Origin: a candidate division FCPU426 bacterium
GTDB taxonomy: Bacteria > Oederibacteriota > Muellerivitia > Muellerivitales > Muellerivitaceae
Assembly: GCA_963738405.1 (NCBI GenBank)
Contig: CAVTWJ010000001.1
Location: 186,142-250,141, forward strand
Length of the DNA: 64,000 bases
Direction: 5' to 3'
How positions within the stretch are numbered: position 1 is the first letter of the stretch; each line of letters opens with the position of its first letter. Shown one piece after another: positions 1-64,000 of this stretch. The notes beneath the pieces were generated by a model that did no database searches, had not been told where the DNA came from, and saw nothing but the letters and a program-made list of their open reading frames with translations. A program made the position numbers and the translations under genes.

Positions 1-1521
1 GGGGACGCTCCAACATCAATTGCTTTGGCCGATCCGACGCAGGTAGTTGGTTATGGTGTTGATATTGGGTTGCTTTTTAGAATCCCTGTATCAAAATACA
101 CGGAAGAATTCCGTTTGGGGGTTGCGTTAAATAACCTTGTGGGTCGGGTTCAATACACGAACGGCCTACAGTTTTCTGATGGAGCGGCACATGTTTCGTT
201 TAGCGTTGGCCCCGGGTATGAAACTTCTCTTCCTCCGGAAATCATTCTTGGCGTAGCCTATAAAAATAATTATCTCTTCAAAATCCGTAATATAACTGAT
301 TTGGATTTTGATCAGATTTCCGATCCTCGGTTCGATGATTCTTCGCTTGCTTTGGCAAACAAATTCTTGCGTTTTGGGACGGAATTTTGGTTTTTCAAAG
401 ATGTTTTGGGCTTGCGGGCCGGTTATTCTACTCCTTTTATTAGTCCAGGTACGATCTCATTGGGCCTGAGCGTTCGCGTTCTTAATGGGGATTTTCAATC
501 TGATTTAGCTTATTTAATGCCAGTTGGCCCCGAGGCCGATATTCAAGCCGGGTCATCACTCCAAACGATCGATCAAGGTGGAATAAATTATGAGCCGTTC
601 CATATAGCCTTAGCATATAGGTTTGGGGGAGGTGAAGAATTACCGCCGCCCAAGGTTGACGCTTATGTTCAACCGCCTTCATTTACTCCGTCGCAAGGGG
701 AATCAACAACTTTCTATTTAGATACCACGGAAGATGTTCCGGTCCAACGCTGGAGTGTATTGATTTATGATCAAAATAATCATCTGGTGAGAAGGTTGCA
801 AGGACAGGGAACCCCTCCAACGAAAATAGTCTGGGGTGGCGAAGATGATTTATATCGCCCTTTGCCTGGGGGCGTTTATTCTTGGGCTTTTCAAGTGGAA
901 GACCAACTTGACCACATTGGGTCAACGCCCGTTATGACAGTTGAATTAATTACCCCTCCGGCGCCTTTGGCGAAGGATGCATCAAAACTAATGGCCATTC
1001 GACAGCAAGAAGCGGCCCTTTTGACTCAGGAAAGGGCAAATCTCACTTCTTTGGCGCAGCAAACATTAAAGGCGCTTTTGGGCGAGAGTAATTCAAACAC
1101 TTCATTGGCGGCATCCATGCCCACGCCGGTAGATAGTGCGGGTAATACCCAGTACCCGGAAACAGGGGGCGTCCCATCAATCGGATTCCCAACTCTCACT
1201 CCTGATCAGCCCTTAAACGCACATTTTGACAAGAATCCAAATGGAGATGAGATTATTGCAGTAAGTTATAAATCGCAACAAAGTTATGTCCCCTATTTAT
1301 ACCAAGAAGCGGCGGACGTTATTAAAACAACCGTCAATTCAGTAGGAACGGGTTTAAAAGAGATTTCGACTCGTGTATATTATGGAAAAAATGAATTGGA
1401 TCTGGTGACGGCTACCCAAGCTGCCGCCAATTATGCTTCTGGTAAGATTAGTCAATTGCAACTTATGCAATTGTCAGACATCCATATCAATGGTGTGAAG
1501 GTGGGGCCGAATGGTTATTAG
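1..1521 (+). CDS. PorV/PorQ-like outer-membrane barrel fused to FlgD-Ig/CTD-like domain (5' end outside window)
   Basis: Frame is open from the window start. Barrel strands (GVDIGLLF, GTEFWF, LGLRAGY, IALAYRF), then PPSFTP..WSVLIYDQNNHLVRRL..IVWGGED..LPGGVY, typical of FlgD-Ig/T9SS-CTD-like domains; C-terminus unrecognised. Confidence 0.65.
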   Translation, partial: GDAPTSIALADPTQVVGYGVDIGLLFRIPVSKYTEEFRLGVALNNLVGRVQYTNGLQFSDGAAHVSFSVGPGYETSLPPEIILGVAYKNNYLFKIRNITDLDFDQISDPRFDDSSLALANKFLRFGTEFWFFKDVLGLRAGYSTPFISPGTISLGLSVRVLNGDFQSDLAYLMPVGPEADIQAGSSLQTIDQGGINYEPFHIALAYRFGGGEELPPPKVDAYVQPPSFTPSQGESTTFYLDTTEDVPVQRWSVLIYDQNNHLVRRLQGQGTPPTKIVWGGEDDLYRPLPGGVYSWAFQVEDQLDHIGSTPVMTVELITPPAPLAKDASKLMAIRQQEAALLTQERANLTSLAQQTLKALLGESNSNTSLAASMPTPVDSAGNTQYPETGGVPSIGFPTLTPDQPLNAHFDKNPNGDEIIAVSYKSQQSYVPYLYQEAADVIKTTVNSVGTGLKEISTRVYYGKNELDLVTATQAAANYASGKISQLQLMQLSDIHINGVKVGPNGY

Positions 1522-3079
1522 GTTTGCAACCTTATCGATTCTTATTGGGATATCCATTTTAGGGCGACCTGTCCAAGCGGCGTTTGATAAGGGGGGGGTG
1601 ACAGGAGATGGGGCTCGACCGCTAGGTATGGGTGGTGCTTTTGCTAGTGTTGCGGATTCTTCCGATGCGGTTTTTTACAACCCTGCTGGTTTAGTCCAAG
1701 TATTGCGGCCAGAGATTACCGGAATGGGAGCTGTTCTTTTGAACGGTAAGGAAGATCTTTTTGATCTGACTTATGTTCAACCTTTTGCGGATCAAATGGC
1801 TTGGGCCTTATCCACTCAACAGCTTTTGTTTTCGGATGGCACAGAAAATGATCGAATTTATATTGGATCTTTTGCGGCTCCTCTTGCAGTAGATAAATCG
1901 ATTTCATTTGGTATCAGCGCCAAACTTTATGGGGTGGATTCGCCCACGCAACCGGGGTTTCAAGCCAGTGGATTTGGTTTGGATATGGGTTTTCTATATC
2001 ATCTTCCCATTTATGACCCCCGATACGGAAAACAAATTAACATAGGGCTTTGCGCTCAAGATTTGGACACCTCCATCCAATGGCAAGCTGGAAACACTGA
2101 TCCGGTGGCCTTGGCTGTTAAGGGGGGAGTCAGCTATGAATTTACAGATGATTTGGTTACGGCCTGGGAATTCGAAACTATCAATGATCCCAATGTTGGC
2201 CAGCATACCCTTCTTCATGCCGGAATCGAAGGTTGGTTTTTTTCTGATCAATTAGGTTTGCGGACCGGTTATTCCGATTTCATGACATTGCCGGGCCAAT
2301 TTACGGCTGGCATCAGTTACCGTTCTCATACATGGGGAATCGATTATGCTTACATTGGTCATGCGCAATATTTAGGTTCTTCCCACCGTATTTCAGCTAG
2401 TTGGCGATTTGGGGATTCGTTTTTGGGAAAGGTGAAAAGTTTTATACCCGAGGGAGTTACTTCTTATGTCGATGGTGACATTATCACCCTTCGTTGGATC
2501 AATTCACCTTCCATTTCTCTAGCGGGTTACAATGTTTATTTTTCCAAAACCACCGGTAGTGGGTATATAAAGATAAATCAAAAGCCAATAAAAGCAAATT
2601 ACTATTCCTTGCGAGGATTGGAAAAAAATACCCATTACTACTTTGTTGTAACTTCTATGACAAATACCGTTCCCCCTGTTGAAAGCCAATACTCCCGAGA
2701 GGTTATTGCCGGAACAACATCTGCTCCTGGAGCTCCCATAGTGGTTCAAAGCGAGTTGCAAAATGAAGGGGTTATTGATATTGCACGACAAGCCGGAATG
2801 GCAGGGTTCCCAGATCCTAGTAAAAATGGTTTAAAAGGTTATAATATCTACGTTTCAGAGGTGTCTGGTGGACGTTTTGATAAGGTGAATGCCCAGCCGA
2901 TAGCGAATGTGCCTACATATCTTGTCCGGAAATTGAAAGTTGGACAACGATATTTCTTTTCTTTCACATCTGTTGGGTCAGATGGAACAGAAAGTGCTAG
3001 ATCTCGAGAGGTTTCTGTTGTTGCGTTGCCTTATAGTACCGTTATTCAACCAACTTCAACGACCTCGACGTCTCATTAA
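1511..3079 (+). CDS. PorV/PorQ (UPF0164)-family barrel with two fibronectin type III domains
   Basis: Signal peptide, GARPLGMGGAF..AVFYNPAGL motif, SHRISASWRF barrel end; two LAGYNVY/LKGYNIY..Y.F..TS..ES..S.EV Fn3 repeats. Confidence 0.75.
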   Translation: MVIRFATLSILIGISILGRPVQAAFDKGGVTGDGARPLGMGGAFASVADSSDAVFYNPAGLVQVLRPEITGMGAVLLNGKEDLFDLTYVQPFADQMAWALSTQQLLFSDGTENDRIYIGSFAAPLAVDKSISFGISAKLYGVDSPTQPGFQASGFGLDMGFLYHLPIYDPRYGKQINIGLCAQDLDTSIQWQAGNTDPVALAVKGGVSYEFTDDLVTAWEFETINDPNVGQHTLLHAGIEGWFFSDQLGLRTGYSDFMTLPGQFTAGISYRSHTWGIDYAYIGHAQYLGSSHRISASWRFGDSFLGKVKSFIPEGVTSYVDGDIITLRWINSPSISLAGYNVYFSKTTGSGYIKINQKPIKANYYSLRGLEKNTHYYFVVTSMTNTVPPVESQYSREVIAGTTSAPGAPIVVQSELQNEGVIDIARQAGMAGFPDPSKNGLKGYNIYVSEVSGGRFDKVNAQPIANVPTYLVRKLKVGQRYFFSFTSVGSDGTESARSREVSVVALPYSTVIQPTSTTSTSH

Positions 3080-3099
3080 ACTGATATTGGAGTAATTCA

Positions 3100-3885
3100 T
3101 TGCCTAGCGGTTTATACATTGCGGCATCGGGAATGAATGCGACTTTGGCCCGTCAAGATGTCATTTCTAATAATTTGGCCAATGCGAACACGGTCGGCTT
3201 TAAACAAAATCGATCAGTTGATATCGCATTTCCAACATATCTTATTGCCCGGCTTCATGATCAACGTCTAAAGGTTATGGATGGAACGGCTGAATTGCGA
3301 CCCTCCATTGGCGTAATGGGTGGCGGAGTGATTCCTCAAACGGTTGCGACTGACTATTCACAAGGGGCCCATCTTGAAACTCAAAGCCCGCTGGATTTTG
3401 CGCTAAATGGTCCGGGTTTTTTTTCCGTGCTGGGGACGAATGGGAAAACATTTCTAACTCGAGATGGAAATTTTAGCTTGGATTCAAATGGTCGTCTTGT
3501 GACGAAAGATGGGTTGCCCGTGTTGGGCCACAATGGCGAAATATATATCGATGGAACCCAGGTAACAGCTGACCAAGAAGGTAATTTGACAGTCGACGGA
3601 AAAGCTTTGGATCAACTTCTGATTGTTAAAGTGAAAAACGAGAATCAACTAACTAAGGTGGGGCATTCGTTGTTTCAGGTTGAAGCCAAAAATCAAGTTG
3701 AGTTAATGCCTGAAGATGTTCAAGTTCAACAGGGCTTTTTAGAACAATCGAATGTGAATTCAATGTCGGAAATGGTTAATATGATTGATACCTACAGATC
3801 CTATGAACTGAATTCTCGAATCATTGCTTCATATGATCATTTAATGGGAGAGGCAGCTTCGCAAATTGGGTCGCTGAAAGTTTGA
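3100..3885 (+). CDS. flgF: flagellar basal-body rod protein FlgF
   Basis: SNNLANANTVGFK, TRDGNF, LEQSNVN motifs; precedes flgG. Confidence 0.9.
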   Translation: MPSGLYIAASGMNATLARQDVISNNLANANTVGFKQNRSVDIAFPTYLIARLHDQRLKVMDGTAELRPSIGVMGGGVIPQTVATDYSQGAHLETQSPLDFALNGPGFFSVLGTNGKTFLTRDGNFSLDSNGRLVTKDGLPVLGHNGEIYIDGTQVTADQEGNLTVDGKALDQLLIVKVKNENQLTKVGHSLFQVEAKNQVELMPEDVQVQQGFLEQSNVNSMSEMVNMIDTYRSYELNSRIIASYDHLMGEAASQIGSLKV

Positions 3886-3912
3886 TAATGGGTTAGTAGA
3901 CGTTTAATTTTT

Positions 3913-3992
3913 ACGGCCGGACTGCTTTTGCGGAGGCCGTTTTACCGCTGAACGATTGAGGCGGTATTGTTCAAGCTGATAGAGGGCTTGAA
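3913..3992 (+). promoter_or_regulatory. structured flgG leader (three hairpins; first shares motif with flgE leader)
   Basis: acggcc-GGA-ctgc-tttt-gcgg-A-ggccgt (3913-3940); taccgc..gcggta (3943-3966); ttcaagc..gcttgaa (3970-3992); SD AGGAGG follows. Confidence 0.6.
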
Positions 3993-4007
3993 ACCAAGGA
4001 GGCTTCC

Positions 4008-4808
4008 ATGATGCAGTCGCTTTACACGGCCGCGACAGGTATGGCCGCACAGCAGTTGAATATCGATACGATTTCGAACAACCTCGCTAACGTCAGCACA
4101 ACAGGCTTTAAAAAACAACGTGTTGATTTCCAAGATCTACTTTACATCAATCTGAAACCTTCCGGGACTCCAACTTCACCTGATACCAATACTCCGGTTG
4201 GACTGCAAATCGGCGAGGGAGTTAAGCCGGTTTCTACACAGCGCATATTCACTGAGGGCGCGATACAAAATACCAATAACCCATTGGATATTCTTATCGA
4301 AGGAAACGATAGTTTCTTTCAAGTGACCTTACCAAACGGTGAAACGGCCTATACCCGGGACGGATCGTTCACTCAAGATGCGAACGGAAATATCGTTACC
4401 GCCGATGGATATTTTTTAAATCCGCCAACACAGCTTCCTGCAGACACATCCTCTATTCAAATTACCACCAATGGCCAGATCATGGTGCAAACAGCAAGCA
4501 GTGCCGGCCAATCAGTTCAAGTTGGGCAGTTGGAACTTACTCGGTTTGTAAATCCCGCAGGTTTGATGGCCACGGGGAACAATTTATTCCTTGCAACGGC
4601 GGCTTCGGGAGATCCAATTCAGGGTACGCCTGGATCGACGGGATTTCCTAACGTTCAGCAGGGTTCTTTGGAAGAATCAAACGTTGATGTTGTCGATGAA
4701 ATGGTTAACCTCATCGTGGCTCAAAGGGCTTATGAACTTAATTCAAAAGCGGTCTCGACCTCCGATTCCATGCTCTATGATATTACAACGATGAAGCAGT
4801 TCCCCTGA
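4008..4808 (+). CDS. flgG: flagellar distal rod protein FlgG
   Basis: SNNLANVSTTGFKK, FQDLLY, GLQIGEGV, YTRDGSF, AQRAYELNSK; AGGAGG SD. Confidence 0.96.
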   Translation: MMQSLYTAATGMAAQQLNIDTISNNLANVSTTGFKKQRVDFQDLLYINLKPSGTPTSPDTNTPVGLQIGEGVKPVSTQRIFTEGAIQNTNNPLDILIEGNDSFFQVTLPNGETAYTRDGSFTQDANGNIVTADGYFLNPPTQLPADTSSIQITTNGQIMVQTASSAGQSVQVGQLELTRFVNPAGLMATGNNLFLATAASGDPIQGTPGSTGFPNVQQGSLEESNVDVVDEMVNLIVAQRAYELNSKAVSTSDSMLYDITTMKQFP

Positions 4809-4820
4809 TGATTTAGCCGC

Positions 4821-5798
4821 ATGAGGATTTTGGTTTTAATGGGCCTGTTTGGGTGCGGAGTTTGCCATATGCCCCTGTTATGTGCTGAAAAAACAGTAAC
4901 CATTCGTCTGGTTGATCAAGCTACCGTTGCGGGACCGAATATCGTTTTGGGTGACATAGCTGTGTTGGACGGTGAGGATAAAGTTGAGGTTGATCGCTTG
5001 GACCGAATGGTAGTGGAAAGGGCCGCGCCAATGGGGCAGAAGGTATCCGTTGCCCAAACCGCTATAAAAATAGCTCTTAGTCGAGAAGGTTATTCCCCGA
5101 ATGAGGTTCAACTTGTGGGCGCTGAATCATCCCTGGTTTTGACACAGACCCAGGAAGTGACTCCCGGCCAATTGTTAGTGGCTGCTCAATCTTTTATTCT
5201 TTCCCAGACCGGGGAAGATCCGAGAAATTTGAAAATTAAGCTTTTGGGGCCGCTAAAAAATCTGGTGATCCCAACTGGGAATTTGGGGATTCATTATCGT
5301 CCGGCCCTTGTTGGGCAATACGAAGGCGTGCAAATATTAACTGCTGAATTGACCGTTGATGGTCGCAGTATTCGATTGGTTCCTGTTAGGTTGGATGCTC
5401 AGATTCTTCATGCCGTTGTTCAAACCACCAGGGCCATAAGCAAAGGGGATAAATTTACGGTTGATAATGTTTCGCTAGGGACGCTTCCCACCTCGCAAAT
5501 TTTAAAGGGAACCCTTCAACACCTAGATGACGTCTTAGGCCGGAGCGCGGCCTTTGATCTAAAATCTGGGACTCCGGTTCGTTTTAGCGAAATAAATGAC
5601 CCTCCGGTTATACGCCACGGTAGCATTGTTCAGGCATTTGTTGAAACCGGAAATATAGAAATCGTTGTTCATGCGCGGGCCGTCGCCGATGGAAAAGCCG
5701 GTGAAGAGATCCTTGTTGAAAACACTGATTCACATAAAATCTTGAAAGCCAAGGTTTTGGATGAAAACAGTGTTTTAATTGACCCGATGAAGCCGTGA
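4821..5798 (+). CDS. flgA: P-ring assembly chaperone FlgA
   Basis: Signal peptide, SAF-like region, C-terminal ADGKAGEEILVENTDSHKILKAKV; between flgG and flgH. Confidence 0.88.
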   Translation: MRILVLMGLFGCGVCHMPLLCAEKTVTIRLVDQATVAGPNIVLGDIAVLDGEDKVEVDRLDRMVVERAAPMGQKVSVAQTAIKIALSREGYSPNEVQLVGAESSLVLTQTQEVTPGQLLVAAQSFILSQTGEDPRNLKIKLLGPLKNLVIPTGNLGIHYRPALVGQYEGVQILTAELTVDGRSIRLVPVRLDAQILHAVVQTTRAISKGDKFTVDNVSLGTLPTSQILKGTLQHLDDVLGRSAAFDLKSGTPVRFSEINDPPVIRHGSIVQAFVETGNIEIVVHARAVADGKAGEEILVENTDSHKILKAKVLDENSVLIDPMKP

Positions 5799-5813
5799 GT
5801 TGCGGGAGGAAAT

Positions 5814-6437
5814 ATGTGTTATAAAATGTTAAGAATTTTGTGGTTCGGGATGATATGGCTGGTTTTGCCACCCCAAATTGTAAGGGCGGATTCTATCTAT
5901 CCGCTTGAGGGTTCCTCCTCTATCTATACTGAGAAACGTGCCCACAGGGTTGGTGATGTCATTACAGTCATGATTCAAGAAGACACGCAGGCAAGCCAAG
6001 GCGCCAGCAGTCAAAACCAAAAAACGGCCAGTCTGGCTTTAGGAGCTGGGACCGGATACTTGGGAGCTGGTACCTACGGTTCAAACATATTAAACAGCAA
6101 TAGCCAAATCGGTGTTGGGGCCAGTTCTGGACATCAAGGTCAAGGCTCGACGAGTCGTGGAACAACCATTACGGGTCAAATGACGGCAAAGATCGTTTCG
6201 GTGCTACCCAATGGGAATTTCCAGATTGAGGGAGCAAGGTATGTTGAGGTTAATGAGGAAAAACAAACGGTCGAAGTGGTCGGAGAAATAAGGCCAGATG
6301 ATATTTCAAGGGACAACACAGTGCCTTCATCGCGCGTGGCAGACGCTAAGATTAAAATTACGGGGACGGGCCCGGCCTCCGAATCGGCTAAACCGGGAAT
6401 TCTTACTCGTGTACTGGGTTGGTTGGGTCTTTTTTAA
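5814..6437 (+). CDS. flgH: flagellar L-ring protein FlgH
   Basis: RAHRVGDVITV, VLPNGNFQIEG, GEIRPDDI..NTVPSSRVADAKI. Confidence 0.93.
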   Translation: MCYKMLRILWFGMIWLVLPPQIVRADSIYPLEGSSSIYTEKRAHRVGDVITVMIQEDTQASQGASSQNQKTASLALGAGTGYLGAGTYGSNILNSNSQIGVGASSGHQGQGSTSRGTTITGQMTAKIVSVLPNGNFQIEGARYVEVNEEKQTVEVVGEIRPDDISRDNTVPSSRVADAKIKITGTGPASESAKPGILTRVLGWLGLF

Positions 6438-6447
6438 AGGAAAAAAC

Positions 6448-7566
6448 ATGAAGAATAATTTAGGTTTTCTTGGCGGATTAATCCTTGCTTTCGTGACAAT
6501 TGGATATTTACCAGTAAATGCCGCTCAGGTACGCCTCAAGACGATCGCACAAGTTAAGGGCGTTCGAGAAAATCAGTTGATAGGATATGGCTTGGTGGTA
6601 GGTCTACAACGAACCGGTGATACTCAAAGGGTCGTTTCCACCCTTCAAAGTATTACCAACATGCTTATGCAATTCGGCATAAAAATTAATTCTGATCAAA
6701 TTCGGACCCAGAATGTTGCCGCAGTCATGGTAACGGCCCAGTTACCAGCGCTTTTGCAATCAGGAGACAAAATCGATGTCGTTGTTTCCTCGGTAGGAGA
6801 CGCTCGGAGCCTTCAAGGCGGAAATTTGCTAATGACCCCGCTCCAAGGCCCGGATGGTCAAGTTTACGCTGTTGCCCAAGGACCTCTCGCTGTTGGGGGC
6901 TATTCGGACAACACCGGAGAATTTCCTCTTATCCAGGTGGATACGACTACCACGGGTCGGGTTCCTAATGGTGCCATGGTAGAAAGGGAAGTGCCGTCTT
7001 CATTCATTGACAACAACACCATTTCAATCCTTTTGGATCGTCCGGATTTCAGTCAAGCGTCGCTTGTGACGCAAGCATTGAACCAGCAATTTGGTGAACC
7101 AGTGGCACGGGCGGTTGACGGCGGACAAATTGATGTGAAATTACCTCCCAATTACCAAGATAACATTGTGGATTTCATCGCGGCCGTGGAAGAAACACAA
7201 GTTCAAACGGATTCCCCTGCCAGCAGAGTTGTTGTAAACGAAAGAACGGGAACGGTAGTTTTGGGACAGGATGTTCGAATCGACGCCGTCGCGATCGCAC
7301 ATGGGAATCTTCGTTTGGTTATCAAGAAAACAACCCAAATATCTCATGACGCTGTCTTTGGCCATGATGAATTGACACACACGACAACCGTTTCCGCAGA
7401 AGATACGGGCAAACAAGGAAACTTAGTTGTCCTTCCAGAAGGCGCAACACTTCTTGACATCGTAACCGCAGTTAACGCGGTTGGCGCGACTCCGCGGGAC
7501 CTTATTTCTATTCTTCAGGCGATTAAGGAAGCGGGGGCTCTTCACGCGGATCTAACGATTCTTTAA
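6448..7566 (+). CDS. flgI: flagellar P-ring protein FlgI
   Basis: GVRENQLIGYGLVVGL, NVAAVMVTA, LISILQAIKEAGALHA; ATG at 6448 after AAAGGA is preferred over the ORF start at 6298. Confidence 0.96.
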   Translation: MKNNLGFLGGLILAFVTIGYLPVNAAQVRLKTIAQVKGVRENQLIGYGLVVGLQRTGDTQRVVSTLQSITNMLMQFGIKINSDQIRTQNVAAVMVTAQLPALLQSGDKIDVVVSSVGDARSLQGGNLLMTPLQGPDGQVYAVAQGPLAVGGYSDNTGEFPLIQVDTTTTGRVPNGAMVEREVPSSFIDNNTISILLDRPDFSQASLVTQALNQQFGEPVARAVDGGQIDVKLPPNYQDNIVDFIAAVEETQVQTDSPASRVVVNERTGTVVLGQDVRIDAVAIAHGNLRLVIKKTTQISHDAVFGHDELTHTTTVSAEDTGKQGNLVVLPEGATLLDIVTAVNAVGATPRDLISILQAIKEAGALHADLTIL

Positions 7567-7580
7567 TTCGGGGGACTGAT

Positions 7581-8039
7581 TTGAATCCAAGTGTTGCAGC
7601 GGTGAATAACCTTCAACCCTTTATTCATGCCGTTTCTTCTGGCAATAATTCATTTTCGAGTGACTCCCAATTGGCGGCACAAACGCTCATGGGAAACACG
7701 CTTATGTCTCATGTGCCTTCCTTATCGAATCCAAATCAATTGAATTCCTTGCGGCCTGTTTTTGATCTGAATTCAAACCATGTTCATTCGGAAGCTCAGC
7801 TTCGAAAAGTTTCGAAAGATTTTGAAACGATCTTTTTACAGATGATGTTAAAGGAGATGCGTAATTCCGTTCAAAAGTCTGGCCTTATGGGTGATTCCCA
7901 AGCGACAAGCCTATTTGAGTCAATGCAAGACGAGCAAATTTCCCGTCAACTGGCTTCCGCGGGCGGAATTGGAATTGGAAACATGATTTATGGACAATTA
8001 GAGAAAGCCGTAGCTCCCCATCAAAAATCGTTTAAATGA
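7581..8039 (+). CDS. flgJ: single-domain rod-capping protein FlgJ (rod-binding, no muramidase domain)
   Basis: LRKVSKDFETIFLQMMLKEMR..GGIGIGNMIYGQL. Confidence 0.85.
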   Translation: MNPSVAAVNNLQPFIHAVSSGNNSFSSDSQLAAQTLMGNTLMSHVPSLSNPNQLNSLRPVFDLNSNHVHSEAQLRKVSKDFETIFLQMMLKEMRNSVQKSGLMGDSQATSLFESMQDEQISRQLASAGGIGIGNMIYGQLEKAVAPHQKSFK

Positions 8040-8473
8040 CTTGGGCCAACTGTTCCCGTTGTGGCAAAGCCTATACCCAAATGACGGTTGGAATGAATAT
8101 TTGCCAAATTTGCGCCAAAGAAGAAGACGACAACTTCACGTTGGTTTTTAGGTATCTTTCCACCCGCCCCGCTGCTACAGCCCAAGAAATTGCCCAAGAA
8201 ACCGGTGTTGATATTAAAGAGATTTATAAATATGTGCGGGAAAACCGGCTTCGACTTGTAAAAAATGATGCTGGTTTTTTTTGCGAAGGGTGTGGAGTGC
8301 CCATTTCGCAGGGAAAAAGGTGCGAAAAATGCTTTCGAAAACTGACGATTGAATTTCGAAATGATATAACCAAAACTATGGAAAATCGAAAAAATTCCTC
8401 TGAAAACCATAGTTTTTCCTCTCGTGATCCCCAAAAAGGCCCTAAATACCTTAAAAAATATAGAGGCGAATAA
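8036..8473 (+). CDS. YvyF-like flagellar operon protein (Zn-finger/HTH)
   Basis: NCSRCGK..ICQIC, HTH IAQETGV..YVRENRL, CEGCG..CEKC; lies before flgM as in Firmicutes. Confidence 0.8.
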   Translation: MTWANCSRCGKAYTQMTVGMNICQICAKEEDDNFTLVFRYLSTRPAATAQEIAQETGVDIKEIYKYVRENRLRLVKNDAGFFCEGCGVPISQGKRCEKCFRKLTIEFRNDITKTMENRKNSSENHSFSSRDPQKGPKYLKKYRGE

Positions 8474-8532
8474 AACGAGCCTTTTGAACGGTTTTCCTCC
8501 CTTCTTTTCCACCATTCATCAAAGAATTTAGC

Positions 8533-8559
8533 TCAAGTTTTCCATTTAGGAGCCGTTAG
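8533..8559 (+). promoter_or_regulatory. sigma28 (FliA)-type promoter of flgM
   Basis: TCAAGTTT-N11-GCCGTTAG, matching TAAAGTTT-N11-GCCGATAA spacing; identical boxes recur before flgD. Confidence 0.75.
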
Positions 8560-8587
8560 GTTTATCAGAAAACCTAAGGAGATCCCC

Positions 8588-8875
8588 ATGAAAATCGACG
8601 GATTTCAAAACATCCCAGCCATTCTTCAATCATTTCAAAAAACGACTCAGCCCTCTCAAAAATCTGAAATCGAAGGTTCCTTCAGTTCGGTTTCCTTGAG
8701 CTCGTTTGGGGAAGTGCTTCAGTCTTTGCAACGCCAATCAGCTCAAACTTCTCAGGCAAATGCCAAGAAAATTGAGCAATTAACTCAACAAATCGAATCA
8801 GGCAAGTATCAAGTCGATCTTAATAAACTTGCCACAAAGTTGGTTGATTCAAATATTATCGATTTCAAGGGTTAA
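8588..8875 (+). CDS. flgM: anti-sigma28 factor FlgM
   Basis: SVSLSS..KKIEQLTQQIESGKYQVDLNKLATKL. Confidence 0.88.
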   Translation: MKIDGFQNIPAILQSFQKTTQPSQKSEIEGSFSSVSLSSFGEVLQSLQRQSAQTSQANAKKIEQLTQQIESGKYQVDLNKLATKLVDSNIIDFKG

Positions 8876-8877
8876 TC

Positions 8878-9363
8878 ATGATTCAGCAGTATCAAAAGCT
8901 CGTAGCTGAGTTAAAAAACGAAAGGGCCTGCTATACCCGTTTGGCTTCATTAGCATCGGAGCAAAAACAATTTCTCGTTTCCGGCGAATTGGACAAAGTG
9001 GCCGATAACCTGAAACGTCAAGAAAAAGAGGTTTTTGCCTTATCACCCCTATTGGGTGAAAGAAACGACCTTTCGGACGTCTTGGGGAAGGCTCACAAAA
9101 TATCCAACGCGACTTTGGCCCAAATTATTCAAAACGCGCCACTGGAAATCATTGAAGAGTTAAAAATGGCCGTGATTGATTTGGTTCGCTCGGCCAAGGA
9201 ACTAGAAGACATTAACCAAGGCAACGAAAAGCTCGCGAACAACGCCTTGTCACTCGCCGATTTGACCCTTAAGGCTTTAGTGGGGAAGGGGCGTTCCAAT
9301 TCGGGCTCCCCATCCCCGAAAAAAGAAGAAGCCAAATCGTCTTTCGTCAACCGCGTGGTTTAG
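8878..9363 (+). CDS. flgN: flagellar chaperone FlgN
   Basis: Helical 161 aa with LEDINQGNEKL pattern, between flgM and flgK. Confidence 0.8.
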   Translation: MIQQYQKLVAELKNERACYTRLASLASEQKQFLVSGELDKVADNLKRQEKEVFALSPLLGERNDLSDVLGKAHKISNATLAQIIQNAPLEIIEELKMAVIDLVRSAKELEDINQGNEKLANNALSLADLTLKALVGKGRSNSGSPSPKKEEAKSSFVNRVV

Positions 9364-9372
9364 GAGGCTGGA

Positions 9373-11730
9373 ATGATCAGTGGGTTTCAAAGTTTAAGCA
9401 CTATTAACAGCGGGTTGATTCTCCAGCAATTGGAGCAGGATGTAACTGCTTCCAACCTTGCCCAGCCTTCGCTTGATTCCCAAGGCTACCTGATGAACAG
9501 CCTAGAACGCGTTAACCCCGGTTCCGCTCCGTCTCTGTCCTTTAACGGCGCCAATGGGTTCATGTCGATTGGAAACGGCGTAACTGTTGATTCAATTACT
9601 CGCCTTCGAAATTCATTCTTGGATAACCAAATCCGCCAGGAAAGTTCACTTGTGGGTTATGACGAAATTTTAGCCAATTCCACCGGGAGCGGTGTTCTTA
9701 ACCAAATAAACTCAATCATCAATGCCTCCCCAACTACCACGCTTAATTACGCACTAACTCAATTTCAATCAGCTTGGCAGACTTTAGGGGCTAACACCAA
9801 TCCGGCTCTCGATTTAGCAGATGGGGCCTCGGTAGTAAGCGCAGGAACGGCGTTTGCCCAGATGGCCAACAGCCAATACAACCAATTGCAGGGCTTGCAG
9901 ATTACCTACAACAACAATATCCAAGGAACGGTTAACCAGATCAATCAGTTGTTTCAACAGTTGAATTCTATCAATGTACAGCTTAACTCGACTCAGGGAT
10001 CTAACCAAAACACCTTGTTAGATGCCCGGGATTACGCTTTAGATAAACTCTCTCGGCTCATGAATTTTCAGGTCACCTTTGGCAACAACGGTACGGCGAG
10101 CCTTTTCCTTAATGGGATTTCACTTGTGGGACCAAGTGGAGCGGCCCAACTCCAAGCAAATATACCTGACCCAAACAATCCTGCTCTCGTGAATATTACG
10201 CTTGAACCCTTTAACAGTTCCGTTCCGATGGAAACTGGGGGAGGGATAGTACCTGTTGCAATACCTTCGATAGTCGATCTCACAACTCAGATCACGGGAG
10301 GCAACCTGGGTGGGTATTTACAAGCTCGAAATGTCATCTTGCAGTCTTATAAGCAGCAGGTAAATCAAGCTACGACAGCCGCTATGAATTTTACGAACAC
10401 ACTCCAATCCGCCGGTTTTGCATCAAATGGTGTAACAACGGGTACTTTGTTTTTTGAGGGCACTGGGGCCTCAAATATCGTGGTGAATGGTGTTTTAACC
10501 ACAAATAGTGGGCTAGTTGCGGAGTCGAGCGTGGCCTTTGGAGCAGCTGGCGCTGTGGCCTATCCCGGAGCACCGGTTACTGGAAACCAGCAAATCGCGC
10601 AAATGCTTGGCGGGGGGAACTATGGGGCAAGTCCTATAATAAACCCAGGTCTGATGAATCTCATGGCGCAAAATTTTTCGGCTAGTGCTAAGGCTATTGG
10701 CATTCCAAATCCCTACGCCGCTTTGGGTTTGACAGGCTCCGCTTCAATCGATGGGGTAACTATTTCTTATGTTCCCACCGATACCATTTCAAGCATTTTG
10801 CAGCAGATTAATAACAATGTTTCGGGTGTAACTGCTGTTTACAATTCTTCCAGCCAGCAATTTTTCATTTTTTCTCCAAATCCTGTAAACATCACCGATA
10901 TCTCCGGCCTGAACCCCTTTGCAAACAGTACTGCGGCCGGGGCGGGTTGGACTAACCTGTCGAATTTTATGGTCGGAACTTCGACCCTCAATAATAGTTT
11001 TACGCCTAATCAGGCAATAGTGCAGTCTGGTGGCGCTCCCATGAATTCAATTGCCTCCATAGTTCCTGGCAACGGCCCAAATGATTCTGCCTTTGCCGTG
11101 ACACCATCCACAACTGGCTCCTTTACGGTTAATGGAGTAGCCGCTCCAATTCAATGGAACAATACTCAGTCTTTAAATACGATCCGGCTTCAAATCAACG
11201 CTTCAACCGCTGGGATCGCATCCCAAGCATTAGCGCCTCCCAATATTTTGTTTTCGCCTTTTTTTGGCGGTAACTCAGTCCAAATATTCAAAATGCAATC
11301 AGATCAGCCGATGCAAATCACCGACATTTCGGGAAATTTTACATCGGTAGTCGGCCTTAATAACAACACCGAAACTTTGGGACAACTTTCGAACTCCATT
11401 CTTGGGCAAGTAAATACAGAATTATCCAGCCAACAGATGGCAACCGGTCAAGCCCAAGATTCGCTCAACCAACTCAACACCGCCCAAGCCAATATTGCCG
11501 GTATCTATACTGGGGGTTCCTCGCCCGTAACCACGGCTTCGGGGATACCGACCTCCTCCAATTCGGGGGTTCCCCTGGCTTCCATACAACAGCAAGCCAC
11601 CCAGGCTGCGACGACTTACAACGCTTTATTAGAAATTATGCAGGTAATTGACAATATGTATCAAAATTTAATCAACGTTGTAGGCGGGGGAACGACCAGT
11701 AGTAATTCAAACAATACTTTCCAGGGTTAG
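9373..11730 (+). CDS. flgK: divergent hook-associated protein FlgK (785 aa)
   Basis: IGNGVTVDSITRLRNSFLDNQIR, LLDARD..LDKLS, GGNLGGYLQARN; terminal motifs diverged. Confidence 0.85.
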   Translation: MISGFQSLSTINSGLILQQLEQDVTASNLAQPSLDSQGYLMNSLERVNPGSAPSLSFNGANGFMSIGNGVTVDSITRLRNSFLDNQIRQESSLVGYDEILANSTGSGVLNQINSIINASPTTTLNYALTQFQSAWQTLGANTNPALDLADGASVVSAGTAFAQMANSQYNQLQGLQITYNNNIQGTVNQINQLFQQLNSINVQLNSTQGSNQNTLLDARDYALDKLSRLMNFQVTFGNNGTASLFLNGISLVGPSGAAQLQANIPDPNNPALVNITLEPFNSSVPMETGGGIVPVAIPSIVDLTTQITGGNLGGYLQARNVILQSYKQQVNQATTAAMNFTNTLQSAGFASNGVTTGTLFFEGTGASNIVVNGVLTTNSGLVAESSVAFGAAGAVAYPGAPVTGNQQIAQMLGGGNYGASPIINPGLMNLMAQNFSASAKAIGIPNPYAALGLTGSASIDGVTISYVPTDTISSILQQINNNVSGVTAVYNSSSQQFFIFSPNPVNITDISGLNPFANSTAAGAGWTNLSNFMVGTSTLNNSFTPNQAIVQSGGAPMNSIASIVPGNGPNDSAFAVTPSTTGSFTVNGVAAPIQWNNTQSLNTIRLQINASTAGIASQALAPPNILFSPFFGGNSVQIFKMQSDQPMQITDISGNFTSVVGLNNNTETLGQLSNSILGQVNTELSSQQMATGQAQDSLNQLNTAQANIAGIYTGGSSPVTTASGIPTSSNSGVPLASIQQQATQAATTYNALLEIMQVIDNMYQNLINVVGGGTTSSNSNNTFQG

Positions 11731-11745
11731 GAAAGGGAGAACATT

Positions 11746-14700
11746 GTGAAAAGTATAAGCGAACTTTTAGACAGCCTTTCGGCCAAACAAACCGATACCA
11801 CCCTAAACCCGACGGGGGTTGTTAACCCTTCTGGAAATGGGGCTGGATCGAATAACAATTCTTTTGGCCAGGTTATCGCCAAAATTTCAAACCAGCAACA
11901 AAACGCCAACAATAACAATCCAGTTCCGTTGACTGCGAATCATTCTGCGACAACGCCGGTTGTGTCGCCTTCTGCTGTAACTCCTGCAACCTCGACCGCC
12001 CAAACGCCTTCTCTCTTAACGGGTTCGACAGGGGCCAACCAAGCCGCCCAAGACACACTTCTTGTTATCGAAAAACTTCAAGGCGTCAAACCCCAAGATG
12101 TGGCTGCGATTGAAAAAGCTTTTTTTGCCATGGCTTCGGGTTTGGCCAATCTTCTTTCTCAGGCTCAACAGCTAACGGGTGAAAATTCTAGTCAGCTTCA
12201 AGCCCAATTGGTCGCCAATTCGGGGGGGCAAATTACTCCCGCCGAAGCATCCCAATTGGTTTCGGCGGTTCAAACTTTCGTGCAAAACCTTCCTCAGGGA
12301 CAAAACCCGCTTGATTTGAATAAACAGGACCAAAACCAGCTTGTGGGCCAAATGCTTCAACAAATGCTTCAGAATCAACAGGTTGCCTTTGCGCTTGCGC
12401 CGCAGGCCGCTACTCAGGGGGACAATCAATCTGTTAACACGACTTCATCCATATCCTCGATTGCGCAATCAAATGTTCTTTCTAATGTCACTTTGCGGTT
12501 TATGTTTGCTGATGGACAAATCAGCCAAACCTCTGCGACGGGGAATCAGAACAGCGGGGTTCAAGTTAATTTCCAAAGCGCCGGGGTGCAGGTTCTAACT
12601 CAAACTTTTAACACACAAAACTCTTTAGGGAGTATTGGTTCGGATTCCCTCCCGCAGGCATCGCTTCATTCAAACCAGCCTATTTTAAACAGAACGGTCA
12701 ATTTTCAACCGATTTCGCAGGATACGGTGAATTCAATATTGAATACCCTGTCCCAATTAGGAGCGCAACAAACTACCAATCTTCCAGTTACCATTGTTAA
12801 TCCCACTGTTTTAGGTCAAGGGCAACAAAACGCTGCCAATGGCCAGAATCTCCAGGCTCTCTTTAAGGTGTTGCTACAAGCCGGTGCTGGTCCGGTCATG
12901 CTTCAATCATCCATGGCACAGCAGGGAACCACCGCAAATAATCCTAATTCGCAGGCAACAACCCAAACTGGAAATCTTTTCACGCAATTTTCTGAAACCA
13001 TTACCGGGTCTATCCAATCCGTTTCGGTCCAGCCAATTGCGAGCGCTCAAAACACCGAAAATCCAACCATCAATCAGAATTCTTTCCCTTCGGCTCTGAT
13101 TTCGCAAAACGCCGGTAATACTCCTGTCAATTTAAAACCGATACCCCAAACAAGCACACAACCCACAGGTAACATCTCCAACAATTCCAACCTCTTACCT
13201 CAGAACGGCGCCCAAACCCCCGAAAACCTTGCGGTTAGTCCTAAGGCTGTTACTTCGACACAGGGAAACAATCAAACCCTCCAACCGCAAAATCAAACCG
13301 CGGCCAATGCTCCTAATGTGGGTAATGCCCAATCCTTCTGGTCGTCAGTTAATTTTCGACGGATTAACGATCTGGTGCTTCGATTTACCAATTTCATCGG
13401 CCAATCCAATACAGCGGTTGCGGTTCAATCTGCGGCGGGTCAGGGTCCCGCTCCCGTAGCCATTGCCAATACCCCTAGCGCTATTACCGCTCAGGTTGGC
13501 TCTTCCGTCGGCCCCCAGGCATCTCCCATCGCTATAGCCCAATTGCCAAATGGGGATCAGCAAGAAATCGTCAACAATGTTTTGACGCCGAATACCATTC
13601 AAATTCAGCCAATTCCGATACCCAATGCTCCTGTTACCACAACAACTCGGATTCAAACACAAGATCAAATCCATTTGTCCCAATCTCAACTGTCTCAACA
13701 AGACGCTTCAGTGTTGAACCAAAATCAAACCCCCATTTCTCCATTGGCCTCCAATCCCATTCAATCTGAATCAAACCAAAACTCGCAAAATTCAACTCAA
13801 ACGCAAGTGATAAGTTCTGTTTCTCCCTTAATTCCAACGAACACCACGGTTAACAGCGCAACACCCTTAAATAATAACCCGGCTGTGGTTACTTCTTTTG
13901 GAACCTCGAATTCCGTTGCGTCTTCCGCCAATATTAATCCCGCACCGCCTTCCGCTGTTTCGGGGCCTCCTGTGCTTCCTGGAACACAGGTTGTCACGCT
14001 TTCTCAGCCAGTCCCACAATCCAATTCGACCCAACCCTCGCAAGGTGGTTCGATAGCTCTGACATCAAATGCCCTAAATCAAGCACAGGATCCGGGTCTT
14101 TCGACACCGCCGGTATCCTTGGCACAAAATCTGTCCGGCTCCGTCGCAGCAGTTAACCTATTTGCCCAAGGAATTCCGCAAAATCAGTCGAATCACACTC
14201 AAACTCCAATAACCGCTAATCCGGTTCAGCCCTCCGGAACTATTTCAACGGCTACACCTCAGGCAGTGTCGGCAGTAACAAATGTGGGTGCTTCGGAGAA
14301 CCTGAAGCCTATCGGAGCACAAGAAAAGAGCCCTCTAACCGACCTTATGTCTTCCCAAAACCAGCCAGCTTTAGCCTCTAATGGCGTGGTTTATACCCTT
14401 GGGAAAAATGGGGAACTTCAATCGATAAATCCAGCGGGTAATCAGGTGCCGGTCAACGTTCAAGACCTGATTCGTCAGATTTCAAATCAAATTTCTGGAA
14501 AAACGGGTGATTTGAAAGCTACTTCTACCATCAGTTTTCAATTGTCGCCTGAAAACTTGGGAAGAATGACGATCCAGGTTTCCATGGCCGATCAATCGGT
14601 TTCGGCGAGAATTCTCGTGACAAACTCGGATGTCCGGGACGCCCTTCAACAGCATTTAGTGGATCTTAAAACTTCACTGAGCCAGTCAGGGTTGCAAATT

Positions 14701-14892
14701 GACCAGCTTCAGGTTCAAGTGCAGGGCGGCGGGGCCAGCCTTTTGGCCCAGTATTATCAGTACCAACAGGAAGGTTATGGGGCCAGCCTACCCTTTATGG
14801 GGGATACCAGTTCTACCGAGATCGCAGGCGAAAATGAGGCCAATTTGGCCCCGCTTTCGCTTAGGAAATCCCTTGTAAATCTGCTGGCTTAA
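11746..14892 (+). CDS. fliK: hook-length control protein FliK (1048 aa)
   Basis: Long Q/N/S/T/P-rich region, C-terminal T3S4 domain FQLSPENLGRMTIQV..VRDALQQHLVDLKTSLSQSGL; precedes flgD. Confidence 0.88.
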   Translation: MKSISELLDSLSAKQTDTTLNPTGVVNPSGNGAGSNNNSFGQVIAKISNQQQNANNNNPVPLTANHSATTPVVSPSAVTPATSTAQTPSLLTGSTGANQAAQDTLLVIEKLQGVKPQDVAAIEKAFFAMASGLANLLSQAQQLTGENSSQLQAQLVANSGGQITPAEASQLVSAVQTFVQNLPQGQNPLDLNKQDQNQLVGQMLQQMLQNQQVAFALAPQAATQGDNQSVNTTSSISSIAQSNVLSNVTLRFMFADGQISQTSATGNQNSGVQVNFQSAGVQVLTQTFNTQNSLGSIGSDSLPQASLHSNQPILNRTVNFQPISQDTVNSILNTLSQLGAQQTTNLPVTIVNPTVLGQGQQNAANGQNLQALFKVLLQAGAGPVMLQSSMAQQGTTANNPNSQATTQTGNLFTQFSETITGSIQSVSVQPIASAQNTENPTINQNSFPSALISQNAGNTPVNLKPIPQTSTQPTGNISNNSNLLPQNGAQTPENLAVSPKAVTSTQGNNQTLQPQNQTAANAPNVGNAQSFWSSVNFRRINDLVLRFTNFIGQSNTAVAVQSAAGQGPAPVAIANTPSAITAQVGSSVGPQASPIAIAQLPNGDQQEIVNNVLTPNTIQIQPIPIPNAPVTTTTRIQTQDQIHLSQSQLSQQDASVLNQNQTPISPLASNPIQSESNQNSQNSTQTQVISSVSPLIPTNTTVNSATPLNNNPAVVTSFGTSNSVASSANINPAPPSAVSGPPVLPGTQVVTLSQPVPQSNSTQPSQGGSIALTSNALNQAQDPGLSTPPVSLAQNLSGSVAAVNLFAQGIPQNQSNHTQTPITANPVQPSGTISTATPQAVSAVTNVGASENLKPIGAQEKSPLTDLMSSQNQPALASNGVVYTLGKNGELQSINPAGNQVPVNVQDLIRQISNQISGKTGDLKATSTISFQLSPENLGRMTIQVSMADQSVSARILVTNSDVRDALQQHLVDLKTSLSQSGLQIDQLQVQVQGGGASLLAQYYQYQQEGYGASLPFMGDTSSTEIAGENEANLAPLSLRKSLVNLLA

Positions 14893-14914
14893 TACGTTTT
14901 TAGCGGGTAAGGGC

Positions 14915-14941
14915 TCAAGTTTTTCGGCATAATGCCGTTAG
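14915..14941 (+). promoter_or_regulatory. sigma28-type promoter of flgD-TIGR02530-flgE
   Basis: TCAAGTTT-N11-GCCGTTAG, both boxes identical to those before flgM. Confidence 0.72.
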
Positions 14942-14968
14942 AAATTGTAAGAAAGAGGGGTGATTTTC

Positions 14969-15385
14969 ATGATTTCAGGAGTTAGCGGAAACTCGAACAA
15001 CAACTCCATTTCGAGTGCGTTGTCAAGCGCTACCGGTAGTAATCAATTCGTGTCAGAAAACACTTTTTTAACTCTTCTGATTACGCAGTTGAAGAATCAG
15101 GATCCGATGAATCCCCAGGACAGCAGTCAGTTCGTGGCTCAGTTGGCGTCATTTTCTTCGTTGGAACAAATGACGGCAATCAATACCTCGATGCAGAATG
15201 TTTTGGATAATTCGTCGACCAGTTTGATCGGTCAACACGTGTCGTTGCTCGATGCGTCGGGAAGTTTGGTTCAAGGTACGGTGACCGGCATTGTTTATTA
15301 CGCCAATACGCCGGCGGTTCAGGTCAACGGGCAGAACTATCCCTTGTCGGATATTCAAAACGTTGGGAATATTGTAGGTCAGTAA
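14969..15385 (+). CDS. flgD: hook-capping protein FlgD
   Basis: FLTLLITQLKNQDPMNP..FVAQLASFSSLEQM. Confidence 0.93.
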   Translation: MISGVSGNSNNNSISSALSSATGSNQFVSENTFLTLLITQLKNQDPMNPQDSSQFVAQLASFSSLEQMTAINTSMQNVLDNSSTSLIGQHVSLLDASGSLVQGTVTGIVYYANTPAVQVNGQNYPLSDIQNVGNIVGQ

Positions 15386-15444
15386 CGATTGAGTTTTTAG
15401 TTTGGCCCGGTAGCTTAGGGCTTTTGAAAGGCAGGTGAGGACAA

Positions 15445-15855
15445 GTGGTTCAGCAAGTTAACTTTAATGACTTGGTTTTTAAGCCGGTGGATGACGTCCA
15501 AAGCAAAGGCCAGTTGCAGCAGATTCAGCAACAGGCGAATAAAGCTGCGGAAGCCGTTCAGCCTTTTGACGCCGTGTTTCAATCGGCGGTTGATAAAACC
15601 CAATCGTTGAAGTTTTCGGCCCACGCCAAGGAAAGGCTGGCTTTGCGTAATATCAATCTTTCCCAGGATGACATGACCCGTATGAACGCTGCAGTGGATA
15701 AGGCGGCTTCCAAGGGGGCGCGTCAATCTCTTCTGGTGATGGAACACCAGGCTTTTATCGTGAGTGTGCCGAACCGCACCGTGATTACCGCGATGGATGG
15801 CGGAAGCATGAAAGAGAACGTCTTCACCAACATTGATAGCGCGGTGATTGTTTAG
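15445..15855 (+). CDS. TIGR02530-type flagellar operon protein
   Basis: LKFSAHAKERL..KG..SL..FIVSVPNRTVITAMD..ENVFTNIDSAVI, between flgD and flgE. Confidence 0.88.
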   Translation: MVQQVNFNDLVFKPVDDVQSKGQLQQIQQQANKAAEAVQPFDAVFQSAVDKTQSLKFSAHAKERLALRNINLSQDDMTRMNAAVDKAASKGARQSLLVMEHQAFIVSVPNRTVITAMDGGSMKENVFTNIDSAVIV

Positions 15856-15872
15856 TTTAAGTAGGGTAGCAA

Positions 15873-15924
15873 CGGGCTGGACCTCCTAGAGGAAGCCCGA
15901 AATTCGGCGGGCCTAATGCCTGCC
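15873..15924 (+). promoter_or_regulatory. structured flgE leader (two hairpins)
   Basis: cgggct-GGA-cctc-cta-gagg-A-agcccg (15873-15899) and ggcgggc-ctaat-gcctgcc (15906-15924) before SD AAGGAG. Confidence 0.6.
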
Positions 15925-15943
15925 AACTTTAAGGAGATCGATC

Positions 15944-17980
15944 ATGGGTTTAAGAGATATGTTCAGCGCCATTTCCGGGCTTCAAGCCAACAGCACTTGG
16001 CTGGATGTGATCGGAAATAACATCGCCAACACCAACACGGTGGCTTACAAATCGAGCCGGGTTGAGTTCGCGGATCAATTCAGCCAGACCCTTTACGCCG
16101 GCACCGGGGACAATACCGGCAGCGGATTGGGCGGCGTCAACCCCGAGCAGATCGGGTTGGGAACCAGGGTTGCTTCCATCCAGACCATCTGGACGGAAGG
16201 GGCTCTTCAGCAAACCGGTGTTTCCACCGACGTGGCCATCAACGGCAATGGCTTTTTGGTGACGAAAAACGACAACAGCACCTTTTACACCCGCGCCGGC
16301 AACCTGACCTTTGACAGCCAAGGCAACTTGGTTGACCAAAACGGGGGATTGATTCAGGGCTTTACGGCCACGGTTCAATATACGCAAACCGAAATCAATT
16401 CGACCAACGGAAACGCGGTAAATCCCACTCCGTTGGAAGTCACCTACGCCGATTTGAAGGTTCAGAACACGAACCTGTCGGCGGCTACGAACATTCAAAT
16501 CAATCCGAATTTCGTGGAGCCCGCCAAGGCGACTTCGCAGTTGAATTTTGTTGGTAACCTAGACTCTTTCCAACAGGCCAATGTGCTCAATATCGGCGCG
16601 GATACCGCTGCGGAACCGGCTACATTGCCAATTGGAATGCTAGGCGGTGGCGGTGTTGCGGCGGATTGGAATTTAAATAAGGTGGCACTCTCGGGATACG
16701 CGCCTCTTGGGGCGGCTGGAACCGGAACCCAAACCGTTCTGAACCAAGTGAACGATTACGCCACGGGTGTAGATCCGAACAATCCGGGACATACGACTCC
16801 CCTGATCGTTGGCGGGGCTGTATCTTTGGCTGCCATTCAAAATCCAGCAAATCCGCTGACAGAAAGTTTCGCATGGAATCAGCAGCCTCCAGTCACCCCG
16901 GCGTTGACTTCAACCCAGACGGTTTATGATTCGACGGGGGTACCCCATACCATTACAACCCAGTTTTACCAGGTAAATGATTTGGGAACCGCGAATCCTC
17001 CAATCAATCCCTCACCTGAGAATCAGGTGGCCTATGCCTGGTATTCTTTCGACACCACCGGTGGGGCAGCCGTCAGTACGGCGAATCTGCTTGGCGGGTC
17101 AGGCATTGTTGAAGGGCCGGACCCCGTTGCTGGAACTGCGGGTTATAACCGAGGGCAAGCGGGAACATCCTATTGGGGAGATTTGATCTATTTCAATACG
17201 GATGGATCCTTGGCTTCAATGGGTGGTGTTGAAGTAACTGCAGGCGCCAATGTGATTCAATCCGCAGCCCATGTTTATCTACCGGCAATCCAACCGCCAG
17301 CCGTCGCTCCTGGGCCGGTCGGTCAATTAACTCCGGTTTCACCGATTCCAACCCTTGGTGCTGAAATCATGGATATCACCATGGATTTTGGAACCGCAGG
17401 TTACACACAGGGCCCGACCGAAGCTCCGGTTGCGACTGCGGCTGCTAACACGGCTGGAGCTGCTCTTCCCGCCGGCTCGCCCGCACCTGGAACGATTCTT
17501 GATGCCAAACGCGACGGCTTTTTCAGCGATGCGGAAGGCACCTATCAGATCATCAATGGCGTCAATACATACGTGGCCAACAGCCATTCTACTACCAGCC
17601 AAAATGGTTACGCTGATGGGGTACTGCAGAACCTATCATTCGATCAAACCGGCACTATTCAAGGCCAGTTTAGCAACGGGCAAACCACGGCACTCGGCCA
17701 AGTTTTGATGGCCAGCGTCGAGAACGTAAATGGATTGTCCAAGGTGGGAAGCAATTATTATTCAGCTTCACCCAACGCCGGGGCTCAAACTTTAGGTTTG
17801 GCGGGTAAAAACGGTATGGGTACTATCCAAGGCGGTTACTTGGAAGCGTCCAACGTCGATTTGACCACTGAACTTTCCAACATGATCATCGCGCAGAGGG
17901 GATTTGATGTGAATTCCCGCGTGATCTCGGTTGAAAACGCAAACTTGCAGGTTCTGACTCAGTTGGGTCAAGGCGGCTGA
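15944..17980 (+). CDS. flgE: flagellar hook protein FlgE (678 aa, large inserts)
   Basis: DVIGNNIANTNTVAYK, YTRAGNL, VYDSTG, LEASNVDLTTELSNMIIAQRGF. Confidence 0.95.
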   Translation: MGLRDMFSAISGLQANSTWLDVIGNNIANTNTVAYKSSRVEFADQFSQTLYAGTGDNTGSGLGGVNPEQIGLGTRVASIQTIWTEGALQQTGVSTDVAINGNGFLVTKNDNSTFYTRAGNLTFDSQGNLVDQNGGLIQGFTATVQYTQTEINSTNGNAVNPTPLEVTYADLKVQNTNLSAATNIQINPNFVEPAKATSQLNFVGNLDSFQQANVLNIGADTAAEPATLPIGMLGGGGVAADWNLNKVALSGYAPLGAAGTGTQTVLNQVNDYATGVDPNNPGHTTPLIVGGAVSLAAIQNPANPLTESFAWNQQPPVTPALTSTQTVYDSTGVPHTITTQFYQVNDLGTANPPINPSPENQVAYAWYSFDTTGGAAVSTANLLGGSGIVEGPDPVAGTAGYNRGQAGTSYWGDLIYFNTDGSLASMGGVEVTAGANVIQSAAHVYLPAIQPPAVAPGPVGQLTPVSPIPTLGAEIMDITMDFGTAGYTQGPTEAPVATAAANTAGAALPAGSPAPGTILDAKRDGFFSDAEGTYQIINGVNTYVANSHSTTSQNGYADGVLQNLSFDQTGTIQGQFSNGQTTALGQVLMASVENVNGLSKVGSNYYSASPNAGAQTLGLAGKNGMGTIQGGYLEASNVDLTTELSNMIIAQRGFDVNSRVISVENANLQVLTQLGQGG

Positions 17981-18028
17981 TGATTAGGTTGATGTAAGAA
18001 CCGCTTCAATGCGGTCTATTAGGATTCC

Positions 18029-18064
18029 CGGCGCCCTTCTTAACGGGGGGCGCCGTTTATTTTT
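18029..18064 (+). terminator. intrinsic terminator after flgE
   Basis: cggcgcccttc-ttaac-ggggggcgccg followed by tttattttt. Confidence 0.8.
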
Positions 18065-18191
18065 GGGTCCTGAAAATCATGAAGAGTACTTTTGTAATGA
18101 ACACGGTGGCATGATGTTTTTTACGATGGATTTTTGTGAGGTCGAGATTTTGTCTAAGAAATCGTGGGTCAAATGGGTTTGAGAGGTTTTT

Positions 18192-19265
18192 TTGAATAAA
18201 ATTTTTCCTAAATACGAAATAGTCCTTGGATTGGTAGTTTTTATTATTTTAAGCCAGGGCTGTTCAAAAAAAAGTCCTACAGGACCTAATGCTAACGTTT
18301 GGTCCGAAACTACGGCACATGCGGCTTGGTCTCCACGTTATGGAATGGGCGGGGCGGTGTTTAACAATGAAATGTGGATCGTTGGTGGCGCGGAGGGCGT
18401 AGCTGGATCTGTTACGAATTATTATGGCGGTGTTTTCAATTCGAGTAATGGAAGTCAGTGGACTCAAAAAGTCGGCGATAGCAATACCGGAGGCTTTGGA
18501 GAAAGATATTCACCAGGTGTATTGTCATTCAATAATTTATTGTGGGTGATTGGTGGAAACCAGAATGGGACTCTAAAAAACGACGTTTGGTCCTCACTCG
18601 ATGGCGTTAATTGGTCCCTTGTCACGGCCAATGGGGGATTTACCCCCCGGGAAGATTTCATTTCGATAGTCTATAACGGCGCAATGTATGTCATCGGCGG
18701 TTGGGATGGTGGACCTGATTCAGATATATGGGTTTCTAACAATGCGGGAAACGTTTGGACAAAAGTGGTACCCGTGGTTAATACAGCGGCAATCCCAGGT
18801 TTTACCTGGGGTTTCCGGGGGCGTTGGGGTTCGGCCGCCACGGTTTTTAATGGATTGATTTGGATATTTGAGGGAGATAATGGAAATCCGAATATAGGCT
18901 CGCTTTCCGGAACCGCCGATGACGACGAATGGACATTTGATGGTGCCAATTTAACGCTGGTCAATGATGTCAGTTTCACTGGGAATGGTTCATCTCCCAT
19001 GGTTTACCACCAGTTAACCGCAAATAATGGATTGTTATGGCTAACCCCTGGAAGCGTGCCGGGGGGAAGTACTTACTATGGATATTACACTTCCTCCGAC
19101 GGCGTTAATTGGGCGGCGCAGAGTTGGTACTACCAACCTCGGTGTGGCCATACGGCACTTTCATTCAATAATCAGGATTGGATCATGGGGGGATACAACA
19201 ATCAGTGCTTGCAGGTCAATAATTGCGCCATAACTTACTACAATGATGTTTGGCATTCCCAATGA
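18192..19265 (+). CDS. lipoprotein with Kelch-like/beta-propeller repeats
   Basis: Lipobox LSQGC; repeats of FNN.(M/L)W(I/V)(V/I)GG..NDVWSS.DG.NW; TTG start. Confidence 0.65.
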   Translation: MNKIFPKYEIVLGLVVFIILSQGCSKKSPTGPNANVWSETTAHAAWSPRYGMGGAVFNNEMWIVGGAEGVAGSVTNYYGGVFNSSNGSQWTQKVGDSNTGGFGERYSPGVLSFNNLLWVIGGNQNGTLKNDVWSSLDGVNWSLVTANGGFTPREDFISIVYNGAMYVIGGWDGGPDSDIWVSNNAGNVWTKVVPVVNTAAIPGFTWGFRGRWGSAATVFNGLIWIFEGDNGNPNIGSLSGTADDDEWTFDGANLTLVNDVSFTGNGSSPMVYHQLTANNGLLWLTPGSVPGGSTYYGYYTSSDGVNWAAQSWYYQPRCGHTALSFNNQDWIMGGYNNQCLQVNNCAITYYNDVWHSQ

Positions 19266-19289
19266 TGGCTCTATGCCGCCGGACAACCC

Positions 19290-19484
19290 ATGATTAAAGT
19301 GACCCGTCTCAACGGACAGGAAGTTTACGTTAATTCGGACCTTATTTTGTTTGTGGAAAAATCTCCTGAAACCATTTTAACCCTGCAAAACGGGAAAAAG
19401 GTCACGATCAAAGAGACCATTCCGGATGTGATCGATAGGGTGGTTCAGTTCAAATCGAGATGTTTTCCTAAAACTGAAAGCTAA
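19290..19484 (+). CDS. flbD: flagellar protein FlbD/SwrD family
   Basis: MIKVTRLNG..VN.DLI..VE..PETILTL.NGKK..KE. Confidence 0.9.
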   Translation: MIKVTRLNGQEVYVNSDLILFVEKSPETILTLQNGKKVTIKETIPDVIDRVVQFKSRCFPKTES

Positions 19485-19730
19485 ATCAGTTCTACGTTTA
19501 CTCCAAATTTTCCAAATTTAACGTTTGAAATAGTTGCGTGATGCCAAAAGTAGGAAGATAATATAAAAAAACGCGGGCAAAACAGCCGAAGTTGGGCTTG
19601 AAACGGTAACAGCGATTATTTAAAGAAGGTCCAAAAGCCGTAAACTTGGTGTTAAATCAGGTGAATTTTTTGTAAAACCCAAGGGCGAAGCCGCCAAAGA
19701 TTTGATCTTTCACCATGGGAGTTTTGAATA

Positions 19731-21362
19731 ATGGTTTTTAAAGGGCGGGTTTTAAAAGGCTTCTTTTTTGGTTTATTCGCCCTTTTTATTCTTTTTCCAG
19801 CCATGCCGGGTTCTTACCATGCCTTTGCCTTATCAGATAGTCCTCAGCAATGGTTTGATCAATTTACCGCTGGCAATCCCGTCACAAACGCCGCTAGTAA
19901 CCCGGTTATCAATAATTGGACTCTTTCTTATACTGGTGGCCAGACCTACAACTTGTCCGTAACGCAGTTTAATAGTTCTGCGGGTGGACCGGTGACATCG
20001 GATGGTTTAATTTCCTATGCTCCTATAACCTCAACCGAACCGCCTTACGAATATGCTGAAATTAGCTCCCCTGCCTTTTCGGGCTGCAGTCCCTGCGCCG
20101 TGACCCTAACTTATAAAGATCCCAGTAATTTGGTCGCAAGTGGGCAGTACATAATGGTTGATGTTCTTACCCTCACTTCGCCAAAGCAATTTCAACTGGT
20201 TGTTACCGGTACCGACGGAACCACAATTGTTTCGTCTTCTAGTGATATTTTGAACAATTGTCTAAATCCTCCTGCGACCATTGCACAAAACACCATTAAT
20301 GACCAGTGGGCGACAGTTTTTATTTCAAATACCCTGTCGGTTCCGGTTTCAACCGTTAGTTTGATTATTCCCAATGGTTCGGCAGGAGATCTGGATCAGA
20401 ATGACGGTGATTTTGTTTATGTAGATGATCTTTTCGACAATGATAAATTATCTTGTCTGGTTCCACCCACCCCCACCTTCACCATGACCGCCACTCCCTC
20501 AAGCACTTTTACGGACACACCCACCGTTACGCCCACTCCTACTGTAACCCTTAGTCCCACTCCGACCTCTTCACCCACAGTCACTCCAACTCATACGCAG
20601 ACCTCTACTCCCTCAAGTACGCCGACAGTCACTAGCACCTTTACCCAAACGTCCACCCCAACCCCGACGGTATCGCCCACCCCAACCTCTTCTCCAACCG
20701 TCACTCCGACTATCACCGCGACTTCGACTTTGACTTCCACCTTAACGGCAACCGGCACCCCCACTCCCACCAATTCACCTCCACCACCCTTTACGGCAAC
20801 TAATACTGGAACATCCACACCATCTCCGACACCTGCCAATACCGGGACGCCTTCTTACACACCCACGCCTTCAAATACTCCGAGTCCGACATCATCTCCG
20901 ACCCCGTCGTGGACCTTAACCCCTTCTTTCTCGCCCACACCTTCTTTGACGCCGACGGTCACCACGACTCCAACCATTACCAACACGCCGCTTCCAACGG
21001 CGACCTATACCAATACGCCCTGTCCGGTGGATGTTTACCCCAACCCTATGGATTTCCAGCACAATCCGGCCTTCAACAATAATTGCCCCTCCTCAAGCCC
21101 CTGCATCAAATTTAGTTGCATACCTCCCACCTCCACCTTGAGTATTTACACCGTTTCTCTGGCCTTGGTGAGAACTTTCGGTCCGAACTACGATTCCAAT
21201 TATGTTTTCATTCCCAGCACGGGAACAGGATTGATCACCTGGGATGGCAATAATGGAGATGGGAACCCGGTAGCTTCTGGTTTTTATCTTTACAAGATTG
21301 AAGGTCCCAACGGCAGAACCTTTGGAAAATTCGCTATTTCTCGATCCTCGAACGGGCCCTAA
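19731..21362 (+). CDS. secreted protein with Thr-Pro linker and T9SS-CTD-like C-terminus
   Basis: Signal peptide; ~185 aa T/P/S repeat; [42 protein letters not shown]. Confidence 0.75.
20462..21020 (+). repeat. Thr-Pro/Ser low-complexity repeat (coding)
   Basis: Degenerate TPT/TVTP/SSPT repeats with varied codons. Confidence 0.85.
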
Positions 21363-21365
21363 ACC

Positions 21366-22334
21366 ATGTCCTCTTTCAAATTTCTATTGTTGGTTATTGT
21401 CTGCGTGTTTTTCTTTTCAAATAAACCAGCAGATGCTCAGTCAACTTCTAATGGCGGCCGGGACGCTTTCGACTTCATCAATCTTTCACCTATTTCCAGG
21501 GCGGTCGGCGTAGGGGAAGCCTATTCTGCACTGGGGGATGATGTGGGTTCGGTTTATTACAATCCGGCGGGGTTGGCGAGTGTTTTGACAAACGAAATGA
21601 ACATAACTTATCTTTCCCTTTACCAACAAATGAATTACGAGTTCATCGCCTTTGCGACCCCGATTCAACCCGCCTTTCCATCTCTAGGCGGTGTGGTTGC
21701 TATTAGTGCGGGACTTCTTCAGCCTGGAAGCATGAATCGAACAAACGATCAGGGTGTTACCACCGGGACTTTTTCCAGTGGAGATGAGGTATTCACGCTG
21801 GCCTATGCGAAGGATATCAGCCCTTCTTTTCATGTGGGAGCGTCGTTAAAGTTATTGAACCAACAAATTGATACGGTTCAAACTTCTCTCTTTGCCGTGG
21901 ACGCAGGCTTGGTCATGATTCCTCCCTTTCAGGGAATGCGGGCCGGGGTGGTATTTAAAAACATTGGAGCTCAGGATTCTGGGTTCAATCTGCCATTTAC
22001 GCTCTCGGGTGGGCTTTCATACCGGCAATACGAACTTTTTGCCGATCAAGACGATGGAGCGATAACGGGTGAAGTGTCCTTTCCGATTGAACCGATCGAG
22101 AATCCCATTGGGGCCGCAATAGGCATCGAATATAACTATAAATGGGTTGGAAACAGGGCTACGGTGCGGGCTGGGTATAAATATCAGAATAATGGATTGG
22201 GCGGGGAAGGGCTAACCTTGGGTGCGGGTTATGGTTTGGACCTAGCTGGTGCGGTACTGTTTTTAGATTATGCCTATGCCCCCGCGGATTTATTTGGAGA
22301 TACTAACCGTATATCCCTGACGACTAAATTTTGA
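21366..22334 (+). CDS. PorV/PorQ-family outer-membrane barrel
   Basis: FINLSPISRAVGVGEAY..DVGSVYYNPAGL; ends NRISLTTKF. Confidence 0.8.
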   Translation: MSSFKFLLLVIVCVFFFSNKPADAQSTSNGGRDAFDFINLSPISRAVGVGEAYSALGDDVGSVYYNPAGLASVLTNEMNITYLSLYQQMNYEFIAFATPIQPAFPSLGGVVAISAGLLQPGSMNRTNDQGVTTGTFSSGDEVFTLAYAKDISPSFHVGASLKLLNQQIDTVQTSLFAVDAGLVMIPPFQGMRAGVVFKNIGAQDSGFNLPFTLSGGLSYRQYELFADQDDGAITGEVSFPIEPIENPIGAAIGIEYNYKWVGNRATVRAGYKYQNNGLGGEGLTLGAGYGLDLAGAVLFLDYAYAPADLFGDTNRISLTTKF

Positions 22335-22345
22335 GGCGCTTTTAT

Positions 22346-23341
22346 ATGATTAAGAATTTTTCTCCTTTGCCGAGGGTTGCTGCACTTTTGATTTGTTCGA
22401 TCTCGGGATTCCTTTTTTATTCCGCCCTAACCCCGGTGTTGGCTCAATCTGTGGGAACTACGACGGCCGATATTCTCAAAATCAATTCAGGCGCAAGGCC
22501 TGCTGCCATGGCAGGGGTTTACACCGCTCTAGGGGATGATGCCTATGCGGTTCAATATAACCCGGCGGGAATCGCCAAAATTCAGGCCAGTCAGGCCATC
22601 TTTACCCACTTGGATAGCTTGGCCGATATTTCTTACGAATATTTCATTTTCGCAACAGCCGTCGGGACCGACGGGGCCTTAGCCGCTGCCTTTACTTACC
22701 GTTACATGCCTCCCATTGACAACCAAAACGGGAATCCTCCGGCTAATTCCAATGACCTGTTAGGAGCTTTAAGTTATGGCCGAAAATTAGGAGATAACAT
22801 TCGCGCGGGGTTGACCTTGAAATACCTTCAATCCACTTTGGCGCAATATTCCGCGGGCGCTGTCATGGGAGATATCGGGCTCCAACTTGACCGGTTGCCC
22901 TTTGGACTCAAAGCGGGGTTGGCAGTGCAAAATATCGGCCCTGGAATGACCTTCAATCCCGCCTCGTCCCCCGACCCGCTTCCAATGTTCATTCGATTTG
23001 GCCTTGGGATCCATCAGGTTTTTGAGGGCCAAAGGGATTTTAACGCCGCTCTTGAGGTGTTCAAACCTTCCGACCAGGATATCAAATTAGAAATAGGCGG
23101 GGAGGGGTGGCTTTTCCCAAATCTATTTGTGGTTAGGGCGGGGTACCGAATGGAAAGTTTGAGCTCAACCACGGGCAACGTTTTCAATAACTATACTTTG
23201 GGATGTTCCTTGGTTCAGCAATGGGATGAGAATGATTTCTCGCTCGACATCGCCTATGACCCGGCTAATTTCGGATCAACTTCCCAGGATACTTTCTTTT
23301 TTGGATTGAACGTAAAGTTCAACCAATTGCGACTCTTGTAG
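22346..23341 (+). CDS. PorV/PorQ-family outer-membrane barrel
   Basis: LKINSGARPAAMAGVY..DAYAVQYNPAGI; barrel strands; start uncertain (22331 or 22346). Confidence 0.8.
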   Translation: MIKNFSPLPRVAALLICSISGFLFYSALTPVLAQSVGTTTADILKINSGARPAAMAGVYTALGDDAYAVQYNPAGIAKIQASQAIFTHLDSLADISYEYFIFATAVGTDGALAAAFTYRYMPPIDNQNGNPPANSNDLLGALSYGRKLGDNIRAGLTLKYLQSTLAQYSAGAVMGDIGLQLDRLPFGLKAGLAVQNIGPGMTFNPASSPDPLPMFIRFGLGIHQVFEGQRDFNAALEVFKPSDQDIKLEIGGEGWLFPNLFVVRAGYRMESLSSTTGNVFNNYTLGCSLVQQWDENDFSLDIAYDPANFGSTSQDTFFFGLNVKFNQLRLL

Positions 23342-23433
23342 ATAACCCAAACAAGAATTCTTTCTTCAATTGACAAGCCCTACGCCTCCTGATAATGTTC
23401 AGGGCTGTTTTTATTTTGTCCTTGGCCCTTGCC

Positions 23434-23509
<76 letters not shown>

Positions 23510-23613
23510 TTTTTGAAATTGGGTTAGGCCCTTACCCGCCCTTATTTTTAAAAGTAATGGGATCTTGATTTAGAAATAAATTTTTAAAAAACCTATTCAA
23601 AGCGAGCAAACCT

Positions 23614-25023
23614 TTGGAACGATCTGATTTGGTTCCAACGTCCATTCTTAAGCTCTGCGATATTCGCGGCCAATATCCAAAGCCTTTAGGCAAACCCCAG
23701 GCTACTGCGGTGGGTCTTGGCATCGGGACTTTTCTTAAAGAATCTAAGAATCGAAATATTAAGGTTGTGGTCGGCGGGGACATCCGCACCTCGACTGAAA
23801 CTTTGAAAAAAAGCCTGCTTCAGGGGCTGGAGGAATCCGGCCTCAAAATTGTGGATGCGGGCCTGGTTTCCACGCCTTTGTTGTGTTTTGCCACCGGGTT
23901 TGCTTCCGCCGCAGCAGGAATCATGGTCACGGCTTCCCATAACCCTCCGGATTATAACGGGTTTAAGTTTTTCACGAATGGGGAGCCTGCCTCCGCAGCC
24001 TGGATTCATCAACTCTATCAAGTGCTTGAAAAGGGGGTTTTTCGAAAAGGAGCTGGAATAACTGAAAAGAAAGATTTTTATCCCGATTACCGTAATCGAC
24101 TTGTCCGGCAAATCGCCGCCAATTTCCAAGGAACGAAAATAGTCATTGATCCCGGAAATGGCATGGCGGCCCTAACGGCTCCTCCGGTGTTTCAAACCCT
24201 TGGCTTTGAGGTAGAAACAGTCAATGGAACCTTGGATGGAGCTTACCCGGGAAGAGGCGCGGATAGTTCGGATCCCAAAGGGTTGGAAATTTTAGGACGT
24301 CGGGTCTTGAAATCCCGCGCTTCGCTTGGAGTGGCCTTTGACGGAGATGCGGACAGGGCCAGCTTTGTGGACGAACGGGGGAAGGAAGTCCCAAATGAAA
24401 TCATTTTGGGACTTTTGGCTGGGGAATCCCTAAACCGCCAGCCGGGTTTTAAGGTGGTCTATGACGGGAAATGCTCCGATAGTTTGGACAAAATGATCCG
24501 TTCCAAAGGCGGGGTGCCTCTTTTGGAAAGATCCGGTCATACCTTTATTTACGATCGGTTTAAGCTGGAAAAGGCGATTATGGCAGGTGAGGCCAGCGGC
24601 CATTTTTTCCTTCAGGGACCTTTTCCAGGTGACGCTCTTTACGCCTGCTTGGCACTTCTAAAGACGCTTAAAAACCAAGGTAAGACACTTTCCCAGGCCA
24701 TTCCCGATTTACCACACAGGCTTTCAACCCACGATGTGAAATTGCCGATGGATACTGTTCGTGCCCAGGTGGTCTTTGAAGGATTGAAATCAAAGGCCAT
24801 GATGATGGGGGGAGAGGTTTCCGGGTTTGACGGCGTGCGCGCTGTTTTTAAGGAAGGGTGGGGAATTGTTCGTTTATCCGTAACGGAACCTGTTCTTTCC
24901 TGCAGGTTGGAGGCCGAAAGCAAGTCGAAATTAAAGGGTATTGCGGGAGAATGGCTGGAGAGTTTTCCGGAAATTCTTGCTCCAATGGTTGAGAGGATAT
25001 CTTCTATTCACGATCAAGACTGA
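23614..25023 (+). CDS. phosphomannomutase/phosphoglucomutase
   Basis: DIRG, TASHNPPDYNGFK, FDGDADR, GEASGH; start uncertain. Confidence 0.92.
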   Translation: MERSDLVPTSILKLCDIRGQYPKPLGKPQATAVGLGIGTFLKESKNRNIKVVVGGDIRTSTETLKKSLLQGLEESGLKIVDAGLVSTPLLCFATGFASAAAGIMVTASHNPPDYNGFKFFTNGEPASAAWIHQLYQVLEKGVFRKGAGITEKKDFYPDYRNRLVRQIAANFQGTKIVIDPGNGMAALTAPPVFQTLGFEVETVNGTLDGAYPGRGADSSDPKGLEILGRRVLKSRASLGVAFDGDADRASFVDERGKEVPNEIILGLLAGESLNRQPGFKVVYDGKCSDSLDKMIRSKGGVPLLERSGHTFIYDRFKLEKAIMAGEASGHFFLQGPFPGDALYACLALLKTLKNQGKTLSQAIPDLPHRLSTHDVKLPMDTVRAQVVFEGLKSKAMMMGGEVSGFDGVRAVFKEGWGIVRLSVTEPVLSCRLEAESKSKLKGIAGEWLESFPEILAPMVERISSIHDQD

Positions 25024-25033
25024 AAGGTTTTCC

Positions 25034-25453
25034 GTGCTTTATTGTCTTTTTGTTGGAGGTTTTAAAGATCCTCGATTGGAAGCCCTGACCGAGGAGCTAC
25101 ATCAACGTCTGAACCGTCTTTGGCCCGTTACAAAGGTCGTTCTCAAGGAACAATCCAGAGATATTCAAAAATGGATTGATCAGCACAATGGAAGAGGCGT
25201 GTTTTTATCCTTGGATCCGGCCGGAAAAACCATGGATTCACTGGAATTTGCCCATTGGGTAACCCGAAGTTCTCAAGACCTGTATTTTTTTGCCTGGGGT
25301 GCTCGGGGACCCTTAGAGGGTGTAGATCTTCCAATCCATCGGAAAATAAGCCTTTCTTCGATGACTTTTTCCCACGAGCTGGCACGTGTTATTTTTTTTG
25401 AACAGCTTTACCGTTCGGGGGCAATCTTAAAGGGGCATCCCTATCCCAAGTAA
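25034..25453 (+). CDS. rlmH: 23S rRNA pseudouridine methyltransferase RlmH (SPOUT)
   Basis: LDPAGK..S.EFA, ISLSSMTFSHELARVIFFEQLYR..GHPYPK; GTG start after GAAAGG. Confidence 0.88.
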   Translation: MLYCLFVGGFKDPRLEALTEELHQRLNRLWPVTKVVLKEQSRDIQKWIDQHNGRGVFLSLDPAGKTMDSLEFAHWVTRSSQDLYFFAWGARGPLEGVDLPIHRKISLSSMTFSHELARVIFFEQLYRSGAILKGHPYPK

Positions 25454-25584
25454 TCAGTCGTCGGAGCGTTGCTTTAAAAATACTGTATGTGATGGAAACC
25501 GGCTGAAGCATCTAACCGTCTAACCATTAGTGCGAAGATGCTCTGTGATTAGATTCGAGCTTTAACAATGTTTTGGAGGAAATC

Positions 25585-26412
25585 ATGAGAAAGCCAAAAC
25601 GGATGCGTGGATACCTTGTGGGGCTCCTAGCCATTGCTTTTGCGGGGGCTTACCCCTCGAAGGGACTTCCCCAAAGTGAGGGGGTTAACGAGCAGGCTGA
25701 ATATATTATCGAAGATATTCAAGGATCCGACGTCCAAGTTTTGGAGGATGGGAGTCAGAACTGGGAAAAGGCTCAAGAAGGCCAAGAAGTGGAATCAGGA
25801 GACCAGGTCAAAACCGGGGATAATAGTCAGGCCAACCTTATGCTGGAATCAGAAACAACTGTTCATCTGGATTCCAATAGCACGATCAAAGTGGATCAGG
25901 TTACATCCAACGAAAACGGTGGGTTTTTAAGCCGATTAGATATGCTGGCTGGAAATCTTTTGGCGGATGTTAAGAAAAATCTTCAAGAAAGTAATTCCAC
26001 ATTTGAAGTGGACGCCAATGGGGTTGTTTGCGGAGTTCGAGGAACCGCCTTTGAAGTGGGTTTTAACGGGGGCGAGATACAGACCTCTACCCACGAGGGT
26101 AAAGTCGAGGTGGTGGATCGGGATCATCAATCGCATTTCGTGGAAGCGGGCAATGCCTCCACGTTTAACAACGGTCACTTTCGTCTCGAACGACGGCTGG
26201 AGCGAAAGGAAATGGACCGGTTTCAACAGTGGCGCCAATATCGTAAGCAAATCTTCGTGAAAAGGCTCCGGAGGTTGAAGGATATCGTCGAACATCGGCG
26301 CATGATGTGGAAGCGTCACACTCCTCATCCGGGCAATCGCCCAGGAGTTCGGTTCGGACGGGAAAAAAGGCAATTAAAGAGACAACGTATGGAGCGGAGG
26401 AATCAGCCTTAA
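25585..26412 (+). CDS. FecR-domain exported protein with Arg-rich C-terminus
   Basis: Signal-like N-terminus, GDQVKTG..FEV..VCGVRGTAFEV..EGKVEV; SD GGAGGA. Confidence 0.78.
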   Translation: MRKPKRMRGYLVGLLAIAFAGAYPSKGLPQSEGVNEQAEYIIEDIQGSDVQVLEDGSQNWEKAQEGQEVESGDQVKTGDNSQANLMLESETTVHLDSNSTIKVDQVTSNENGGFLSRLDMLAGNLLADVKKNLQESNSTFEVDANGVVCGVRGTAFEVGFNGGEIQTSTHEGKVEVVDRDHQSHFVEAGNASTFNNGHFRLERRLERKEMDRFQQWRQYRKQIFVKRLRRLKDIVEHRRMMWKRHTPHPGNRPGVRFGREKRQLKRQRMERRNQP

Positions 26413-26450
26413 TAAATGGAAAGGCTGGTTTTATGGACAACAACTTGGGT

Positions 26451-26493
26451 AGAATCAAAAAAGAGAGGAGAGACACCTCTCTTTTTTGATTCT
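26451..26493. terminator. 18-bp perfect inverted repeat, probable bidirectional terminator
   Basis: agaatcaaaaaagagagg-agagaca-cctctcttttttgattct. Confidence 0.65.
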
Positions 26494-26510
26494 GGGGGGT
26501 CGAAAATATA

Positions 26511-28595
26511 ATGGATATTGCCTCAAGACTTGCGGCCTCTCTCCCTCCCGGCACCATTGAAAATCGTCCCCAACAAAACCGCATGGCCCAAGCCGTGGCA
26601 GATCTTCTGCAGCAGGGCGGCAATCTGATGGTGGAAGCAGGAACCGGGGTGGGAAAAAGCTTCGCCTATCTGTTGCCGGCCCTTGAATATGCTTTAAAAG
26701 AAGGCGGGCCTGTCGTTGTGTCGACCCATACCCTTACCCTTCAAGAACAATTGTTCCAAAAAGACCTGCCTATCGTGGTGGCTGCGCTTCAGGCGGAGGG
26801 ATTGGGGCCTGTCCGGGCGGTTTTGCTTAAAGGGAGAGGAAATTATCTTTCTAAACGGCGGTTGGGTTTGGCTTTGGAAGGCGGCCGGCAAACCGACATT
26901 TTGGGCGAAGCAGATACCCTTTTTAAAATCCAGGAATGGTCCGCAACTTCCTGGGAAGGAACCCTTTCGGCGGCCCCCTTTTCAATTCAAAGCGATATTT
27001 GGAACGAGATCAAAAGCGATCCCTATCATTGCCTGGGCCCCAAGTGCGCTACCTTTGACACCTGTTTTTACCATTCAACGCGCAAAAAAGCCTACCAAGC
27101 CCACCTGATTCTAGTGAATCATGCGTTGTTACTCGCGGATCTGGCTTTAAAGATGGAATCAGAACAAGGGGTCCTGCCTCCCTACCAGGCCCTCATTGTG
27201 GATGAGGCACATCATTTGCCTGCCCTGGCGGCGGAGCATTTGGCGACTTCCGTGAGTCAGTCGGAATGCAACGGATTAGTCCGACGGCTTCTTTTTACGG
27301 ATGAGAAGGCACCGGGTGGAAAGGGTCTTTTTGCCGCCATACCTACGGCTGGTGCCGGGGAGGCCGTGGCGGATTTCAAAATGGGGATACAAGAGTTTTT
27401 TAGCAAGTTGGGGAAGCATTTGGAAGTTGGAGGGGGGGGTGTTAAAGCGGTCCGGATGCCGAATCCTCCACCCGAAATAAGTGTACTCGCAAGACCTTTG
27501 GGACGTTTGGAATCCCTTTTAGGGGACGCCGCTGAAACCGCTCCTTCCGAAGAATTGGGGATGGAGGCCAAGGGAACTCGCGAAGAATGCCGCGAAATGG
27601 TCCGGCGCCTTTCCTATATTTTAGAAAGGGGCTGGGGGGAAGAAGCCTGCTACTTGATAGAGCCTGATACCCACGCATACAAAAAAGGGGAGATGAGGGC
27701 TTCGTCGATTAGGGCGGTCCCTTTGGATTCTTCCGAACTTCTTAAAGAACACCTGCTTTCCTCTGTCAAAGCGGCGGTCTTCACCAGTGCCACCTTATCC
27801 GTTGGCGATGATTTTTCCTATTTCCGTCATGCTCTTGGACTGGATGGAGATGAAAACAGAGTGAAGGCCCTGCGGGTTGGGTCGCCGTTTGATTTCAGGC
27901 GCCAGGTCACCATGTTCCTTCCGCGTTCCATGCCGCATCCACGTAGGGAGGAGGCGCGGTTCAATCTTGAAGTCATAGAATATGTCCGCGCATCCCTTAA
28001 ACAATCTCATGGAAAAGCCTTTGTTCTTTTTACTAGTTTCAAGATGTTGCGGCAGGTGGCGGAGGCCATCCGGGCGGATTTGGACCGTTTGGGTATTACT
28101 CTTTTGGTCCAGGGTGAGGAAGGATGGGACCGCACCCGTCTCTTGAAGGTTTTTCGGGAAGATATCCATTCCGTTCTGTTGGGGGTCAACAGTTTTTGGG
28201 AGGGGGTGGATGTGCCGGGCGAATCCCTTTCCAACCTCATCATCACCAAGCTTCCATTTCAAGTTCCGGAAGGCCCCCTGGTGGAGGCTAGACATTCCCG
28301 AATGAAGGAGGAGGGTTTAGAACCCTTTCAAGTGGAAAGCCTTCCCGAAGCGGTTTTAAGACTTAAACAAGGTTTTGGGCGATTGATTCGAAGTTCTACC
28401 GATGTGGGAACGGTCACCCTATTGGATCCCAGGGTCACCACCGAAAGATGGGGAAGGATTTTTCTCGATTCCTTGCCGGATTGTGAGAAGGTTTTTCTTT
28501 CAAAACCAGGGCAAGTTGAGAATTCACTTACGTCATCTAAAAATGCTTCGGTTAAAGTCCCCAAACGGGCTTCAAAACCTCGTTCGGGGGGGTAA
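26511..28595 (+). CDS. dinG: DinG/YoaA-family helicase (Fe-S type)
   Basis: EAGTGVGKS, LKGRGNY, C..C..C cluster, DEAH, SATL, FWEGVD, QGFGRLIR. Confidence 0.9.
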   Translation: MDIASRLAASLPPGTIENRPQQNRMAQAVADLLQQGGNLMVEAGTGVGKSFAYLLPALEYALKEGGPVVVSTHTLTLQEQLFQKDLPIVVAALQAEGLGPVRAVLLKGRGNYLSKRRLGLALEGGRQTDILGEADTLFKIQEWSATSWEGTLSAAPFSIQSDIWNEIKSDPYHCLGPKCATFDTCFYHSTRKKAYQAHLILVNHALLLADLALKMESEQGVLPPYQALIVDEAHHLPALAAEHLATSVSQSECNGLVRRLLFTDEKAPGGKGLFAAIPTAGAGEAVADFKMGIQEFFSKLGKHLEVGGGGVKAVRMPNPPPEISVLARPLGRLESLLGDAAETAPSEELGMEAKGTREECREMVRRLSYILERGWGEEACYLIEPDTHAYKKGEMRASSIRAVPLDSSELLKEHLLSSVKAAVFTSATLSVGDDFSYFRHALGLDGDENRVKALRVGSPFDFRRQVTMFLPRSMPHPRREEARFNLEVIEYVRASLKQSHGKAFVLFTSFKMLRQVAEAIRADLDRLGITLLVQGEEGWDRTRLLKVFREDIHSVLLGVNSFWEGVDVPGESLSNLIITKLPFQVPEGPLVEARHSRMKEEGLEPFQVESLPEAVLRLKQGFGRLIRSSTDVGTVTLLDPRVTTERWGRIFLDSLPDCEKVFLSKPGQVENSLTSSKNASVKVPKRASKPRSGG

Positions 28596-28704
28596 CCTAT
28601 GGGGTTTCTGAAATTGGCCGGTTACACCAACTTCTCCCTTTCCAGCCCTTTGGATCAATCCTTTCATTGTTGAACCGACTTCGATTGAGGGTAAAATAAA
28701 CTCC

Positions 28705-29763
28705 ATGTCCCGCCCCTCAGCATCTTCTAAGGAAATTACGCCCTCTCCCGATGAAATTCGTCTTCTCAATACGGACACTCAAGGTGGCGAAGAGGAACCC
28801 ACGCTCAGACCCCAGCATTTGGCAGAATATGTCGGTCAAACGGTTTTAAAGGAATCCCTTCTTATTGCATTGAAAGCGGCTCAACAGCGCAAAGAAGCTC
28901 TTGAACATCTACTGCTTTCCGGGCCGCCGGGTTTGGGGAAAACGACCTTGGCTTCCATCGTAGCAAAAGAAATGGGGGTCAACCTGAAGGCCACTTCGGG
29001 ACCGATTATTGAAAGATCGGGGGACTTGGCCGCCCTCTTAACTAACCTCCAGCCCTTTGACCTACTATTTATTGATGAAATCCATCGTCTGCCGAGGGTG
29101 GTTGAGGAGGTTCTATACCCCGCCATGGAAGATTTTCAACTCGATATCATGATAGGTAAAGGGCCGACGGCAAGGGCTATTCGTTTGCAACTGCCGCCCT
29201 TTACTCTAGTGGGGGCGACCACCCGCGCTGGAAAAGTAAGCGCGCCCCTAAGGGACCGGTTTGGGCTTTCCTTTAGGTTGGAATTTTATCAACCTGAAGA
29301 ATTAATGGAAATTGTCCGCCGCTCCGCCCAGGTTTTAAAGGTTGAATTGACTGAGGATGGAGCCAAGGAAGTGGCTCAAAGATCCAGGGGAACCCCGCGC
29401 CTTGCCAACCGTCTTTTGCGAAGGGTAAGGGATTTCGCCGAAGTAAAGCGAAAGGGAAAGGTGGACCGGGAAGTGGCCGATGCAGCACTTAAACTCTTGG
29501 AAGTAGACGCCTTGGGACTCGATCGAATGGACAGGAGAATCCTCTTGAGCGTGATTGAAAAATATTCAGGCGGCCCGGTTGGTGTGGAAACTCTCGCCCT
29601 GTCGGTGGGTGAAGAACCAGAAACCGTTGAAGATGTATATGAACCCTTTTTGGTCCAGATGGGCTTCCTTCAACGCACGCCCAGCGGCCGCAAGGCCACA
29701 CCCCTGGCTTATCGGCATCTATCCATAACACTGCCGCCTGAAGCACAAGGGAGTCTTCTATGA
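28705..29763 (+). CDS. ruvB: Holliday junction helicase RuvB
   Basis: [40 protein letters not shown]. Confidence 0.98.
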
Positions 29764-31037
29764 GCGGTCTCCGTTCCCTGGTGCCCAAAAAATCGGAAAT
29801 CTTCCTTTACGGAATCATTACCCTGCTGGGGGTGGCCATTGGATTGGCTTTCCCATTGCTCAACTATTTCAAAGCCGCCAGCCATTTTTGGTTTTTTGTC
29901 ATTTGCGTTCTTTCAGGGGTTTTTGCCGCGGGCCTGATCCTCTGGGTGGTTCAAAAAATTATCCTCCGGCCCCTGGAAGAATTTCTGGAAGCCATGGAGC
30001 GGGTTTCGGAGGGCAATCTTCAGGTCAAGGTGGAAGGCAAATACTCGGGGGATTTCGAGGCTTTGGCCAAGCATTTCAACCTGATGCTGGATTCTTTGCG
30101 TTCTTCTGTTGAACAATTGAAAAGCAGTTCGCAGGAAACGCTGCATTTGGCCCAGCAGCTCACGCAGACGATTCAACAAATGCATGGCGCAACTGAGGAA
30201 GTCTCTTCGACAATTCAAAACATTTCCCGCGGGGCGGAAGAACAGGCTCTGAAGGTTCAAGAAGCCTTTAACATTATCGACAAGATGGCAGGGAACATCC
30301 AAGTTTCCGCTGAACTTCTGAATAATTCGGAAAAGGTGGTCACCCGAGCCGTTAACGCATCGGAATCTGGAAGCAGGTCTTTTCAAAAGACGGTCGAGCA
30401 GATGCGGGCCATCCACGAGGTGGTACAGGGTTCGACCCAGGAAGTTACGGAACTGGGAAATCGGTCCAAAGCCATCGGCAAGGTGGTGGATGTCATCACC
30501 CAAATCGCGGACCAAACCAACTTGCTGGCCTTAAACGCCGCGATCGAAGCCGCACGGGCGGGTGAATACGGCCGGGGGTTTGCGGTGGTGGCCGAAGAGG
30601 TAAAGAAGCTGGCGGATGGTTCGGCGGAAGCCGCCAATAAAATTTCGGTGATTATCCGGGAAATTCAAAAAGAAATTTCGAAAGTCGTAAGCACGATGAG
30701 CGAGGGTGCTGAAAAAGTGTCAGAGGGCCTGGTGGTTGTGACCGAAGGCGGGGAAGCGCTGAAAGAAATTCAGGGAGCTTCAGACGAGGTCGTGAAGCAG
30801 GTTCAGGAAATTTCCAAATCTTTTGAGAATCAAGCGGACCAGGCCTCGAACGTGGTTGAAGCCATTACCAATATCGTCGCCGTATCCGAGGAAAACGCCT
30901 CGGCCACGGAGGAAATTTCTGCCTCCACAGAGGAACTTACTGCTTCTATGGAATCCATGGTCGCGGCAGCGCGCCAACTGGAGGGTGTTGCCCAGCGGTT
31001 GAAAGATGCCGCGGCTAATTTCAAAGATGTAGGGTAA
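29760..31037 (+). CDS. methyl-accepting chemotaxis protein (2 TM, HAMP)
   Basis: [37 protein letters not shown]. Confidence 0.95.
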
Positions 31038-31161
31038 AAGCCTTCTTGAAGGCCCAAAACCCTCTTGAAAACAGATAAAAAATGTTTATATTTTCTGTCG
31101 GTCGTTTATAGTCTCTGCCTGATAGTTATTGCCATTATCAATTTTTCTTAAGGGTCCTCCA

Positions 31162-32106
31162 ATGATCGAAGTTAAAGACCTCGTGAAAATGTACGGCACC
31201 ACGACGGCTGTGGACCGGGTGACCTTCTCTGTTCCCAAAGGAACCATTTTGGGCCTATTAGGCCCGAACGGTGCAGGCAAAACCACGACCATGAGGGTCA
31301 TTACGACTTCCCTCCCCCCAAACGGAGGAAAGGTTTCGGTGGGTGGGTATGACGTGACCGATGCCCCTCAAGAAGTTCGCAAGCGCATCGGATATCTGCC
31401 CGAAATTCCTCCCATTTATGGCGATATGACCATCATCAATTACCTTAAATTCGTTGCGGATATTAAAGACGTTCCGCAAGATCAGAAGACGAACCGCATC
31501 GGAGAAGTGCTTGAAATGCTCTCCCTTGAGGATATTAGCCGACGTCTTATCTCGCATCTTTCCCTGGGTTATCGGCAAAGGGTTGGCTTAGCCCAGGCGC
31601 TGATCCATGATCCTGAAGTTTTGATCTTGGATGAACCGACACGGGGTCTCGATCCCAAACAGATTCTTGAAATCCGAAAACTCATCAAATCCCTGAGTGG
31701 CCGCAAAACCATCATACTTTCCACCCACATCCTGCCTGAAGTTGCCTCTACATGTGACAATGTGGTCATCATCGATCAGGGCAAGGTCGTGGCGGCTGAT
31801 ACGATGGAAAACCTTTCTCAAAGGCTGGAAGGGGCAAAAACGCTTGAAGTCGAGGTAAAGGGCCCTGCCACTGACATCAAAACGGCTTTAGAACGGGCAA
31901 CAGGAGTTTCTTCGGTAAAAGTCATCGGAAAAGAAAGCCGGGGCGCCACCAAATTTGAAATCGTGACCGATGGGTCCAACGAGGCGCGGGAGGCTCTCTT
32001 CAACAGCGTGGTGAAGAACAAATGGGTTCTTTATCAGTTAAGCCCTGTTGGCATGAGCCTGGAAGATGTCTTCCTTAAGTTGACGACTAAGGAATCAGCG
32101 TCATGA
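31162..32106 (+). CDS. ABC transporter ATP-binding protein (GldA-like)
   Basis: GPNGAGKTT, LSLGYRQR, ILDEPT, STH. Confidence 0.92.
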   Translation: MIEVKDLVKMYGTTTAVDRVTFSVPKGTILGLLGPNGAGKTTTMRVITTSLPPNGGKVSVGGYDVTDAPQEVRKRIGYLPEIPPIYGDMTIINYLKFVADIKDVPQDQKTNRIGEVLEMLSLEDISRRLISHLSLGYRQRVGLAQALIHDPEVLILDEPTRGLDPKQILEIRKLIKSLSGRKTIILSTHILPEVASTCDNVVIIDQGKVVAADTMENLSQRLEGAKTLEVEVKGPATDIKTALERATGVSSVKVIGKESRGATKFEIVTDGSNEAREALFNSVVKNKWVLYQLSPVGMSLEDVFLKLTTKESAS

Positions 32107-32185
32107 TTCGGTATTCAATGAAGTTTAAAATGGTTTCGAATTCCTGTCAGACGCCTAGGTCTAAACCGTTCAAAGGAGTCGTTTC

Positions 32186-32899
32186 GTGAACGCCCGGAAA
32201 ATAATGGCTCTTGTGATGAAAGATCTGACGCAATATTTCGCCTCTCCTATGGGTTATCTTGTTTTGGCTGTTTATTTTCTGGTGGGTGGTTTTTTCTTCT
32301 GGCTCATAGCGGTTCAAAGCCGTAATGCAAGCATGATTCCTGTTTTTCAGAATACCGTCATATTGCTGCTTTTTATCACGCCCATGATCACGATGAGGCT
32401 CTGGTCCGAGGAAGAGAAATCAGGAACAGCGGAACTTCTTTGCACCTCGCCGCTAACTCTTTGGGAAATCGTTCTGGCAAAGTATTTTGCGGTGCTGGCT
32501 TTTTTTGGCGCCATGCTTGCCTCCACCTTGGTTTACCTTGTCGTCATGCTGTCGGCTGGAAATCCGGATTTGGGTCCGGTCGTGGCCAATTATCTTGGCT
32601 ATATGTTGACCGCAGGCGCTTTTTTTGCCTTAGGGCTGCTGGCCTCGACCTTGAGTGAAAATCAAATTGTATCGGCGGTGATTGCCTACGGAATGCTTCT
32701 GATGTTGTGGGTGATAGGAGCTGCCGGGGGAAATGTCCAGGGTCCGCTCGGAGATTTTCTAAAGTACGTTTCGGTATTTGAACATCTGGACGATTTTTTC
32801 AAAGGAGTTGTGGATTTGACACACGTCTTCTATTTCCTCAGCATTATCTTCTTGGGGCTTTTTCTTTCTGTGAAAGTCCTTGAAAGCAAGAGGAGTTAA
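32186..32899 (+). CDS. ABC-2 permease (GldF-like)
   Basis: PMITMRLWSEEEKSGT.ELL.T.P, multiple TM helices. Confidence 0.88.
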   Translation: MNARKIMALVMKDLTQYFASPMGYLVLAVYFLVGGFFFWLIAVQSRNASMIPVFQNTVILLLFITPMITMRLWSEEEKSGTAELLCTSPLTLWEIVLAKYFAVLAFFGAMLASTLVYLVVMLSAGNPDLGPVVANYLGYMLTAGAFFALGLLASTLSENQIVSAVIAYGMLLMLWVIGAAGGNVQGPLGDFLKYVSVFEHLDDFFKGVVDLTHVFYFLSIIFLGLFLSVKVLESKRS

Positions 32900-32901
32900 C
32901 C

Positions 32902-34518
32902 TTGGGCCAAACACCTTTTATTCTCAAAGTCAGAACCTACAACCAGCCGCTAGTGATTGTGGGTTTGGTTCTTGTTCTGGCGGGCATTCTTGCGGTCCTT
33001 ATTTTTAATACCACCAACTGGTGGAACCTGACCCTGGTTGGTTTAGGGGTTGTGGCGCTCGGTCTGTTCCTGGCGGCTAATCTGGCTGAGGTGAAAGAGA
33101 CGGGGAAAAAGAAGTCCACCCTGGTCCGGGCAAATCTAACCTTGGTAGCCCTCGCTATGGTCGGGATCGTTTTTGGCTTGAATTATGTTATTTCCCGCCA
33201 TCCGATCCGCTTCGACCTGACGTCCAACAAACTTTATACCCTCTCGGACCAGACCACGGGGGTTTTGAAAGCGCTCAAGCAGGATGTGAATGTTTCCATG
33301 TTCGTCTCCAACAAGCGGCAGACCAACGTCCAAGCCGAAGTCCAGCGTGCCCAGCAGCTTTTGCAGGAATACACCAAAATAGGCACTAAGTTTCATTTCA
33401 AGGTTGTGGATGTCGACCAGAATCCATCGGAAGCTAAACGCCTGGGAATACATGAGTACAACACGGTCGTTTTTGAAAGCGGAGATAACAGAAAGGATGT
33501 CCTTCAACGCGATTATGTGACCTACTCCATGCAGGGCCGCCAGCCTGTACCCAAATTCCAGGGAGAGGGAGCTTTCACCTCCGCTCTCGTTAAAATGAAT
33601 GACACGTCCCATCCTGTTTTTTATTTCACGGAGGGCCATGGTGAAAAGGAGTCGGGGAATCCACAGCCGGAAGGGTTCAACACCTTTAAAGAGATGTTGG
33701 ATCAGCAGAATTATTCGGTCAAAACCGTCAATTTGTTGACCTCGGGCAAAATCCCCGATGATGCAACTGGATTGGCCATCGTCGGCCCCACCCATCCATT
33801 TCAACCGGCGGAATCGGCGCTTATCGATGACTACCTCAAAAAAGGCGGCAAGCTGGTCCTGTGTGTGGATCCGGGCGTGAAAGTGGGCTTGGAACCTGTT
33901 CTGAAGGATTTCGGCATCAAACTTGGCAACGATCTCGTTGTAGATGAGACCAGCTACGCTTTTCCCGACGTTCGCGTGGTCATACCTCAATATTTGTCCC
34001 AGTCGATAGTGGAAAAACTAGCTGATGGCCATATTGCGACCTTGATGCCATATACCCGAAGCGTTCAAATCCAAGCCCCCGCGTTAAAAGATGTGATCCA
34101 AACCCCTTTCATGCAAACGACTGATAAGGGATGGGCCTTAAATGATTTAAAAACCAAGACGCTTAAATTTCATGCAGGAGTGGATGCCAAAGGGCCCGTT
34201 ACTATGGCAGTGGCTTGCGAATGGACTCTCCCTGCGGACGCCTCAAAGAAGGCTCGTGTGGTGGTTTTTGGGAATTCCAACCTATTTACCAACCAATTTC
34301 TCCAGGGCCCGGGGAATTTGGATGTGGGGTTGAACACTTTCAGCTGGGTGGCGTTGGATGAAAACAAAATCTCCATCCATCCCAAAGAAGATGACATGCG
34401 GGTTATGAATCTCTCGAATGTGGGGGCGAACTTTATTTACTACCTGACGGTTTGGGTAATGCCCCTGGCGATCTTGGCCCTGGGCGGATGGGTCTGGTAC
34501 CGCCGCCGTTCCTTATGA
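32902..34518 (+). CDS. GldG-like ABC auxiliary component
   Basis: DLTSNKLYTLS, YFTEGHGE, YLKKGGKL, C-terminal TM ending WYRRR. Confidence 0.85.
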   Translation: MGQTPFILKVRTYNQPLVIVGLVLVLAGILAVLIFNTTNWWNLTLVGLGVVALGLFLAANLAEVKETGKKKSTLVRANLTLVALAMVGIVFGLNYVISRHPIRFDLTSNKLYTLSDQTTGVLKALKQDVNVSMFVSNKRQTNVQAEVQRAQQLLQEYTKIGTKFHFKVVDVDQNPSEAKRLGIHEYNTVVFESGDNRKDVLQRDYVTYSMQGRQPVPKFQGEGAFTSALVKMNDTSHPVFYFTEGHGEKESGNPQPEGFNTFKEMLDQQNYSVKTVNLLTSGKIPDDATGLAIVGPTHPFQPAESALIDDYLKKGGKLVLCVDPGVKVGLEPVLKDFGIKLGNDLVVDETSYAFPDVRVVIPQYLSQSIVEKLADGHIATLMPYTRSVQIQAPALKDVIQTPFMQTTDKGWALNDLKTKTLKFHAGVDAKGPVTMAVACEWTLPADASKKARVVVFGNSNLFTNQFLQGPGNLDVGLNTFSWVALDENKISIHPKEDDMRVMNLSNVGANFIYYLTVWVMPLAILALGGWVWYRRRSL

Positions 34519-35897
34519 AAAGCTTCAAATCTACCCTCGTTTTATTGGTTTTGGGAATTGCCCTCGGCGCATATATCTTTTTTTTCGAGCGCGGACCCAA
34601 GAAGGATGATACCGAGAAGAAAGACAAGGTTTTCACCAGCTTCGTAGCGGATGATGTCCAAGAAATCCGAGTGGAGTATCCGGGCAATACCTTGACCGGG
34701 AAAAATATACCCCTCACCATCAAAAAAGATGATAAGGGCGCATGGCAGATAACCCAGCCGGTGAAGCTTAAGGCGGATGAAACCATTGTGCGCCAGACCC
34801 TGACCAGTGTGGGGCAAATGGCTCCCGATGACAGCCTGGCGACGCCAGGAAATCTTGCCGATTACGGTTTAGTCAATCCCTCCGCCAAATTCACCTTTAT
34901 TTCCAAGGGAAAAGCGCCAGACGTTTTATTGGTGGGGGACAAGACAGTTGCCAGCACCGATTATTATTGTTTGAACCCCGCATTGAAGACGGTGTTTTTG
35001 ATCCCGCCCTACATTCCGGAAGGGTTAATGAAAAGCCCTAATGATATGCGTGAGCATTCGATTGTTAAGACTGATCTCGTTGCCGCCCAGAAGGTAGCAA
35101 TGACGTTCCAAAGCAAGACCTTGGTTTTGATCAAAGACGACAAGAATGTTTGGAATATCGAAAAACCCATTAAGGAAAAGGCTGATCCCGGAAAAGTCCG
35201 CGATCTCCTGAACCAAATCAATTCTTCAAGGGTGGATGAGTTTGTGGAGGACAATCCACGTTCCCTGGCGCCTTACGGCCTTTCAACCCCTAGGGCTTCC
35301 ATTACCATTTGGCCCGCCGACCACACTCCGCCAACGACGCTTCTTTTAGGCCGCCAGAAATTAAAAGCGACGACTTTCTTCGCCAAGGTGGAGGGCCAGA
35401 ATTCAGTCTTTTTACTGCCCACTTTCATTGACACAACCCTTCACTTCAAACTTAATGATTTTAGGGATAAAAGCGTCATGGGATTTGACCTGGCCCAGGT
35501 TAAATCCTTAACGGTCCGGCATAACCAGCAGGTTTATACTTACCAAAAGGACGCAAAAGGACAGTGGACAAGTACCAGCCGCATGCAGGCTTCCACTGAG
35601 GCATCGGCCATCATTAACGGTTTGGCCCAAACTACCATTGCCGATTTTGCGGCCCCTAATACCCAAACGGGGGTTCAAACCCCATCTTATACGGCTGAAG
35701 TGGCCTTAAGTGACGGTACTATCCGCCGGTATCGTTTTGGCCGCAGGGAGAAGGAGCAGGTCTACCTGGCTTCGGACAAAACCAAGGATATTTACCTGGT
35801 TTCTCCTTCGACTCTTTCGCAAATGGAATCCTTTTACAATGTTATCTTGACACCCCTTCCCGCAGTTGCTGTTACGCCGGTTTCAGCCAAACCCTAG
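34515..35897 (+). CDS. DUF4340-like membrane-anchored protein
   Basis: N-terminal TM, repeats W.I..P....AD / YGL..P / DFRDK; ATGA overlap with gldG-like gene. Confidence 0.75.
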   Translation: MKSFKSTLVLLVLGIALGAYIFFFERGPKKDDTEKKDKVFTSFVADDVQEIRVEYPGNTLTGKNIPLTIKKDDKGAWQITQPVKLKADETIVRQTLTSVGQMAPDDSLATPGNLADYGLVNPSAKFTFISKGKAPDVLLVGDKTVASTDYYCLNPALKTVFLIPPYIPEGLMKSPNDMREHSIVKTDLVAAQKVAMTFQSKTLVLIKDDKNVWNIEKPIKEKADPGKVRDLLNQINSSRVDEFVEDNPRSLAPYGLSTPRASITIWPADHTPPTTLLLGRQKLKATTFFAKVEGQNSVFLLPTFIDTTLHFKLNDFRDKSVMGFDLAQVKSLTVRHNQQVYTYQKDAKGQWTSTSRMQASTEASAIINGLAQTTIADFAAPNTQTGVQTPSYTAEVALSDGTIRRYRFGRREKEQVYLASDKTKDIYLVSPSTLSQMESFYNVILTPLPAVAVTPVSAKP

Positions 35898-35954
35898 GAT
35901 TTTTTTTAGCCGTCCCGGATTAATTTTTGTTAAAGGCCTTCGGTCCGTTAAAGT

Positions 35955-36725
35955 ATGTCCATGGTAAGCCCCCTCGCCGACAAGCCCCGCTATTTTTTCG
36001 ATCACCTCATGGAATTGCGCCAGGTTCTGGTACAAAGTCTGATCGCGATGACCCTTGGGGTCGGAATTGCCTTTTGGAAATCGGCGCTTCTATTTGAGAT
36101 TCTTGAACACCCCTACCGGCGTGCCCTAGCCCATTTTCCACAGGCCGAAACCCAGATCAGCGCCCTTAAGACGCTGGTTCCTATCGAAGCTTTCATGATC
36201 AACATGAAATTGGCCACGGCGGCAGGAATCGTGCTGGCGTCGCCCTTTCTTTTATGGAGGCTTTGGATTTTCGTTGTTCCGGCCTTGAAACCTTCCGAAC
36301 GCACGGCCCTATTGGCCGTGCTTACACTGGGGCTTTTCTTTTTTGGGGGAGGATTGTGTTTCAGTTATTTTTTGGTGATTCCGCTGGCGCTGGAATTTTT
36401 ACTGCGGTACAACCTGGATTTTCAGTTTATTCCCCAATGGACTCTTCAGGGTTATTTTGATTTTACACTGAATTTTTCCTTAATTTTCGGGACGTTGTTT
36501 GAACTCCCTCTGGTATTGGCGGCCCTGGCGGCTGTTGGGATCGCGACACCTCAATTTTTGGCCCACAAGCGCAAACACGCCATTCTTGCTATTTTCGCTT
36601 TGGCCGCGATCGTGGCCCCCAGCGCCGACCCGGTAACTCAAACGATCGTGGCTGTCCCCTTGGTGTTTTTATACGAAGTTGGTATCTGGCTCTCCTGGCT
36701 GGTGGTCCGCAGAAAAAAAGCTTGA
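35955..36725 (+). CDS. tatC: twin-arginine translocase TatC
   Basis: DHLMELR, F.VPALKPSE, FG..FELP, A....P..DP, LYEVGI. Confidence 0.93.
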   Translation: MSMVSPLADKPRYFFDHLMELRQVLVQSLIAMTLGVGIAFWKSALLFEILEHPYRRALAHFPQAETQISALKTLVPIEAFMINMKLATAAGIVLASPFLLWRLWIFVVPALKPSERTALLAVLTLGLFFFGGGLCFSYFLVIPLALEFLLRYNLDFQFIPQWTLQGYFDFTLNFSLIFGTLFELPLVLAALAAVGIATPQFLAHKRKHAILAIFALAAIVAPSADPVTQTIVAVPLVFLYEVGIWLSWLVVRRKKA

Positions 36726-36887
36726 TTGGAATAACATCAGCCGAAAGGTAGGCCGCCAAAGGTTATTTGGGGTTTCTGGGCCTTCGTTGACTTTTCCAAA
36801 ACAGCAGACCATAATTCCACTCGGCTGAAATTCTTGAACCCTCATTAGGGTTTTGGACCATTAAATGGATGGAAATCGGAGGATGGC

Positions 36888-37538
36888 ATGAAATTTTTCT
36901 TAGATACAGCGAATCTGGATGAAATTAAGCAAGGTGTTGCTTGGGGAATTGTGGATGGCGTAACCACCAACCCTTCCCTGGTTGCCAAAGAAGGGGTCAG
37001 TTTCCATACCCGGGTAAAAGAAATTTGCGCCGTGGTGAATGGTTCGGTTTCCGCGGAGGTTACCGCGACCGACTTTGAGGGAATGATCCGGGAGGGCCAT
37101 ATTTTGGCCAACCTGCATCCCAATGTCACGGTAAAGGTTCCCTTGATTCCGGACGGAATCCGCGCTTGCAAGGCCTTGAGCGCCGAGGGTATCAAGGTCA
37201 ACGTTACGCTTTGTTTTTCACCCGCGCAGGCTCTATTAGCGGCAAAGGCGGGGGCGACCTACATTAGTCCTTTCGTGGGACGTTTGGATGACGTGGCTTC
37301 GGATGGAATGAAACTGGTCGAAGATATTGTCCGCATTTACGACAACTATAATTATCAAACCCAGGTGTTGGCCGCCTCCCTGAGGCATCCCGAGCATATT
37401 ATTCAAGCCGCGCTCATCGGGGCGGATGTCGGCACGATGCCCTTTCCGGTTATGAAGATGTTGTTTAACCATCCCCTGACCGATCTTGGGCTGAAAAAAT
37501 TTCTGGAAGACTGGGAAAAGGTCAAGGGTAAGGTTTAA
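36888..37538 (+). CDS. fsa: fructose-6-phosphate aldolase / transaldolase (TalC type)
   Basis: [40 protein letters not shown]. Confidence 0.93.
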
Positions 37539-37558
37539 TTCGATACGAGCCCGCTGCC

Positions 37559-37789
37559 TTGGACTTTTCGCAATTAGGGAAGGGACTGGTTGTTGCGGGC
37601 CTTGGGCTGGCGCTGCTGGGCGGGCTGATTTGGTTTTCAGGCAAGATGCCTTTCTTGGGTCGGCTTCCGGGCGATATCCGAATTGAGAAACCTTCATTTT
37701 CATTTTATTTTCCCCTTGGGACATGCTTGTTTTTGTCTCTTTTTCTTACATTGGTTTTTTGGGCTATCTCTTTTTTTAAGAATCACTGA
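37559..37789 (+). CDS. DUF2905-family small membrane protein
   Basis: LGRLPGDIRIE..FSFYFPLGTC. Confidence 0.85.
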   Translation: MDFSQLGKGLVVAGLGLALLGGLIWFSGKMPFLGRLPGDIRIEKPSFSFYFPLGTCLFLSLFLTLVFWAISFFKNH

Positions 37790-37813
37790 TCGACCCATTG
37801 AGGTATTAATTCG

Positions 37814-39022
37814 TTGAGACGATATTTTTTAATATTTTTAATGCTCTCTGCCGGTTGCGCCACTCTTCCTTCCGTTAATAACAATAATGAATCAGGTCTT
37901 GTGATTTCTCCTTACGCGGATCAAGCCGCCATCGCGATTACAAACGGTGAACGGCGCATAAGGGTAGCTATTGCTTTGCGCAAGCCTTCTGTCAAGTTGA
38001 TCGCGCCCGAGACTTTTGTTTTGGAAGGGTTTCCAATGTCCGAGCCCCCATCCCCGCTTGATGCATCTCCCACCCAAACTCCCAGCCAGCCACTTCGGGA
38101 AGCTTTGATCACTTCATCACAGGTGGATATGAACGGAGCCCGCATCGAGCCCCTCGGTGAAGGGGAAATCGAAGTGGATGGCCTGAAATACCGAGGCAAC
38201 ATGGACCTAGTTCATGACGAGAAGGGAACACTGACGGTCATTAACGATGTGGCGTTGGAAGACTATGTTGAGGGAGTTTTGGCTGGGGAGATTCCACATG
38301 ATTGGCCACTAGAGGCCCTCAAGGCACAGGCTATTGCCGCCAGGACCTTTGCTTTTTTGAAAATGCAGGATGCCCGCCAAAAGGGGCAAATTTATGATGT
38401 GGAAAACACTTCTTTTTACCAGGTTTACCAAGGGACTGGAAAAGTGGACGATGAAATGAAGCGGGCGGTCAAAGAAACCCGTGGGGAAATACTTATTTAT
38501 GGGGGGAAGCCCATTGAGGCTTATTTTCACTCCAACTGTGGTGGTCACACAACAGCGGCCAAGGACGTTTGGGGCAAAGATGAACCTTATTTACAGTCAG
38601 TGGCCTGTGACTTTGGAAATAACGGGGCCCATTACCGATGGAAGGCAACGATCCCCATCCGCGATATCGTGAATAAATTGAAGGCCCTAGGGGTGACTAT
38701 AAGTGACGTGGTTCGTATTTCGGGTTTGGATATGGACGGCGGGGATCGAATTGTAAATCTGGATATTCTTGATGGGGATGGGCGGGTCCATACCTTGAAA
38801 GCTTCTGCTTTCCGTATGGCTGTTGGGCCTGATCTTGTGAAAAGTACGCATTTTAGTGCTCGAGTTGAGGGTGATCAGGTGATTTTTGAGGGGAAGGGTT
38901 GGGGTCACGGAGTGGGCTTGTGCCAAGAGGGCGCCTTGGGTATGGCCAATCGGGGATATGGAGCCTTCGATATTTTGCGGCACTATTATTTAGGAATCAT
39001 GATTGAGCGAATTAGCGAGTGA
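37814..39022 (+). CDS. SpoIID/LytB-domain lipoprotein (peptidoglycan lytic transglycosylase-like)
   Basis: Lipobox LSAGC, EDYVEGVLAGE..EALKAQAIAART, GHGVGLCQ.GA, ILRHYY. Confidence 0.9.
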   Translation: MRRYFLIFLMLSAGCATLPSVNNNNESGLVISPYADQAAIAITNGERRIRVAIALRKPSVKLIAPETFVLEGFPMSEPPSPLDASPTQTPSQPLREALITSSQVDMNGARIEPLGEGEIEVDGLKYRGNMDLVHDEKGTLTVINDVALEDYVEGVLAGEIPHDWPLEALKAQAIAARTFAFLKMQDARQKGQIYDVENTSFYQVYQGTGKVDDEMKRAVKETRGEILIYGGKPIEAYFHSNCGGHTTAAKDVWGKDEPYLQSVACDFGNNGAHYRWKATIPIRDIVNKLKALGVTISDVVRISGLDMDGGDRIVNLDILDGDGRVHTLKASAFRMAVGPDLVKSTHFSARVEGDQVIFEGKGWGHGVGLCQEGALGMANRGYGAFDILRHYYLGIMIERISE

Positions 39023-39248
39023 GTCAGCGACTATTAAAATGTTTAAAAAATTGACGTAATTAAAGCGCTTTAATTCGGAATACTTTGTTGATAACAGCAT
39101 CCACAAAGAAACCGTTTTTATAGAAAATATGTCAAATTCTGTACTTTTTAACCCTCTGGCCTGACAGTTTTAGGCAAGAATTGTTTTATTTTTATGGGCG
39201 ATTTCAAGACACCCCCCCCTTAAATTGTGGTAATTTATGCGGGTTTGG

Positions 39249-39265
39249 TTGGCATTCAACTTGCC
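39249..39265 (+). promoter_or_regulatory. sigma54 (-24/-12) promoter
   Basis: TTGGCAT-TCAAC-TTGC, exact TGGCAC-N5-TTGC spacing, about 37 bp before ATG 39302. Confidence 0.65.
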
Positions 39266-39301
39266 TTTTTAAACAGAAAATCGAATTTGGGGGTTGGGTA
39301 C

Positions 39302-41989
39302 ATGAATTCTTGGCGTTATTTCGCTTTGGGGTTGATGATCTCCTTAATCGGAGGAACCACTCTCTTTTTCGGTTGTACACGCCAAATTGCCGTACCGGTC
39401 AGCCCTGGATCTTATTTCTCTCCAACTCCCACCCCAATCCTCCCCGCCAATGGTGTTTGGAACCTCAATTTTAATCCTGGTGGCGGCACACAGGTTACCG
39501 TTACTCAATCCGGGACGAATGTAACAGTGACTGGAAATGTTGGCGGAACGCCTTTTACCCTGAGCGGAACGGTTTCTGGAAATTCCATTACCCTTACCAA
39601 CGGTAGTGGCACGACCATCGCTGGTACTTTGTCTGGAACTCCAACCTCAGGAACCACCATTACGGGCACTTATACAGCAACGGGTATTCCTGGTCTTACA
39701 AGTGGAACGGTCAATGGTAATTATGTTGGGACGCCTACCCCCACATTTACAATCACACAAACCTTAACTGCTACCCAGACTCCGATTGGTCCAACAGCCA
39801 CCGGAACAAGTACCTTTACGCCTTCGTCGACTTCAACTTCGACTTCGACGGCTACGGGTACGTCGACAAACACTCCTACCGGGCCAACCGCCACGCCCAC
39901 GGACACGGGAACGGCTACTTCAACGGGCACACCCACTTTAACCCCGACCGTTACCAATTCGCCTACACAAACACTAACCTTAACATCCACTGGCACGCCG
40001 ACTCAAACTGCAACAGCAACTCCGAACCCCTTGATGATTGCTGATTTTGAGGAAGGTCAAGCCCAAGACATCCTTCAACTTGGACGGGATGCCTACTGGT
40101 ATATCGTTCCAGATGGTGTTAGTACCTTGAATTTTGCCCCGACGACTCTTGTGACGGGTGGTCCCGGTGGCGCGTCTGACCATGCGATCTCTGTGACCGG
40201 CAGTACTCCCGGAAGCGGAAGCATTTATGCGGCTCTTCAAGGAGATTTTGTCTCAACCAAAGCTTCTTACAACCTTTACACCGCTGGTGGAAATACAGCG
40301 AATAACAACGCAACTGGGTTTGTTTTTTACATCATTGGGTCGGGACCTGGGTCAGTTTGGTTTAATGTTTCAGACCAGGCCACAACAGCTTCATCGGACA
40401 ACGCGGGCTATACAGTTCCCATAACTAGCAGTTGGACTGCTGTCACGGTTTTCTTTGACAGGATGCAGAGTCAGGGGTGGGGTGCTCCTGGACACATGTT
40501 TGATCCGACTACCGCCATTAGTTTTGCTTGGAAAGTTACGAGTACCAGTTCGACCATCAATTTCGCCGTGGATGACTTCCAATTGACCACCGCAACGGCG
40601 CCTCCGACCTGGACACCAACACCCACGCCTAATCCTGCTTTGATCGATGATTTTGAGGGGCCAACTAGCTCCTTCTCGGACAGCGTGAGCAATATTTATG
40701 TATATCAAGACTCGAATAGTAACTGGCGTGATGGTTATTGGTTCGAGTTTTCAGACGTCTCCGGAAGTTTTGCGGCAGGGGCTGGAAATCCTGGAACCGG
40801 GTTAGAATTCACTGGGTCTATGAGTGTTGCGGCCGGATTGCAGTTTAATTTCACAAATCCGGGCACGGGTTGTGCTCATAATTGTGGCGTGTCTTATTAC
40901 GACGCAACCGTTGGCGGGACCTATACTGGAATTCGGTTCGATATCATGGCGCCTTCGCTTCCAGTGACGCTTTGTTCCGCAGAAGCGGCTCTTCCTTTAC
41001 GCGTGGATATGATTAATAACGCTCCAGTGTCCGATTGGAACCAAACCATTCCACTTACGACTTCTTGGCAGGCAGTGACTGTTTATTATGATCGAGCCAA
41101 GAATGCGAATGGAGCATTTATGGCGCCTGCTGACGCAGCCAACATGCTTGGGGTTAAATTTGTGCCTATCAATAATGCCGTTCCAATCAACTTTGATTTC
41201 ATCATAGACAATGTTCAATTTGTGTCGGGGGCTGATCCAAAGCCGCCTTCAGCCATTACTGCCAAGACGATCGATAATTTTGAGGACGGGGATAATCAAG
41301 CGCTTTGGACGGATGGCGGGAGTATTACCCCGGGATATTGGTACACCTATGCTGGTACTTCCAATACGGGTAATCCTTCCGCAGACCCAGGCGGTTCGAT
41401 CTGGACAATCTGTCCCAGCGCTGGAGCTTTGGGAGGGACCTTCTTTCCGAGCACCCCAGGGAATACGGCGGTTGCGGGATCCTCAAATCTTTGGGCCGCC
41501 CATGTCACTGGAACTTGGGGGGATGAAAGTTATCCATTCCTTGGCTTGGGCTTAAACCTTGCCCAACCGAGAGCCCAGGTCGATCTTTCTGCGAATGCTG
41601 GGGTGAGTTTTTACGCCAAAGTGGACCCAACTTCAGTTGGCAATGTCTTTTACGTGAAATTCCCCAGTGCTTATACCGATCCTGCTGCGGGTATTTGCAC
41701 GGATTGTTCTAACGATTATGGAGTGCCCTTCACCTTTACAACGACTTGGCAGCCATACGTTATCAATTTTAGCGGCTCTACCAATTATCCAGTTCAACAG
41801 GCTTATTGGGGTTGCCCGGGGAACGACGGCGGTTGTACCTCCCCTGATTTTGCGACAGGTACTGGGTATACTTTGACGAAAACTCCTTTGCAAACTATAT
41901 ACGCCATACAGTTCCAGACTAACGGTAGCGCGGCCACGAACCCTGGTGTTTATTACAATTACTCCGTGGATGATGTGACGTTCTTCTAA
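39302..41989 (+). CDS. lipoprotein with Thr-Pro linker and three CBM11/CIA30-like carbohydrate-binding domains
   Basis: Lipobox LFFGC; three modules each opening I(A/D)(D/N)FE and closing (F/Y)x(V/I)D(D/N)xxF/L; no catalytic domain seen. Confidence 0.65.
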   Translation: MNSWRYFALGLMISLIGGTTLFFGCTRQIAVPVSPGSYFSPTPTPILPANGVWNLNFNPGGGTQVTVTQSGTNVTVTGNVGGTPFTLSGTVSGNSITLTNGSGTTIAGTLSGTPTSGTTITGTYTATGIPGLTSGTVNGNYVGTPTPTFTITQTLTATQTPIGPTATGTSTFTPSSTSTSTSTATGTSTNTPTGPTATPTDTGTATSTGTPTLTPTVTNSPTQTLTLTSTGTPTQTATATPNPLMIADFEEGQAQDILQLGRDAYWYIVPDGVSTLNFAPTTLVTGGPGGASDHAISVTGSTPGSGSIYAALQGDFVSTKASYNLYTAGGNTANNNATGFVFYIIGSGPGSVWFNVSDQATTASSDNAGYTVPITSSWTAVTVFFDRMQSQGWGAPGHMFDPTTAISFAWKVTSTSSTINFAVDDFQLTTATAPPTWTPTPTPNPALIDDFEGPTSSFSDSVSNIYVYQDSNSNWRDGYWFEFSDVSGSFAAGAGNPGTGLEFTGSMSVAAGLQFNFTNPGTGCAHNCGVSYYDATVGGTYTGIRFDIMAPSLPVTLCSAEAALPLRVDMINNAPVSDWNQTIPLTTSWQAVTVYYDRAKNANGAFMAPADAANMLGVKFVPINNAVPINFDFIIDNVQFVSGADPKPPSAITAKTIDNFEDGDNQALWTDGGSITPGYWYTYAGTSNTGNPSADPGGSIWTICPSAGALGGTFFPSTPGNTAVAGSSNLWAAHVTGTWGDESYPFLGLGLNLAQPRAQVDLSANAGVSFYAKVDPTSVGNVFYVKFPSAYTDPAAGICTDCSNDYGVPFTFTTTWQPYVINFSGSTNYPVQQAYWGCPGNDGGCTSPDFATGTGYTLTKTPLQTIYAIQFQTNGSAATNPGVYYNYSVDDVTFF

Positions 41990-42003
41990 GATTTGCCTTT
42001 CCG

Positions 42004-42037
42004 AAGCCCGTTCCTATTTAGGGGACGGGCTTTTTTT
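42004..42037 (+). terminator. intrinsic terminator
   Basis: aagcccgttcct-attt-aggggacgggc followed by T7. Confidence 0.85.
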
Positions 42038-42091
42038 GTGTCCCCCGGTTCCTCCCTTGAATAAAACCAAACTGTGTCCCACAATTCAACC

Positions 42092-44080
42092 ATGGATTTT
42101 CAAATCATTTCCGATTACAAGCCGATGGGGGATCAACCCCAGGCTATTGAAAAGCTGGGGCAGGGGTTAAAGGAAGGCGTTCCACGACAGACTCTTTTGG
42201 GGGTTACGGGATCGGGCAAAACCTTCACCATGGCGCAAGTAATACAACAAGCCAAACGGCCAGCCCTTGTTGTTTCCCACAACAAAACCCTCGCGGCACA
42301 GCTTTATAGCGAATTCAAGGAATTTTTTCCCAATAACGCGGTGGCCTATTTCGTCAGCTATTACGATTATTACCAGCCTGAAGCCTACATCCCGCATACC
42401 GACACGTTTATTGAAAAGGACGCTTCGATCAACATGGAATTGGATCGGCTTCGGCTGGAAGCTACCGCTCTTTTGCAGGAGAGGCGGGATGTGATTATCG
42501 TAGCGTCGGTTTCATGTATTTACGGACTAGGTTCTCCCGAGCATTACAAGAACATGCACCTGGTGATCCGGGAAGGACAGGAGACCCTCCGTGAGCAGTT
42601 TTTACGCGACTTGGTTGGCATCCAGTACGCCCGTAATGACATTGATTTCACCAGAGGGAAGTTTAGGGTTAAGGGCGATGTGGTGGAGATATTTCCAGCC
42701 TATGGCGAGAATCCCTTCCGAATCGAGTTCTTTGGTGACGAAGTTGAAAAAATATCTGAAATCGATCCGGTTACGGGTAAGGCTTTGAACCGCCGAACGG
42801 TATTACCTATTTACCCCGCTAAACACTATGTCATGCCTGAAAAAGTGGTGCAGGGAGCGGTTGCGAACATTCGTGACGAGCTTCGAGTCAGGCTTCAGGA
42901 ATTTAATCAGCTTAACAAACTCGTTGAGGCACAACGGTTAGAACAAAGAACCCAGTTTGACCTGGAAATGATTGAGGAGATGGGCTATTGCCAGGGCATT
43001 GAAAACTATAGCCGACATTTTGATGGACGAAACCCCGGCGACCCTCCCTATACCTTGTTGGATTATTTCCCCAAAGATTTTATTACTTTCATCGATGAGT
43101 CTCATGTGACTCAGCCCCAGTTGCGGGGGATGTTTAATGGCGACTTTTCTAGAAAAAAAAACCTGGTGGAATACGGATTTCGCCTCCCCTGCGCCTTTGA
43201 CAATAGGCCCCTGAGGTTTGAAGAATTCAATAAAAAGGTGGGACAGGTTATCTTTGTTTCAGCCACACCCACGCCGGAGGAAATCAAGTTGAGTCAGGGC
43301 TGGGTGGCCGAGCAGATCATTCGTCCGACGGGACTGATGGACCCAGAAATCGAGATCCGTCCGGCGATAAGTCAAGTGGACGACTTGATAGGTGAAATTC
43401 GTTTGAGAATCGAAAAACAACAGAGAACCCTGGTTACCACATTGACGAAGAAGATGGCAGAGGATCTTTCTCATTATTTGAAACAATTGAATGTCAAAGT
43501 GGCCTATCTTCATTCTGATGTGGAAACACTGGATCGAGTGCGGGTTATCCGTGATTTACGGTTGGGGGTTTATGATGTGCTGGTGGGTGTGAACCTTCTG
43601 CGAGAAGGACTGGATCTACCCGAGGTTTCCCTAGTGGCGGTATTAGACGCCGATAAGGAAGGCTTTTTAAGATCGGAAACATCTCTTATGCAAACTTCCG
43701 GCCGGGCGGCTCGAAATGTGGATGGAAAAGTCATTTTTTACGCCGATAAAAAAACAGAATCGATCCGAAAGACGATTGAAGAGGTAAATCGGCGACGCAA
43801 AATCCAAGGCGAATATAACCAAAAGAACGGCATTACCCCAACGACGGTAAAGAAACAAATTCGTGAAATTCTCGGGACTGTCTATGAGGCTGATTACTAC
43901 ACGGTTCCTTTGGCCGCGGAAGAGGGCATTGAATTCATAGCAACCGAGGCCGTACCTCGCAAGATCATGGATTTGGAAAAGGAAATGTTGGTAAAGGCCA
44001 AAAACTACGAATACGAACGGGCGGCTGAGTTGAGGGATCAAATCCGTCGTCTGCGCGAAAAACTTCAATCTCCCGCATGA
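42092..44080 (+). CDS. uvrB: excinuclease ABC subunit B
   Basis: [33 protein letters not shown]-terminal UVR domain. Confidence 0.98.
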
Positions 44081-45909
44081 ACCCGTCGGATACCGTAATT
44101 CCATCGGCCCCTGAGGCTGGAATGTTGGAGAATCTCAAAAAACTTTCGGCCTCTTTCCCCGACTCTCCGGGTGTTTACCTCTTTCGCAACGCCCAGGGAA
44201 AGGTCATTTATGTCGGTAAGGCCCTTTCGCTTAAGAAACGGACCGCCTCTTATTTCAACGCTGCTGGACAAGCAACCCCTAAGGTAAGGGCCCTGACCCG
44301 CCAATCGTCAAATTTGGAATATGTTTTAACAGCGGACGAAAACCAGGCTTTGCTTTTAGAAAGCAACTTGATCAAAAAACACCGACCGCGTTACAACGTC
44401 GTTCTACGTGATGATAAAAGCTATCCCTATTTAAAGCTGACGATCAATGAGGATTTTCCCCGAATTCTGATATCACGCCGAACCCTCCCTGATGGCGCGC
44501 GTTATTACGGACCCTACCCCAACATGAAGGTACGGGAAATCGTCAAAATGGTCCACCGCTTCTTTAATTTACGCGACTGCGACATGGAAATTGATGGCAA
44601 GGCGGAAAGGGCCTGTATCAGTTTTCAGATTCGACAATGCCCTGCCCCCTGCACGGGCCAAGCTTCAAAGGCCGAATATGCCAAGCTAGTCAAAAGGGTC
44701 CAGTGGTTTTTGGAAGGCCGCCATGAAGAATTAATCCAATATGTGCGGGATGAAATGCATGTCGAGGCAGAAAGGCAAGAATTTGAAGAGGCCGCTAAAC
44801 TCCGTGACCTTTTAGGTTCCTTGGAAAAACTACAATTGGAAAGTGCGGTTATTACCGCCGAGAAAAAAGACCTGGATGTGGTAGCCCTGGCTCAGGGTTT
44901 AGGAAAGGTTCTGGCATCGGTCCTGCGGGTCCGGCAAGGCAAGGTGGTTGATCACGTTCGTTTCATTTTGGATAACGAAATGGAACAGGAACTTCCTGAT
45001 GTTCTGCCTCTCTTTTTGAACCAGCTTTATTCCGCCGGGCTCTTTATTCCGGAAGAGATATTGATTTCAAATGATTTCCTCTTTTCCTCGGAATTGGTAA
45101 AAAAACTTGAGGAATGTAGGGGAGGCGCGGTGAAATTAACCCTACCTCACGAGGATTGGCATAAACAACTAATGACCATGGCCGAAGCCAATGTTTTATC
45201 CGCCCTAAGGGAAGATTTACGGCAAATGGAGGTTTTGAAGGAACTCCAAGGTCTTTTGAACCTGCCTCAGCTACCACGGTTGATTGCCTGTTTCGACATC
45301 TCGACCCTTCAAGGCGCGCATACGGTAGGTTCGGCGGTATTGTTCAGGGATGGAGCTCCGGACAAAGACAGATATCGTAAATTTAAGATCAGGGAACAAA
45401 CGGGACAAGACGACTTTCGAGCGCATGAGGAAATGATGCGCCGCTATATTCGACTCGTGGGGCGTGAGGGGCTGCCTCTCCCAGATCTTTTTTTGATTGA
45501 CGGCGGTAAGGGTCAGCTTAGTTCGGTTTATCCTGTTTTGCTCAAGGAAATGGGTCAAGAATTTGGCCTGGCGTCACTCGCCAAGCGGGAAGAGGAGGTT
45601 TTTGTCCCGGGAATATCCACTCCGGTGGACTTTAAAGGCCATTTAAAAGCCCGATTTTTGTTGCAAAGGGTTCGGGATGAATCGCATCGGTTCGCGGTTG
45701 GATATCACCGTACATTAAGGGACAAACAAACACTTGATTCACTTCTTCAGCAGGTAAAGGGAATTGGACCTTCCCGCTTAAGAGCTCTTTTCAACCGATT
45801 TGAAACCTTACAGCAGATGAAAGAAGCGACTTTAGAGGATTTGGCTTTGGTTCCGGGATTTTCAAGGGACTTGGCAAGCAGACTTTTTGCTGTTTTTCAC
45901 CCGCTTTAA
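44077..45909 (+). CDS. uvrC: excinuclease ABC subunit C
   Basis: PGVY..IYVGKA GIY-YIG domain, [26 protein letters not shown], HhH. Confidence 0.97.
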
Positions 45910-46051
45910 AGACGTTTCCTGAGTTTATTCATCTAAACCCTCAAAACAGTCAAAAATTTCACAAACTGTATTTGGAGTGTTACAATTCAGCCATGTTGTC
46001 AATCAGACTCCGCCGTCAATATTGTGACGTCATTTCATGGGACTTTAATTC

Positions 46052-47938
46052 ATGAAACCACAAAAACTCTTCTTTCGTGGAAGCGTATTAGCCGAATGGG
46101 TCAGCCGAACCCTTTTCGTTGGCATTGTGATCCTTTTTGTTTATGGCGGCTTTGCTTATTACGTATCCAAGAAAACCTTTGATGATGAGATGGGGAACCG
46201 TTTGTTGGTGATAGCGCGTCTGACAGCGGGTCAAACCCAAGCCGATTGGCTGCCTTTTCTAGAAGGGAAAGGGGACACTCTTTACCGTAAGTTACAGGCC
46301 TTTCTGGATCAAAAAAAGCATGAAAGCATGGCTAGAAACATCTTCATTCTAGACGAAAGCGGAAGGGTGCTGGTGGACGCCAATGGGCAGTATGAGTTCA
46401 AGGAAACCAATTGGTTGAAAGATTTGGATCCGGAGCCTTTTAAGCAAGCGGTTCAAGGGGTTCCCGCAGTATCTATCCTTTTTCCTGAACGAGATGGGGG
46501 AATTTATAAGATTGGTTACAGCCCTCTTTACATGAAGAATGGAAGGGTGGGTGCGGTTTTGGGTGTGGAAGCAAGCGCTAATTTTATAGATGGGTTGACC
46601 CAATTTGCGAAAATCCTATTTATTTTTGGTTTGGCCTGTCTTTTTTTGATGGGTGGACTTCTTTACGCATTTGGCCGAAGGTTCATCGCCCCTATTGAGG
46701 AGATGGCGAGTGTTTCGATTCGGATAGCGGAAGGGGATTTCAGCCAGAGGGTTGGCTTTACCGCCACCAACGAATTAGGCGCCCTAGCGCATGCTTTTAA
46801 TGATATGGCCAAACGTCTTCAAACTCACAATGAATATATTTTAGAAAGCATGTCGAACGGACTGGTGGTGGCGGATTGGCGGGGAACCGTCACAAGTTTT
46901 AACCGCGCGGCTTCCATGATTCTTGAAATTCCACAAGGGGAAATCATCGGACGGCACTATGAAGAAGCTTTTGAACCCTATCCGGTTTTCCGGGACGCCA
47001 TTAAGTCCCGTTTGTTGAAGAGAGGCCAGGAGGTCGACACGGAGATCAATTTAAGCGAGGAATCCCCCAAGTTTTTACGCCTTCGAAGCGCGCCCCTCCT
47101 GGGCGCCGAGGGGCAGGAATTGGGAATGGAAATTCTATTTTCAGATGAAACGCAAGTGCGAAAACTTCAGGCCCAGATCAAGGCATCGGAAAAAATGGCC
47201 ACCATCGGAGAATTAGCGGCAGGTATTGCCCATGAAATACGAAATCCATTGGGCGCCATGAAGGGCTTTACCGAAATTTTATCCAAAAAACTTCAGAAGC
47301 AACCCGAAACCAAGGAAATGGTTGCCGATATCGCTGCCGAAATAGAAATTCTTAACAAGATTGTCACGAATTTCCTTGTGTTTGCCCGTCCGACGACTCT
47401 GGAAACTCAGGACGCGGACGCCTCGGAAGTAATATTGGCTTTATTGCCGCTGGTTCAGCAGGAGGCCTCACAAAAAAAAGTGCGTGTCCGATGGGAAGGC
47501 GAAGAACCGATTTGGCTTTCTCTTGACGTCGAGCAGTTTCGACGAGCTGTTTTGAATTTGGCTTTAAACGCCGTTCAGGCCTCGCCCAAGGGAGGCCTCG
47601 TTACGCTCGGAATCAGGAGATTTAACCGTTCGGACTTGGTTCAATTTCTCCACCAACAAGGAGCGATAGGCCTCATCCCCCAAGAAACAGAACCCCAATG
47701 GTGCTGTTTTTGGGTGGAGGATGAGGGCGGTGGAATCGCTCCGGAAAATCTTTCCAAACTCTTTACGCCGTTTTTCACCACCAAAACCGAGGGTTTCGGG
47801 CTCGGTCTTTCCATCACTCAAAAAATTGCTGAAGCTCTCGGGGGCCAGGTAGCCGGGATCAACCGGCCGGACGGCGGGGCCAGATTCCTCATGATTCTTC
47901 CGGCCCAAAAAATAAAATCGGAGGCAGTGACGATATGA
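46052..47938 (+). CDS. sensor histidine kinase (periplasmic sensor, HAMP, PAS)
   Basis: AHEIRNPL, NAVQA, D.GGGI, FTPFFTTK..G.GLGL. Confidence 0.95.
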   Translation: MKPQKLFFRGSVLAEWVSRTLFVGIVILFVYGGFAYYVSKKTFDDEMGNRLLVIARLTAGQTQADWLPFLEGKGDTLYRKLQAFLDQKKHESMARNIFILDESGRVLVDANGQYEFKETNWLKDLDPEPFKQAVQGVPAVSILFPERDGGIYKIGYSPLYMKNGRVGAVLGVEASANFIDGLTQFAKILFIFGLACLFLMGGLLYAFGRRFIAPIEEMASVSIRIAEGDFSQRVGFTATNELGALAHAFNDMAKRLQTHNEYILESMSNGLVVADWRGTVTSFNRAASMILEIPQGEIIGRHYEEAFEPYPVFRDAIKSRLLKRGQEVDTEINLSEESPKFLRLRSAPLLGAEGQELGMEILFSDETQVRKLQAQIKASEKMATIGELAAGIAHEIRNPLGAMKGFTEILSKKLQKQPETKEMVADIAAEIEILNKIVTNFLVFARPTTLETQDADASEVILALLPLVQQEASQKKVRVRWEGEEPIWLSLDVEQFRRAVLNLALNAVQASPKGGLVTLGIRRFNRSDLVQFLHQQGAIGLIPQETEPQWCCFWVEDEGGGIAPENLSKLFTPFFTTKTEGFGLGLSITQKIAEALGGQVAGINRPDGGARFLMILPAQKIKSEAVTI

Positions 47939-49329
47939 GCACTATTCTTCTCGTGGATGATAAATCGAGCATGCGAAAGGTACTGCGGCAAACCCTGGAA
48001 GGGGATCCCCATCAGATATTGGAGGCAGAGGACGGTGAAAAAGCCCTGGAAACCATTAAAACCAAACATGTGGACGTGATTATTACCGATATCAAGATGC
48101 CAAAGGTGGACGGAATGACCTTGCTTCGGATGATCAAGGAATTGGACTCAGAAATCGTGGTCATCATCATGACGGCTTATGGCACCATTGAAACCGCTGT
48201 AGAGGCTATGAAGTTGGGGGCTTACGATTACATCACGAAACCATTTTCCACTGAACAGGTTAAGTTGACCGTGGAAAAGGCAGTCGAGCGCCAAAAACTG
48301 GTTTATGAAAACAAATACCTTCGGGAAAAGCTTAACGACCAATACAACTATAAGCGGATCGTGGGCAACAGCCCCTCCATGCAGCCGGTATATGAGTTGA
48401 TAGACAAAGTGGCGCCAACCGATACGGCCGTCCTGATTCGTGGTGATTCGGGAACGGGTAAGGAATTAGTAGCCCATGCCATTCATTTTAACAGCCGTCG
48501 TAAGGACAAGCCTTTCATTAAGGTCAACTGCGCTGTTTTGGCCGAAGGGGTCTTGGAAAGCGAATTGTTCGGACACGAAAGGGGTTCGTTCACGGGCGCC
48601 GCAGGAAAACGAATCGGACGTTTTGAATTGGCAAGCGGCGGGTCAATATTTTTGGATGAAATTGGAGATATCAGCCTCTCCACACAGGTTAAATTATTAA
48701 GGGTCCTCCAGGAAAAAGAATTTGAGAGGGTCGGCGGAACCGAGAATATTCGGGCGGATGTAAGGGTGATTGCCGCTACGAACAAGAATTTGGAAGAGGG
48801 AATCAAGAAAGGTCAGTTTCGGGAGGATCTTTTTTTTAGACTCAATGTTGTACCCATTTTTGTTCCGCCCTTGCGGGAGCGTCGCGAGGATATCGAACGG
48901 TTGGCGCAGCATTTTCTTAATCGATACGGTCTAGAGGCGAACAAAAAAATTAACAAGATCGATAAAAAAGCGATGGATCTTATGATCCGCTACAACTGGC
49001 CCGGGAATGTTCGGGAATTGGAAAATGCGGTTCAAAGAGCGGTGGTTTTATCGGACGCGGATACCATTTACCCTTCCAACCTTCCGTTGGATATCCAGTC
49101 CTATCAAAAGGACGAGTCGGTGCATTATTTGGGTGAAAACGCAAGCCTGACAGAGAAGGTGGAAAATTACGAAAAAGAGCTAATTTTAAAATCTATGGAA
49201 AAAGCTAATCATGTTCAAACCAAGGCGGCAAAATTGTTGGATATCAACCGAACAGCTCTTATTTATAAGCTTAAGAAGTATGGGCTTTTGTCGGAAGCTA
49301 CTTCTGCGGTGGAAGACGAAACGACATGA
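47935..49329 (+). CDS. NtrC/AtoC-family sigma54-dependent response regulator
   Basis: Receiver, GDSGTGKE, ESELFGHERGSFTGA, WPGNVREL, C-terminal HTH. Confidence 0.96.
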   Translation: MSTILLVDDKSSMRKVLRQTLEGDPHQILEAEDGEKALETIKTKHVDVIITDIKMPKVDGMTLLRMIKELDSEIVVIIMTAYGTIETAVEAMKLGAYDYITKPFSTEQVKLTVEKAVERQKLVYENKYLREKLNDQYNYKRIVGNSPSMQPVYELIDKVAPTDTAVLIRGDSGTGKELVAHAIHFNSRRKDKPFIKVNCAVLAEGVLESELFGHERGSFTGAAGKRIGRFELASGGSIFLDEIGDISLSTQVKLLRVLQEKEFERVGGTENIRADVRVIAATNKNLEEGIKKGQFREDLFFRLNVVPIFVPPLRERREDIERLAQHFLNRYGLEANKKINKIDKKAMDLMIRYNWPGNVRELENAVQRAVVLSDADTIYPSNLPLDIQSYQKDESVHYLGENASLTEKVENYEKELILKSMEKANHVQTKAAKLLDINRTALIYKLKKYGLLSEATSAVEDETT

Positions 49330-50348
49330 AGCGAGTTTTTTCACTCCTGGCGGCCCTGTTGTTTTGGGGCTTCATTTCCGGCCAGGTATTGCCCCAGGAA
49401 TCCAACCACTCGAGTTCCGAAGATTTGAATAAAGGGGAAGTCCCTCTGAGTGGTTTTGTTCCTGGGGACTCCGCAACTCTTATATCCCCGGAAAAATACG
49501 CTTCAGTCATATCGCGGTTTGAGACGGAAACCCTAGGGCTTGCGGCTGATCTCGATTCGCTCAAGACCAACCAGATCAAACTTCAAAACCAAATCCAAGT
49601 TTTAGAGGCCAAAGTTAAGTCCGAAAGGGAAAATAATCCGACAGCTTTGAATGTTTTTGAGAATGCGAAATTGAACAATATTTTGAGCGATCTTCAACAG
49701 AAGCTGGAAGCGAATTCAAAAATAGAAAAGACTTATCAACAGACCCGAAGCAACTTTGAACAAAAAGCACTTTCTCTTCTCTCGCTTTATAACGATTGGA
49801 TTGATGCGAATTTAGCATCTGCATCTAACGCCGCCTCCATTTCTCTTGATGAACGATTGAATTTGTTGGTACAAGTCGTAAAAAAAAGAGCGAAAATTAA
49901 ATATTTATTGCAAAGCTACCGAACGTCAGAAGAGTCCGTGCCTGTTTTCAATCCTGCGGACTTTAAAGAACTTGATACTCAAGATCGTGAAAGCAAACAA
50001 TTGGCAATGGATTTGTTGAGAGACCGAAAAAAAACTCTTGAAGACCGTTTGGATCGATTGGCATTGGAAGTGGATGAAATTAAAAACGAAATTAAGCTTC
50101 AGGGGAAAATGCAGGATTTTCTCGAAGATATTCAAAGGATGAACGAGGATTCCTCCTTTCCTAGGGGTAGTCTTAAACGGAATGACCTTCAAAGTTACAT
50201 GGGTAAAAATTCAACCAACGGACTGGAGGGCCGATTAGCGGAATTGGGAAAAGAGATTTACCAGGACCGTCAAAGCCTAACCCAAATGGATTCTTCGATT
50301 GTTCGTCTGGAAGGTGGCGTTGGAGAAAAGAAAGGTGGCCGCCCATGA
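49326..50348 (+). CDS. exported coiled-coil hypothetical protein
   Basis: Signal peptide, heptad-rich; ATGA overlaps on both sides. Confidence 0.65.
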   Translation: MKRVFSLLAALLFWGFISGQVLPQESNHSSSEDLNKGEVPLSGFVPGDSATLISPEKYASVISRFETETLGLAADLDSLKTNQIKLQNQIQVLEAKVKSERENNPTALNVFENAKLNNILSDLQQKLEANSKIEKTYQQTRSNFEQKALSLLSLYNDWIDANLASASNAASISLDERLNLLVQVVKKRAKIKYLLQSYRTSEESVPVFNPADFKELDTQDRESKQLAMDLLRDRKKTLEDRLDRLALEVDEIKNEIKLQGKMQDFLEDIQRMNEDSSFPRGSLKRNDLQSYMGKNSTNGLEGRLAELGKEIYQDRQSLTQMDSSIVRLEGGVGEKKGGRP

Positions 50349-51448
50349 TCTTTCCGCGACCTATCAAGAGGCTCCTGATTTTGGAGATATTACTTGTGGC
50401 TTGTCCTGCCTTTGCGCAACAAACATATCAGGAATTTACTATCCAAGGCAGCCTGATACCGTTGGAGTCAGGCACAAGATTAGACGATAACGTCTTTAGA
50501 GAAATATCGGCGTCAGATGCGAAAATGGATGAGATTATTTCCCTCGATTTCGGGGGAAAGGTTGAGGCTTCATGGGACAATTGGAGGGGGGAATTAACTT
50601 ATGAGGGTGGCGGGGATAGTTATCTAACCTATGACATACTCGACAACATACGCAACGATGGCGTGGTTTCGCTTAATTTTACGTTGGGAAACTTGTCCTT
50701 TTATTCGGAAAAGGAAATTTTCCTGAGGAACAGCCATTATGACGATTTTGATTACACTGAAGACGGTTTCTTGGCGGGAATTCAATGGAATCCCACTAAC
50801 CCATTGAATGTTGAACTGAAATATAAAAACCTTTCCCGTGTATATGGCAGCCAGGAAGATCCGGTGAGAACACAAAATTTCACCGATAATTCGGTCGACC
50901 TCAATGGGCATATGGAAATGGATGACCGGTGGACTTTAGGGTTAGAAGGAAATTATACCGATCGTGAATTCAACCGCTCCGCAGTGGTGGAGTTGCAGGG
51001 TTTTCCATCAAATTATGTGGATGCTACTTATCTTCAGGATGACCAGAGTTATGGGTTAGTTTTATCAGCCCAGGTCTATATTGAATCCATTCTTCAAAAT
51101 TTATCGATTCAGCATGAACGGACTGATTCTAACAGCTACGGATTTTCAAATACGGTTGACAGTTTTTCTTGGGCTGCGGTTGTTAAGCCAACAAAGAACT
51201 TTTATCTTCAATTGTTTGTAAGACTATACGAAAAAACATACGACCAAATCCCACTGATTAATCCAGACTTAAATGTGGGTTTTGCTGATGAGGACAGCCA
51301 AGATTTATTGTCGGTGAAAACAACCTGGGAATTTGAACCCCTATGGTCTGCCGGATTTACATATAGTCGTATGAAAACCGAATCCACCCAACTAGGTGAA
51401 TATTACATAAAGAATGTCGAGGCGCTTCAAGTGGAGAAGAAATTTTAG
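50345..51448 (+). CDS. putative outer-membrane beta-barrel protein
   Basis: Signal peptide, alternating aromatic strands, C-terminal Phe (LQVEKKF). Confidence 0.6.
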   Translation: MIFPRPIKRLLILEILLVACPAFAQQTYQEFTIQGSLIPLESGTRLDDNVFREISASDAKMDEIISLDFGGKVEASWDNWRGELTYEGGGDSYLTYDILDNIRNDGVVSLNFTLGNLSFYSEKEIFLRNSHYDDFDYTEDGFLAGIQWNPTNPLNVELKYKNLSRVYGSQEDPVRTQNFTDNSVDLNGHMEMDDRWTLGLEGNYTDREFNRSAVVELQGFPSNYVDATYLQDDQSYGLVLSAQVYIESILQNLSIQHERTDSNSYGFSNTVDSFSWAAVVKPTKNFYLQLFVRLYEKTYDQIPLINPDLNVGFADEDSQDLLSVKTTWEFEPLWSAGFTYSRMKTESTQLGEYYIKNVEALQVEKKF

Positions 51449-51628
51449 GGGGTTCTTTCCACCTACTGTGGAAACATCCTGGGAAGAGGCCTTTAATTGA
51501 CATCGTTTGACGGGGGTCGATATGATGCTTTATCCACTTATTGTACGGAATGCGCCTAAGGCAAGTAGCTCTTCTGCTTTAGCAAGATATCGGGGAATTT
51601 TGGAATTATCAATCATCGGTGAAATGGG

Positions 51629-52558
51629 ATGAGAAAACCGGATGACGATTTAAAAATCAATATTTCTGAAATTTTCGGTGGCGATTTCACGCCCATGGAC
51701 TCGAAATCGGATGAAATATTGTTAGATGATGCGGGTGTGGAAAGTGCGGATGCTATTGCGGTTGGCGAAGTGATTTCTGAAGGAAATAATGATTTGTTAG
51801 AAAAAACGGCTGCGGAAGTTGAGTTTGTTCCCCCTGTGGATCCCGTTATCATTGAAGAACCTTACTCCGAAGTTCCAGAGCCATCTTCGGGTGATGCCGT
51901 GATTGAAGCGCTGGCGCAAGAAGAGGTCATTGATTTCAACGCTCCAATAAAACCACCCTTCATGATACTTCCGAAGGGATCTGATTCAACGCCGAGCAAA
52001 GCTCCCCAAGTCATAGAACCCATTTCCGGCGATGCGGCGGTGGATCCGGCGGTCCAAACCGAGACGGTGAATGTGGATGCGGAAAAAGCCGCCGCTGCTC
52101 GTGCGCTGGATATTCAAGGAGAACTTTCGTTTTTTCTTCTTTTTGACGAATGCCGGGTCATCATCGAACACGAGGTGAAAGATTTGGTTGGAGAGAGAAA
52201 AACCAGAAGTATGCTGAGTAAAACATTTGAAATGGCCCGTGAAAAATACCCGGATGTATTTCGAAACGCCAATTGGGACGCTTTCGGAAATCTTCTGGAG
52301 GATGGTTCCTTGGATGGAAATCGTATGGCGGAAAATGCTCTTGTGTTCGAGCCTGATCGGCGGGAAGTGGTAATGGATATGGGATTAGGATTTCTGGTGA
52401 ATCTTCGTTTCCAGGCGATCGAGAAAGGGCTTGGAGCGGGTCTTAAGAATAAATTGCGTGCCAGACTGATTCAATGGGTAACCCAGAAGGGAGACATGGC
52501 GGTAAAAGAAGGGAAGGACCCTGTTCCGTACCGCCGTCTCAAAAATTATCTCCCGTAG
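51629..52558 (+). CDS. hypothetical protein (acidic disordered N-terminus, helical C-terminus)
   Basis: 309-aa ORF; TTGACA-N18-TATGAT upstream (~51497). Confidence 0.65.
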   Translation: MRKPDDDLKINISEIFGGDFTPMDSKSDEILLDDAGVESADAIAVGEVISEGNNDLLEKTAAEVEFVPPVDPVIIEEPYSEVPEPSSGDAVIEALAQEEVIDFNAPIKPPFMILPKGSDSTPSKAPQVIEPISGDAAVDPAVQTETVNVDAEKAAAARALDIQGELSFFLLFDECRVIIEHEVKDLVGERKTRSMLSKTFEMAREKYPDVFRNANWDAFGNLLEDGSLDGNRMAENALVFEPDRREVVMDMGLGFLVNLRFQAIEKGLGAGLKNKLRARLIQWVTQKGDMAVKEGKDPVPYRRLKNYLP

Positions 52559-52625
52559 CATGCACTAATTGACACACTTTCTGGCAAACGATAGAATTTT
52601 AAAAGTTTTCGTAGGGTGGTGTGAC

Positions 52626-52814
52626 ATGGTGGATGCCTTATTGTTGGAACGCTGGAACCGGGAAGTGAAGGATGAAATTTCTCGACATAAATGGGTGGAG
52701 AGCCAAAAAGCCGGCTGCGATATCGGTTTTGAAGAGGCGGCTTTCGATTGGCTTGAAAAGTATTATGACTCTTGGTGCCATAGCCGTGATTTCCTGAAAC
52801 CCCATTTGACCTGA
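52626..52814 (+). CDS. small DUF4032-like protein
   Basis: EISRHKWVESQKAGCDIGFEEAAFDW motif. Confidence 0.7.
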   Translation: MVDALLLERWNREVKDEISRHKWVESQKAGCDIGFEEAAFDWLEKYYDSWCHSRDFLKPHLT

Positions 52815-52885
52815 TTTCATTCCACCTAATTATTCCCTCTTGGATTGACGCGATTTTTCAACATTTTTGATTTTGAAGGATTCAC

Positions 52886-53584
52886 ATGTCCCCCAAAATT
52901 CGGCCTATCCAGTTTTCCCGGAATTTTACTCGTTTTGCGGAAGGATCGGTGTTGGTCACGATGGGTCAGACCAAGGTGCTTTGTACGGCGTCTGTTTCCG
53001 AGGAGGTTCCCGGTTTTTTGAAGGGAAAAGGGAAAGGCTGGGTCACGAGCGAATATTCCATGCTTCCGCGAAGCACCGAGGATAGAACTCCCCGGGATGC
53101 GGTCAAAGGCAAAATTAATGGAAGAAGCCATGAGATTCAAAGGCTGATTGGCCGTTCATTACGGGCGGTCATGGACATGGAGGCTTTTGGTGAAAGACAA
53201 ATCGTTTTGGATTGTGATGTCCTCCAAGCGGATGGAGGTACTCGAACGGCATCCATCAATGGAGCTTATGTTGCCTTAGTGGATGCCTTGCGAAAACTTA
53301 AAAGTGCTGGGAAATTAACCGTTTATCCGTTGAAGGAAGCTGTTGCGGCGATCAGCGTTGGATTGGTGGGGGGGCAGCCCCGACTTGACCTTTGTTATGA
53401 GGAGGATTCGAGAGCTGATCTGGATTTAAATGTCGTCATGACAACTTCGGGCCGCTTTGTCGAGATACAGGGAACAGCGGAACGGGAGCCCTTTACGCGA
53501 GCTCAATTGGATCAACTTCTGGATTTGGCGAAAAAAGGTATTCGTCAGGTTTTGGCCACACAAGAAAAAGCGTTGAAGGGATGA
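52886..53584 (+). CDS. rph: ribonuclease PH
   Basis: [42 protein letters not shown]. Confidence 0.97.
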
Positions 53585-54168
53585 AAAAGCTTGTTCTCGC
53601 CACTCAAAACCGAAATAAACTAAAAGAAATGATCGAGGCCCTAGAAGGAACCGGCTGGGAAATAACGGCCGCAGTGGATTTTTCGGGAGCTCCAGTGGTG
53701 GAGGAGGATGGGGAAACACTGGAAGAAAATTCACTCAAAAAGGCTAGGGCGCTTTGCGCTTACACTGGTCTTGTAGCGCTTTCGGATGATACGGGGCTCT
53801 TTGTCGAAGCGTTAGGCGGAAGACCAGGTGTTTACGCGGCTCGATATGCCGGAGAAGGTTGTACGTATGAAGATAATGTTCAAAAAATGCTCTCGGAAAT
53901 GACGGGAGTGGAGTGGGATAAACGCCGGGCCCGATTTAAAACGGTGATCACCCTCTGTTATCCTAATCATGTCCATACCCAAGTGTCGGGTGAAGTGGAT
54001 GGTTTTATTACCCTTCAACCCCGTGGCGGCAAAGGCTTTGGATATGACCCTATCTTTCAACCGGAAGGTCAAGAAAAAGTGTTTTCCGAGATGACGTTGG
54101 AAGAGAAGAGTCGGATAAGCCATAGGGGAAAAGCCCTTCAGGCGGCCAAAATATTATTGAATACCTAG
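53581..54168 (+). CDS. rdgB: dITP/XTP pyrophosphatase
   Basis: [35 protein letters not shown]. Confidence 0.96.
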
Positions 54169-54256
54169 CAGGTCCCTCTCTCCTGTAAAATCCACAAGCT
54201 TATTTGATGTACACTTGCTGGTGACGGATGATCAACAGCCGTTCAATGCCTTTAGT

Positions 54257-54328
54257 CGGGGCGTAGCGCAGCGGTAGCGCACTTGGTTTGGGACCAAGGG
54301 GCCGTGAGTTCGAATCTCACCGCCCCGA
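54257..54328 (+). tRNA. tRNA-Pro(TGG)
   Basis: CGGGGCG acceptor stem, anticodon arm cttgg-tttggga-ccaag, GTTCGAATC; CCA not encoded. Confidence 0.95.
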
Positions 54329-54392
54329 CTAAGGGCATTGGGTAACAACATCCCGTTTTTCTGCCGCGATTATTTCCTTTAACCAAATCAGC

Positions 54393-54469
<77 letters not shown>

Positions 54470-54475
54470 TATTTC

Positions 54476-54505
54476 CCAAATAACTTTTTTCAAATAACTT
54501 TTCTT
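54476..54505. repeat. tandem CAAATAACTTTT repeats (candidate integrase arm sites)
   Basis: Copies at 54477 and 54491; caaataacttttctt recurs exactly at 63881-63895. Confidence 0.6.
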
Positions 54506-54625
54506 GGGTTTTCCTACCCCTCTTTAATCTATACGGATTAGTGGGAATTTCAAGAGAACGTTGAAAAGGTTAGAAATAACCTTATCTTTTGTTTGGTGGT
54601 ATGCTCGATTTGTTAGGGGGTTCCA

Positions 54626-54793
54626 ATGGAGAACGACATTACCAAACCTTCCGTAAACCCAGGGGAGCCGGATCAATGGGATGATTGGGAGGATTCGTTG
54701 TTAAGGGGGATCAAGGCCGGGGTTGAGGAGAGACGGAAAGCCGGAAATATCCCCCCAATCGATCCAGAGAAGCAAACGGACGCTGGTAAATAG
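54626..54793 (+). CDS. 55-aa hypothetical cargo protein (below ORF-track cutoff)
   Basis: MENDITKPSVNPGEPDQWDDWEDSLLRGIKAGVEERRKAG...; AGGGGG SD and TG-TATGCT-like extended -10 upstream. Confidence 0.45.
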   Translation: MENDITKPSVNPGEPDQWDDWEDSLLRGIKAGVEERRKAGNIPPIDPEKQTDAGK

Positions 54794-54898
54794 TTTTAAA
54801 CATCAAGAGGATGGGCTTCCTGCCCGTTGCCAACCTGCCAAGCTCGGCAAGGTGGAAAAAAGATGAGGGCTTAAAAAGCCAACAAAGGAGCAACCGTC

Positions 54899-55162
54899 AT
54901 GGGCTGGTTCAAACAGAGACATTTCGAGAATGGACAACTAGTTACCCACCATTCGTGCTTTGCAACTTGCATGGGTTATTTGGCTTACAAATCTTATTAT
55001 TTTAAAGCCTTCAGAAAACGTCCCCCTCATTGGTTTTTGGTAAGCGCTTCCCTCGTTGACCAAATAGACACAATGCAAAAAGCCATTGAAGCCGGGAAAC
55101 CCATTCCTGATTCAAAGACCCCAACGATAATTATTTTTCCAGCCAAATTTTTCATCAAATAA
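54899..55162 (+). CDS. 87-aa hypothetical cargo protein
   Basis: AAGGAG SD with good spacing; no family recognised. Confidence 0.5.
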   Translation: MGWFKQRHFENGQLVTHHSCFATCMGYLAYKSYYFKAFRKRPPHWFLVSASLVDQIDTMQKAIEAGKPIPDSKTPTIIIFPAKFFIK

Positions 55163-55410
55163 AAGCCGTCCAGCCGGGCCAAGCCATGCCAACCCAGCCC
55201 AGCCAGACGGGGCGCTAATGCGCCGATAAAGGAATGTCCAGGCTGGGGGCAGCCTGGAACAAGTTAATGGCCCCCGGGGGGAGCTGTAACCACCCAGGGG
55301 CATACCGGGGGGAAGAAAACCCCCAGGTTAAAAGGCCGAGATTCTGAGTCTCGGCTGTCTACCCAAAAGCAACCGGGCGAAGGGCCGGGAGAGAGCTAAA
55401 GGGTCTACCA
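55161..55410 (-). ncRNA. candidate structured RNA / 3' end of element late transcript
   Basis: At least six consecutive GC-rich hairpins; last is a 20-bp stem with 8 G-U pairs on the minus strand followed by TTTT. Confidence 0.5.
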
Positions 55411-55414
55411 ACGG

Positions 55415-55747
55415 TCAATAATGGCCAACAGCCATTTCAAACGGATGGCCGATGGCCAACGCGGCCAGGGTGGGACAATCCTTCATGGCAGTTGCGAAGG
55501 CTTTCTCAACGGTAATTTCTGGAAACCGTTTCCGTAAGTCAGTCGAGTAGGCCGTAAGAAATTCGTTAGCCGTCTCCATACTGGGCCTTTCCGATTTCGC
55601 AACCGAATGGACGTTCTTTAAATTTCGGTCATATTTCTGAATCGATTCCATGCTTATTTTTTCCATGCTTTCCGCTCCTTTTTTTATTTTGTTTAGTTGG
55701 TTCAAATACAGCCTTGTTATTTCGAGGTCCGTTAGTTCATTAGGCAT
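55415..55747 (-). CDS. hypothetical helical protein (possibly scaffold-like)
   Basis: Start MPNELT overlaps the upstream stop; DLRKRFPEITVEKAFATAM helix motif. Confidence 0.55.
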   Translation of the reverse strand: MPNELTDLEITRLYLNQLNKIKKGAESMEKISMESIQKYDRNLKNVHSVAKSERPSMETANEFLTAYSTDLRKRFPEITVEKAFATAMKDCPTLAALAIGHPFEMAVGHY

Positions 55748-56390
55748 AGGCAATTTCCTCCTTGAGGAAGTCATCCAAATTTTTTTGTCTCGCGGCCACA
55801 ATGTTTTGTTTCTCAAGGATCAATTCTGGGGGTGTATGACGCGGATCCTTTTGGGTATTAGCCAAGTCAATCTCGGCGGATTTCAAATTGTTTTTTAGCG
55901 AATTTAAAATCTCGGTTCTTCGGGTTTCATCCCTCTTTTTTTGGTCCTCTTCGGCCCGTTGAATTTCACTCCTGGTCAGTTCAGAGATGGCCAGGGTTTT
56001 GTTCGCGGCTTCGCGCAAATCCTGGGCGGTGTCTTGAACCTTTTTTAACTCCTCGGATAACTTGAAAGCCTTCGCCTCGAATTCTTGGGCCTTGGCCAAA
56101 AGTTCCCCAGCTCGTTTTCGGTCGGCTTCCCGGCGGGGTTGGTCCGCGATTGCGTCGGCTAAAAATTCTTTGCGCTCTTTTAGTCGTTCCTCCAGAAGGC
56201 CTACCTCTACTTGCCGTTGGGCTGCTTCCAATGCTTGCGAGGCTCGGATGGAATCATCCCCGCGCAGGGCCCGGGCTTTGGTGTCGGCCAGCTTTGTTTT
56301 TTTAAAACCAAGTTGGTCTTCGCATTTTTTTAGATTTTCTTCAGCGCGAAGGATGCAAGAATCTTTTTGGATTAAAGTATCGACAGGCAT
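55740..56390 (-). CDS. coiled-coil hypothetical protein
   Basis: E/K/R/A heptad-rich 216 aa; GGGGG SD before ATG 56390. Confidence 0.7.
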   Translation of the reverse strand: MPVDTLIQKDSCILRAEENLKKCEDQLGFKKTKLADTKARALRGDDSIRASQALEAAQRQVEVGLLEERLKERKEFLADAIADQPRREADRKRAGELLAKAQEFEAKAFKLSEELKKVQDTAQDLREAANKTLAISELTRSEIQRAEEDQKKRDETRRTEILNSLKNNLKSAEIDLANTQKDPRHTPPELILEKQNIVAARQKNLDDFLKEEIAYA

Positions 56391-56529
56391 GATTTCCCCC
56401 AAATATGGATTTAGGACTGGCAGAGCATGGCCAGAACGGTTTTAAGTTGTGGTGTTGATTGGTGAAACGAGTTCGGAGGGGTTTACTTCTTTACAGCTTT
56501 TCTGTACAAAAGCATTTTAACATGATTCC

Positions 56530-56784
56530 TTATTTCTTGTAAGTCTCAACCTGGGCTAAAGCTGATACCAACCGCGAAGGGCTCCATTTCCGGCCCCTGA
56601 ATGTTTTAATCCCCTTGGCTTGCAAACGCTCGCAGCATTCCCGCAGGGTCATGGGAACCCGCCTTTTGCGCCAAGGAATTACCAGCCCCGCTATTTGTTG
56701 GTGAAATCGAAGTAAGGGCCCCTGACCTACCAAGGCCAAAAGCCTGATCGTTCGATTTCCTCTCTTTGGTTCTAGTAACCGCAT
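56530..56784 (-). CDS. stand-alone Recombinase-domain-like DNA-binding protein
   Basis: TLRECCERLQAKGIKTFRGRKWSPSRL resembles the serine-recombinase DNA-binding domain; AGGAG SD. Confidence 0.6.
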   Translation of the reverse strand: MRLLEPKRGNRTIRLLALVGQGPLLRFHQQIAGLVIPWRKRRVPMTLRECCERLQAKGIKTFRGRKWSPSRLVSALAQVETYKK

Positions 56785-56798
56785 TTTTTAAGCTCCTT

Positions 56799-56996
56799 TC
56801 ATTTCAAAAAACCAAAATTATCCGAAGGCACCCCACGAACAGCTTTTTGACGGGTAAGACACTGCTCACAAAGCCTGTTACCTGCTCCAAATGACTTGAA
56901 CGAATTCCCGCAACCCAGACAATTCCGTAACTTGACCGGAAGACGGGTGTAAAAATAACAAATGCTTTCAACTCCTTTATCTATTCTGGATTTCAT
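56799..56996 (-). CDS. small Zn-ribbon protein
   Basis: RNCLGCGNSFKSFGAGNRLCEQC; ATGA-coupled to terL. Confidence 0.6.
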   Translation of the reverse strand: MKSRIDKGVESICYFYTRLPVKLRNCLGCGNSFKSFGAGNRLCEQCLTRQKAVRGVPSDNFGFLK

Positions 56997-58546
56997 GTGT
57001 ATCTAAAATCTCCGCCGTCCTGGTAAGTATCGCCTCCCCCAAATCGGGCTTCGTCATCATCAAGACGGCCACTTGAATAACCGGACCCAGGCCCTAAAGG
57101 GCCGCTGGATCCGTTGTAACCCATGACATCATGGGAAGAGGATTGTGAGCTTCCACTAGGGCCCAAAAGTCTTTTAGGCCCTTTACCCGAGGCCAAGAGA
57201 ATTGATCCAGCGAAAGCCGTCATGTGGTCATCATGGTCTCCGTTTTGGTGCGTAACCTTCGCGCCTTTCCAAATCAGGGTGAGGCCTTGGGCAATTAAAT
57301 CGTCATGGTCCAATATCTCAACAATCCCGCTGTTAATCTTTGGCTCTAGCAGTTGATAAAGCTCGGAAGTTATTTCATTGGAAACGAGATACCGGACACC
57401 TTCCGCCTCAAAATCTTTTCGGAAGGTTTGCCCTGCGTATGCGTCGCCGGTAACGACTGACAGCCCATACTCGCGGAGAATGCCGCAAAACTTTGTGACC
57501 GCTTTTCGAGGATCGAAGGGAGGTTTACCGGCCTGGGCTTCAATCCTGGCCAGGACAAGTTTCCCCTCTTTGGAAAGGTACGATATGCCCAGGACCGCCT
57601 CATCAAGGGAGCCCCCGGACATATCCACAAAAGCGGAATAGCGGATATCTTTTTCCCGAGGTAAAAATTTCCGGCCAGGGATGACACAGGCAAGGAATTT
57701 ATCCGAGTCAAAAAATACCCCTTCAGCGGCTCCCGGCAGGTTGAGATGCAAGCGCCGGTATTGGTGGGTAGGTAACCTTTGTTTTTGTTGGGGTAGGTAA
57801 AGCGGATTTTGCCAGCTATCTATTGAGGGGTTGGCCCTTTGTTCAGGGCTTGGAAGCTTCGCGGCTTCTGGATCGGTGCAGTAATCCGCGCTGTACCAGG
57901 AGAAAAACATCCGGGGGTCTTTACCAGATTTGCCCGCCTCTTTGAGGACGGCCAGGGGAACCTTTTTAGAAGAAAACAGCGTGTCGTAAGACGTGACCCA
58001 TTGCACAACGTCCCTTTTAGTTGGATCGGGGGCCAGGGCTTCAAACAGGGAGAAATCCTTATAGGCCCAAATCTCATCCAGTCCGCAAAACAAATACTGC
58101 TTCCCATGGGCCCCGGCTACGTCTCGGGCTGGCAATACCTTGAAAGAACCTTTTCCATCCAGCCTTAAAACTTCCTTTACCCTTACTTCTACTTCAGCCT
58201 GTAAAAGGGGATTGTGTTCAATTATTTTTTGAAGTATTTGGAGGTCGTCTTTAGCTTGGTCTTCATCATTTGCCACAATCAAACAGTCATTACCGGCAGG
58301 GGAAGGCCAGGCCAGGAATTTATAAAGACCCGCAAAAATAAGGTCGGATGATTTCCAGTTCTTCTTCGCCCGGCCTGCAAAAACCAGTGAATATTTGGGA
58401 AAGCCTTCTGGGGTGAAAGTGTACAGGGCTTCCTGGAAAATCTTTGCCCTGTAAGGCTCTATGACTTCAGGCAATGGCCTTCCATCCAACCAAAAAAGTT
58501 CTTGAAAGAATTCGGCAGGGGAGACAGGTCTTTTAAGATTGTCCAT
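56993..58546 (-). CDS. terL: terminase large subunit
   Basis: N-terminal ATPase (atypical Walker A AKKNWKSS, ANDEDQA, LDEIW), coupling motif VTS, ANPS; RNase H-like nuclease FVDMSGG..GDAY..GDHDD. Confidence 0.78.
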   Translation of the reverse strand: MDNLKRPVSPAEFFQELFWLDGRPLPEVIEPYRAKIFQEALYTFTPEGFPKYSLVFAGRAKKNWKSSDLIFAGLYKFLAWPSPAGNDCLIVANDEDQAKDDLQILQKIIEHNPLLQAEVEVRVKEVLRLDGKGSFKVLPARDVAGAHGKQYLFCGLDEIWAYKDFSLFEALAPDPTKRDVVQWVTSYDTLFSSKKVPLAVLKEAGKSGKDPRMFFSWYSADYCTDPEAAKLPSPEQRANPSIDSWQNPLYLPQQKQRLPTHQYRRLHLNLPGAAEGVFFDSDKFLACVIPGRKFLPREKDIRYSAFVDMSGGSLDEAVLGISYLSKEGKLVLARIEAQAGKPPFDPRKAVTKFCGILREYGLSVVTGDAYAGQTFRKDFEAEGVRYLVSNEITSELYQLLEPKINSGIVEILDHDDLIAQGLTLIWKGAKVTHQNGDHDDHMTAFAGSILLASGKGPKRLLGPSGSSQSSSHDVMGYNGSSGPLGPGSGYSSGRLDDDEARFGGGDTYQDGGDFRYT

Positions 58547-58874
58547 TTTGTAGCTGCTCCTTTTTGTTTAACAAATCTTTTAGGGTTGGTTTCTTTTCGG
58601 GCTCGGGCTCCAGGACGCCCAACTGGGTTAGAACCCTTTCAAAGGCGGAAGAGGTCCGGCTATAGCTTTCCGGGTTCACAAATTCCCCGCGTAGTAATTG
58701 GCTGTCCATTTTTTCTAACATCAGCGTGAGACTCGCGGCCCGCTTTGCTGCGGCCCGGTCCATTTCGTTGTGGCGTCCCTGGAGCGTTCCTGTATGGGCC
58801 AGGAATTCGGAAAAAAGTTTGTGCCACCTTCTGGCTGGTTTCGTCCGCCCGTCCACGCCTTCAAAATTTTTCAT
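58533..58874 (-). CDS. probable terminase small subunit-like protein
   Basis: 113 aa helical protein overlapping the terL start; ends LTQLGV..KPTLKDLL, a TerS-like tail. Confidence 0.5.
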   Translation of the reverse strand: MKNFEGVDGRTKPARRWHKLFSEFLAHTGTLQGRHNEMDRAAAKRAASLTLMLEKMDSQLLRGEFVNPESYSRTSSAFERVLTQLGVLEPEPEKKPTLKDLLNKKEQLQNGQS

Positions 58875-59366
58875 GGGTTACCCTTCACTTGATTTGTTAT
58901 TTAGTTTGTATAAACGTGAGTCCCATCGGCGGTTTTCAAAAGCCAAGAATCGCCTAGAAAAATTTCGTTGAAGGCCTGCTACCCGCCGGGGGGCCGCTGT
59001 GTCCTGGCCTGTGCAGCCCTGAGTTGTGTTGCTTTGGGCTGTGTGGCGCTGATTCATTGCGTCTGGGTTGATTGATTCATGCGCTGAAGGATCAAAGCAA
59101 TCAGAGGCCAAAGCGTGGACTATCGCGGCTTTATCCAAGGAGTTATTGCCAGCTAGTGGCGCTGTATGAATCTTGTTCTTTTGCTCTCTCATTTCTTGCC
59201 TTTTAGTTACTTAGATAATCAATCTGCGTTTTCTTGTTTACTGACAAAGCGTTTAGAATCATGTCCAACTGCTCCTAGAGAAGTCGGTCAGGTGAAACCC
59301 AGTGCCTGGGCAACCAAACCAGGGATTGAACCCGCGAGCCCAGGGGATCGGTCTTTCGTCCCCTTC

Positions 59367-59473
59367 GGTGGTAACCGGTAACCGGAGTAACCGCAGATTG
59401 GAGGTAATACAGACTCCCCACTTCCTAAGACGCTATCCGGTTTTTGTGGTTACTCCGGTTACCGGTTACCATC
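59367..59473. repeat. iteron inverted repeat, probable replication origin
   Basis: 24-bp perfect inverted repeat tggtaaccggtaaccggagtaacc (59369-59392 / 59448-59471) directly downstream of the primase stop. Confidence 0.7.
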
Positions 59474-61682
59474 AAAAATGGTTATTTTCTCCTTGTTCCT
59501 TTAGTCGAATCCCCAGCCATATTTTCTGATTCATTTTCTCAATCTTCTTTTGTCCCGGCTTATAGCCCCGGGCCTTGAGCAATCGGGCCAAGGTTTTTGG
59601 CTTTACTGCTTCACCCCCGGACCATGCTTCATAAGCAGCCGTCAGGCATGCGGCAGTCACGAAAAACTCCTCTGTTTTTCCGGTATCACATCGAGCGGAT
59701 ATGAAGTCTGCGATGATGTCCTGATCCTCTTTGTATTTTTTGGTGGCAAGAATCACTTTTTCCGGTGGTTTGAGTCCTTCCTTTTTCCAGGCGCGGAGCC
59801 CTTCAACGGCCCAGGTGAGGATTCCAGGTAATTCATTTTTAAGTTTTTCTGGGAGGGTTTTATCCTTCTCTTCTTCGGAAATGGTCACTTCAAATGGGAT
59901 CAACAGAACACGCCGCCAAATGGCGTAATCAACTCCCCTAATCTCCGGTTCACTATTCGCGGCCAACCACAGTTTGAACCTTGGCCGAAATTCAAAAAAC
60001 TCTTGGCGCAAAAATCGGGCGCTGATAATGTCCCCGCCTGTGAGTTGTTTAATGACGGTTTCATCCAGTTGCTTCCCCTCACCAACTTCAATTGCAGAAA
60101 CGAAACGAACGCCGACAAGAGCCGCCAAATCATTTGGAATTGCGCCGTCATTATTTTTTTTGAGCAGTGTTTTAAAATTTGTGGCCTTGCTGTATTCATC
60201 GCCCAAAAGGGAATGGATAGTTCCTATGAAAGTGCTCTTTCCGTTTGCCCCCTCACCATGGAGCAAGAAAAAAACCTGTTCTTCGGTGGATCCTGTCAGG
60301 GAATAGCCGATGGCTTTTTGAATAAAGGAAATTAATTCTTTATCCCCGGCAAGAATCTTATCCAGGAAGCTCAACCATAAAGGACACTTTGCCTCACCAT
60401 CCAACGCCACTGGGGAAAGCTTGGTTAGTTTGTCCTCTCTCCTGTGCGCGGTTAAGGTCAGGGTTTTTAAATCCAGGGTTCCGTTTTGTAGGTTGAAGAG
60501 GTCGTTATGTTGATCCAATTCATCAACTCGGACAGGCAACTCACTTTGGGCAGACCAAAGCATGGATTTAAGGCCGCTTTCCCCCTGGGATTTCATCGCG
60601 TGGGCCATGATGTTTTTGGCCCGGTCATCTCCGCTGGCATAAGCAGTTTTGGCTTCATCTAAAATTGAAATGGCAGTTTCTTTGGCGAGACGGATTATTT
60701 CTCCGTTTCTATCCTGCCTGAACCTGTGGCCGTCCCAAATGAACCAGGATCCCCACTCATGGCAATAAAGAATATTTTCACCATGCCGGGCTTGAAGTCG
60801 TTCACCATTTCCAATGTCAGTTAAGGCAAAGCCGCCTCTTTTTACGTTTTTGGTGGTCCAATCCACTATGTTTAGGATTTCCTGTTTTTCATCCTCTGAC
60901 ACCATCGGCGGGTTACATCTCTCCACGCCAAAGATTAAGGCCTTGTTTTCCAAGTCTTCTTTCTCGCTCCCAACCTTTCGCAGTAAAACACAGAAATTTT
61001 TTATTTTTCGATGTCTCTCACCTTCGGGGATTTTCTCTTCATTGAAGGTTTTTGGGATAGGTTGCAGCATTTTATTAGAAGGGAAATTCTCCCGAATGGT
61101 TTTGATGGAATAATTTGGTATTTCGGAATGATCCTCAATTAGTCCGGTTTGAAAGGGCTCCCTTTTGTTATGTGTGCTTCCTGGAAGCCTCATGACCCTG
61201 GGCAAATCCTTAACGGCTTTATCCCCTTTGAATTGTTTGGCTATTGATTCTTGAATCCCCTCGAATTCATCAAGCGGGAGGCCAGGCTCAATAAACCAGT
61301 AGGAATGAAATTTTCCCGGTGATGTCTGAAAAACAAAATGGGGTTTCAAGGAAAAGTTTTGAATGGGCCCTATAGGGCTCCCGTCGGAATCGCAGAACAC
61401 AGCCCGGACACGTTTTATTGATTCTTTTGTCCTACCCTTTAGATCGGTTTCATTCACGGTTACGAATACTCCGGCCCCTAATCCATTGTTTAGATGGGAT
61501 AAGGTGGCCGCGTGTTCTTCAAGTGAGCCATGAAGGATTTGAGCAAGGCTTAAATCATGCCGGATTTTGTCGTCATCTAGTATTTGAAAGGTAAATCTGT
61601 CACTGGATGAATCGAGACGTTTTAAAAAACGCTTCGCCAACTCTAGGTTTAGGTTCTTTTGTTGATCCGGTTGGCCGGTCAA
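59472..61682 (-). CDS. RepB-type primase fused to P4/D5-family SF3 helicase
   Basis: AVFCDSD, TSPGKFHSYW, DLPRVMRLPG; LTDIGNGERL; FNLQNG; GEGANGKST; KQLTGGD; AIWRR. Confidence 0.92.
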   Translation of the reverse strand: MTGQPDQQKNLNLELAKRFLKRLDSSSDRFTFQILDDDKIRHDLSLAQILHGSLEEHAATLSHLNNGLGAGVFVTVNETDLKGRTKESIKRVRAVFCDSDGSPIGPIQNFSLKPHFVFQTSPGKFHSYWFIEPGLPLDEFEGIQESIAKQFKGDKAVKDLPRVMRLPGSTHNKREPFQTGLIEDHSEIPNYSIKTIRENFPSNKMLQPIPKTFNEEKIPEGERHRKIKNFCVLLRKVGSEKEDLENKALIFGVERCNPPMVSEDEKQEILNIVDWTTKNVKRGGFALTDIGNGERLQARHGENILYCHEWGSWFIWDGHRFRQDRNGEIIRLAKETAISILDEAKTAYASGDDRAKNIMAHAMKSQGESGLKSMLWSAQSELPVRVDELDQHNDLFNLQNGTLDLKTLTLTAHRREDKLTKLSPVALDGEAKCPLWLSFLDKILAGDKELISFIQKAIGYSLTGSTEEQVFFLLHGEGANGKSTFIGTIHSLLGDEYSKATNFKTLLKKNNDGAIPNDLAALVGVRFVSAIEVGEGKQLDETVIKQLTGGDIISARFLRQEFFEFRPRFKLWLAANSEPEIRGVDYAIWRRVLLIPFEVTISEEEKDKTLPEKLKNELPGILTWAVEGLRAWKKEGLKPPEKVILATKKYKEDQDIIADFISARCDTGKTEEFFVTAACLTAAYEAWSGGEAVKPKTLARLLKARGYKPGQKKIEKMNQKIWLGIRLKEQGENNHF

Positions 61683-61894
61683 GGCTGTGGCTCCGCGCTT
61701 GTCGGGGGAGTGTCAGGCGGTGTATTGATCCATTTCATTTTCCGGAAGTGAAGGATTGTATTTAAAAATTCTTTACCAGCGAGGGCCTCATCTTTATTTT
61801 CGGAAACAATAAGCTTTAGGGCCAGAGTTACTATTTCACCCTGGAATTTTTCAATGATGGCCAAACTCATAATTCGGAATTCTTCTTCATTCAT
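61679..61894 (-). CDS. small hypothetical protein
   Basis: 71 aa, 4-bp overlaps with both neighbours. Confidence 0.6.
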   Translation of the reverse strand: MNEEEFRIMSLAIIEKFQGEIVTLALKLIVSENKDEALAGKEFLNTILHFRKMKWINTPPDTPPTSAEPQP

Positions 61895-62232
61895 TTCGCC
61901 ACCTCATTTGCCAGGGTGGCTTGCCGGTCCCTTAACCACTGCTCCACGGCTTCGCGGGAATATCTGACGACATGGGAAGAGGCTTTAAAAGGCGGACCGC
62001 ATTTCCGCAAACGCCAAAATTTGACGCAGATTTCCGAAACCCCAAACCAAGCGGCCAGGTCGGGGGTGTATAGGACAGCCTCGCTTTGGGGAATAGCGAG
62101 GATTTGGGAAATGCGCCGGTCGAAGTGATAACATTCAACCGGGCCAAGCTTTGAGATTATTATTTTCTTGGGTTTTTGAAGAGTCTTGAGCATGGCAGGC
62201 ACGCTTTCACTTTTAGTGAGCATGCCTGCCAC
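61891..62232 (-). CDS. AlpA/excisionase-like HTH protein
   Basis: LYTPDLAAWFGVS..WR..GPPF..VVRYSREAVEQWL. Confidence 0.8.
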   Translation of the reverse strand: MAGMLTKSESVPAMLKTLQKPKKIIISKLGPVECYHFDRRISQILAIPQSEAVLYTPDLAAWFGVSEICVKFWRLRKCGPPFKASSHVVRYSREAVEQWLRDRQATLANEVAK

Positions 62233-62446
62233 TCGGAAGGGTGGGGGTTGATCAATGCTTGCCTCCGCCCGGTAATATGCGGAAGGACTTATTCCTAATT
62301 GTCATGGGCTAAGTGGTTAAAGCCTTTTCACTTTGAAACCGTTATCCGATAGCCCGATAACTAATAAACTGAATATAAATATTTCTGTTAAAAAAACAAG
62401 CCCCTAAATTTTCGTTTTAAATTGCGGATAGTAAGAATTTACTTTA

Positions 62447-63871
62447 CTACGCTAATTTCAAATTGGCTTTTGATTTCGGAATTCCCGCATGTTCGCGGAT
62501 TTTGTCCGCAACCATTTGGGCAGGCTCTCGCAGTTCTTCCACTGTGAAATGGGTATAACCCTCCGTGGTGTCTTTACCTGATATGTGGCCTACTAAGGCC
62601 TTTCTTTTTAGGAACTGGATTCCGCATTGTTCCATAACCGAAATAAAAGAATGCCGGAGCATGTGGGGGTTCACGTGGAGCCCGGTCATTTTTTTAATCC
62701 GCTGAATGGCTCGTTTTGGGGCTTCCATGTGGCCGGATTTCGCCTCGCCCGGAAACACAAAGTCATTTTTAGGGTCCAGTCGTTTGGATTTGCGGGAAGC
62801 CAGTAGGTCATAGACAAAATCCGAGAGGGGTAATTCCATGGTTCTTTGTCCCTTGGTTTCCATCCCGGAACGTTTAAGTTTTCTGGCTACAAGGTCAACT
62901 TGGGACCATTTCAAACCCACCGCGTCGCTAAAACGAAGCCCGGTAAAAAGGTTCAAAAGGAAATAATCCCGTTGATCTTCTCCAATGAGATATTCATCCC
63001 GGCTGTTTTTTGCGTTGATGGCCTCAACAAACGGTTTGAATTGTTCCGTTTCAAGGTAGGTTTCGCGGGGAATAAGTTTGTATTGGGCATTCTCAAGCTG
63101 GGCCGGATTCCAGGCGGGAATATCCGGGTTATACCGGCAGGCCCATTTCCAAATTGCCCGAAGAGTTCTAAAACAAACGTTGGCGGTAACACTCCCCCCA
63201 TCGTTTATGAATGTTTTGGTGGCTCTCGCCCCCAGCATTGCGGCTTTTTCCTGCCGGTTTTTTTCTACCTCTCTTTTTATTTCCCCGATTCGATCCTCAA
63301 TGTCTTTGGGGGAAATGGCGGAAAGGGGAGTGTTGATCCATTTTTCAAAGTATTTTTTTACAAGGAATAGATAGAATTTTTTTGTGCGTTCCCCGATCTT
63401 TTTTTTGTTTTCAACGTAATCGGCTAGGGCTTCCCCAAGGGTCGTGATTTTTACTTTGGTTTTGTAGTCACGGCCTTGGCGTAGGTCTTCCGCCTTCAAT
63501 GCCCCCTCATCCCTGGCCGTTTGGATCGGATCCAGGAAGGCATGGGCTTTTATTTTGGCCTGGTTGGCCCTGGCTATGTTCTCCAGGTTGCCTTCACCCT
63601 TGGCCACCGCAAGAGCGGTTTCTGCTGCGGCCAGGTCTTCCTTGGCTTGTCTTGCCAGGGAAAAGTATTTTTCGACGGGCCCCAAGGTGTACCGCTTTGT
63701 AATGCCCCCAACGTTTTTTTGAATGATAAAACTTTTTGCACCCGTGAGCCCACTGCACATAACCCCAAACCCGAGTTGATCCTTATCCCAATGTATTGTT
63801 TGTTTTCCCCTAGGATCAGGCGCGGGCAGCCTTTCAACATCTTCCCAAGTCTTCAATCTAATTTTTTTCAT
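62447..63871 (-). CDS. int: tyrosine integrase with arm-binding domain
   Basis: HWDKDQLGFG arm domain; catalytic TGLR, HMLRH, LVGH, TEGY; ATG 63871 after GGAGG. Confidence 0.93.
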   Translation of the reverse strand: MKKIRLKTWEDVERLPAPDPRGKQTIHWDKDQLGFGVMCSGLTGAKSFIIQKNVGGITKRYTLGPVEKYFSLARQAKEDLAAAETALAVAKGEGNLENIARANQAKIKAHAFLDPIQTARDEGALKAEDLRQGRDYKTKVKITTLGEALADYVENKKKIGERTKKFYLFLVKKYFEKWINTPLSAISPKDIEDRIGEIKREVEKNRQEKAAMLGARATKTFINDGGSVTANVCFRTLRAIWKWACRYNPDIPAWNPAQLENAQYKLIPRETYLETEQFKPFVEAINAKNSRDEYLIGEDQRDYFLLNLFTGLRFSDAVGLKWSQVDLVARKLKRSGMETKGQRTMELPLSDFVYDLLASRKSKRLDPKNDFVFPGEAKSGHMEAPKRAIQRIKKMTGLHVNPHMLRHSFISVMEQCGIQFLKRKALVGHISGKDTTEGYTHFTVEELREPAQMVADKIREHAGIPKSKANLKLA

Positions 63872-64000
63872 GGCTTCCTCCAAATAACTTTTCTTCGGTC
63901 CCGCTTATAAAAATAAGCATAAGGCCGATAGGTTACTAATCAACGGAAGGGCCAGGAGAAACCGCGATAAACAGAAAAATTATTTTTGATTTAGAGTTAT

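Follow-up and report, generated by a model that had tools for sequence, protein, structure and literature searches.

We found that flgG (distal rod) and flgE (hook) have one short RNA hairpin in common in their leaders, H1, which lies on the sense strand at the head of the conserved part of each leader and shows extreme conservation at the same position in related genomes. We consider the chances about even that H1 is a sequence-specific recognition hairpin that a trans-acting factor would bind on the flgG and flgE mRNAs, and H1 is probably the docking site of a putative regulator. The features of the window, by which we mean the whole 64-kb stretch of DNA analysed, are listed in Table 1.

Table 1. 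Genes, signals and hairpins of the flgG and flgE leaders in the window
Feature	Position	Strand	Description
flgF	3100-3885		gene name confirmed
H1, flgG type	3913-3940	+	acggcc-gga-ctgc-tttt-gcgg-a-ggccgt; 6-bp stem, 5' GGA (3919-3921) opposite A 3934, 4-bp stem with one U-G pair, UUUU loop
H2, flgG leader	3943-3966	+	7-8 bp stem, 10-nt loop GAAYGAYNGA, mostly invariant
H3, flgG leader	3970-3992	+	variable hairpin just 5' of the SD
flgG SD and start	3998-4010	+	GGAGG 3998-4002, ATG 4008
flgG (distal rod)	4008-4808		gene name confirmed
sigma-28-like promoter, upstream of flgD	14915-14941	+	TCAAGTTT-N11-GCCGTTAG; 2 matches vs 0.02 expected
TIGR02530 gene	15445-15855
H1, flgE type	15873-15899	+	cgggct-gga-cctc-cta-gagg-a-agcccg; 6-bp stem, 5' GGA (15879-15881) opposite A 15893, 4-bp stem, CUA loop
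H2, flgE leader	15906-15924	+	7-bp stem, 5-nt loop
flgE SD and start	15932-15946	+	AGGAG 15932-15936, ATG 15944
flgE (hook)	15944-17980		gene name confirmed
transcription-unit terminator	18029-18055

The names flgG and flgE given in the original prediction were correct, and of the early axial subunits their products are the two with the highest copy number. From flgF to flgE, five gaps exceeded 50 nt (122, 114, 67, 59, and 88 nt), and two of these contain H1, as expected from the claim that the hairpins lie in two of the few long gaps. The neighbourhood of the cluster was of the type carrying yvyF-flgM-flgN-flgK, and intercistronic hairpins were otherwise frequent in the flagellar cluster. flgG and flgE belong to two different transcription units. 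The sigma-28-like promoter upstream of flgD agreed at 13/16 positions with the consensus TAAAGTTT-n11-GCCGATAA as printed in PMC2859248 and probably drives a flgD-TIGR02530-flgE transcript bearing the flgE H1; two relatives (L003 and L004) had an additional copy of such a promoter immediately upstream of the flgE H1.

The coordinates and letters predicted for both hairpins were exact, and the claimed 6-bp/GGA-versus-A/4-bp architecture was recovered for both H1 in the MFE and centroid structures of the intergenic RNA (ViennaRNA). H1 alone folded at -15.2 kcal/mol in the flgG leader (antisense strand, -10.6) and -13.9 kcal/mol in the flgE leader, with covariance-model scores of 44.1 and 45.7 bits, respectively. 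Because 5/6 flgG H1 copies contain the U-G pair, which gives the sense hairpin a stability advantage of 3.4-4.6 kcal/mol over its antisense counterpart, the structure of the flgG H1 is strand-specific and belongs to the sense strand. In the seven of ten leaders where H1 dominated the ensemble, the GGA was unpaired with a probability of 0.94-1.00. H1 was located 54-99 nt upstream of the SD, which it leaves free. A strict descriptor that we defined post hoc (6 bp, GGA, 4 bp, loop of 3-5, A opposite) matched 2 sites in the window against 0.14 expected (0/100 shuffles reached 2), and a loose descriptor matched 5 sites against 3.05 expected. Since 22 of the 100 shuffles reached 5 with the loose descriptor, the architecture alone is weak evidence; conservation among orthologues is strong evidence for H1.

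The original prediction had staked itself on conservation in orthologous leaders, and H1 was present at the orthologous place in 5/5 relatives reaching the flgF-flgG gap and in 3/3 reaching the flgE leader, so that the one motif proposed for both leaders is indeed shared and kept. We compared the flgG leaders of the window and L001-L005 (n = 6) and the flgE leaders of the window, L001, L003, and L004 (n = 4), all six genomes coming from one uncultured clade (FlgI 72-87% identical). Outside its terminal loop H1 was nearly invariant: 13 consecutive bases were identical in 6/6 flgG leaders, 13 alignment columns were invariant over the ten H1 copies of both types, and the substitutions amounted to three in the flgG 3' arms and one over all non-loop positions of flgE. 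In the same genomes, 0/58 and 1/59 four-fold sites were invariant, which indicates that synonymous sites are saturated (four-fold identity of the window to each relative, 0.21-0.36), and the conservation of H1 is far beyond neutral. Both the sequence and the length (3-5 nt) of the terminal loop varied (UUUU, AAUA, AAA, AAU, AUU, UAU, CUA, CUA, UCUUA, and CUC), and the base opposite the GGA was A in 8/10 copies and G in 2/10, so that the A described as invariant is in fact a purine. The sequence of H1 was the same whether it lay inside a polycistronic gap (window and L001) or followed a sigma-28-like promoter at a distance of about 12-52 nt (L003 and L004). No conserved sequence was present upstream of the flgG H1, and in each leader conservation began with H1; at the other end, GAGGAGGC or AAGGAGGC was kept at the flgG SD in 6/6 genomes.

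Covariation within H1 had been overstated. Four compensatory pairs set the two types, flgG and flgE, apart, as had been noticed, but none occurred within a type (0 among six flgG genomes and 0 among four flgE genomes); all four therefore fall on a single split and have the statistical power of two sequences. The pairing of H1 was kept in 99/100 cells, compared with 33-52% when the partner was slid by 1-3 columns. The further hairpins predicted between each H1 and its SD were also found (Table 1). By alifold, compensatory changes affected 4 of the 8 pairs of the flgG H2 in six genomes and 2 of the 7 pairs of the flgE H2 in four genomes; the two H2 were wholly different from each other. At the position of H3, a hairpin was predicted in every relative with unalignable sequences, and whole-leader stability was only modestly higher than in shuffles (z of -1.89 and -1.33). 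As the stems, GGA, and purine of H1 stay constant while its loop varies and the neighbouring hairpins covary, H1 is constrained in sequence beyond pairing alone.

Covariance-model searches of Rfam 15 up to an E of 10 yielded no relevant family for H1 in either leader, and Termite-flg and flg-Rhizobiales gave no match to the leaders even up to that value; c-di-GMP riboswitches, epsC/EAR, and TwoAYGGAY were likewise among the families considered. At gathering score, the six loci L001-L006 had no Rfam match, and the window had only three tRNAs and a SAM-I/IV element at 54795-54895, with no family on H1. H1 is thus an uncatalogued motif, as had been claimed, with a narrow known range. When its covariance model was run over 184,494 bases, only the ten known H1 copies exceeded 20 bits; with filters off, no other site of the window did, and the third-best match there reached 17.4 bits within a kinase gene, which means that short GC-rich look-alikes exist. 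Within the available DNA, H1 was restricted to the flgG and flgE leaders and did not behave there as a dispersed, REP-like intergenic repeat, which would have many copies at unrelated loci. An intrinsic terminator or attenuator was rejected in view of the missing U-run (T in the 8 nt past H1 = 3, 3, 3, 2, 1, 1 for flgG and 2, 1, 0, 1 for flgE), and neither H1 was among the 25 terminator-like sites predicted. Kink-turns have a 3-nt bulge followed by tandem sheared G-A/A-G pairs; on inspection, the GGA bulge of H1 was followed by CU or CC paired with GG, with no tandem G-A, and this class was also rejected.

That a factor recognises H1, which factor this would be, and the direction of its effect are inferred, and CsrA is the sole named candidate. 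The GGA was accessible as CsrA/RsmA sites require, being unpaired in both MFE and centroid. According to PMC4894983, a CsrA site is a short hairpin whose apical loop carries the GGA, flanked as A(N)GGA. The GGA of H1 was instead on the 5' side of the 3x1 internal loop in 10/10 copies, its apical loops contained no GGA, and the bases 5' of the GGA were CC or CU (C(C/U)GGAC rather than ANGGA). Since its GGA is internal and not apical, H1 misfits the canonical CsrA/RsmA site, which was rejected, and the prediction that an ordinary CsrA site would not account for it is borne out. Recognition by CsrA also does not need invariant helices, whereas both helices of H1 are invariant. The SDs (AAGGAGG and AAGGAGA) hold a GGA 54-99 nt 3' of H1, which is true of any strong SD. 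CsrA dimers bridge sites 10-63 nt apart, a range that the H1-SD distances of flgG exceed. Neither csrA nor fliW was among the 59 ORFs scanned in the 64-kb window. In C. jejuni, CsrA co-immunoprecipitation enriched ORF reads of flgE 68x and of flgG2 44x, with no such enrichment of flgD, fliK, and flgK (PMC4894983, Table 1). Of the about even chance given to H1 as a recognition hairpin, we assign the smaller share to a CsrA-type protein and a somewhat larger share to a factor of another type.

In such a mechanism, H1 would act in cis as a sense-strand mRNA element, the two helices, the unpaired 5' GGA(C), and the opposite purine being recognised jointly by a factor acting in trans, most likely a protein. 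As the same site heads leaders in two transcription units, one factor could control both, and it would set the translation or stability of the flgG and flgE mRNAs together. The common RNA-binding protein and the rod/hook checkpoint of the original prediction are hypotheses of this kind. A repressing factor would need to bridge H1 to the GGA-containing SD, like CsrA dimers; alternatively, the factor may affect mRNA fate. The near-invariant stems of H1 beside freely covarying hairpins point to recognition of a specific sequence more than to a generic role of the structure. A narrower version, in which H1 would be the operator of a dedicated putative RNA-binding regulator coupling FlgG and FlgE synthesis to the growth state of the flagellum, while spanning two transcription units whose promoters belong to different classes, is in our estimate distinctly unlikely.

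Among the other explanations, a constitutive processing or stability element, which we regard as fairly unlikely, would involve an endonuclease cut in the A/U-rich stretch just 5' of H1 or inside its internal loop, after which H1 would shield the new 5' end with no assembly-sensing regulator; flgG and flgE mRNAs would then outlive the upstream cistrons and give more rod and hook subunit. The location of H1 suits this, as it leads the conserved part of each leader (with nothing conserved upstream in the flgG gaps), lies in gaps within apparent operons directly 5' of two high-copy genes, and is preceded by a sigma-28-like promoter at flgG in 0/6 genomes, and other intercistronic hairpins are common in the cluster. 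However, a protective hairpin should be indifferent to sequence, yet H1 is near-invariant beside covarying neighbours, an unpaired conserved GGA with an opposite purine is unexpected in a mere 5' cap structure, and ten base pairs make a short substrate for RNase III; a sequence-specific nuclease would merge this explanation with the recognition hairpin. Quite improbable in our view is a self-contained riboregulator whose H1 arms would pair with their own initiation region (closed = ON, open = OFF). In flgG, this would join GACUGC to GCAGUC (codons 1-3) and the 3' arm to the stretch separating SD and AUG; in flgE, it would join CUCCU to the SD. When the folded RNA was extended 32 nt into the coding sequence, a long-range fold was indeed preferred over H1 in 3/6 flgG leaders (window, L001, and L004; 6.3, 5.1, and 1.3 kcal/mol below the H1-enforced fold), GACUGC and GCAGUC were both invariant in 6/6, and the flgE MFE of L004 paired CCUCCU with the SD. 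Nevertheless, duplexes of the H1 5' half with its own initiation region were no better than those of shuffled arms (fraction at least as good 0.05-0.79, 500 shuffles, ten leaders), and in 4/4 genomes the flgE H1 bound the flgG initiation region better (-14.6 to -18.4 kcal/mol) than its own (-8.2 to -13.4 kcal/mol). H1 was the MFE in 2/6 flgG leaders (within 0.7 kcal/mol in L003) and 3/4 flgE leaders, the long-range fold of the window rests partly on a coding CGGCCG palindrome absent from 4/6 genomes, and a local H1 should fold first during transcription. The proposed alternative pairing of CUCCU (15883-15887) with the flgE SD thus stands as far as both elements are present, but not as a preferred anti-SD pairing, and it was lost in 1/4 flgE leaders (CUCUC in L003) with no flgG counterpart.

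An RNA polymerase-directed element, in which H1 and H2 would form a two-hairpin signal for processive antitermination in long flagellar operons, as HK022 put and the EAR element do, appears very unlikely: adjacent sense-strand hairpins in long operons at variable promoter distance would fit it, but there was no Rfam match (epsC/EAR included), H2 differs completely between the leaders, and no terminators were evident downstream within the operons. We give as little weight to a DNA-level element, either a transcription-factor operator or part of a sigma-54/sigma-28 promoter, for which one could cite that H1 is an imperfect inverted repeat preceding flagellar genes and that GCCGGAC has a faint likeness to the start of a sigma-28 -10 element. 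Its half-sites would be asymmetric (3 nt against 1) with a spacer varying from 3 to 5 bp, the G-U pair makes the structure strand-specific, and pairing is kept between the two types despite differences at 4 positions on both arms, which a DNA-binding protein does not need. A promoter or DNA operator was rejected on the 3-5 nt spacer and on the absence of a -35 partner in six flgG leaders; inspection showed neither a conserved -35 nor GG-N10-GC at a fixed spacing, and the genuine sigma-28-like promoters of the cluster look unlike H1. Finally, two functionless intergenic hairpins alike by chance, for which the 5 loose matches against 3.05 expected might speak, have a negligible probability given that all 8 orthologous sites are near-identical against saturated neutral sites and 13 columns are invariant across ten copies of both types; chance resemblance is already refuted in practice.

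Termite-flg (RF01729) and flg-Rhizobiales (RF01736) are, as described by Weinberg et al. 2010 (PMC2864571), likewise candidate cis-regulatory RNAs found by comparative analysis upstream of flagellar genes in narrow or uncultured lineages, and in the latter G-rich GGGAG elements recur ahead of the SD; both are multi-stem structures of about 100-140 nt, whereas H1 is a hairpin of 27-29 nt. The FliW-CsrA leaders of C. jejuni flaA and B. subtilis hag resemble those described here in having a short hairpin that exposes an unpaired GGA in a flagellar leader, with a second GGA at the SD, here 54-99 nt downstream. The coat-protein operators of MS2 and PP7, whose recognition needs an unpaired stem purine together with specific stem and loop bases, may serve as an analogue of how H1 would work, being short hairpins with an unpaired purine; their apical loop is recognised and that of H1 is free to vary, and sequence and context are unrelated. 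In idea, H1 would also resemble the control of FlgE in Salmonella, an unrelated organism, where Bonifield, Yamaguchi and Hughes reportedly found in 2000 that FlgE is controlled post-transcriptionally by assembly stage; flgM translation is FlgN-dependent, and we know of no RNA element of the H1 kind in the FlgE system.

Most of what is understood about the control of flagellar assembly concerns transcription (sigma-28/FlgM) and, at the post-transcriptional level, flagellin (FliW-CsrA). So far H1 is known only from a narrow range of uncultured hosts, which limits its value, and its GGA, opposite purine, and two helices offer a 27-nt handle for binding and reporter work. If the factor were CsrA, the accepted architecture of CsrA sites would be extended to internal loops, and if not, there would be a new regulator to find. 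A dedicated regulator, if true, would provide a physical basis for the post-transcriptional hook control seen genetically in Salmonella, for which to our knowledge no RNA element has ever been implicated. H1, which the rod and hook genes share to the exclusion of the rest of the cluster, would suggest that the doses of the two most abundant early axial proteins are coordinated after transcription.

The flagellar cluster of the window was assigned with Pfam and NCBIfam models and lies on the + strand. Long gaps are scarce in it, as had been claimed: the flgF-to-flgE interval has five gaps >50 nt, and two of them, flgF-flgG (122 nt) and TIGR02530-flgE (88 nt), carry the hairpin H1 (6-bp stem, 5' GGA opposite one purine, 4-bp stem, loop). 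The letters and coordinates of H1 at both leaders matched the original prediction exactly, and the intergenic RNA folded with both hairpins present in its MFE and centroid structures. The further hairpins expected between H1 and the start codon were also found (H2 and H3 in flgG, H2 in flgE), followed in each leader by a strong SD.

Coordinates of features in the window and in the related loci L001-L004 (contigs from uncultured genomes)
Feature	Coordinates	Strand	Remarks
Two PorV/PorQ-like outer-membrane protein genes, one with fn3 domain	25-3079	+	directly upstream of flgF; synteny kept in 5/5 relatives
flgF	3100-3885	+	Pfam/NCBIfam
flgG H1	3913-3940		
flgG H2	3943-3966		loop 3950-3959
flgG H3	3970-3992		
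flgG	4008-4808	+	Pfam/NCBIfam
flgA, flgH, flgI, short flgJ	after flgG	+	Pfam/NCBIfam
YvyF-like zinc-ribbon ORF	8036-8473	+	145 aa, conserved; between flgJ and flgM
Sigma-28-like promoter motif	8533-8559		before flgM
flgM leader hairpin	8560-8587		
flgM, flgN	after zinc-ribbon ORF, before flgK	+	Pfam/NCBIfam
flgK	9373-11730	+	Pfam/NCBIfam
fliK	11746-14892	+	Pfam/NCBIfam
Sigma-28-like promoter motif	14915-14941		before flgD
flgD	14960-15385	+	Pfam/NCBIfam
flgD-TIGR02530 gap	15386-15444		
TIGR02530 gene	15445-15855	+	Pfam/NCBIfam
flgE H1	15873-15899		
flgE H2	15906-15924		
flgE	15944-17980	+	Pfam/NCBIfam
Strong terminator	18029-18055		after flgE
Histidine kinase and sigma-54-dependent response regulator	46052-49329		
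Two tRNA genes	54257-54466		
SAM-I/IV riboswitch	54795-54895		57.8 bits
Unannotated ORF block	55740-63883		D5-type primase, phage-type integrase
L001, sigma-28-like promoter motif	12157-12183, 18442-18468		
L003, sigma-28-like promoter motif	12076-12102, 18411-18437, 19379-19405		
L004, sigma-28-like promoter motif	12266-12292, 18681-18707, 19639-19665		
L002, extra terminator-like hairpin	~7420-7465		
L003, extra terminator-like hairpins	~7335-7380, ~19340-19378		

Outside the cluster, the unannotated ORF block next to the tRNAs is probably an integrated mobile element, and the histidine kinase and response regulator partly resemble FlgR and FlbD models, with every score under its cutoff.

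Within the window, a strict H1 descriptor, which was post hoc, found 2 sites, both H1, against 0.14 expected, and at least 2 sites occurred in 0/100 dinucleotide shuffles, while a looser descriptor found 5 sites against 3.05 expected and was matched by 22/100 shuffles. Folding z-scores of the whole leaders were -1.9 (flgG) and -1.3 (flgE). The window alone is a modest case for H1 beyond chance; the decisive evidence is that from relatives. Relatives were collected with a FlgI query, and the 10-kb flank on each side spans both leaders. The hits were six uncultured-bacterium contigs, whose FlgI is 72-87% identical, and a single distant one at 43%; the gene order of the flagellar cluster was kept across the relatives' contigs. 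H1 was conserved in the orthologous leaders, as predicted, in all five contigs with the flgF-flgG gap and all three reaching flgE, which with the window makes ten copies (six flgG type, four flgE type). Identity at four-fold sites between the window and relatives was 0.21-0.36, and only 0/58 (flgG) and 1/59 (flgF) such sites at invariant residues were identical in all six genomes; neutral sites are therefore saturated between these genomes. In the flgG gaps the sequence 5' of H1 has no alignment among genomes. ACGGCCGGACUGC was unchanged in 6/6 flgG leaders, the flgG H1 3' arms had 3 substitutions in total (six genomes), and flgE H1 had a single non-loop substitution among four genomes. H1 is known so far from six species-level genomes, all in one uncultured clade.

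In H1 both stems, the GGA and the purine facing it (A in 8/10, G in 2/10) are fixed, while the terminal loop is free, with ten versions differing in sequence or size (3-5 nt). Standard pairs fill 99/100 pair cells of the ten copies, as compared with 33-52% when the partner was slid by 1-3 columns, and both sides changed in 4/10 pairs. The covariation claimed for the two leaders therefore stood in part: the four double changes keep pairing, but all of them split flgG type from flgE type, with 0 compensatory changes within a type. It is real as a description, yet amounts to a two-sequence comparison, which the shuffle control leaves uncorrected. In the same genomes, H2 has compensatory pairs (4/8 in flgG, 2/7 in flgE), and the hairpin of the flgD-TIGR02530 gap also covaries by eye. 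Since neighbouring hairpins covary, time sufficed for compensatory evolution, which H1 left unused; selection therefore acts on the H1 sequence itself, beyond pairing alone. Such constraint would be expected for a sequence-specific recognition site, unlike a generic stabilising or insulating hairpin. Moreover, a U-G pair in 5/6 flgG copies gives the sense hairpin a stability advantage of 3.4-4.6 kcal/mol over the antisense, and this strand bias together with the leader position indicates that H1 belongs to the mRNA.

In flgG H2 the stem covaries across six genomes but most of the 10-nt loop (GAAYGAYNGA) does not change; the flgG leader, and it alone, thus has another conserved single-stranded element besides H1. 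A pseudoknot between this loop and downstream sequence was rejected: by eye it would have 6 bp in the window but just 3-4 bp, or none at all, in relatives.

H1 is absent from Rfam 15, consistent with the original prediction, where it was not recognised as a catalogued motif: neither leader matched even at E up to 10. At gathering score the six loci gave 0 matches, and the window gave three tRNAs and the SAM-I/IV riboswitch, none at H1. Termite-flg, flg-Rhizobiales and GUCCY-hairpin were rejected on seed alignments, which look different; the first two, which are published flagellar motifs, are far bigger multi-stem structures than H1. Readings as a kink-turn, a RAT-like or ROSE-like element or a 16S-tail mimic did not fit when compared by eye with consensus sequences. 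A terminator or attenuator was rejected on the lack of a U-run after the hairpin (0-3 T in the next 8 nt), and a promoter or operator on varying half-site spacing, types that differ while pairing is kept, and the lack of a conserved -35 partner. The sigma-54-like GG-N10-GC spacing seen by eye in flgE H2 is a by-product of stem symmetry and is lost in L003 and L004, and a small upstream ORF after the SD-like 3' arm was rejected, AUY starts being present in 3/4 flgE leaders only and in 0 flgG leaders. As far as the data reach, H1 is no dispersed repeat: R1, a covariance model of all ten copies, had no other site >20 bits in 184 kb or, with filters off, in the window. Its best non-H1 match (47858-47888, 17.4 bits) lies inside a histidine-kinase gene and has CGGCCGGAC without the inner stem. 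In the DNA examined, H1, with its structure, strand, position and conservation pattern, is restricted to the flgG and flgE leaders. The literature searched did not describe any leader motif common to flgG and flgE; a study by Bonifield et al. in 2000 reportedly dealt with post-transcriptional control of FlgE in Salmonella.

The clear promoter motif of the cluster, TCAAGTTT-N11-GCCGTTAG, agrees at 13/16 positions with the sigma-28 consensus (PMC2859248). It has 2 matches in the window against 0.02 expected and recurs at the same places in relatives, with an extra copy directly upstream of flgE H1 in L003 and L004; it was not found at flgG H1. This placement indicates that flgE H1 belongs to a sigma-28-type transcript, in which it would be internal (window, L001) or lie about 12-52 nt from the probable start (L003, L004), and flgG H1 would lie in a separate unit, with no sigma-28-like promoter nearby. 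The H1 sequence is kept wherever the transcript begins. The hook genes flgD and flgE, like flgM, are preceded by the sigma-28-like motif; a late-class promoter type on hook genes would be unusual relative to the enteric hierarchy. In the window and relatives the flgM leader opens with a small conserved hairpin, GGUUU-N5/6-AAACC, directly after the promoter -10 element and close before the SD, and in the flgD-TIGR02530 gap (window, L001, L003, L004) the covarying hairpin precedes a conserved GGCGGGTGAGGACAAGTG that has a GTG start. L002 and L003 have extra GC-rich terminator-like hairpins in the stretch from the preceding stop codon to H1; one of those in L003 precedes a T-run, after which comes the extra sigma-28-like promoter.

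When the flgG leader was folded with 32 nt of coding sequence, H1 was opened in the MFE of the window, L001 and L004: GACUGC pairs with GCAGUC of codons 1-3, and the 3' arm pairs with the SD-AUG spacer. In the L004 flgE MFE, CCUCCU is paired with the SD. A minor rival is an ON/OFF switch in which the H1 arms pair with their own initiation region as anti-SD or anti-start. However, duplexes of the H1 5' half with its own initiation region did not outdo shuffled arms (a fraction of 0.05-0.79 of the shuffles did at least as well), flgE H1 favoured the flgG initiation region over its own in 4/4 genomes, and the long-range fold of the window partly rests on a coding-region CGGCCG palindrome absent in 4/6 genomes. 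The alternative CUCCU-SD pairing suggested for flgE was not supported, the duplex being no better than shuffles and not specific. The palindrome (4027-4032 versus 3914-3919) recurs in flgG codons 7-9 of the window and L001 only and drives the predicted long-range alternative. The main rival, a constitutive processing or stability element, would explain the position of H1 but leaves its sequence invariance unexplained.

For a recognition hairpin, CsrA is the only named candidate factor. The unpaired GGA is conserved in H1, each leader has three GGAs (SD included), and the cluster belongs to the yvyF-flgM-flgN-flgK type. Also counted in its favour, flgE and flgG2 mRNAs co-purify with CsrA in C. 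jejuni, unlike those of flgD, fliK or flgK (PMC4894983). However, the GGA of H1 sits in an internal rather than an apical loop and lacks the ANGGA context, CsrA recognition does not account for the invariant helices, and csrA and fliW are absent from the 64-kb window; for these reasons we do not classify H1 among CsrA sites. The zinc-ribbon ORF was rejected as the trans-factor, as nothing ties this YvyF-like protein to RNA. It matches TIGR03826 at E 4.6e-30, below the curated cutoff, its atlas neighbours are named 'flagellar operon protein', and the function of the YvyF-like protein is given as not established (PMC13277936).

H1 is a real and uncatalogued element, and its mechanism is a proposal. 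Among the early axial subunits, FlgG and FlgE have the highest copy numbers. We propose that H1 would be a recognition hairpin, common to the flgG and flgE mRNAs, for a trans-acting factor, whose existence, identity and sign of effect we infer; the factor would act on the translation or stability of both mRNAs, and our hypothesis is that H1 may serve as a rod/hook checkpoint.

Follow-up and report, generated by a model that had tools for sequence, protein, structure and literature searches.

Flagellar operons of many bacterial phyla contain a small gene of the TIGR02530 family at one fixed position. One such gene lies in a 64,000-nucleotide stretch of DNA from a candidate division FCPU426 bacterium (the window), just upstream of a hairpin in the leader of the hook gene flgE, which raises the question of what the protein does and whether it acts on that RNA. 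The original prediction, made from the DNA letters alone, was that an RNase-like C-terminal domain binds or cleaves GGA-containing hairpins and that the N-terminus could be a flagellar export signal, so that rod and hook translation would be coupled to the state of assembly.

As predicted, the ORF between flgD and flgE encodes a TIGR02530 protein (113.5 bits against a cutoff of 83.2), residues 41 to 136 aligning with positions 2 to 96 of the 96-position profile. The PF12611 profile (Flagellar_put), a C-terminal 24-residue motif, matches residues 112 to 135 with 55.8 bits (cutoff, 21.1), and the protein has the same length as its relatives at 96% identity. The end of the gene had been placed at 15924, which is incorrect: this is the end of the second leader hairpin, and the gene stops at 15855. 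The other features of the region are listed in Table 1. The family description places the gene between flgD and flgE, which agrees with the order flgD, TIGR02530 gene, flgE in the window. That the family has no assigned function was borne out to the extent that the literature searched held no functional study of TIGR02530 or PF12611, text mentions being at the level of annotation only. A preprint has proposed gp136 of phage G as a TIGR02530 homologue; this was rejected, as gp136 gave no tblastn match, no notable Pfam match and an hhalign probability of 0.3%, and it therefore offers no link between the family and DUF4258.

Table 1. Features of the window, with positions counted from its first nucleotide
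Feature	Position	Strand	Remarks
flgF	3100-3885		
flgF-flgG spacer	3886-4007		122 nt
Second motif copy, in the flgF-flgG spacer	3913-3966	+	Hairpin 1, 3913-3940; canonical hairpin 2, loop GAACGAUUGA, 3943-3966
flgG (distal rod)	4008-4808	+	3' of the second motif copy
flgA, flgH, flgI, rod-binding (FlgJ-like) protein, one unassigned ORF			After flgG
flgM	8588-8875		
flgN, flgK, then FliK			After flgM; FliK of 1048 aa
flgD (hook cap)	14960-15385	+	Directly 5' of the TIGR02530 gene
TIGR02530/PF12611 gene	15445-15855	+	GTG start, TAG stop, 136 aa; profile matches
Codons for F41-D-A-V-F45, candidate export-gate recognition motif	15565-15579	+	Conservation, literature pattern
C-terminal BECR-like domain, residues 55-136	15607-15852	+	AlphaFold model, DUF4258 matches, Foldseek
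TIGR02530 gene-flgE spacer	15856-15943		88 nt
flgE leader hairpin 1	15873-15899	+	6-bp outer stem, GGA internal loop, 4-bp inner stem starting CC/GG, single-A bulge
flgE leader hairpin 2	15906-15924	+	Variant; CUAAU loop replaces GANNGAYNGA
Shine-Dalgarno-like AAGGAG	15931-15936	+	7 nt 5' of the flgE ATG
flgE (hook protein)	15944-17980	+	678 aa
flbD	19290		

Within the length range searched, TIGR02530 relatives fall into 6647 clusters at 90% identity; at 50% there are 1978. We assembled a locus set by a genome scan of GTDB species representatives with a 14-row alignment, retaining 80 loci; among the matches listed in that scan, at least 575 of 596 pattern matches encode a TIGR02530 relative. 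The 80 loci come from Bacillota, Eremiobacterota/Vulcanimicrobiota, Cloacimonadota, Fibrobacterota, Spirochaetia, Geobacter and Bdellovibrionales, from Ignavibacteria/Chlorobiota-type bins, and from Armatimonadota, Actinomycetota and others. Most of them share the gene order of the window, with a FlgD-like match at most 700 nt upstream of the TIGR02530 gene in 71 of the 80 and a FlgE-type N-terminus downstream in 77. Across these many phyla, identity within the family ranges from 40 to 65%. Long or fused forms are rare (5 singletons, 3 of them with a FlgD domain) and are probably read-through gene calls.

The leader of flgE has the elements initially described, namely a 17-nt gap between the gene and the hairpin (the stop codon ends at 15855 and hairpin 1 starts at 15873) and a GGA internal loop opposite a single A in hairpin 1. 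When the spacers between the TIGR02530 gene and flgE from 77 loci were lined up, two hairpins were present nearly everywhere. The consensus hairpin 1 has an outer stem of 4 to 8 bp, an internal loop GGA, an inner stem CC...GG and a bulged A (or G). Hairpin 2, located 1 to 5 nt further on in 71 of 75 loci, consists of a 5- to 7-bp stem closed by a 10-nt loop, GANNGAYNGA. The internal loop of hairpin 1 reads GGA in 67 of 80 copies and GGC or GGU in 13, and further GGA sequences occur where the inner stem ends on its 3' side and in the Shine-Dalgarno sequence. RNAalifold run on a MAFFT alignment returned hairpin 2 only.

From 48 loci and the two window copies we constructed a covariance model, R1, whose structure was written by hand after the window copies. 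At E ≤ 0.01, R1 detected the motif in 77 of the 80 TIGR02530 loci, always on the plus strand and directly after the gene, and 29 of these loci are outside the seed. With filters off, loci L019 and L065 gave weaker matches at the same place (E = 7.4e-3 and 8.5e-4, respectively), and L078 was left out of the motif test for want of downstream sequence; all 79 testable loci thus have the motif directly after the gene. At one locus it is present twice, in tandem. In the window, R1 with filters off found exactly two copies, at 15871 to 15940 before flgE (35 bits) and at 3911 to 3982 before flgG (47.1 bits).

Standard pairs occupy 89% of the cells of the model-fitted alignment, compared with 38 to 54% for slid partners, and compensatory changes on both sides occur in 16 of 17 pairs, values that no shuffle matched, although all these counts are biased upward because they were made on an alignment fitted to R1. 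Single-sequence folding of the two window leaders was unremarkable (z-scores of -0.68 and -1.87), and the evidence for RNA structure is therefore comparative. Among the 4227 models of Rfam 15, none matched the window at gathering score or any of 8 motif-bearing loci at E ≤ 1, and the literature searched held nothing relevant on an element in the flgE leader. The two-hairpin RNA is thus apparently a structured element that is widespread upstream of flgE and has not been described before.

The position of this element bears on what it might do. In 21 of 75 loci hairpin 1 starts no later than the last base of the stop codon, in 19 it follows within 10 nt and in 14 it lies more than 30 nt beyond, and the distance from the end of hairpin 2 to the flgE start codon varies between 3 and 177 nt (median, 33), arguing against a general role in occluding the ribosome site. 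This geometry is easier to reconcile with a role in processing, stability or recruitment than with simple blocking of that site. We also considered DNA-level explanations. Promoter or terminator function was discarded, sigma-70-like and terminator-like sites being no commoner than in shuffles, and a fixed-spacing promoter does not fit the variable lengths of stems and loops or the covariation. A sigma-28 pattern has no match within the window.

Co-occurrence of the gene and the motif had been put forward as a check on the proposed interaction. For comparison we used 12 flgD-flgE loci without TIGR02530 from a plasmid collection, a small set from that one source; the collection has 250 records with FlgE/FlgG-like genes and no TIGR02530 relative. 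The 12 loci come from Bacillaceae (Bacillus velezensis, Rossellomorea, Pontibacillus), Clostridia (Acetoanaerobium), Actinomycetota (Arthrobacter, Pseudarthrobacter, Curtobacterium), Thermomicrobiota (Thermomicrobium), Spirochaetota (Leptospira) and Pseudomonadota (E. coli, Rhizobium, Roseomonas). The hook gene directly follows flgD in 10 of them (9 by annotation, Acetoanaerobium by ORF listing), and other genes precede flgE in Rhizobium and Roseomonas. In two Bacillaceae records the hook gene is annotated as flgG. R1 with filters off found the motif in none of the 12, the best matches (E = 0.11 and 0.69) being at unrelated places. Counting matches at E ≤ 0.01, 78 of 80 loci with the gene have the motif, against 0 of 12 without it (Fisher's test, P = 2.5e-13). 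A record labelled as a phage that encodes a TIGR02530 protein has the motif right after the gene (E = 6.6e-4), with no further copy in its 75 kb.

The expected association was thus found, in 79 of 79 testable loci with the gene and 0 of 12 without, but the test is weak because the gene and the motif are contiguous, and shared descent or a single deletion would predict the same table. The 4-kb flanks on either side of the 80 TIGR02530 loci yielded no additional match. The only copy found away from the gene is that in the flgG leader of the window, 11.5 kb from the TIGR02530 gene, arguing for a reader that acts in trans. This copy is the one observation that separates interaction from contiguity.

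We next examined the C-terminal domain of the TIGR02530 protein. The segment FSAHAKERLALRNI singled out in the original prediction is present at residues 57 to 70. The TVIT sequence had been taken as the terminal strand, which is not the case: it occupies residues 112 to 115 in strand beta3, 21 residues before the end of the protein, and the last strand is formed by residues 132 to 135. An AlphaFold2 model built with a 148-row alignment has residues 52 to 136 at a pLDDT of 94.6, in the order short strand, helix 59-67, helix 74-89, strands 94-99, 102-107 and 112-118, short helix and strand 132-135. The first of these helices, the pre-alpha helix, bears S58, H60, R64 and R68. Across the 148 sequences S58, H60, A61, R64, T115, I130 and D131 are invariant, and R68, K90 and G91 are at least 90% conserved. 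The strongest conservation is in the S-x-H...R...R set on the pre-alpha helix and in the beta4 segment.

An RNase fold of the DUF4258, BrnT or RelE kind had been proposed for this domain, and the searches support the RelE/BECR type, below significance, with no signal for BrnT. Sub-threshold matches to DUF4258 (PF14076) were found in 79 of 150 relatives (best E, 5e-4), compared with 14 of 150 for the next unrelated family; in one relative, residues 45 to 116, beginning with the S-x-H-A motif, align with positions 1 to 68 of the 71-position profile, at 16.1 bits against a cutoff of 25. The window protein itself gave no match to DUF4258 at E ≤ 10 and does not reach the Pfam gathering score of 25 bits, and TIGR02530 is not DUF4258 as Pfam delimits that family. 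BrnT (PF04365) is not among the 25 families that the 150 relatives matched most often at E ≤ 10. When the window protein or the 150-sequence profile was compared with PDB sequences, nothing meaningful came up, and a search of the ESM Atlas returned the family's own clusters only.

The structural comparison that had been suggested gave a graded answer, with an enrichment of RelE/ParE/HigB/YoeB folds among the Foldseek matches but nothing at E ≤ 1e-3 in the PDB or BFVD. Among the 39 PDB matches listed, 14 are toxins of these types and one is a sequence-specific ribonuclease (best E, 0.13; TM up to 0.52), and the full-length model gave a similar picture. In BFVD the best E was 3.7e-3; the matches include a phage "site-specific RNA endonuclease", which is RegB-like (E = 0.031), and a phage "DUF4258 domain-containing protein" (E = 0.052, probability of 0.95).

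In a 2026 preprint, the colicin-like BECR group is described as a pre-alpha helix, an alpha helix and strands beta1 to beta4, with the pre-alpha helix parallel to beta4 and conserved His and Lys/Arg residues on the pre-alpha helix and beta4; DUF4258, which overlaps Ntox49, is placed in this group. Gerdes (2025) lists DUF4258 as a toxin family of the RelE/ParE superfamily with unknown activity. The order of elements and the pre-alpha His of the TIGR02530 model agree with the colicin-like BECR description, a comparison of topology and residues rather than of three-dimensional packing, and the family conserves a His together with Lys/Arg on the pre-alpha helix as well as residues of beta4. The domain is thus probably a remote member of the colicin-like BECR fold, all similarities being below significance. 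Its pI ranges from 4.7 to 11.6 across the family (median, 8.5) and is 9.4 in the window protein, and the domain is thus not uniformly basic.

We then turn to the N-terminus, for which export had been suggested on the basis of a Q-rich, disordered sequence with a PFDAVF segment. The segment is present at residues 40 to 45 and Q accounts for 12 of the first 53 residues; disorder was not borne out, as the model has two helices there at moderate confidence (block pLDDT of 66 to 81). We compared F-x-x-hydrophobic-L in TIGR02530 with the short formula of the export-gate motif. The F is missing from only 1 of 150 relatives; of the 149 that have it, 120 have L at +4, 22 have F and 7 have Y, M, V or I, and +3 is mostly V, I or L. 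The median position of the F is 35 residues into the chain, and in 138 of the 149 it falls at residue 30 or beyond. Residues 2 to 8 include A, V, I or L in 95% of TIGR02530 relatives. Known rod and hook proteins have a similar sequence at the same position: FlgE of the same loci has F-[QKS]-[DE]-hydrophobic-[LF] in 61 of 77, mostly at residues 41 to 43, and in the window FlgD has FLTLL at residues 36 to 40, FlgG has FQDLL and FlgE has FADQF.

According to Bryant et al. 2022 (PMC8983047), every Salmonella rod and hook subunit has the gate motif 30 or more residues into the chain, and a signal of small hydrophobic residues near the N-terminus is also required for export. The TIGR02530 protein has a gate-type motif at least 30 residues in and small non-polar residues near its N-terminus, which is a resemblance of pattern. 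The export-signal claim is supported by the invariant F-x-x-hydrophobic-L/F. As judged from sequence, the protein looks like an early (rod/hook-type) substrate of flagellar type III export, and the chances that it is in fact exported seem to us evenly balanced.

These observations can be combined into a mechanism, which we regard as the best explanation overall while holding it tentatively: a former toxin with an RNase fold would read the flgE and flgG leaders, its level being set by export. In this mechanism the domain would have given up toxin action and would recognize, perhaps cut, the two-hairpin RNA in both leaders, thereby setting the output of hook and distal-rod proteins from the polycistronic flagellar mRNA. 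The N-terminal 50 residues would be an early flagellar type III export signal, and the cytoplasmic level of the protein would depend on the export gate being open and still in early mode. Regulation could run in either of two directions. The mRNAs may be repressed or destabilized as long as the gate is closed, or once more when it has switched away from early substrates; or a processing cut near the TIGR02530 stop codon may leave the flgE mRNA with a protective 5' hairpin. We infer direct contact between the protein and the leader RNA with about even confidence. That export couples this regulation to flagellar assembly is a speculative step that we consider unlikely, and the whole secretion-coupled circuit, which would be an RNA-level early counterpart of the FlgM checkpoint, is slightly more doubtful again. 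If exported, the protein might also do its work beyond the cytoplasm, away from any mRNA; this point, like the variable pI of the domain, counts against a leader reader.

Several known systems come close to this proposal. The DUF4258/Ntox49 toxins agree with TIGR02530 in the S/T-x-H-A-x-x-R opening, in the length of the domain and in a predicted topology of the colicin-like BECR kind, whereas TIGR02530 scores under the Pfam cutoff (16.1 against 25 bits in the relative cited above), has no antitoxin or immunity neighbor, and differs further in its additional N-terminal region, which carries an export-like motif, and in its constant flagellar setting. RegB of phage T4 is a small, site-specific, non-toxin RNase of the RelE/YoeB type that inactivates defined mRNAs, cutting GGAG in their translation initiation regions, and a RegB-like phage protein is among the BFVD fold matches of TIGR02530. 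RegB is a phage protein that requires ribosomal protein S1 and acts on unstructured Shine-Dalgarno targets, whereas the candidate target here is a two-hairpin element. FlgM and sigma-28 provide the parallel of a small regulator from a flagellar operon whose cytoplasmic level is set by export, as we propose for TIGR02530. However, FlgM is a late substrate that binds a sigma factor and controls transcription, whereas TIGR02530 has an early-type motif and would act on RNA; profile search found no FlgM domain in the TIGR02530 protein. Finally, the FliW-CsrA-flagellin switch controls flagellar synthesis posttranscriptionally through a GGA leader RNA and is coupled to the assembly state. It resembles the present case in placing a flagellar structural gene under a GGA-containing leader, but there the target is flagellin and the reader CsrA, while here the leaders belong to hook and rod genes and the motif has a different architecture.

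The conserved residues and the second motif copy also help to weigh other explanations. The protein could be an exported accessory of hook assembly, contacting for example FlgD or FlgE, whose RNase fold is a relic, while the RNA, a cis element that was inserted in the same module but works independently, serves as a processing site or a 5' stabilizer raising flgE expression above that of the preceding genes. This is somewhat unlikely in our view, yet a good deal is in keeping with it: the N-terminal motif and its position match those of early export substrates, the gene lies between the hook-cap and hook genes in at least 71 of 80 loci, contiguity suffices for the co-occurrence, and the placement of hairpin 1, which starts no later than the stop codon ends in 21 of 75 loci and at most 10 nt beyond it in another 19, suits a compact mRNA element. 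It does not lead one to expect that conservation should peak in the S-x-H...R...R set and beta4, the active-site region of colicin-like RNases, in a relic; moreover, the invariant loop sequences of the RNA imply a specific trans-acting reader, and the motif also stands 5' of flgG, far from the gene. 

That reader might instead be CsrA or another general RNA-binding factor that recognizes the leader GGA, TIGR02530 being uninvolved. In CsrA targets GGA occurs at least twice over a span of tens of nucleotides, and the leader offers it both in hairpin 1 (internal loop and 3' end of the inner stem) and in the Shine-Dalgarno sequence. We hold this to be improbable, as the GGA is in an internal loop rather than a hairpin loop and is replaced by GGC or GGU in 13 of 80 copies, the invariant loop of hairpin 2 usually has no GGA, and the motif is missing from all 12 flgE loci without TIGR02530, including three from Bacillaceae and one from Clostridia, a comparison made irrespective of the CsrA content of the genomes. 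The window has no csrA or fliW gene, nor one for FlhB. The probable toxin-type BECR fold, the export-signal-like N-terminus and the structured RNA adjoining the gene would also suit an active RNase toxin delivered by flagellar export, a delivery that has been suggested in print (Zhang et al. 2012, PMC3482391), or a pair resembling type III toxin-antitoxin systems in which the RNA neutralizes the protein. This is highly improbable: no antitoxin or immunity gene is adjacent, the gene being flanked by flgD and flgE in the window and in related loci; identity of 40 to 65% across many phyla at one fixed position is unlike polymorphic toxins; the RNA is a single copy after the gene and not a repeat array before it; and a copy is also found before flgG.

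The reading that we prefer, in which the TIGR02530 protein itself recognizes the flgE and flgG leaders, has a precedent in print. In its paragraph on the subject, Zhang et al. 2012 (PMC3482391) described a BECR RNase fold of the colicin E5/D clade that is consistently found in Firmicute flagellar operons, and offered two ideas: the flagellar system might deliver the protein, or the protein might regulate flagellar genes by processing RNA. That single paragraph gives no RNA target, export motif or test. Their example protein is very probably a TIGR02530 member, and the fold assignment and both functional ideas are already sketched there. The likeness is an RNase fold in flagellar operons; however, their protein is restricted to Firmicutes, whereas TIGR02530 as analyzed here spans many phyla and is paired with a defined RNA. 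What appear to be new are the covarying two-hairpin RNA after the gene, the lack of this motif in the loci without the gene, and the second copy before flgG. The first observation of this locus was thus largely right, and its interpretation is partly supported and partly anticipated in print.

TIGR02530 is among the most widespread flagellar operon genes without a function, and a defined, covarying RNA partner makes the 2012 speculation approachable by experiment. If the proposed mechanism is true, it would represent a posttranscriptional checkpoint at the rod/hook stage of flagellar assembly, with a toxin RNase fold recruited into gene regulation and a new class of cis-regulatory RNA that has its own reader in the flagellar operons of more than 10 phyla. 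Even if TIGR02530 is not the reader, the RNA motif is apparently a new and widespread structured element upstream of flgE.

Of the 80 TIGR02530 loci taken from GTDB species representatives (L001-L080), the 79 with searchable downstream sequence carry the two-hairpin element immediately 3′ of the TIGR02530 gene, and strong covariation was observed in the element. A search of Rfam 15 with the window and eight motif-bearing loci gave no match for it. The two-hairpin element upstream of flgE appears to be a structured RNA of wide distribution that has not been described before. At 21 of the 75 loci measured for hairpin geometry (e.g., L003, L007, L008, L046 and L070), the TIGR02530 stop codon lies within the 5′ arm of hairpin 1, and the hairpin would therefore have to be melted by a terminating ribosome.

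The element varies among loci. In the flgE leader of the window, a CUAAU loop replaces the canonical loop of hairpin 2, unlike in the flgG leader, where the canonical loop is retained. One Spirochaetia-labelled locus, L019, has this variant in common with the flgE leader of the window. At another locus, L044, two motif copies are arranged in tandem in the 251-nt spacer that precedes flgE.

Coordinates of the features discussed (window positions unless a locus is named)
Feature	Position	Strand	Remark
Two-hairpin element, window copies	3913-3966 and 15873-15924		GGA internal loop in hairpin 1; GANNGAYNGA is the canonical hairpin 2 loop
Hairpin 2 variant, flgE leader	15906-15924		CUAAU loop
Element with hairpin 2 variant, L019	L019:4411-4483		CUAAU loop
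Tandem motif copies, L044	L044:4388-4456 and L044:4521-4575		
Bacillus phage G gp136	L090:2346-2693		
145-aa ORF	8036-8473		
FliK	11746-14892		1048 aa
Kelch-repeat protein	18192-19265		
Thr/Pro-rich protein	19731-21362		
PorV-like protein	22331-23338		
tRNA genes to integrase	54257-63883		
SAM-I/IV riboswitch	54795-54895		57.8 bits; gathering score, 41.1
D5-type primase	59475-61682	-	
Phage-type integrase	62450-63883	-	

Two records are labelled as phage. In GenBank MT835480.1 (pieces L088, L096 and L097), filed as “Bacteriophage sp.,” the motif comes after a TIGR02530 gene; the sequence could be that of a bacterial contig or of a phage with host flagellar DNA aboard. The gp136 protein of Bacillus phage G was named a TIGR02530 homologue in a preprint. 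We detected no such relationship: gp136 yielded no tblastn match, no Pfam match of note and an hhalign probability of 0.3%; its start carries a T-x-H...R...R sequence similar to the family motif.

In the distal part of the window, a SAM-I/IV riboswitch scores above the gathering threshold. Two tRNA genes are followed there first by small ORFs without an assignment and then by a D5-type primase and a phage-type integrase, and the region looks like a mobile element integrated at a tRNA site.

In the flagellar cluster, the residues Q, N, S, T and P are extremely abundant in FliK, whose sole recognized part is the C-terminal Flg_hook domain (residues 924 to 996). The ORF that separates the rod-binding (FlgJ-like) gene from flgM has only a weak zinc-ribbon match, and the Kelch-repeat protein gene, likewise inside the cluster, is flanked by flgE on one side and flbD on the other. 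Lastly, a PorV-like protein and a Thr/Pro-rich protein whose C-terminal domain is FlgD_ig-like suggest that this flagellated diderm possesses a type IX secretion system.
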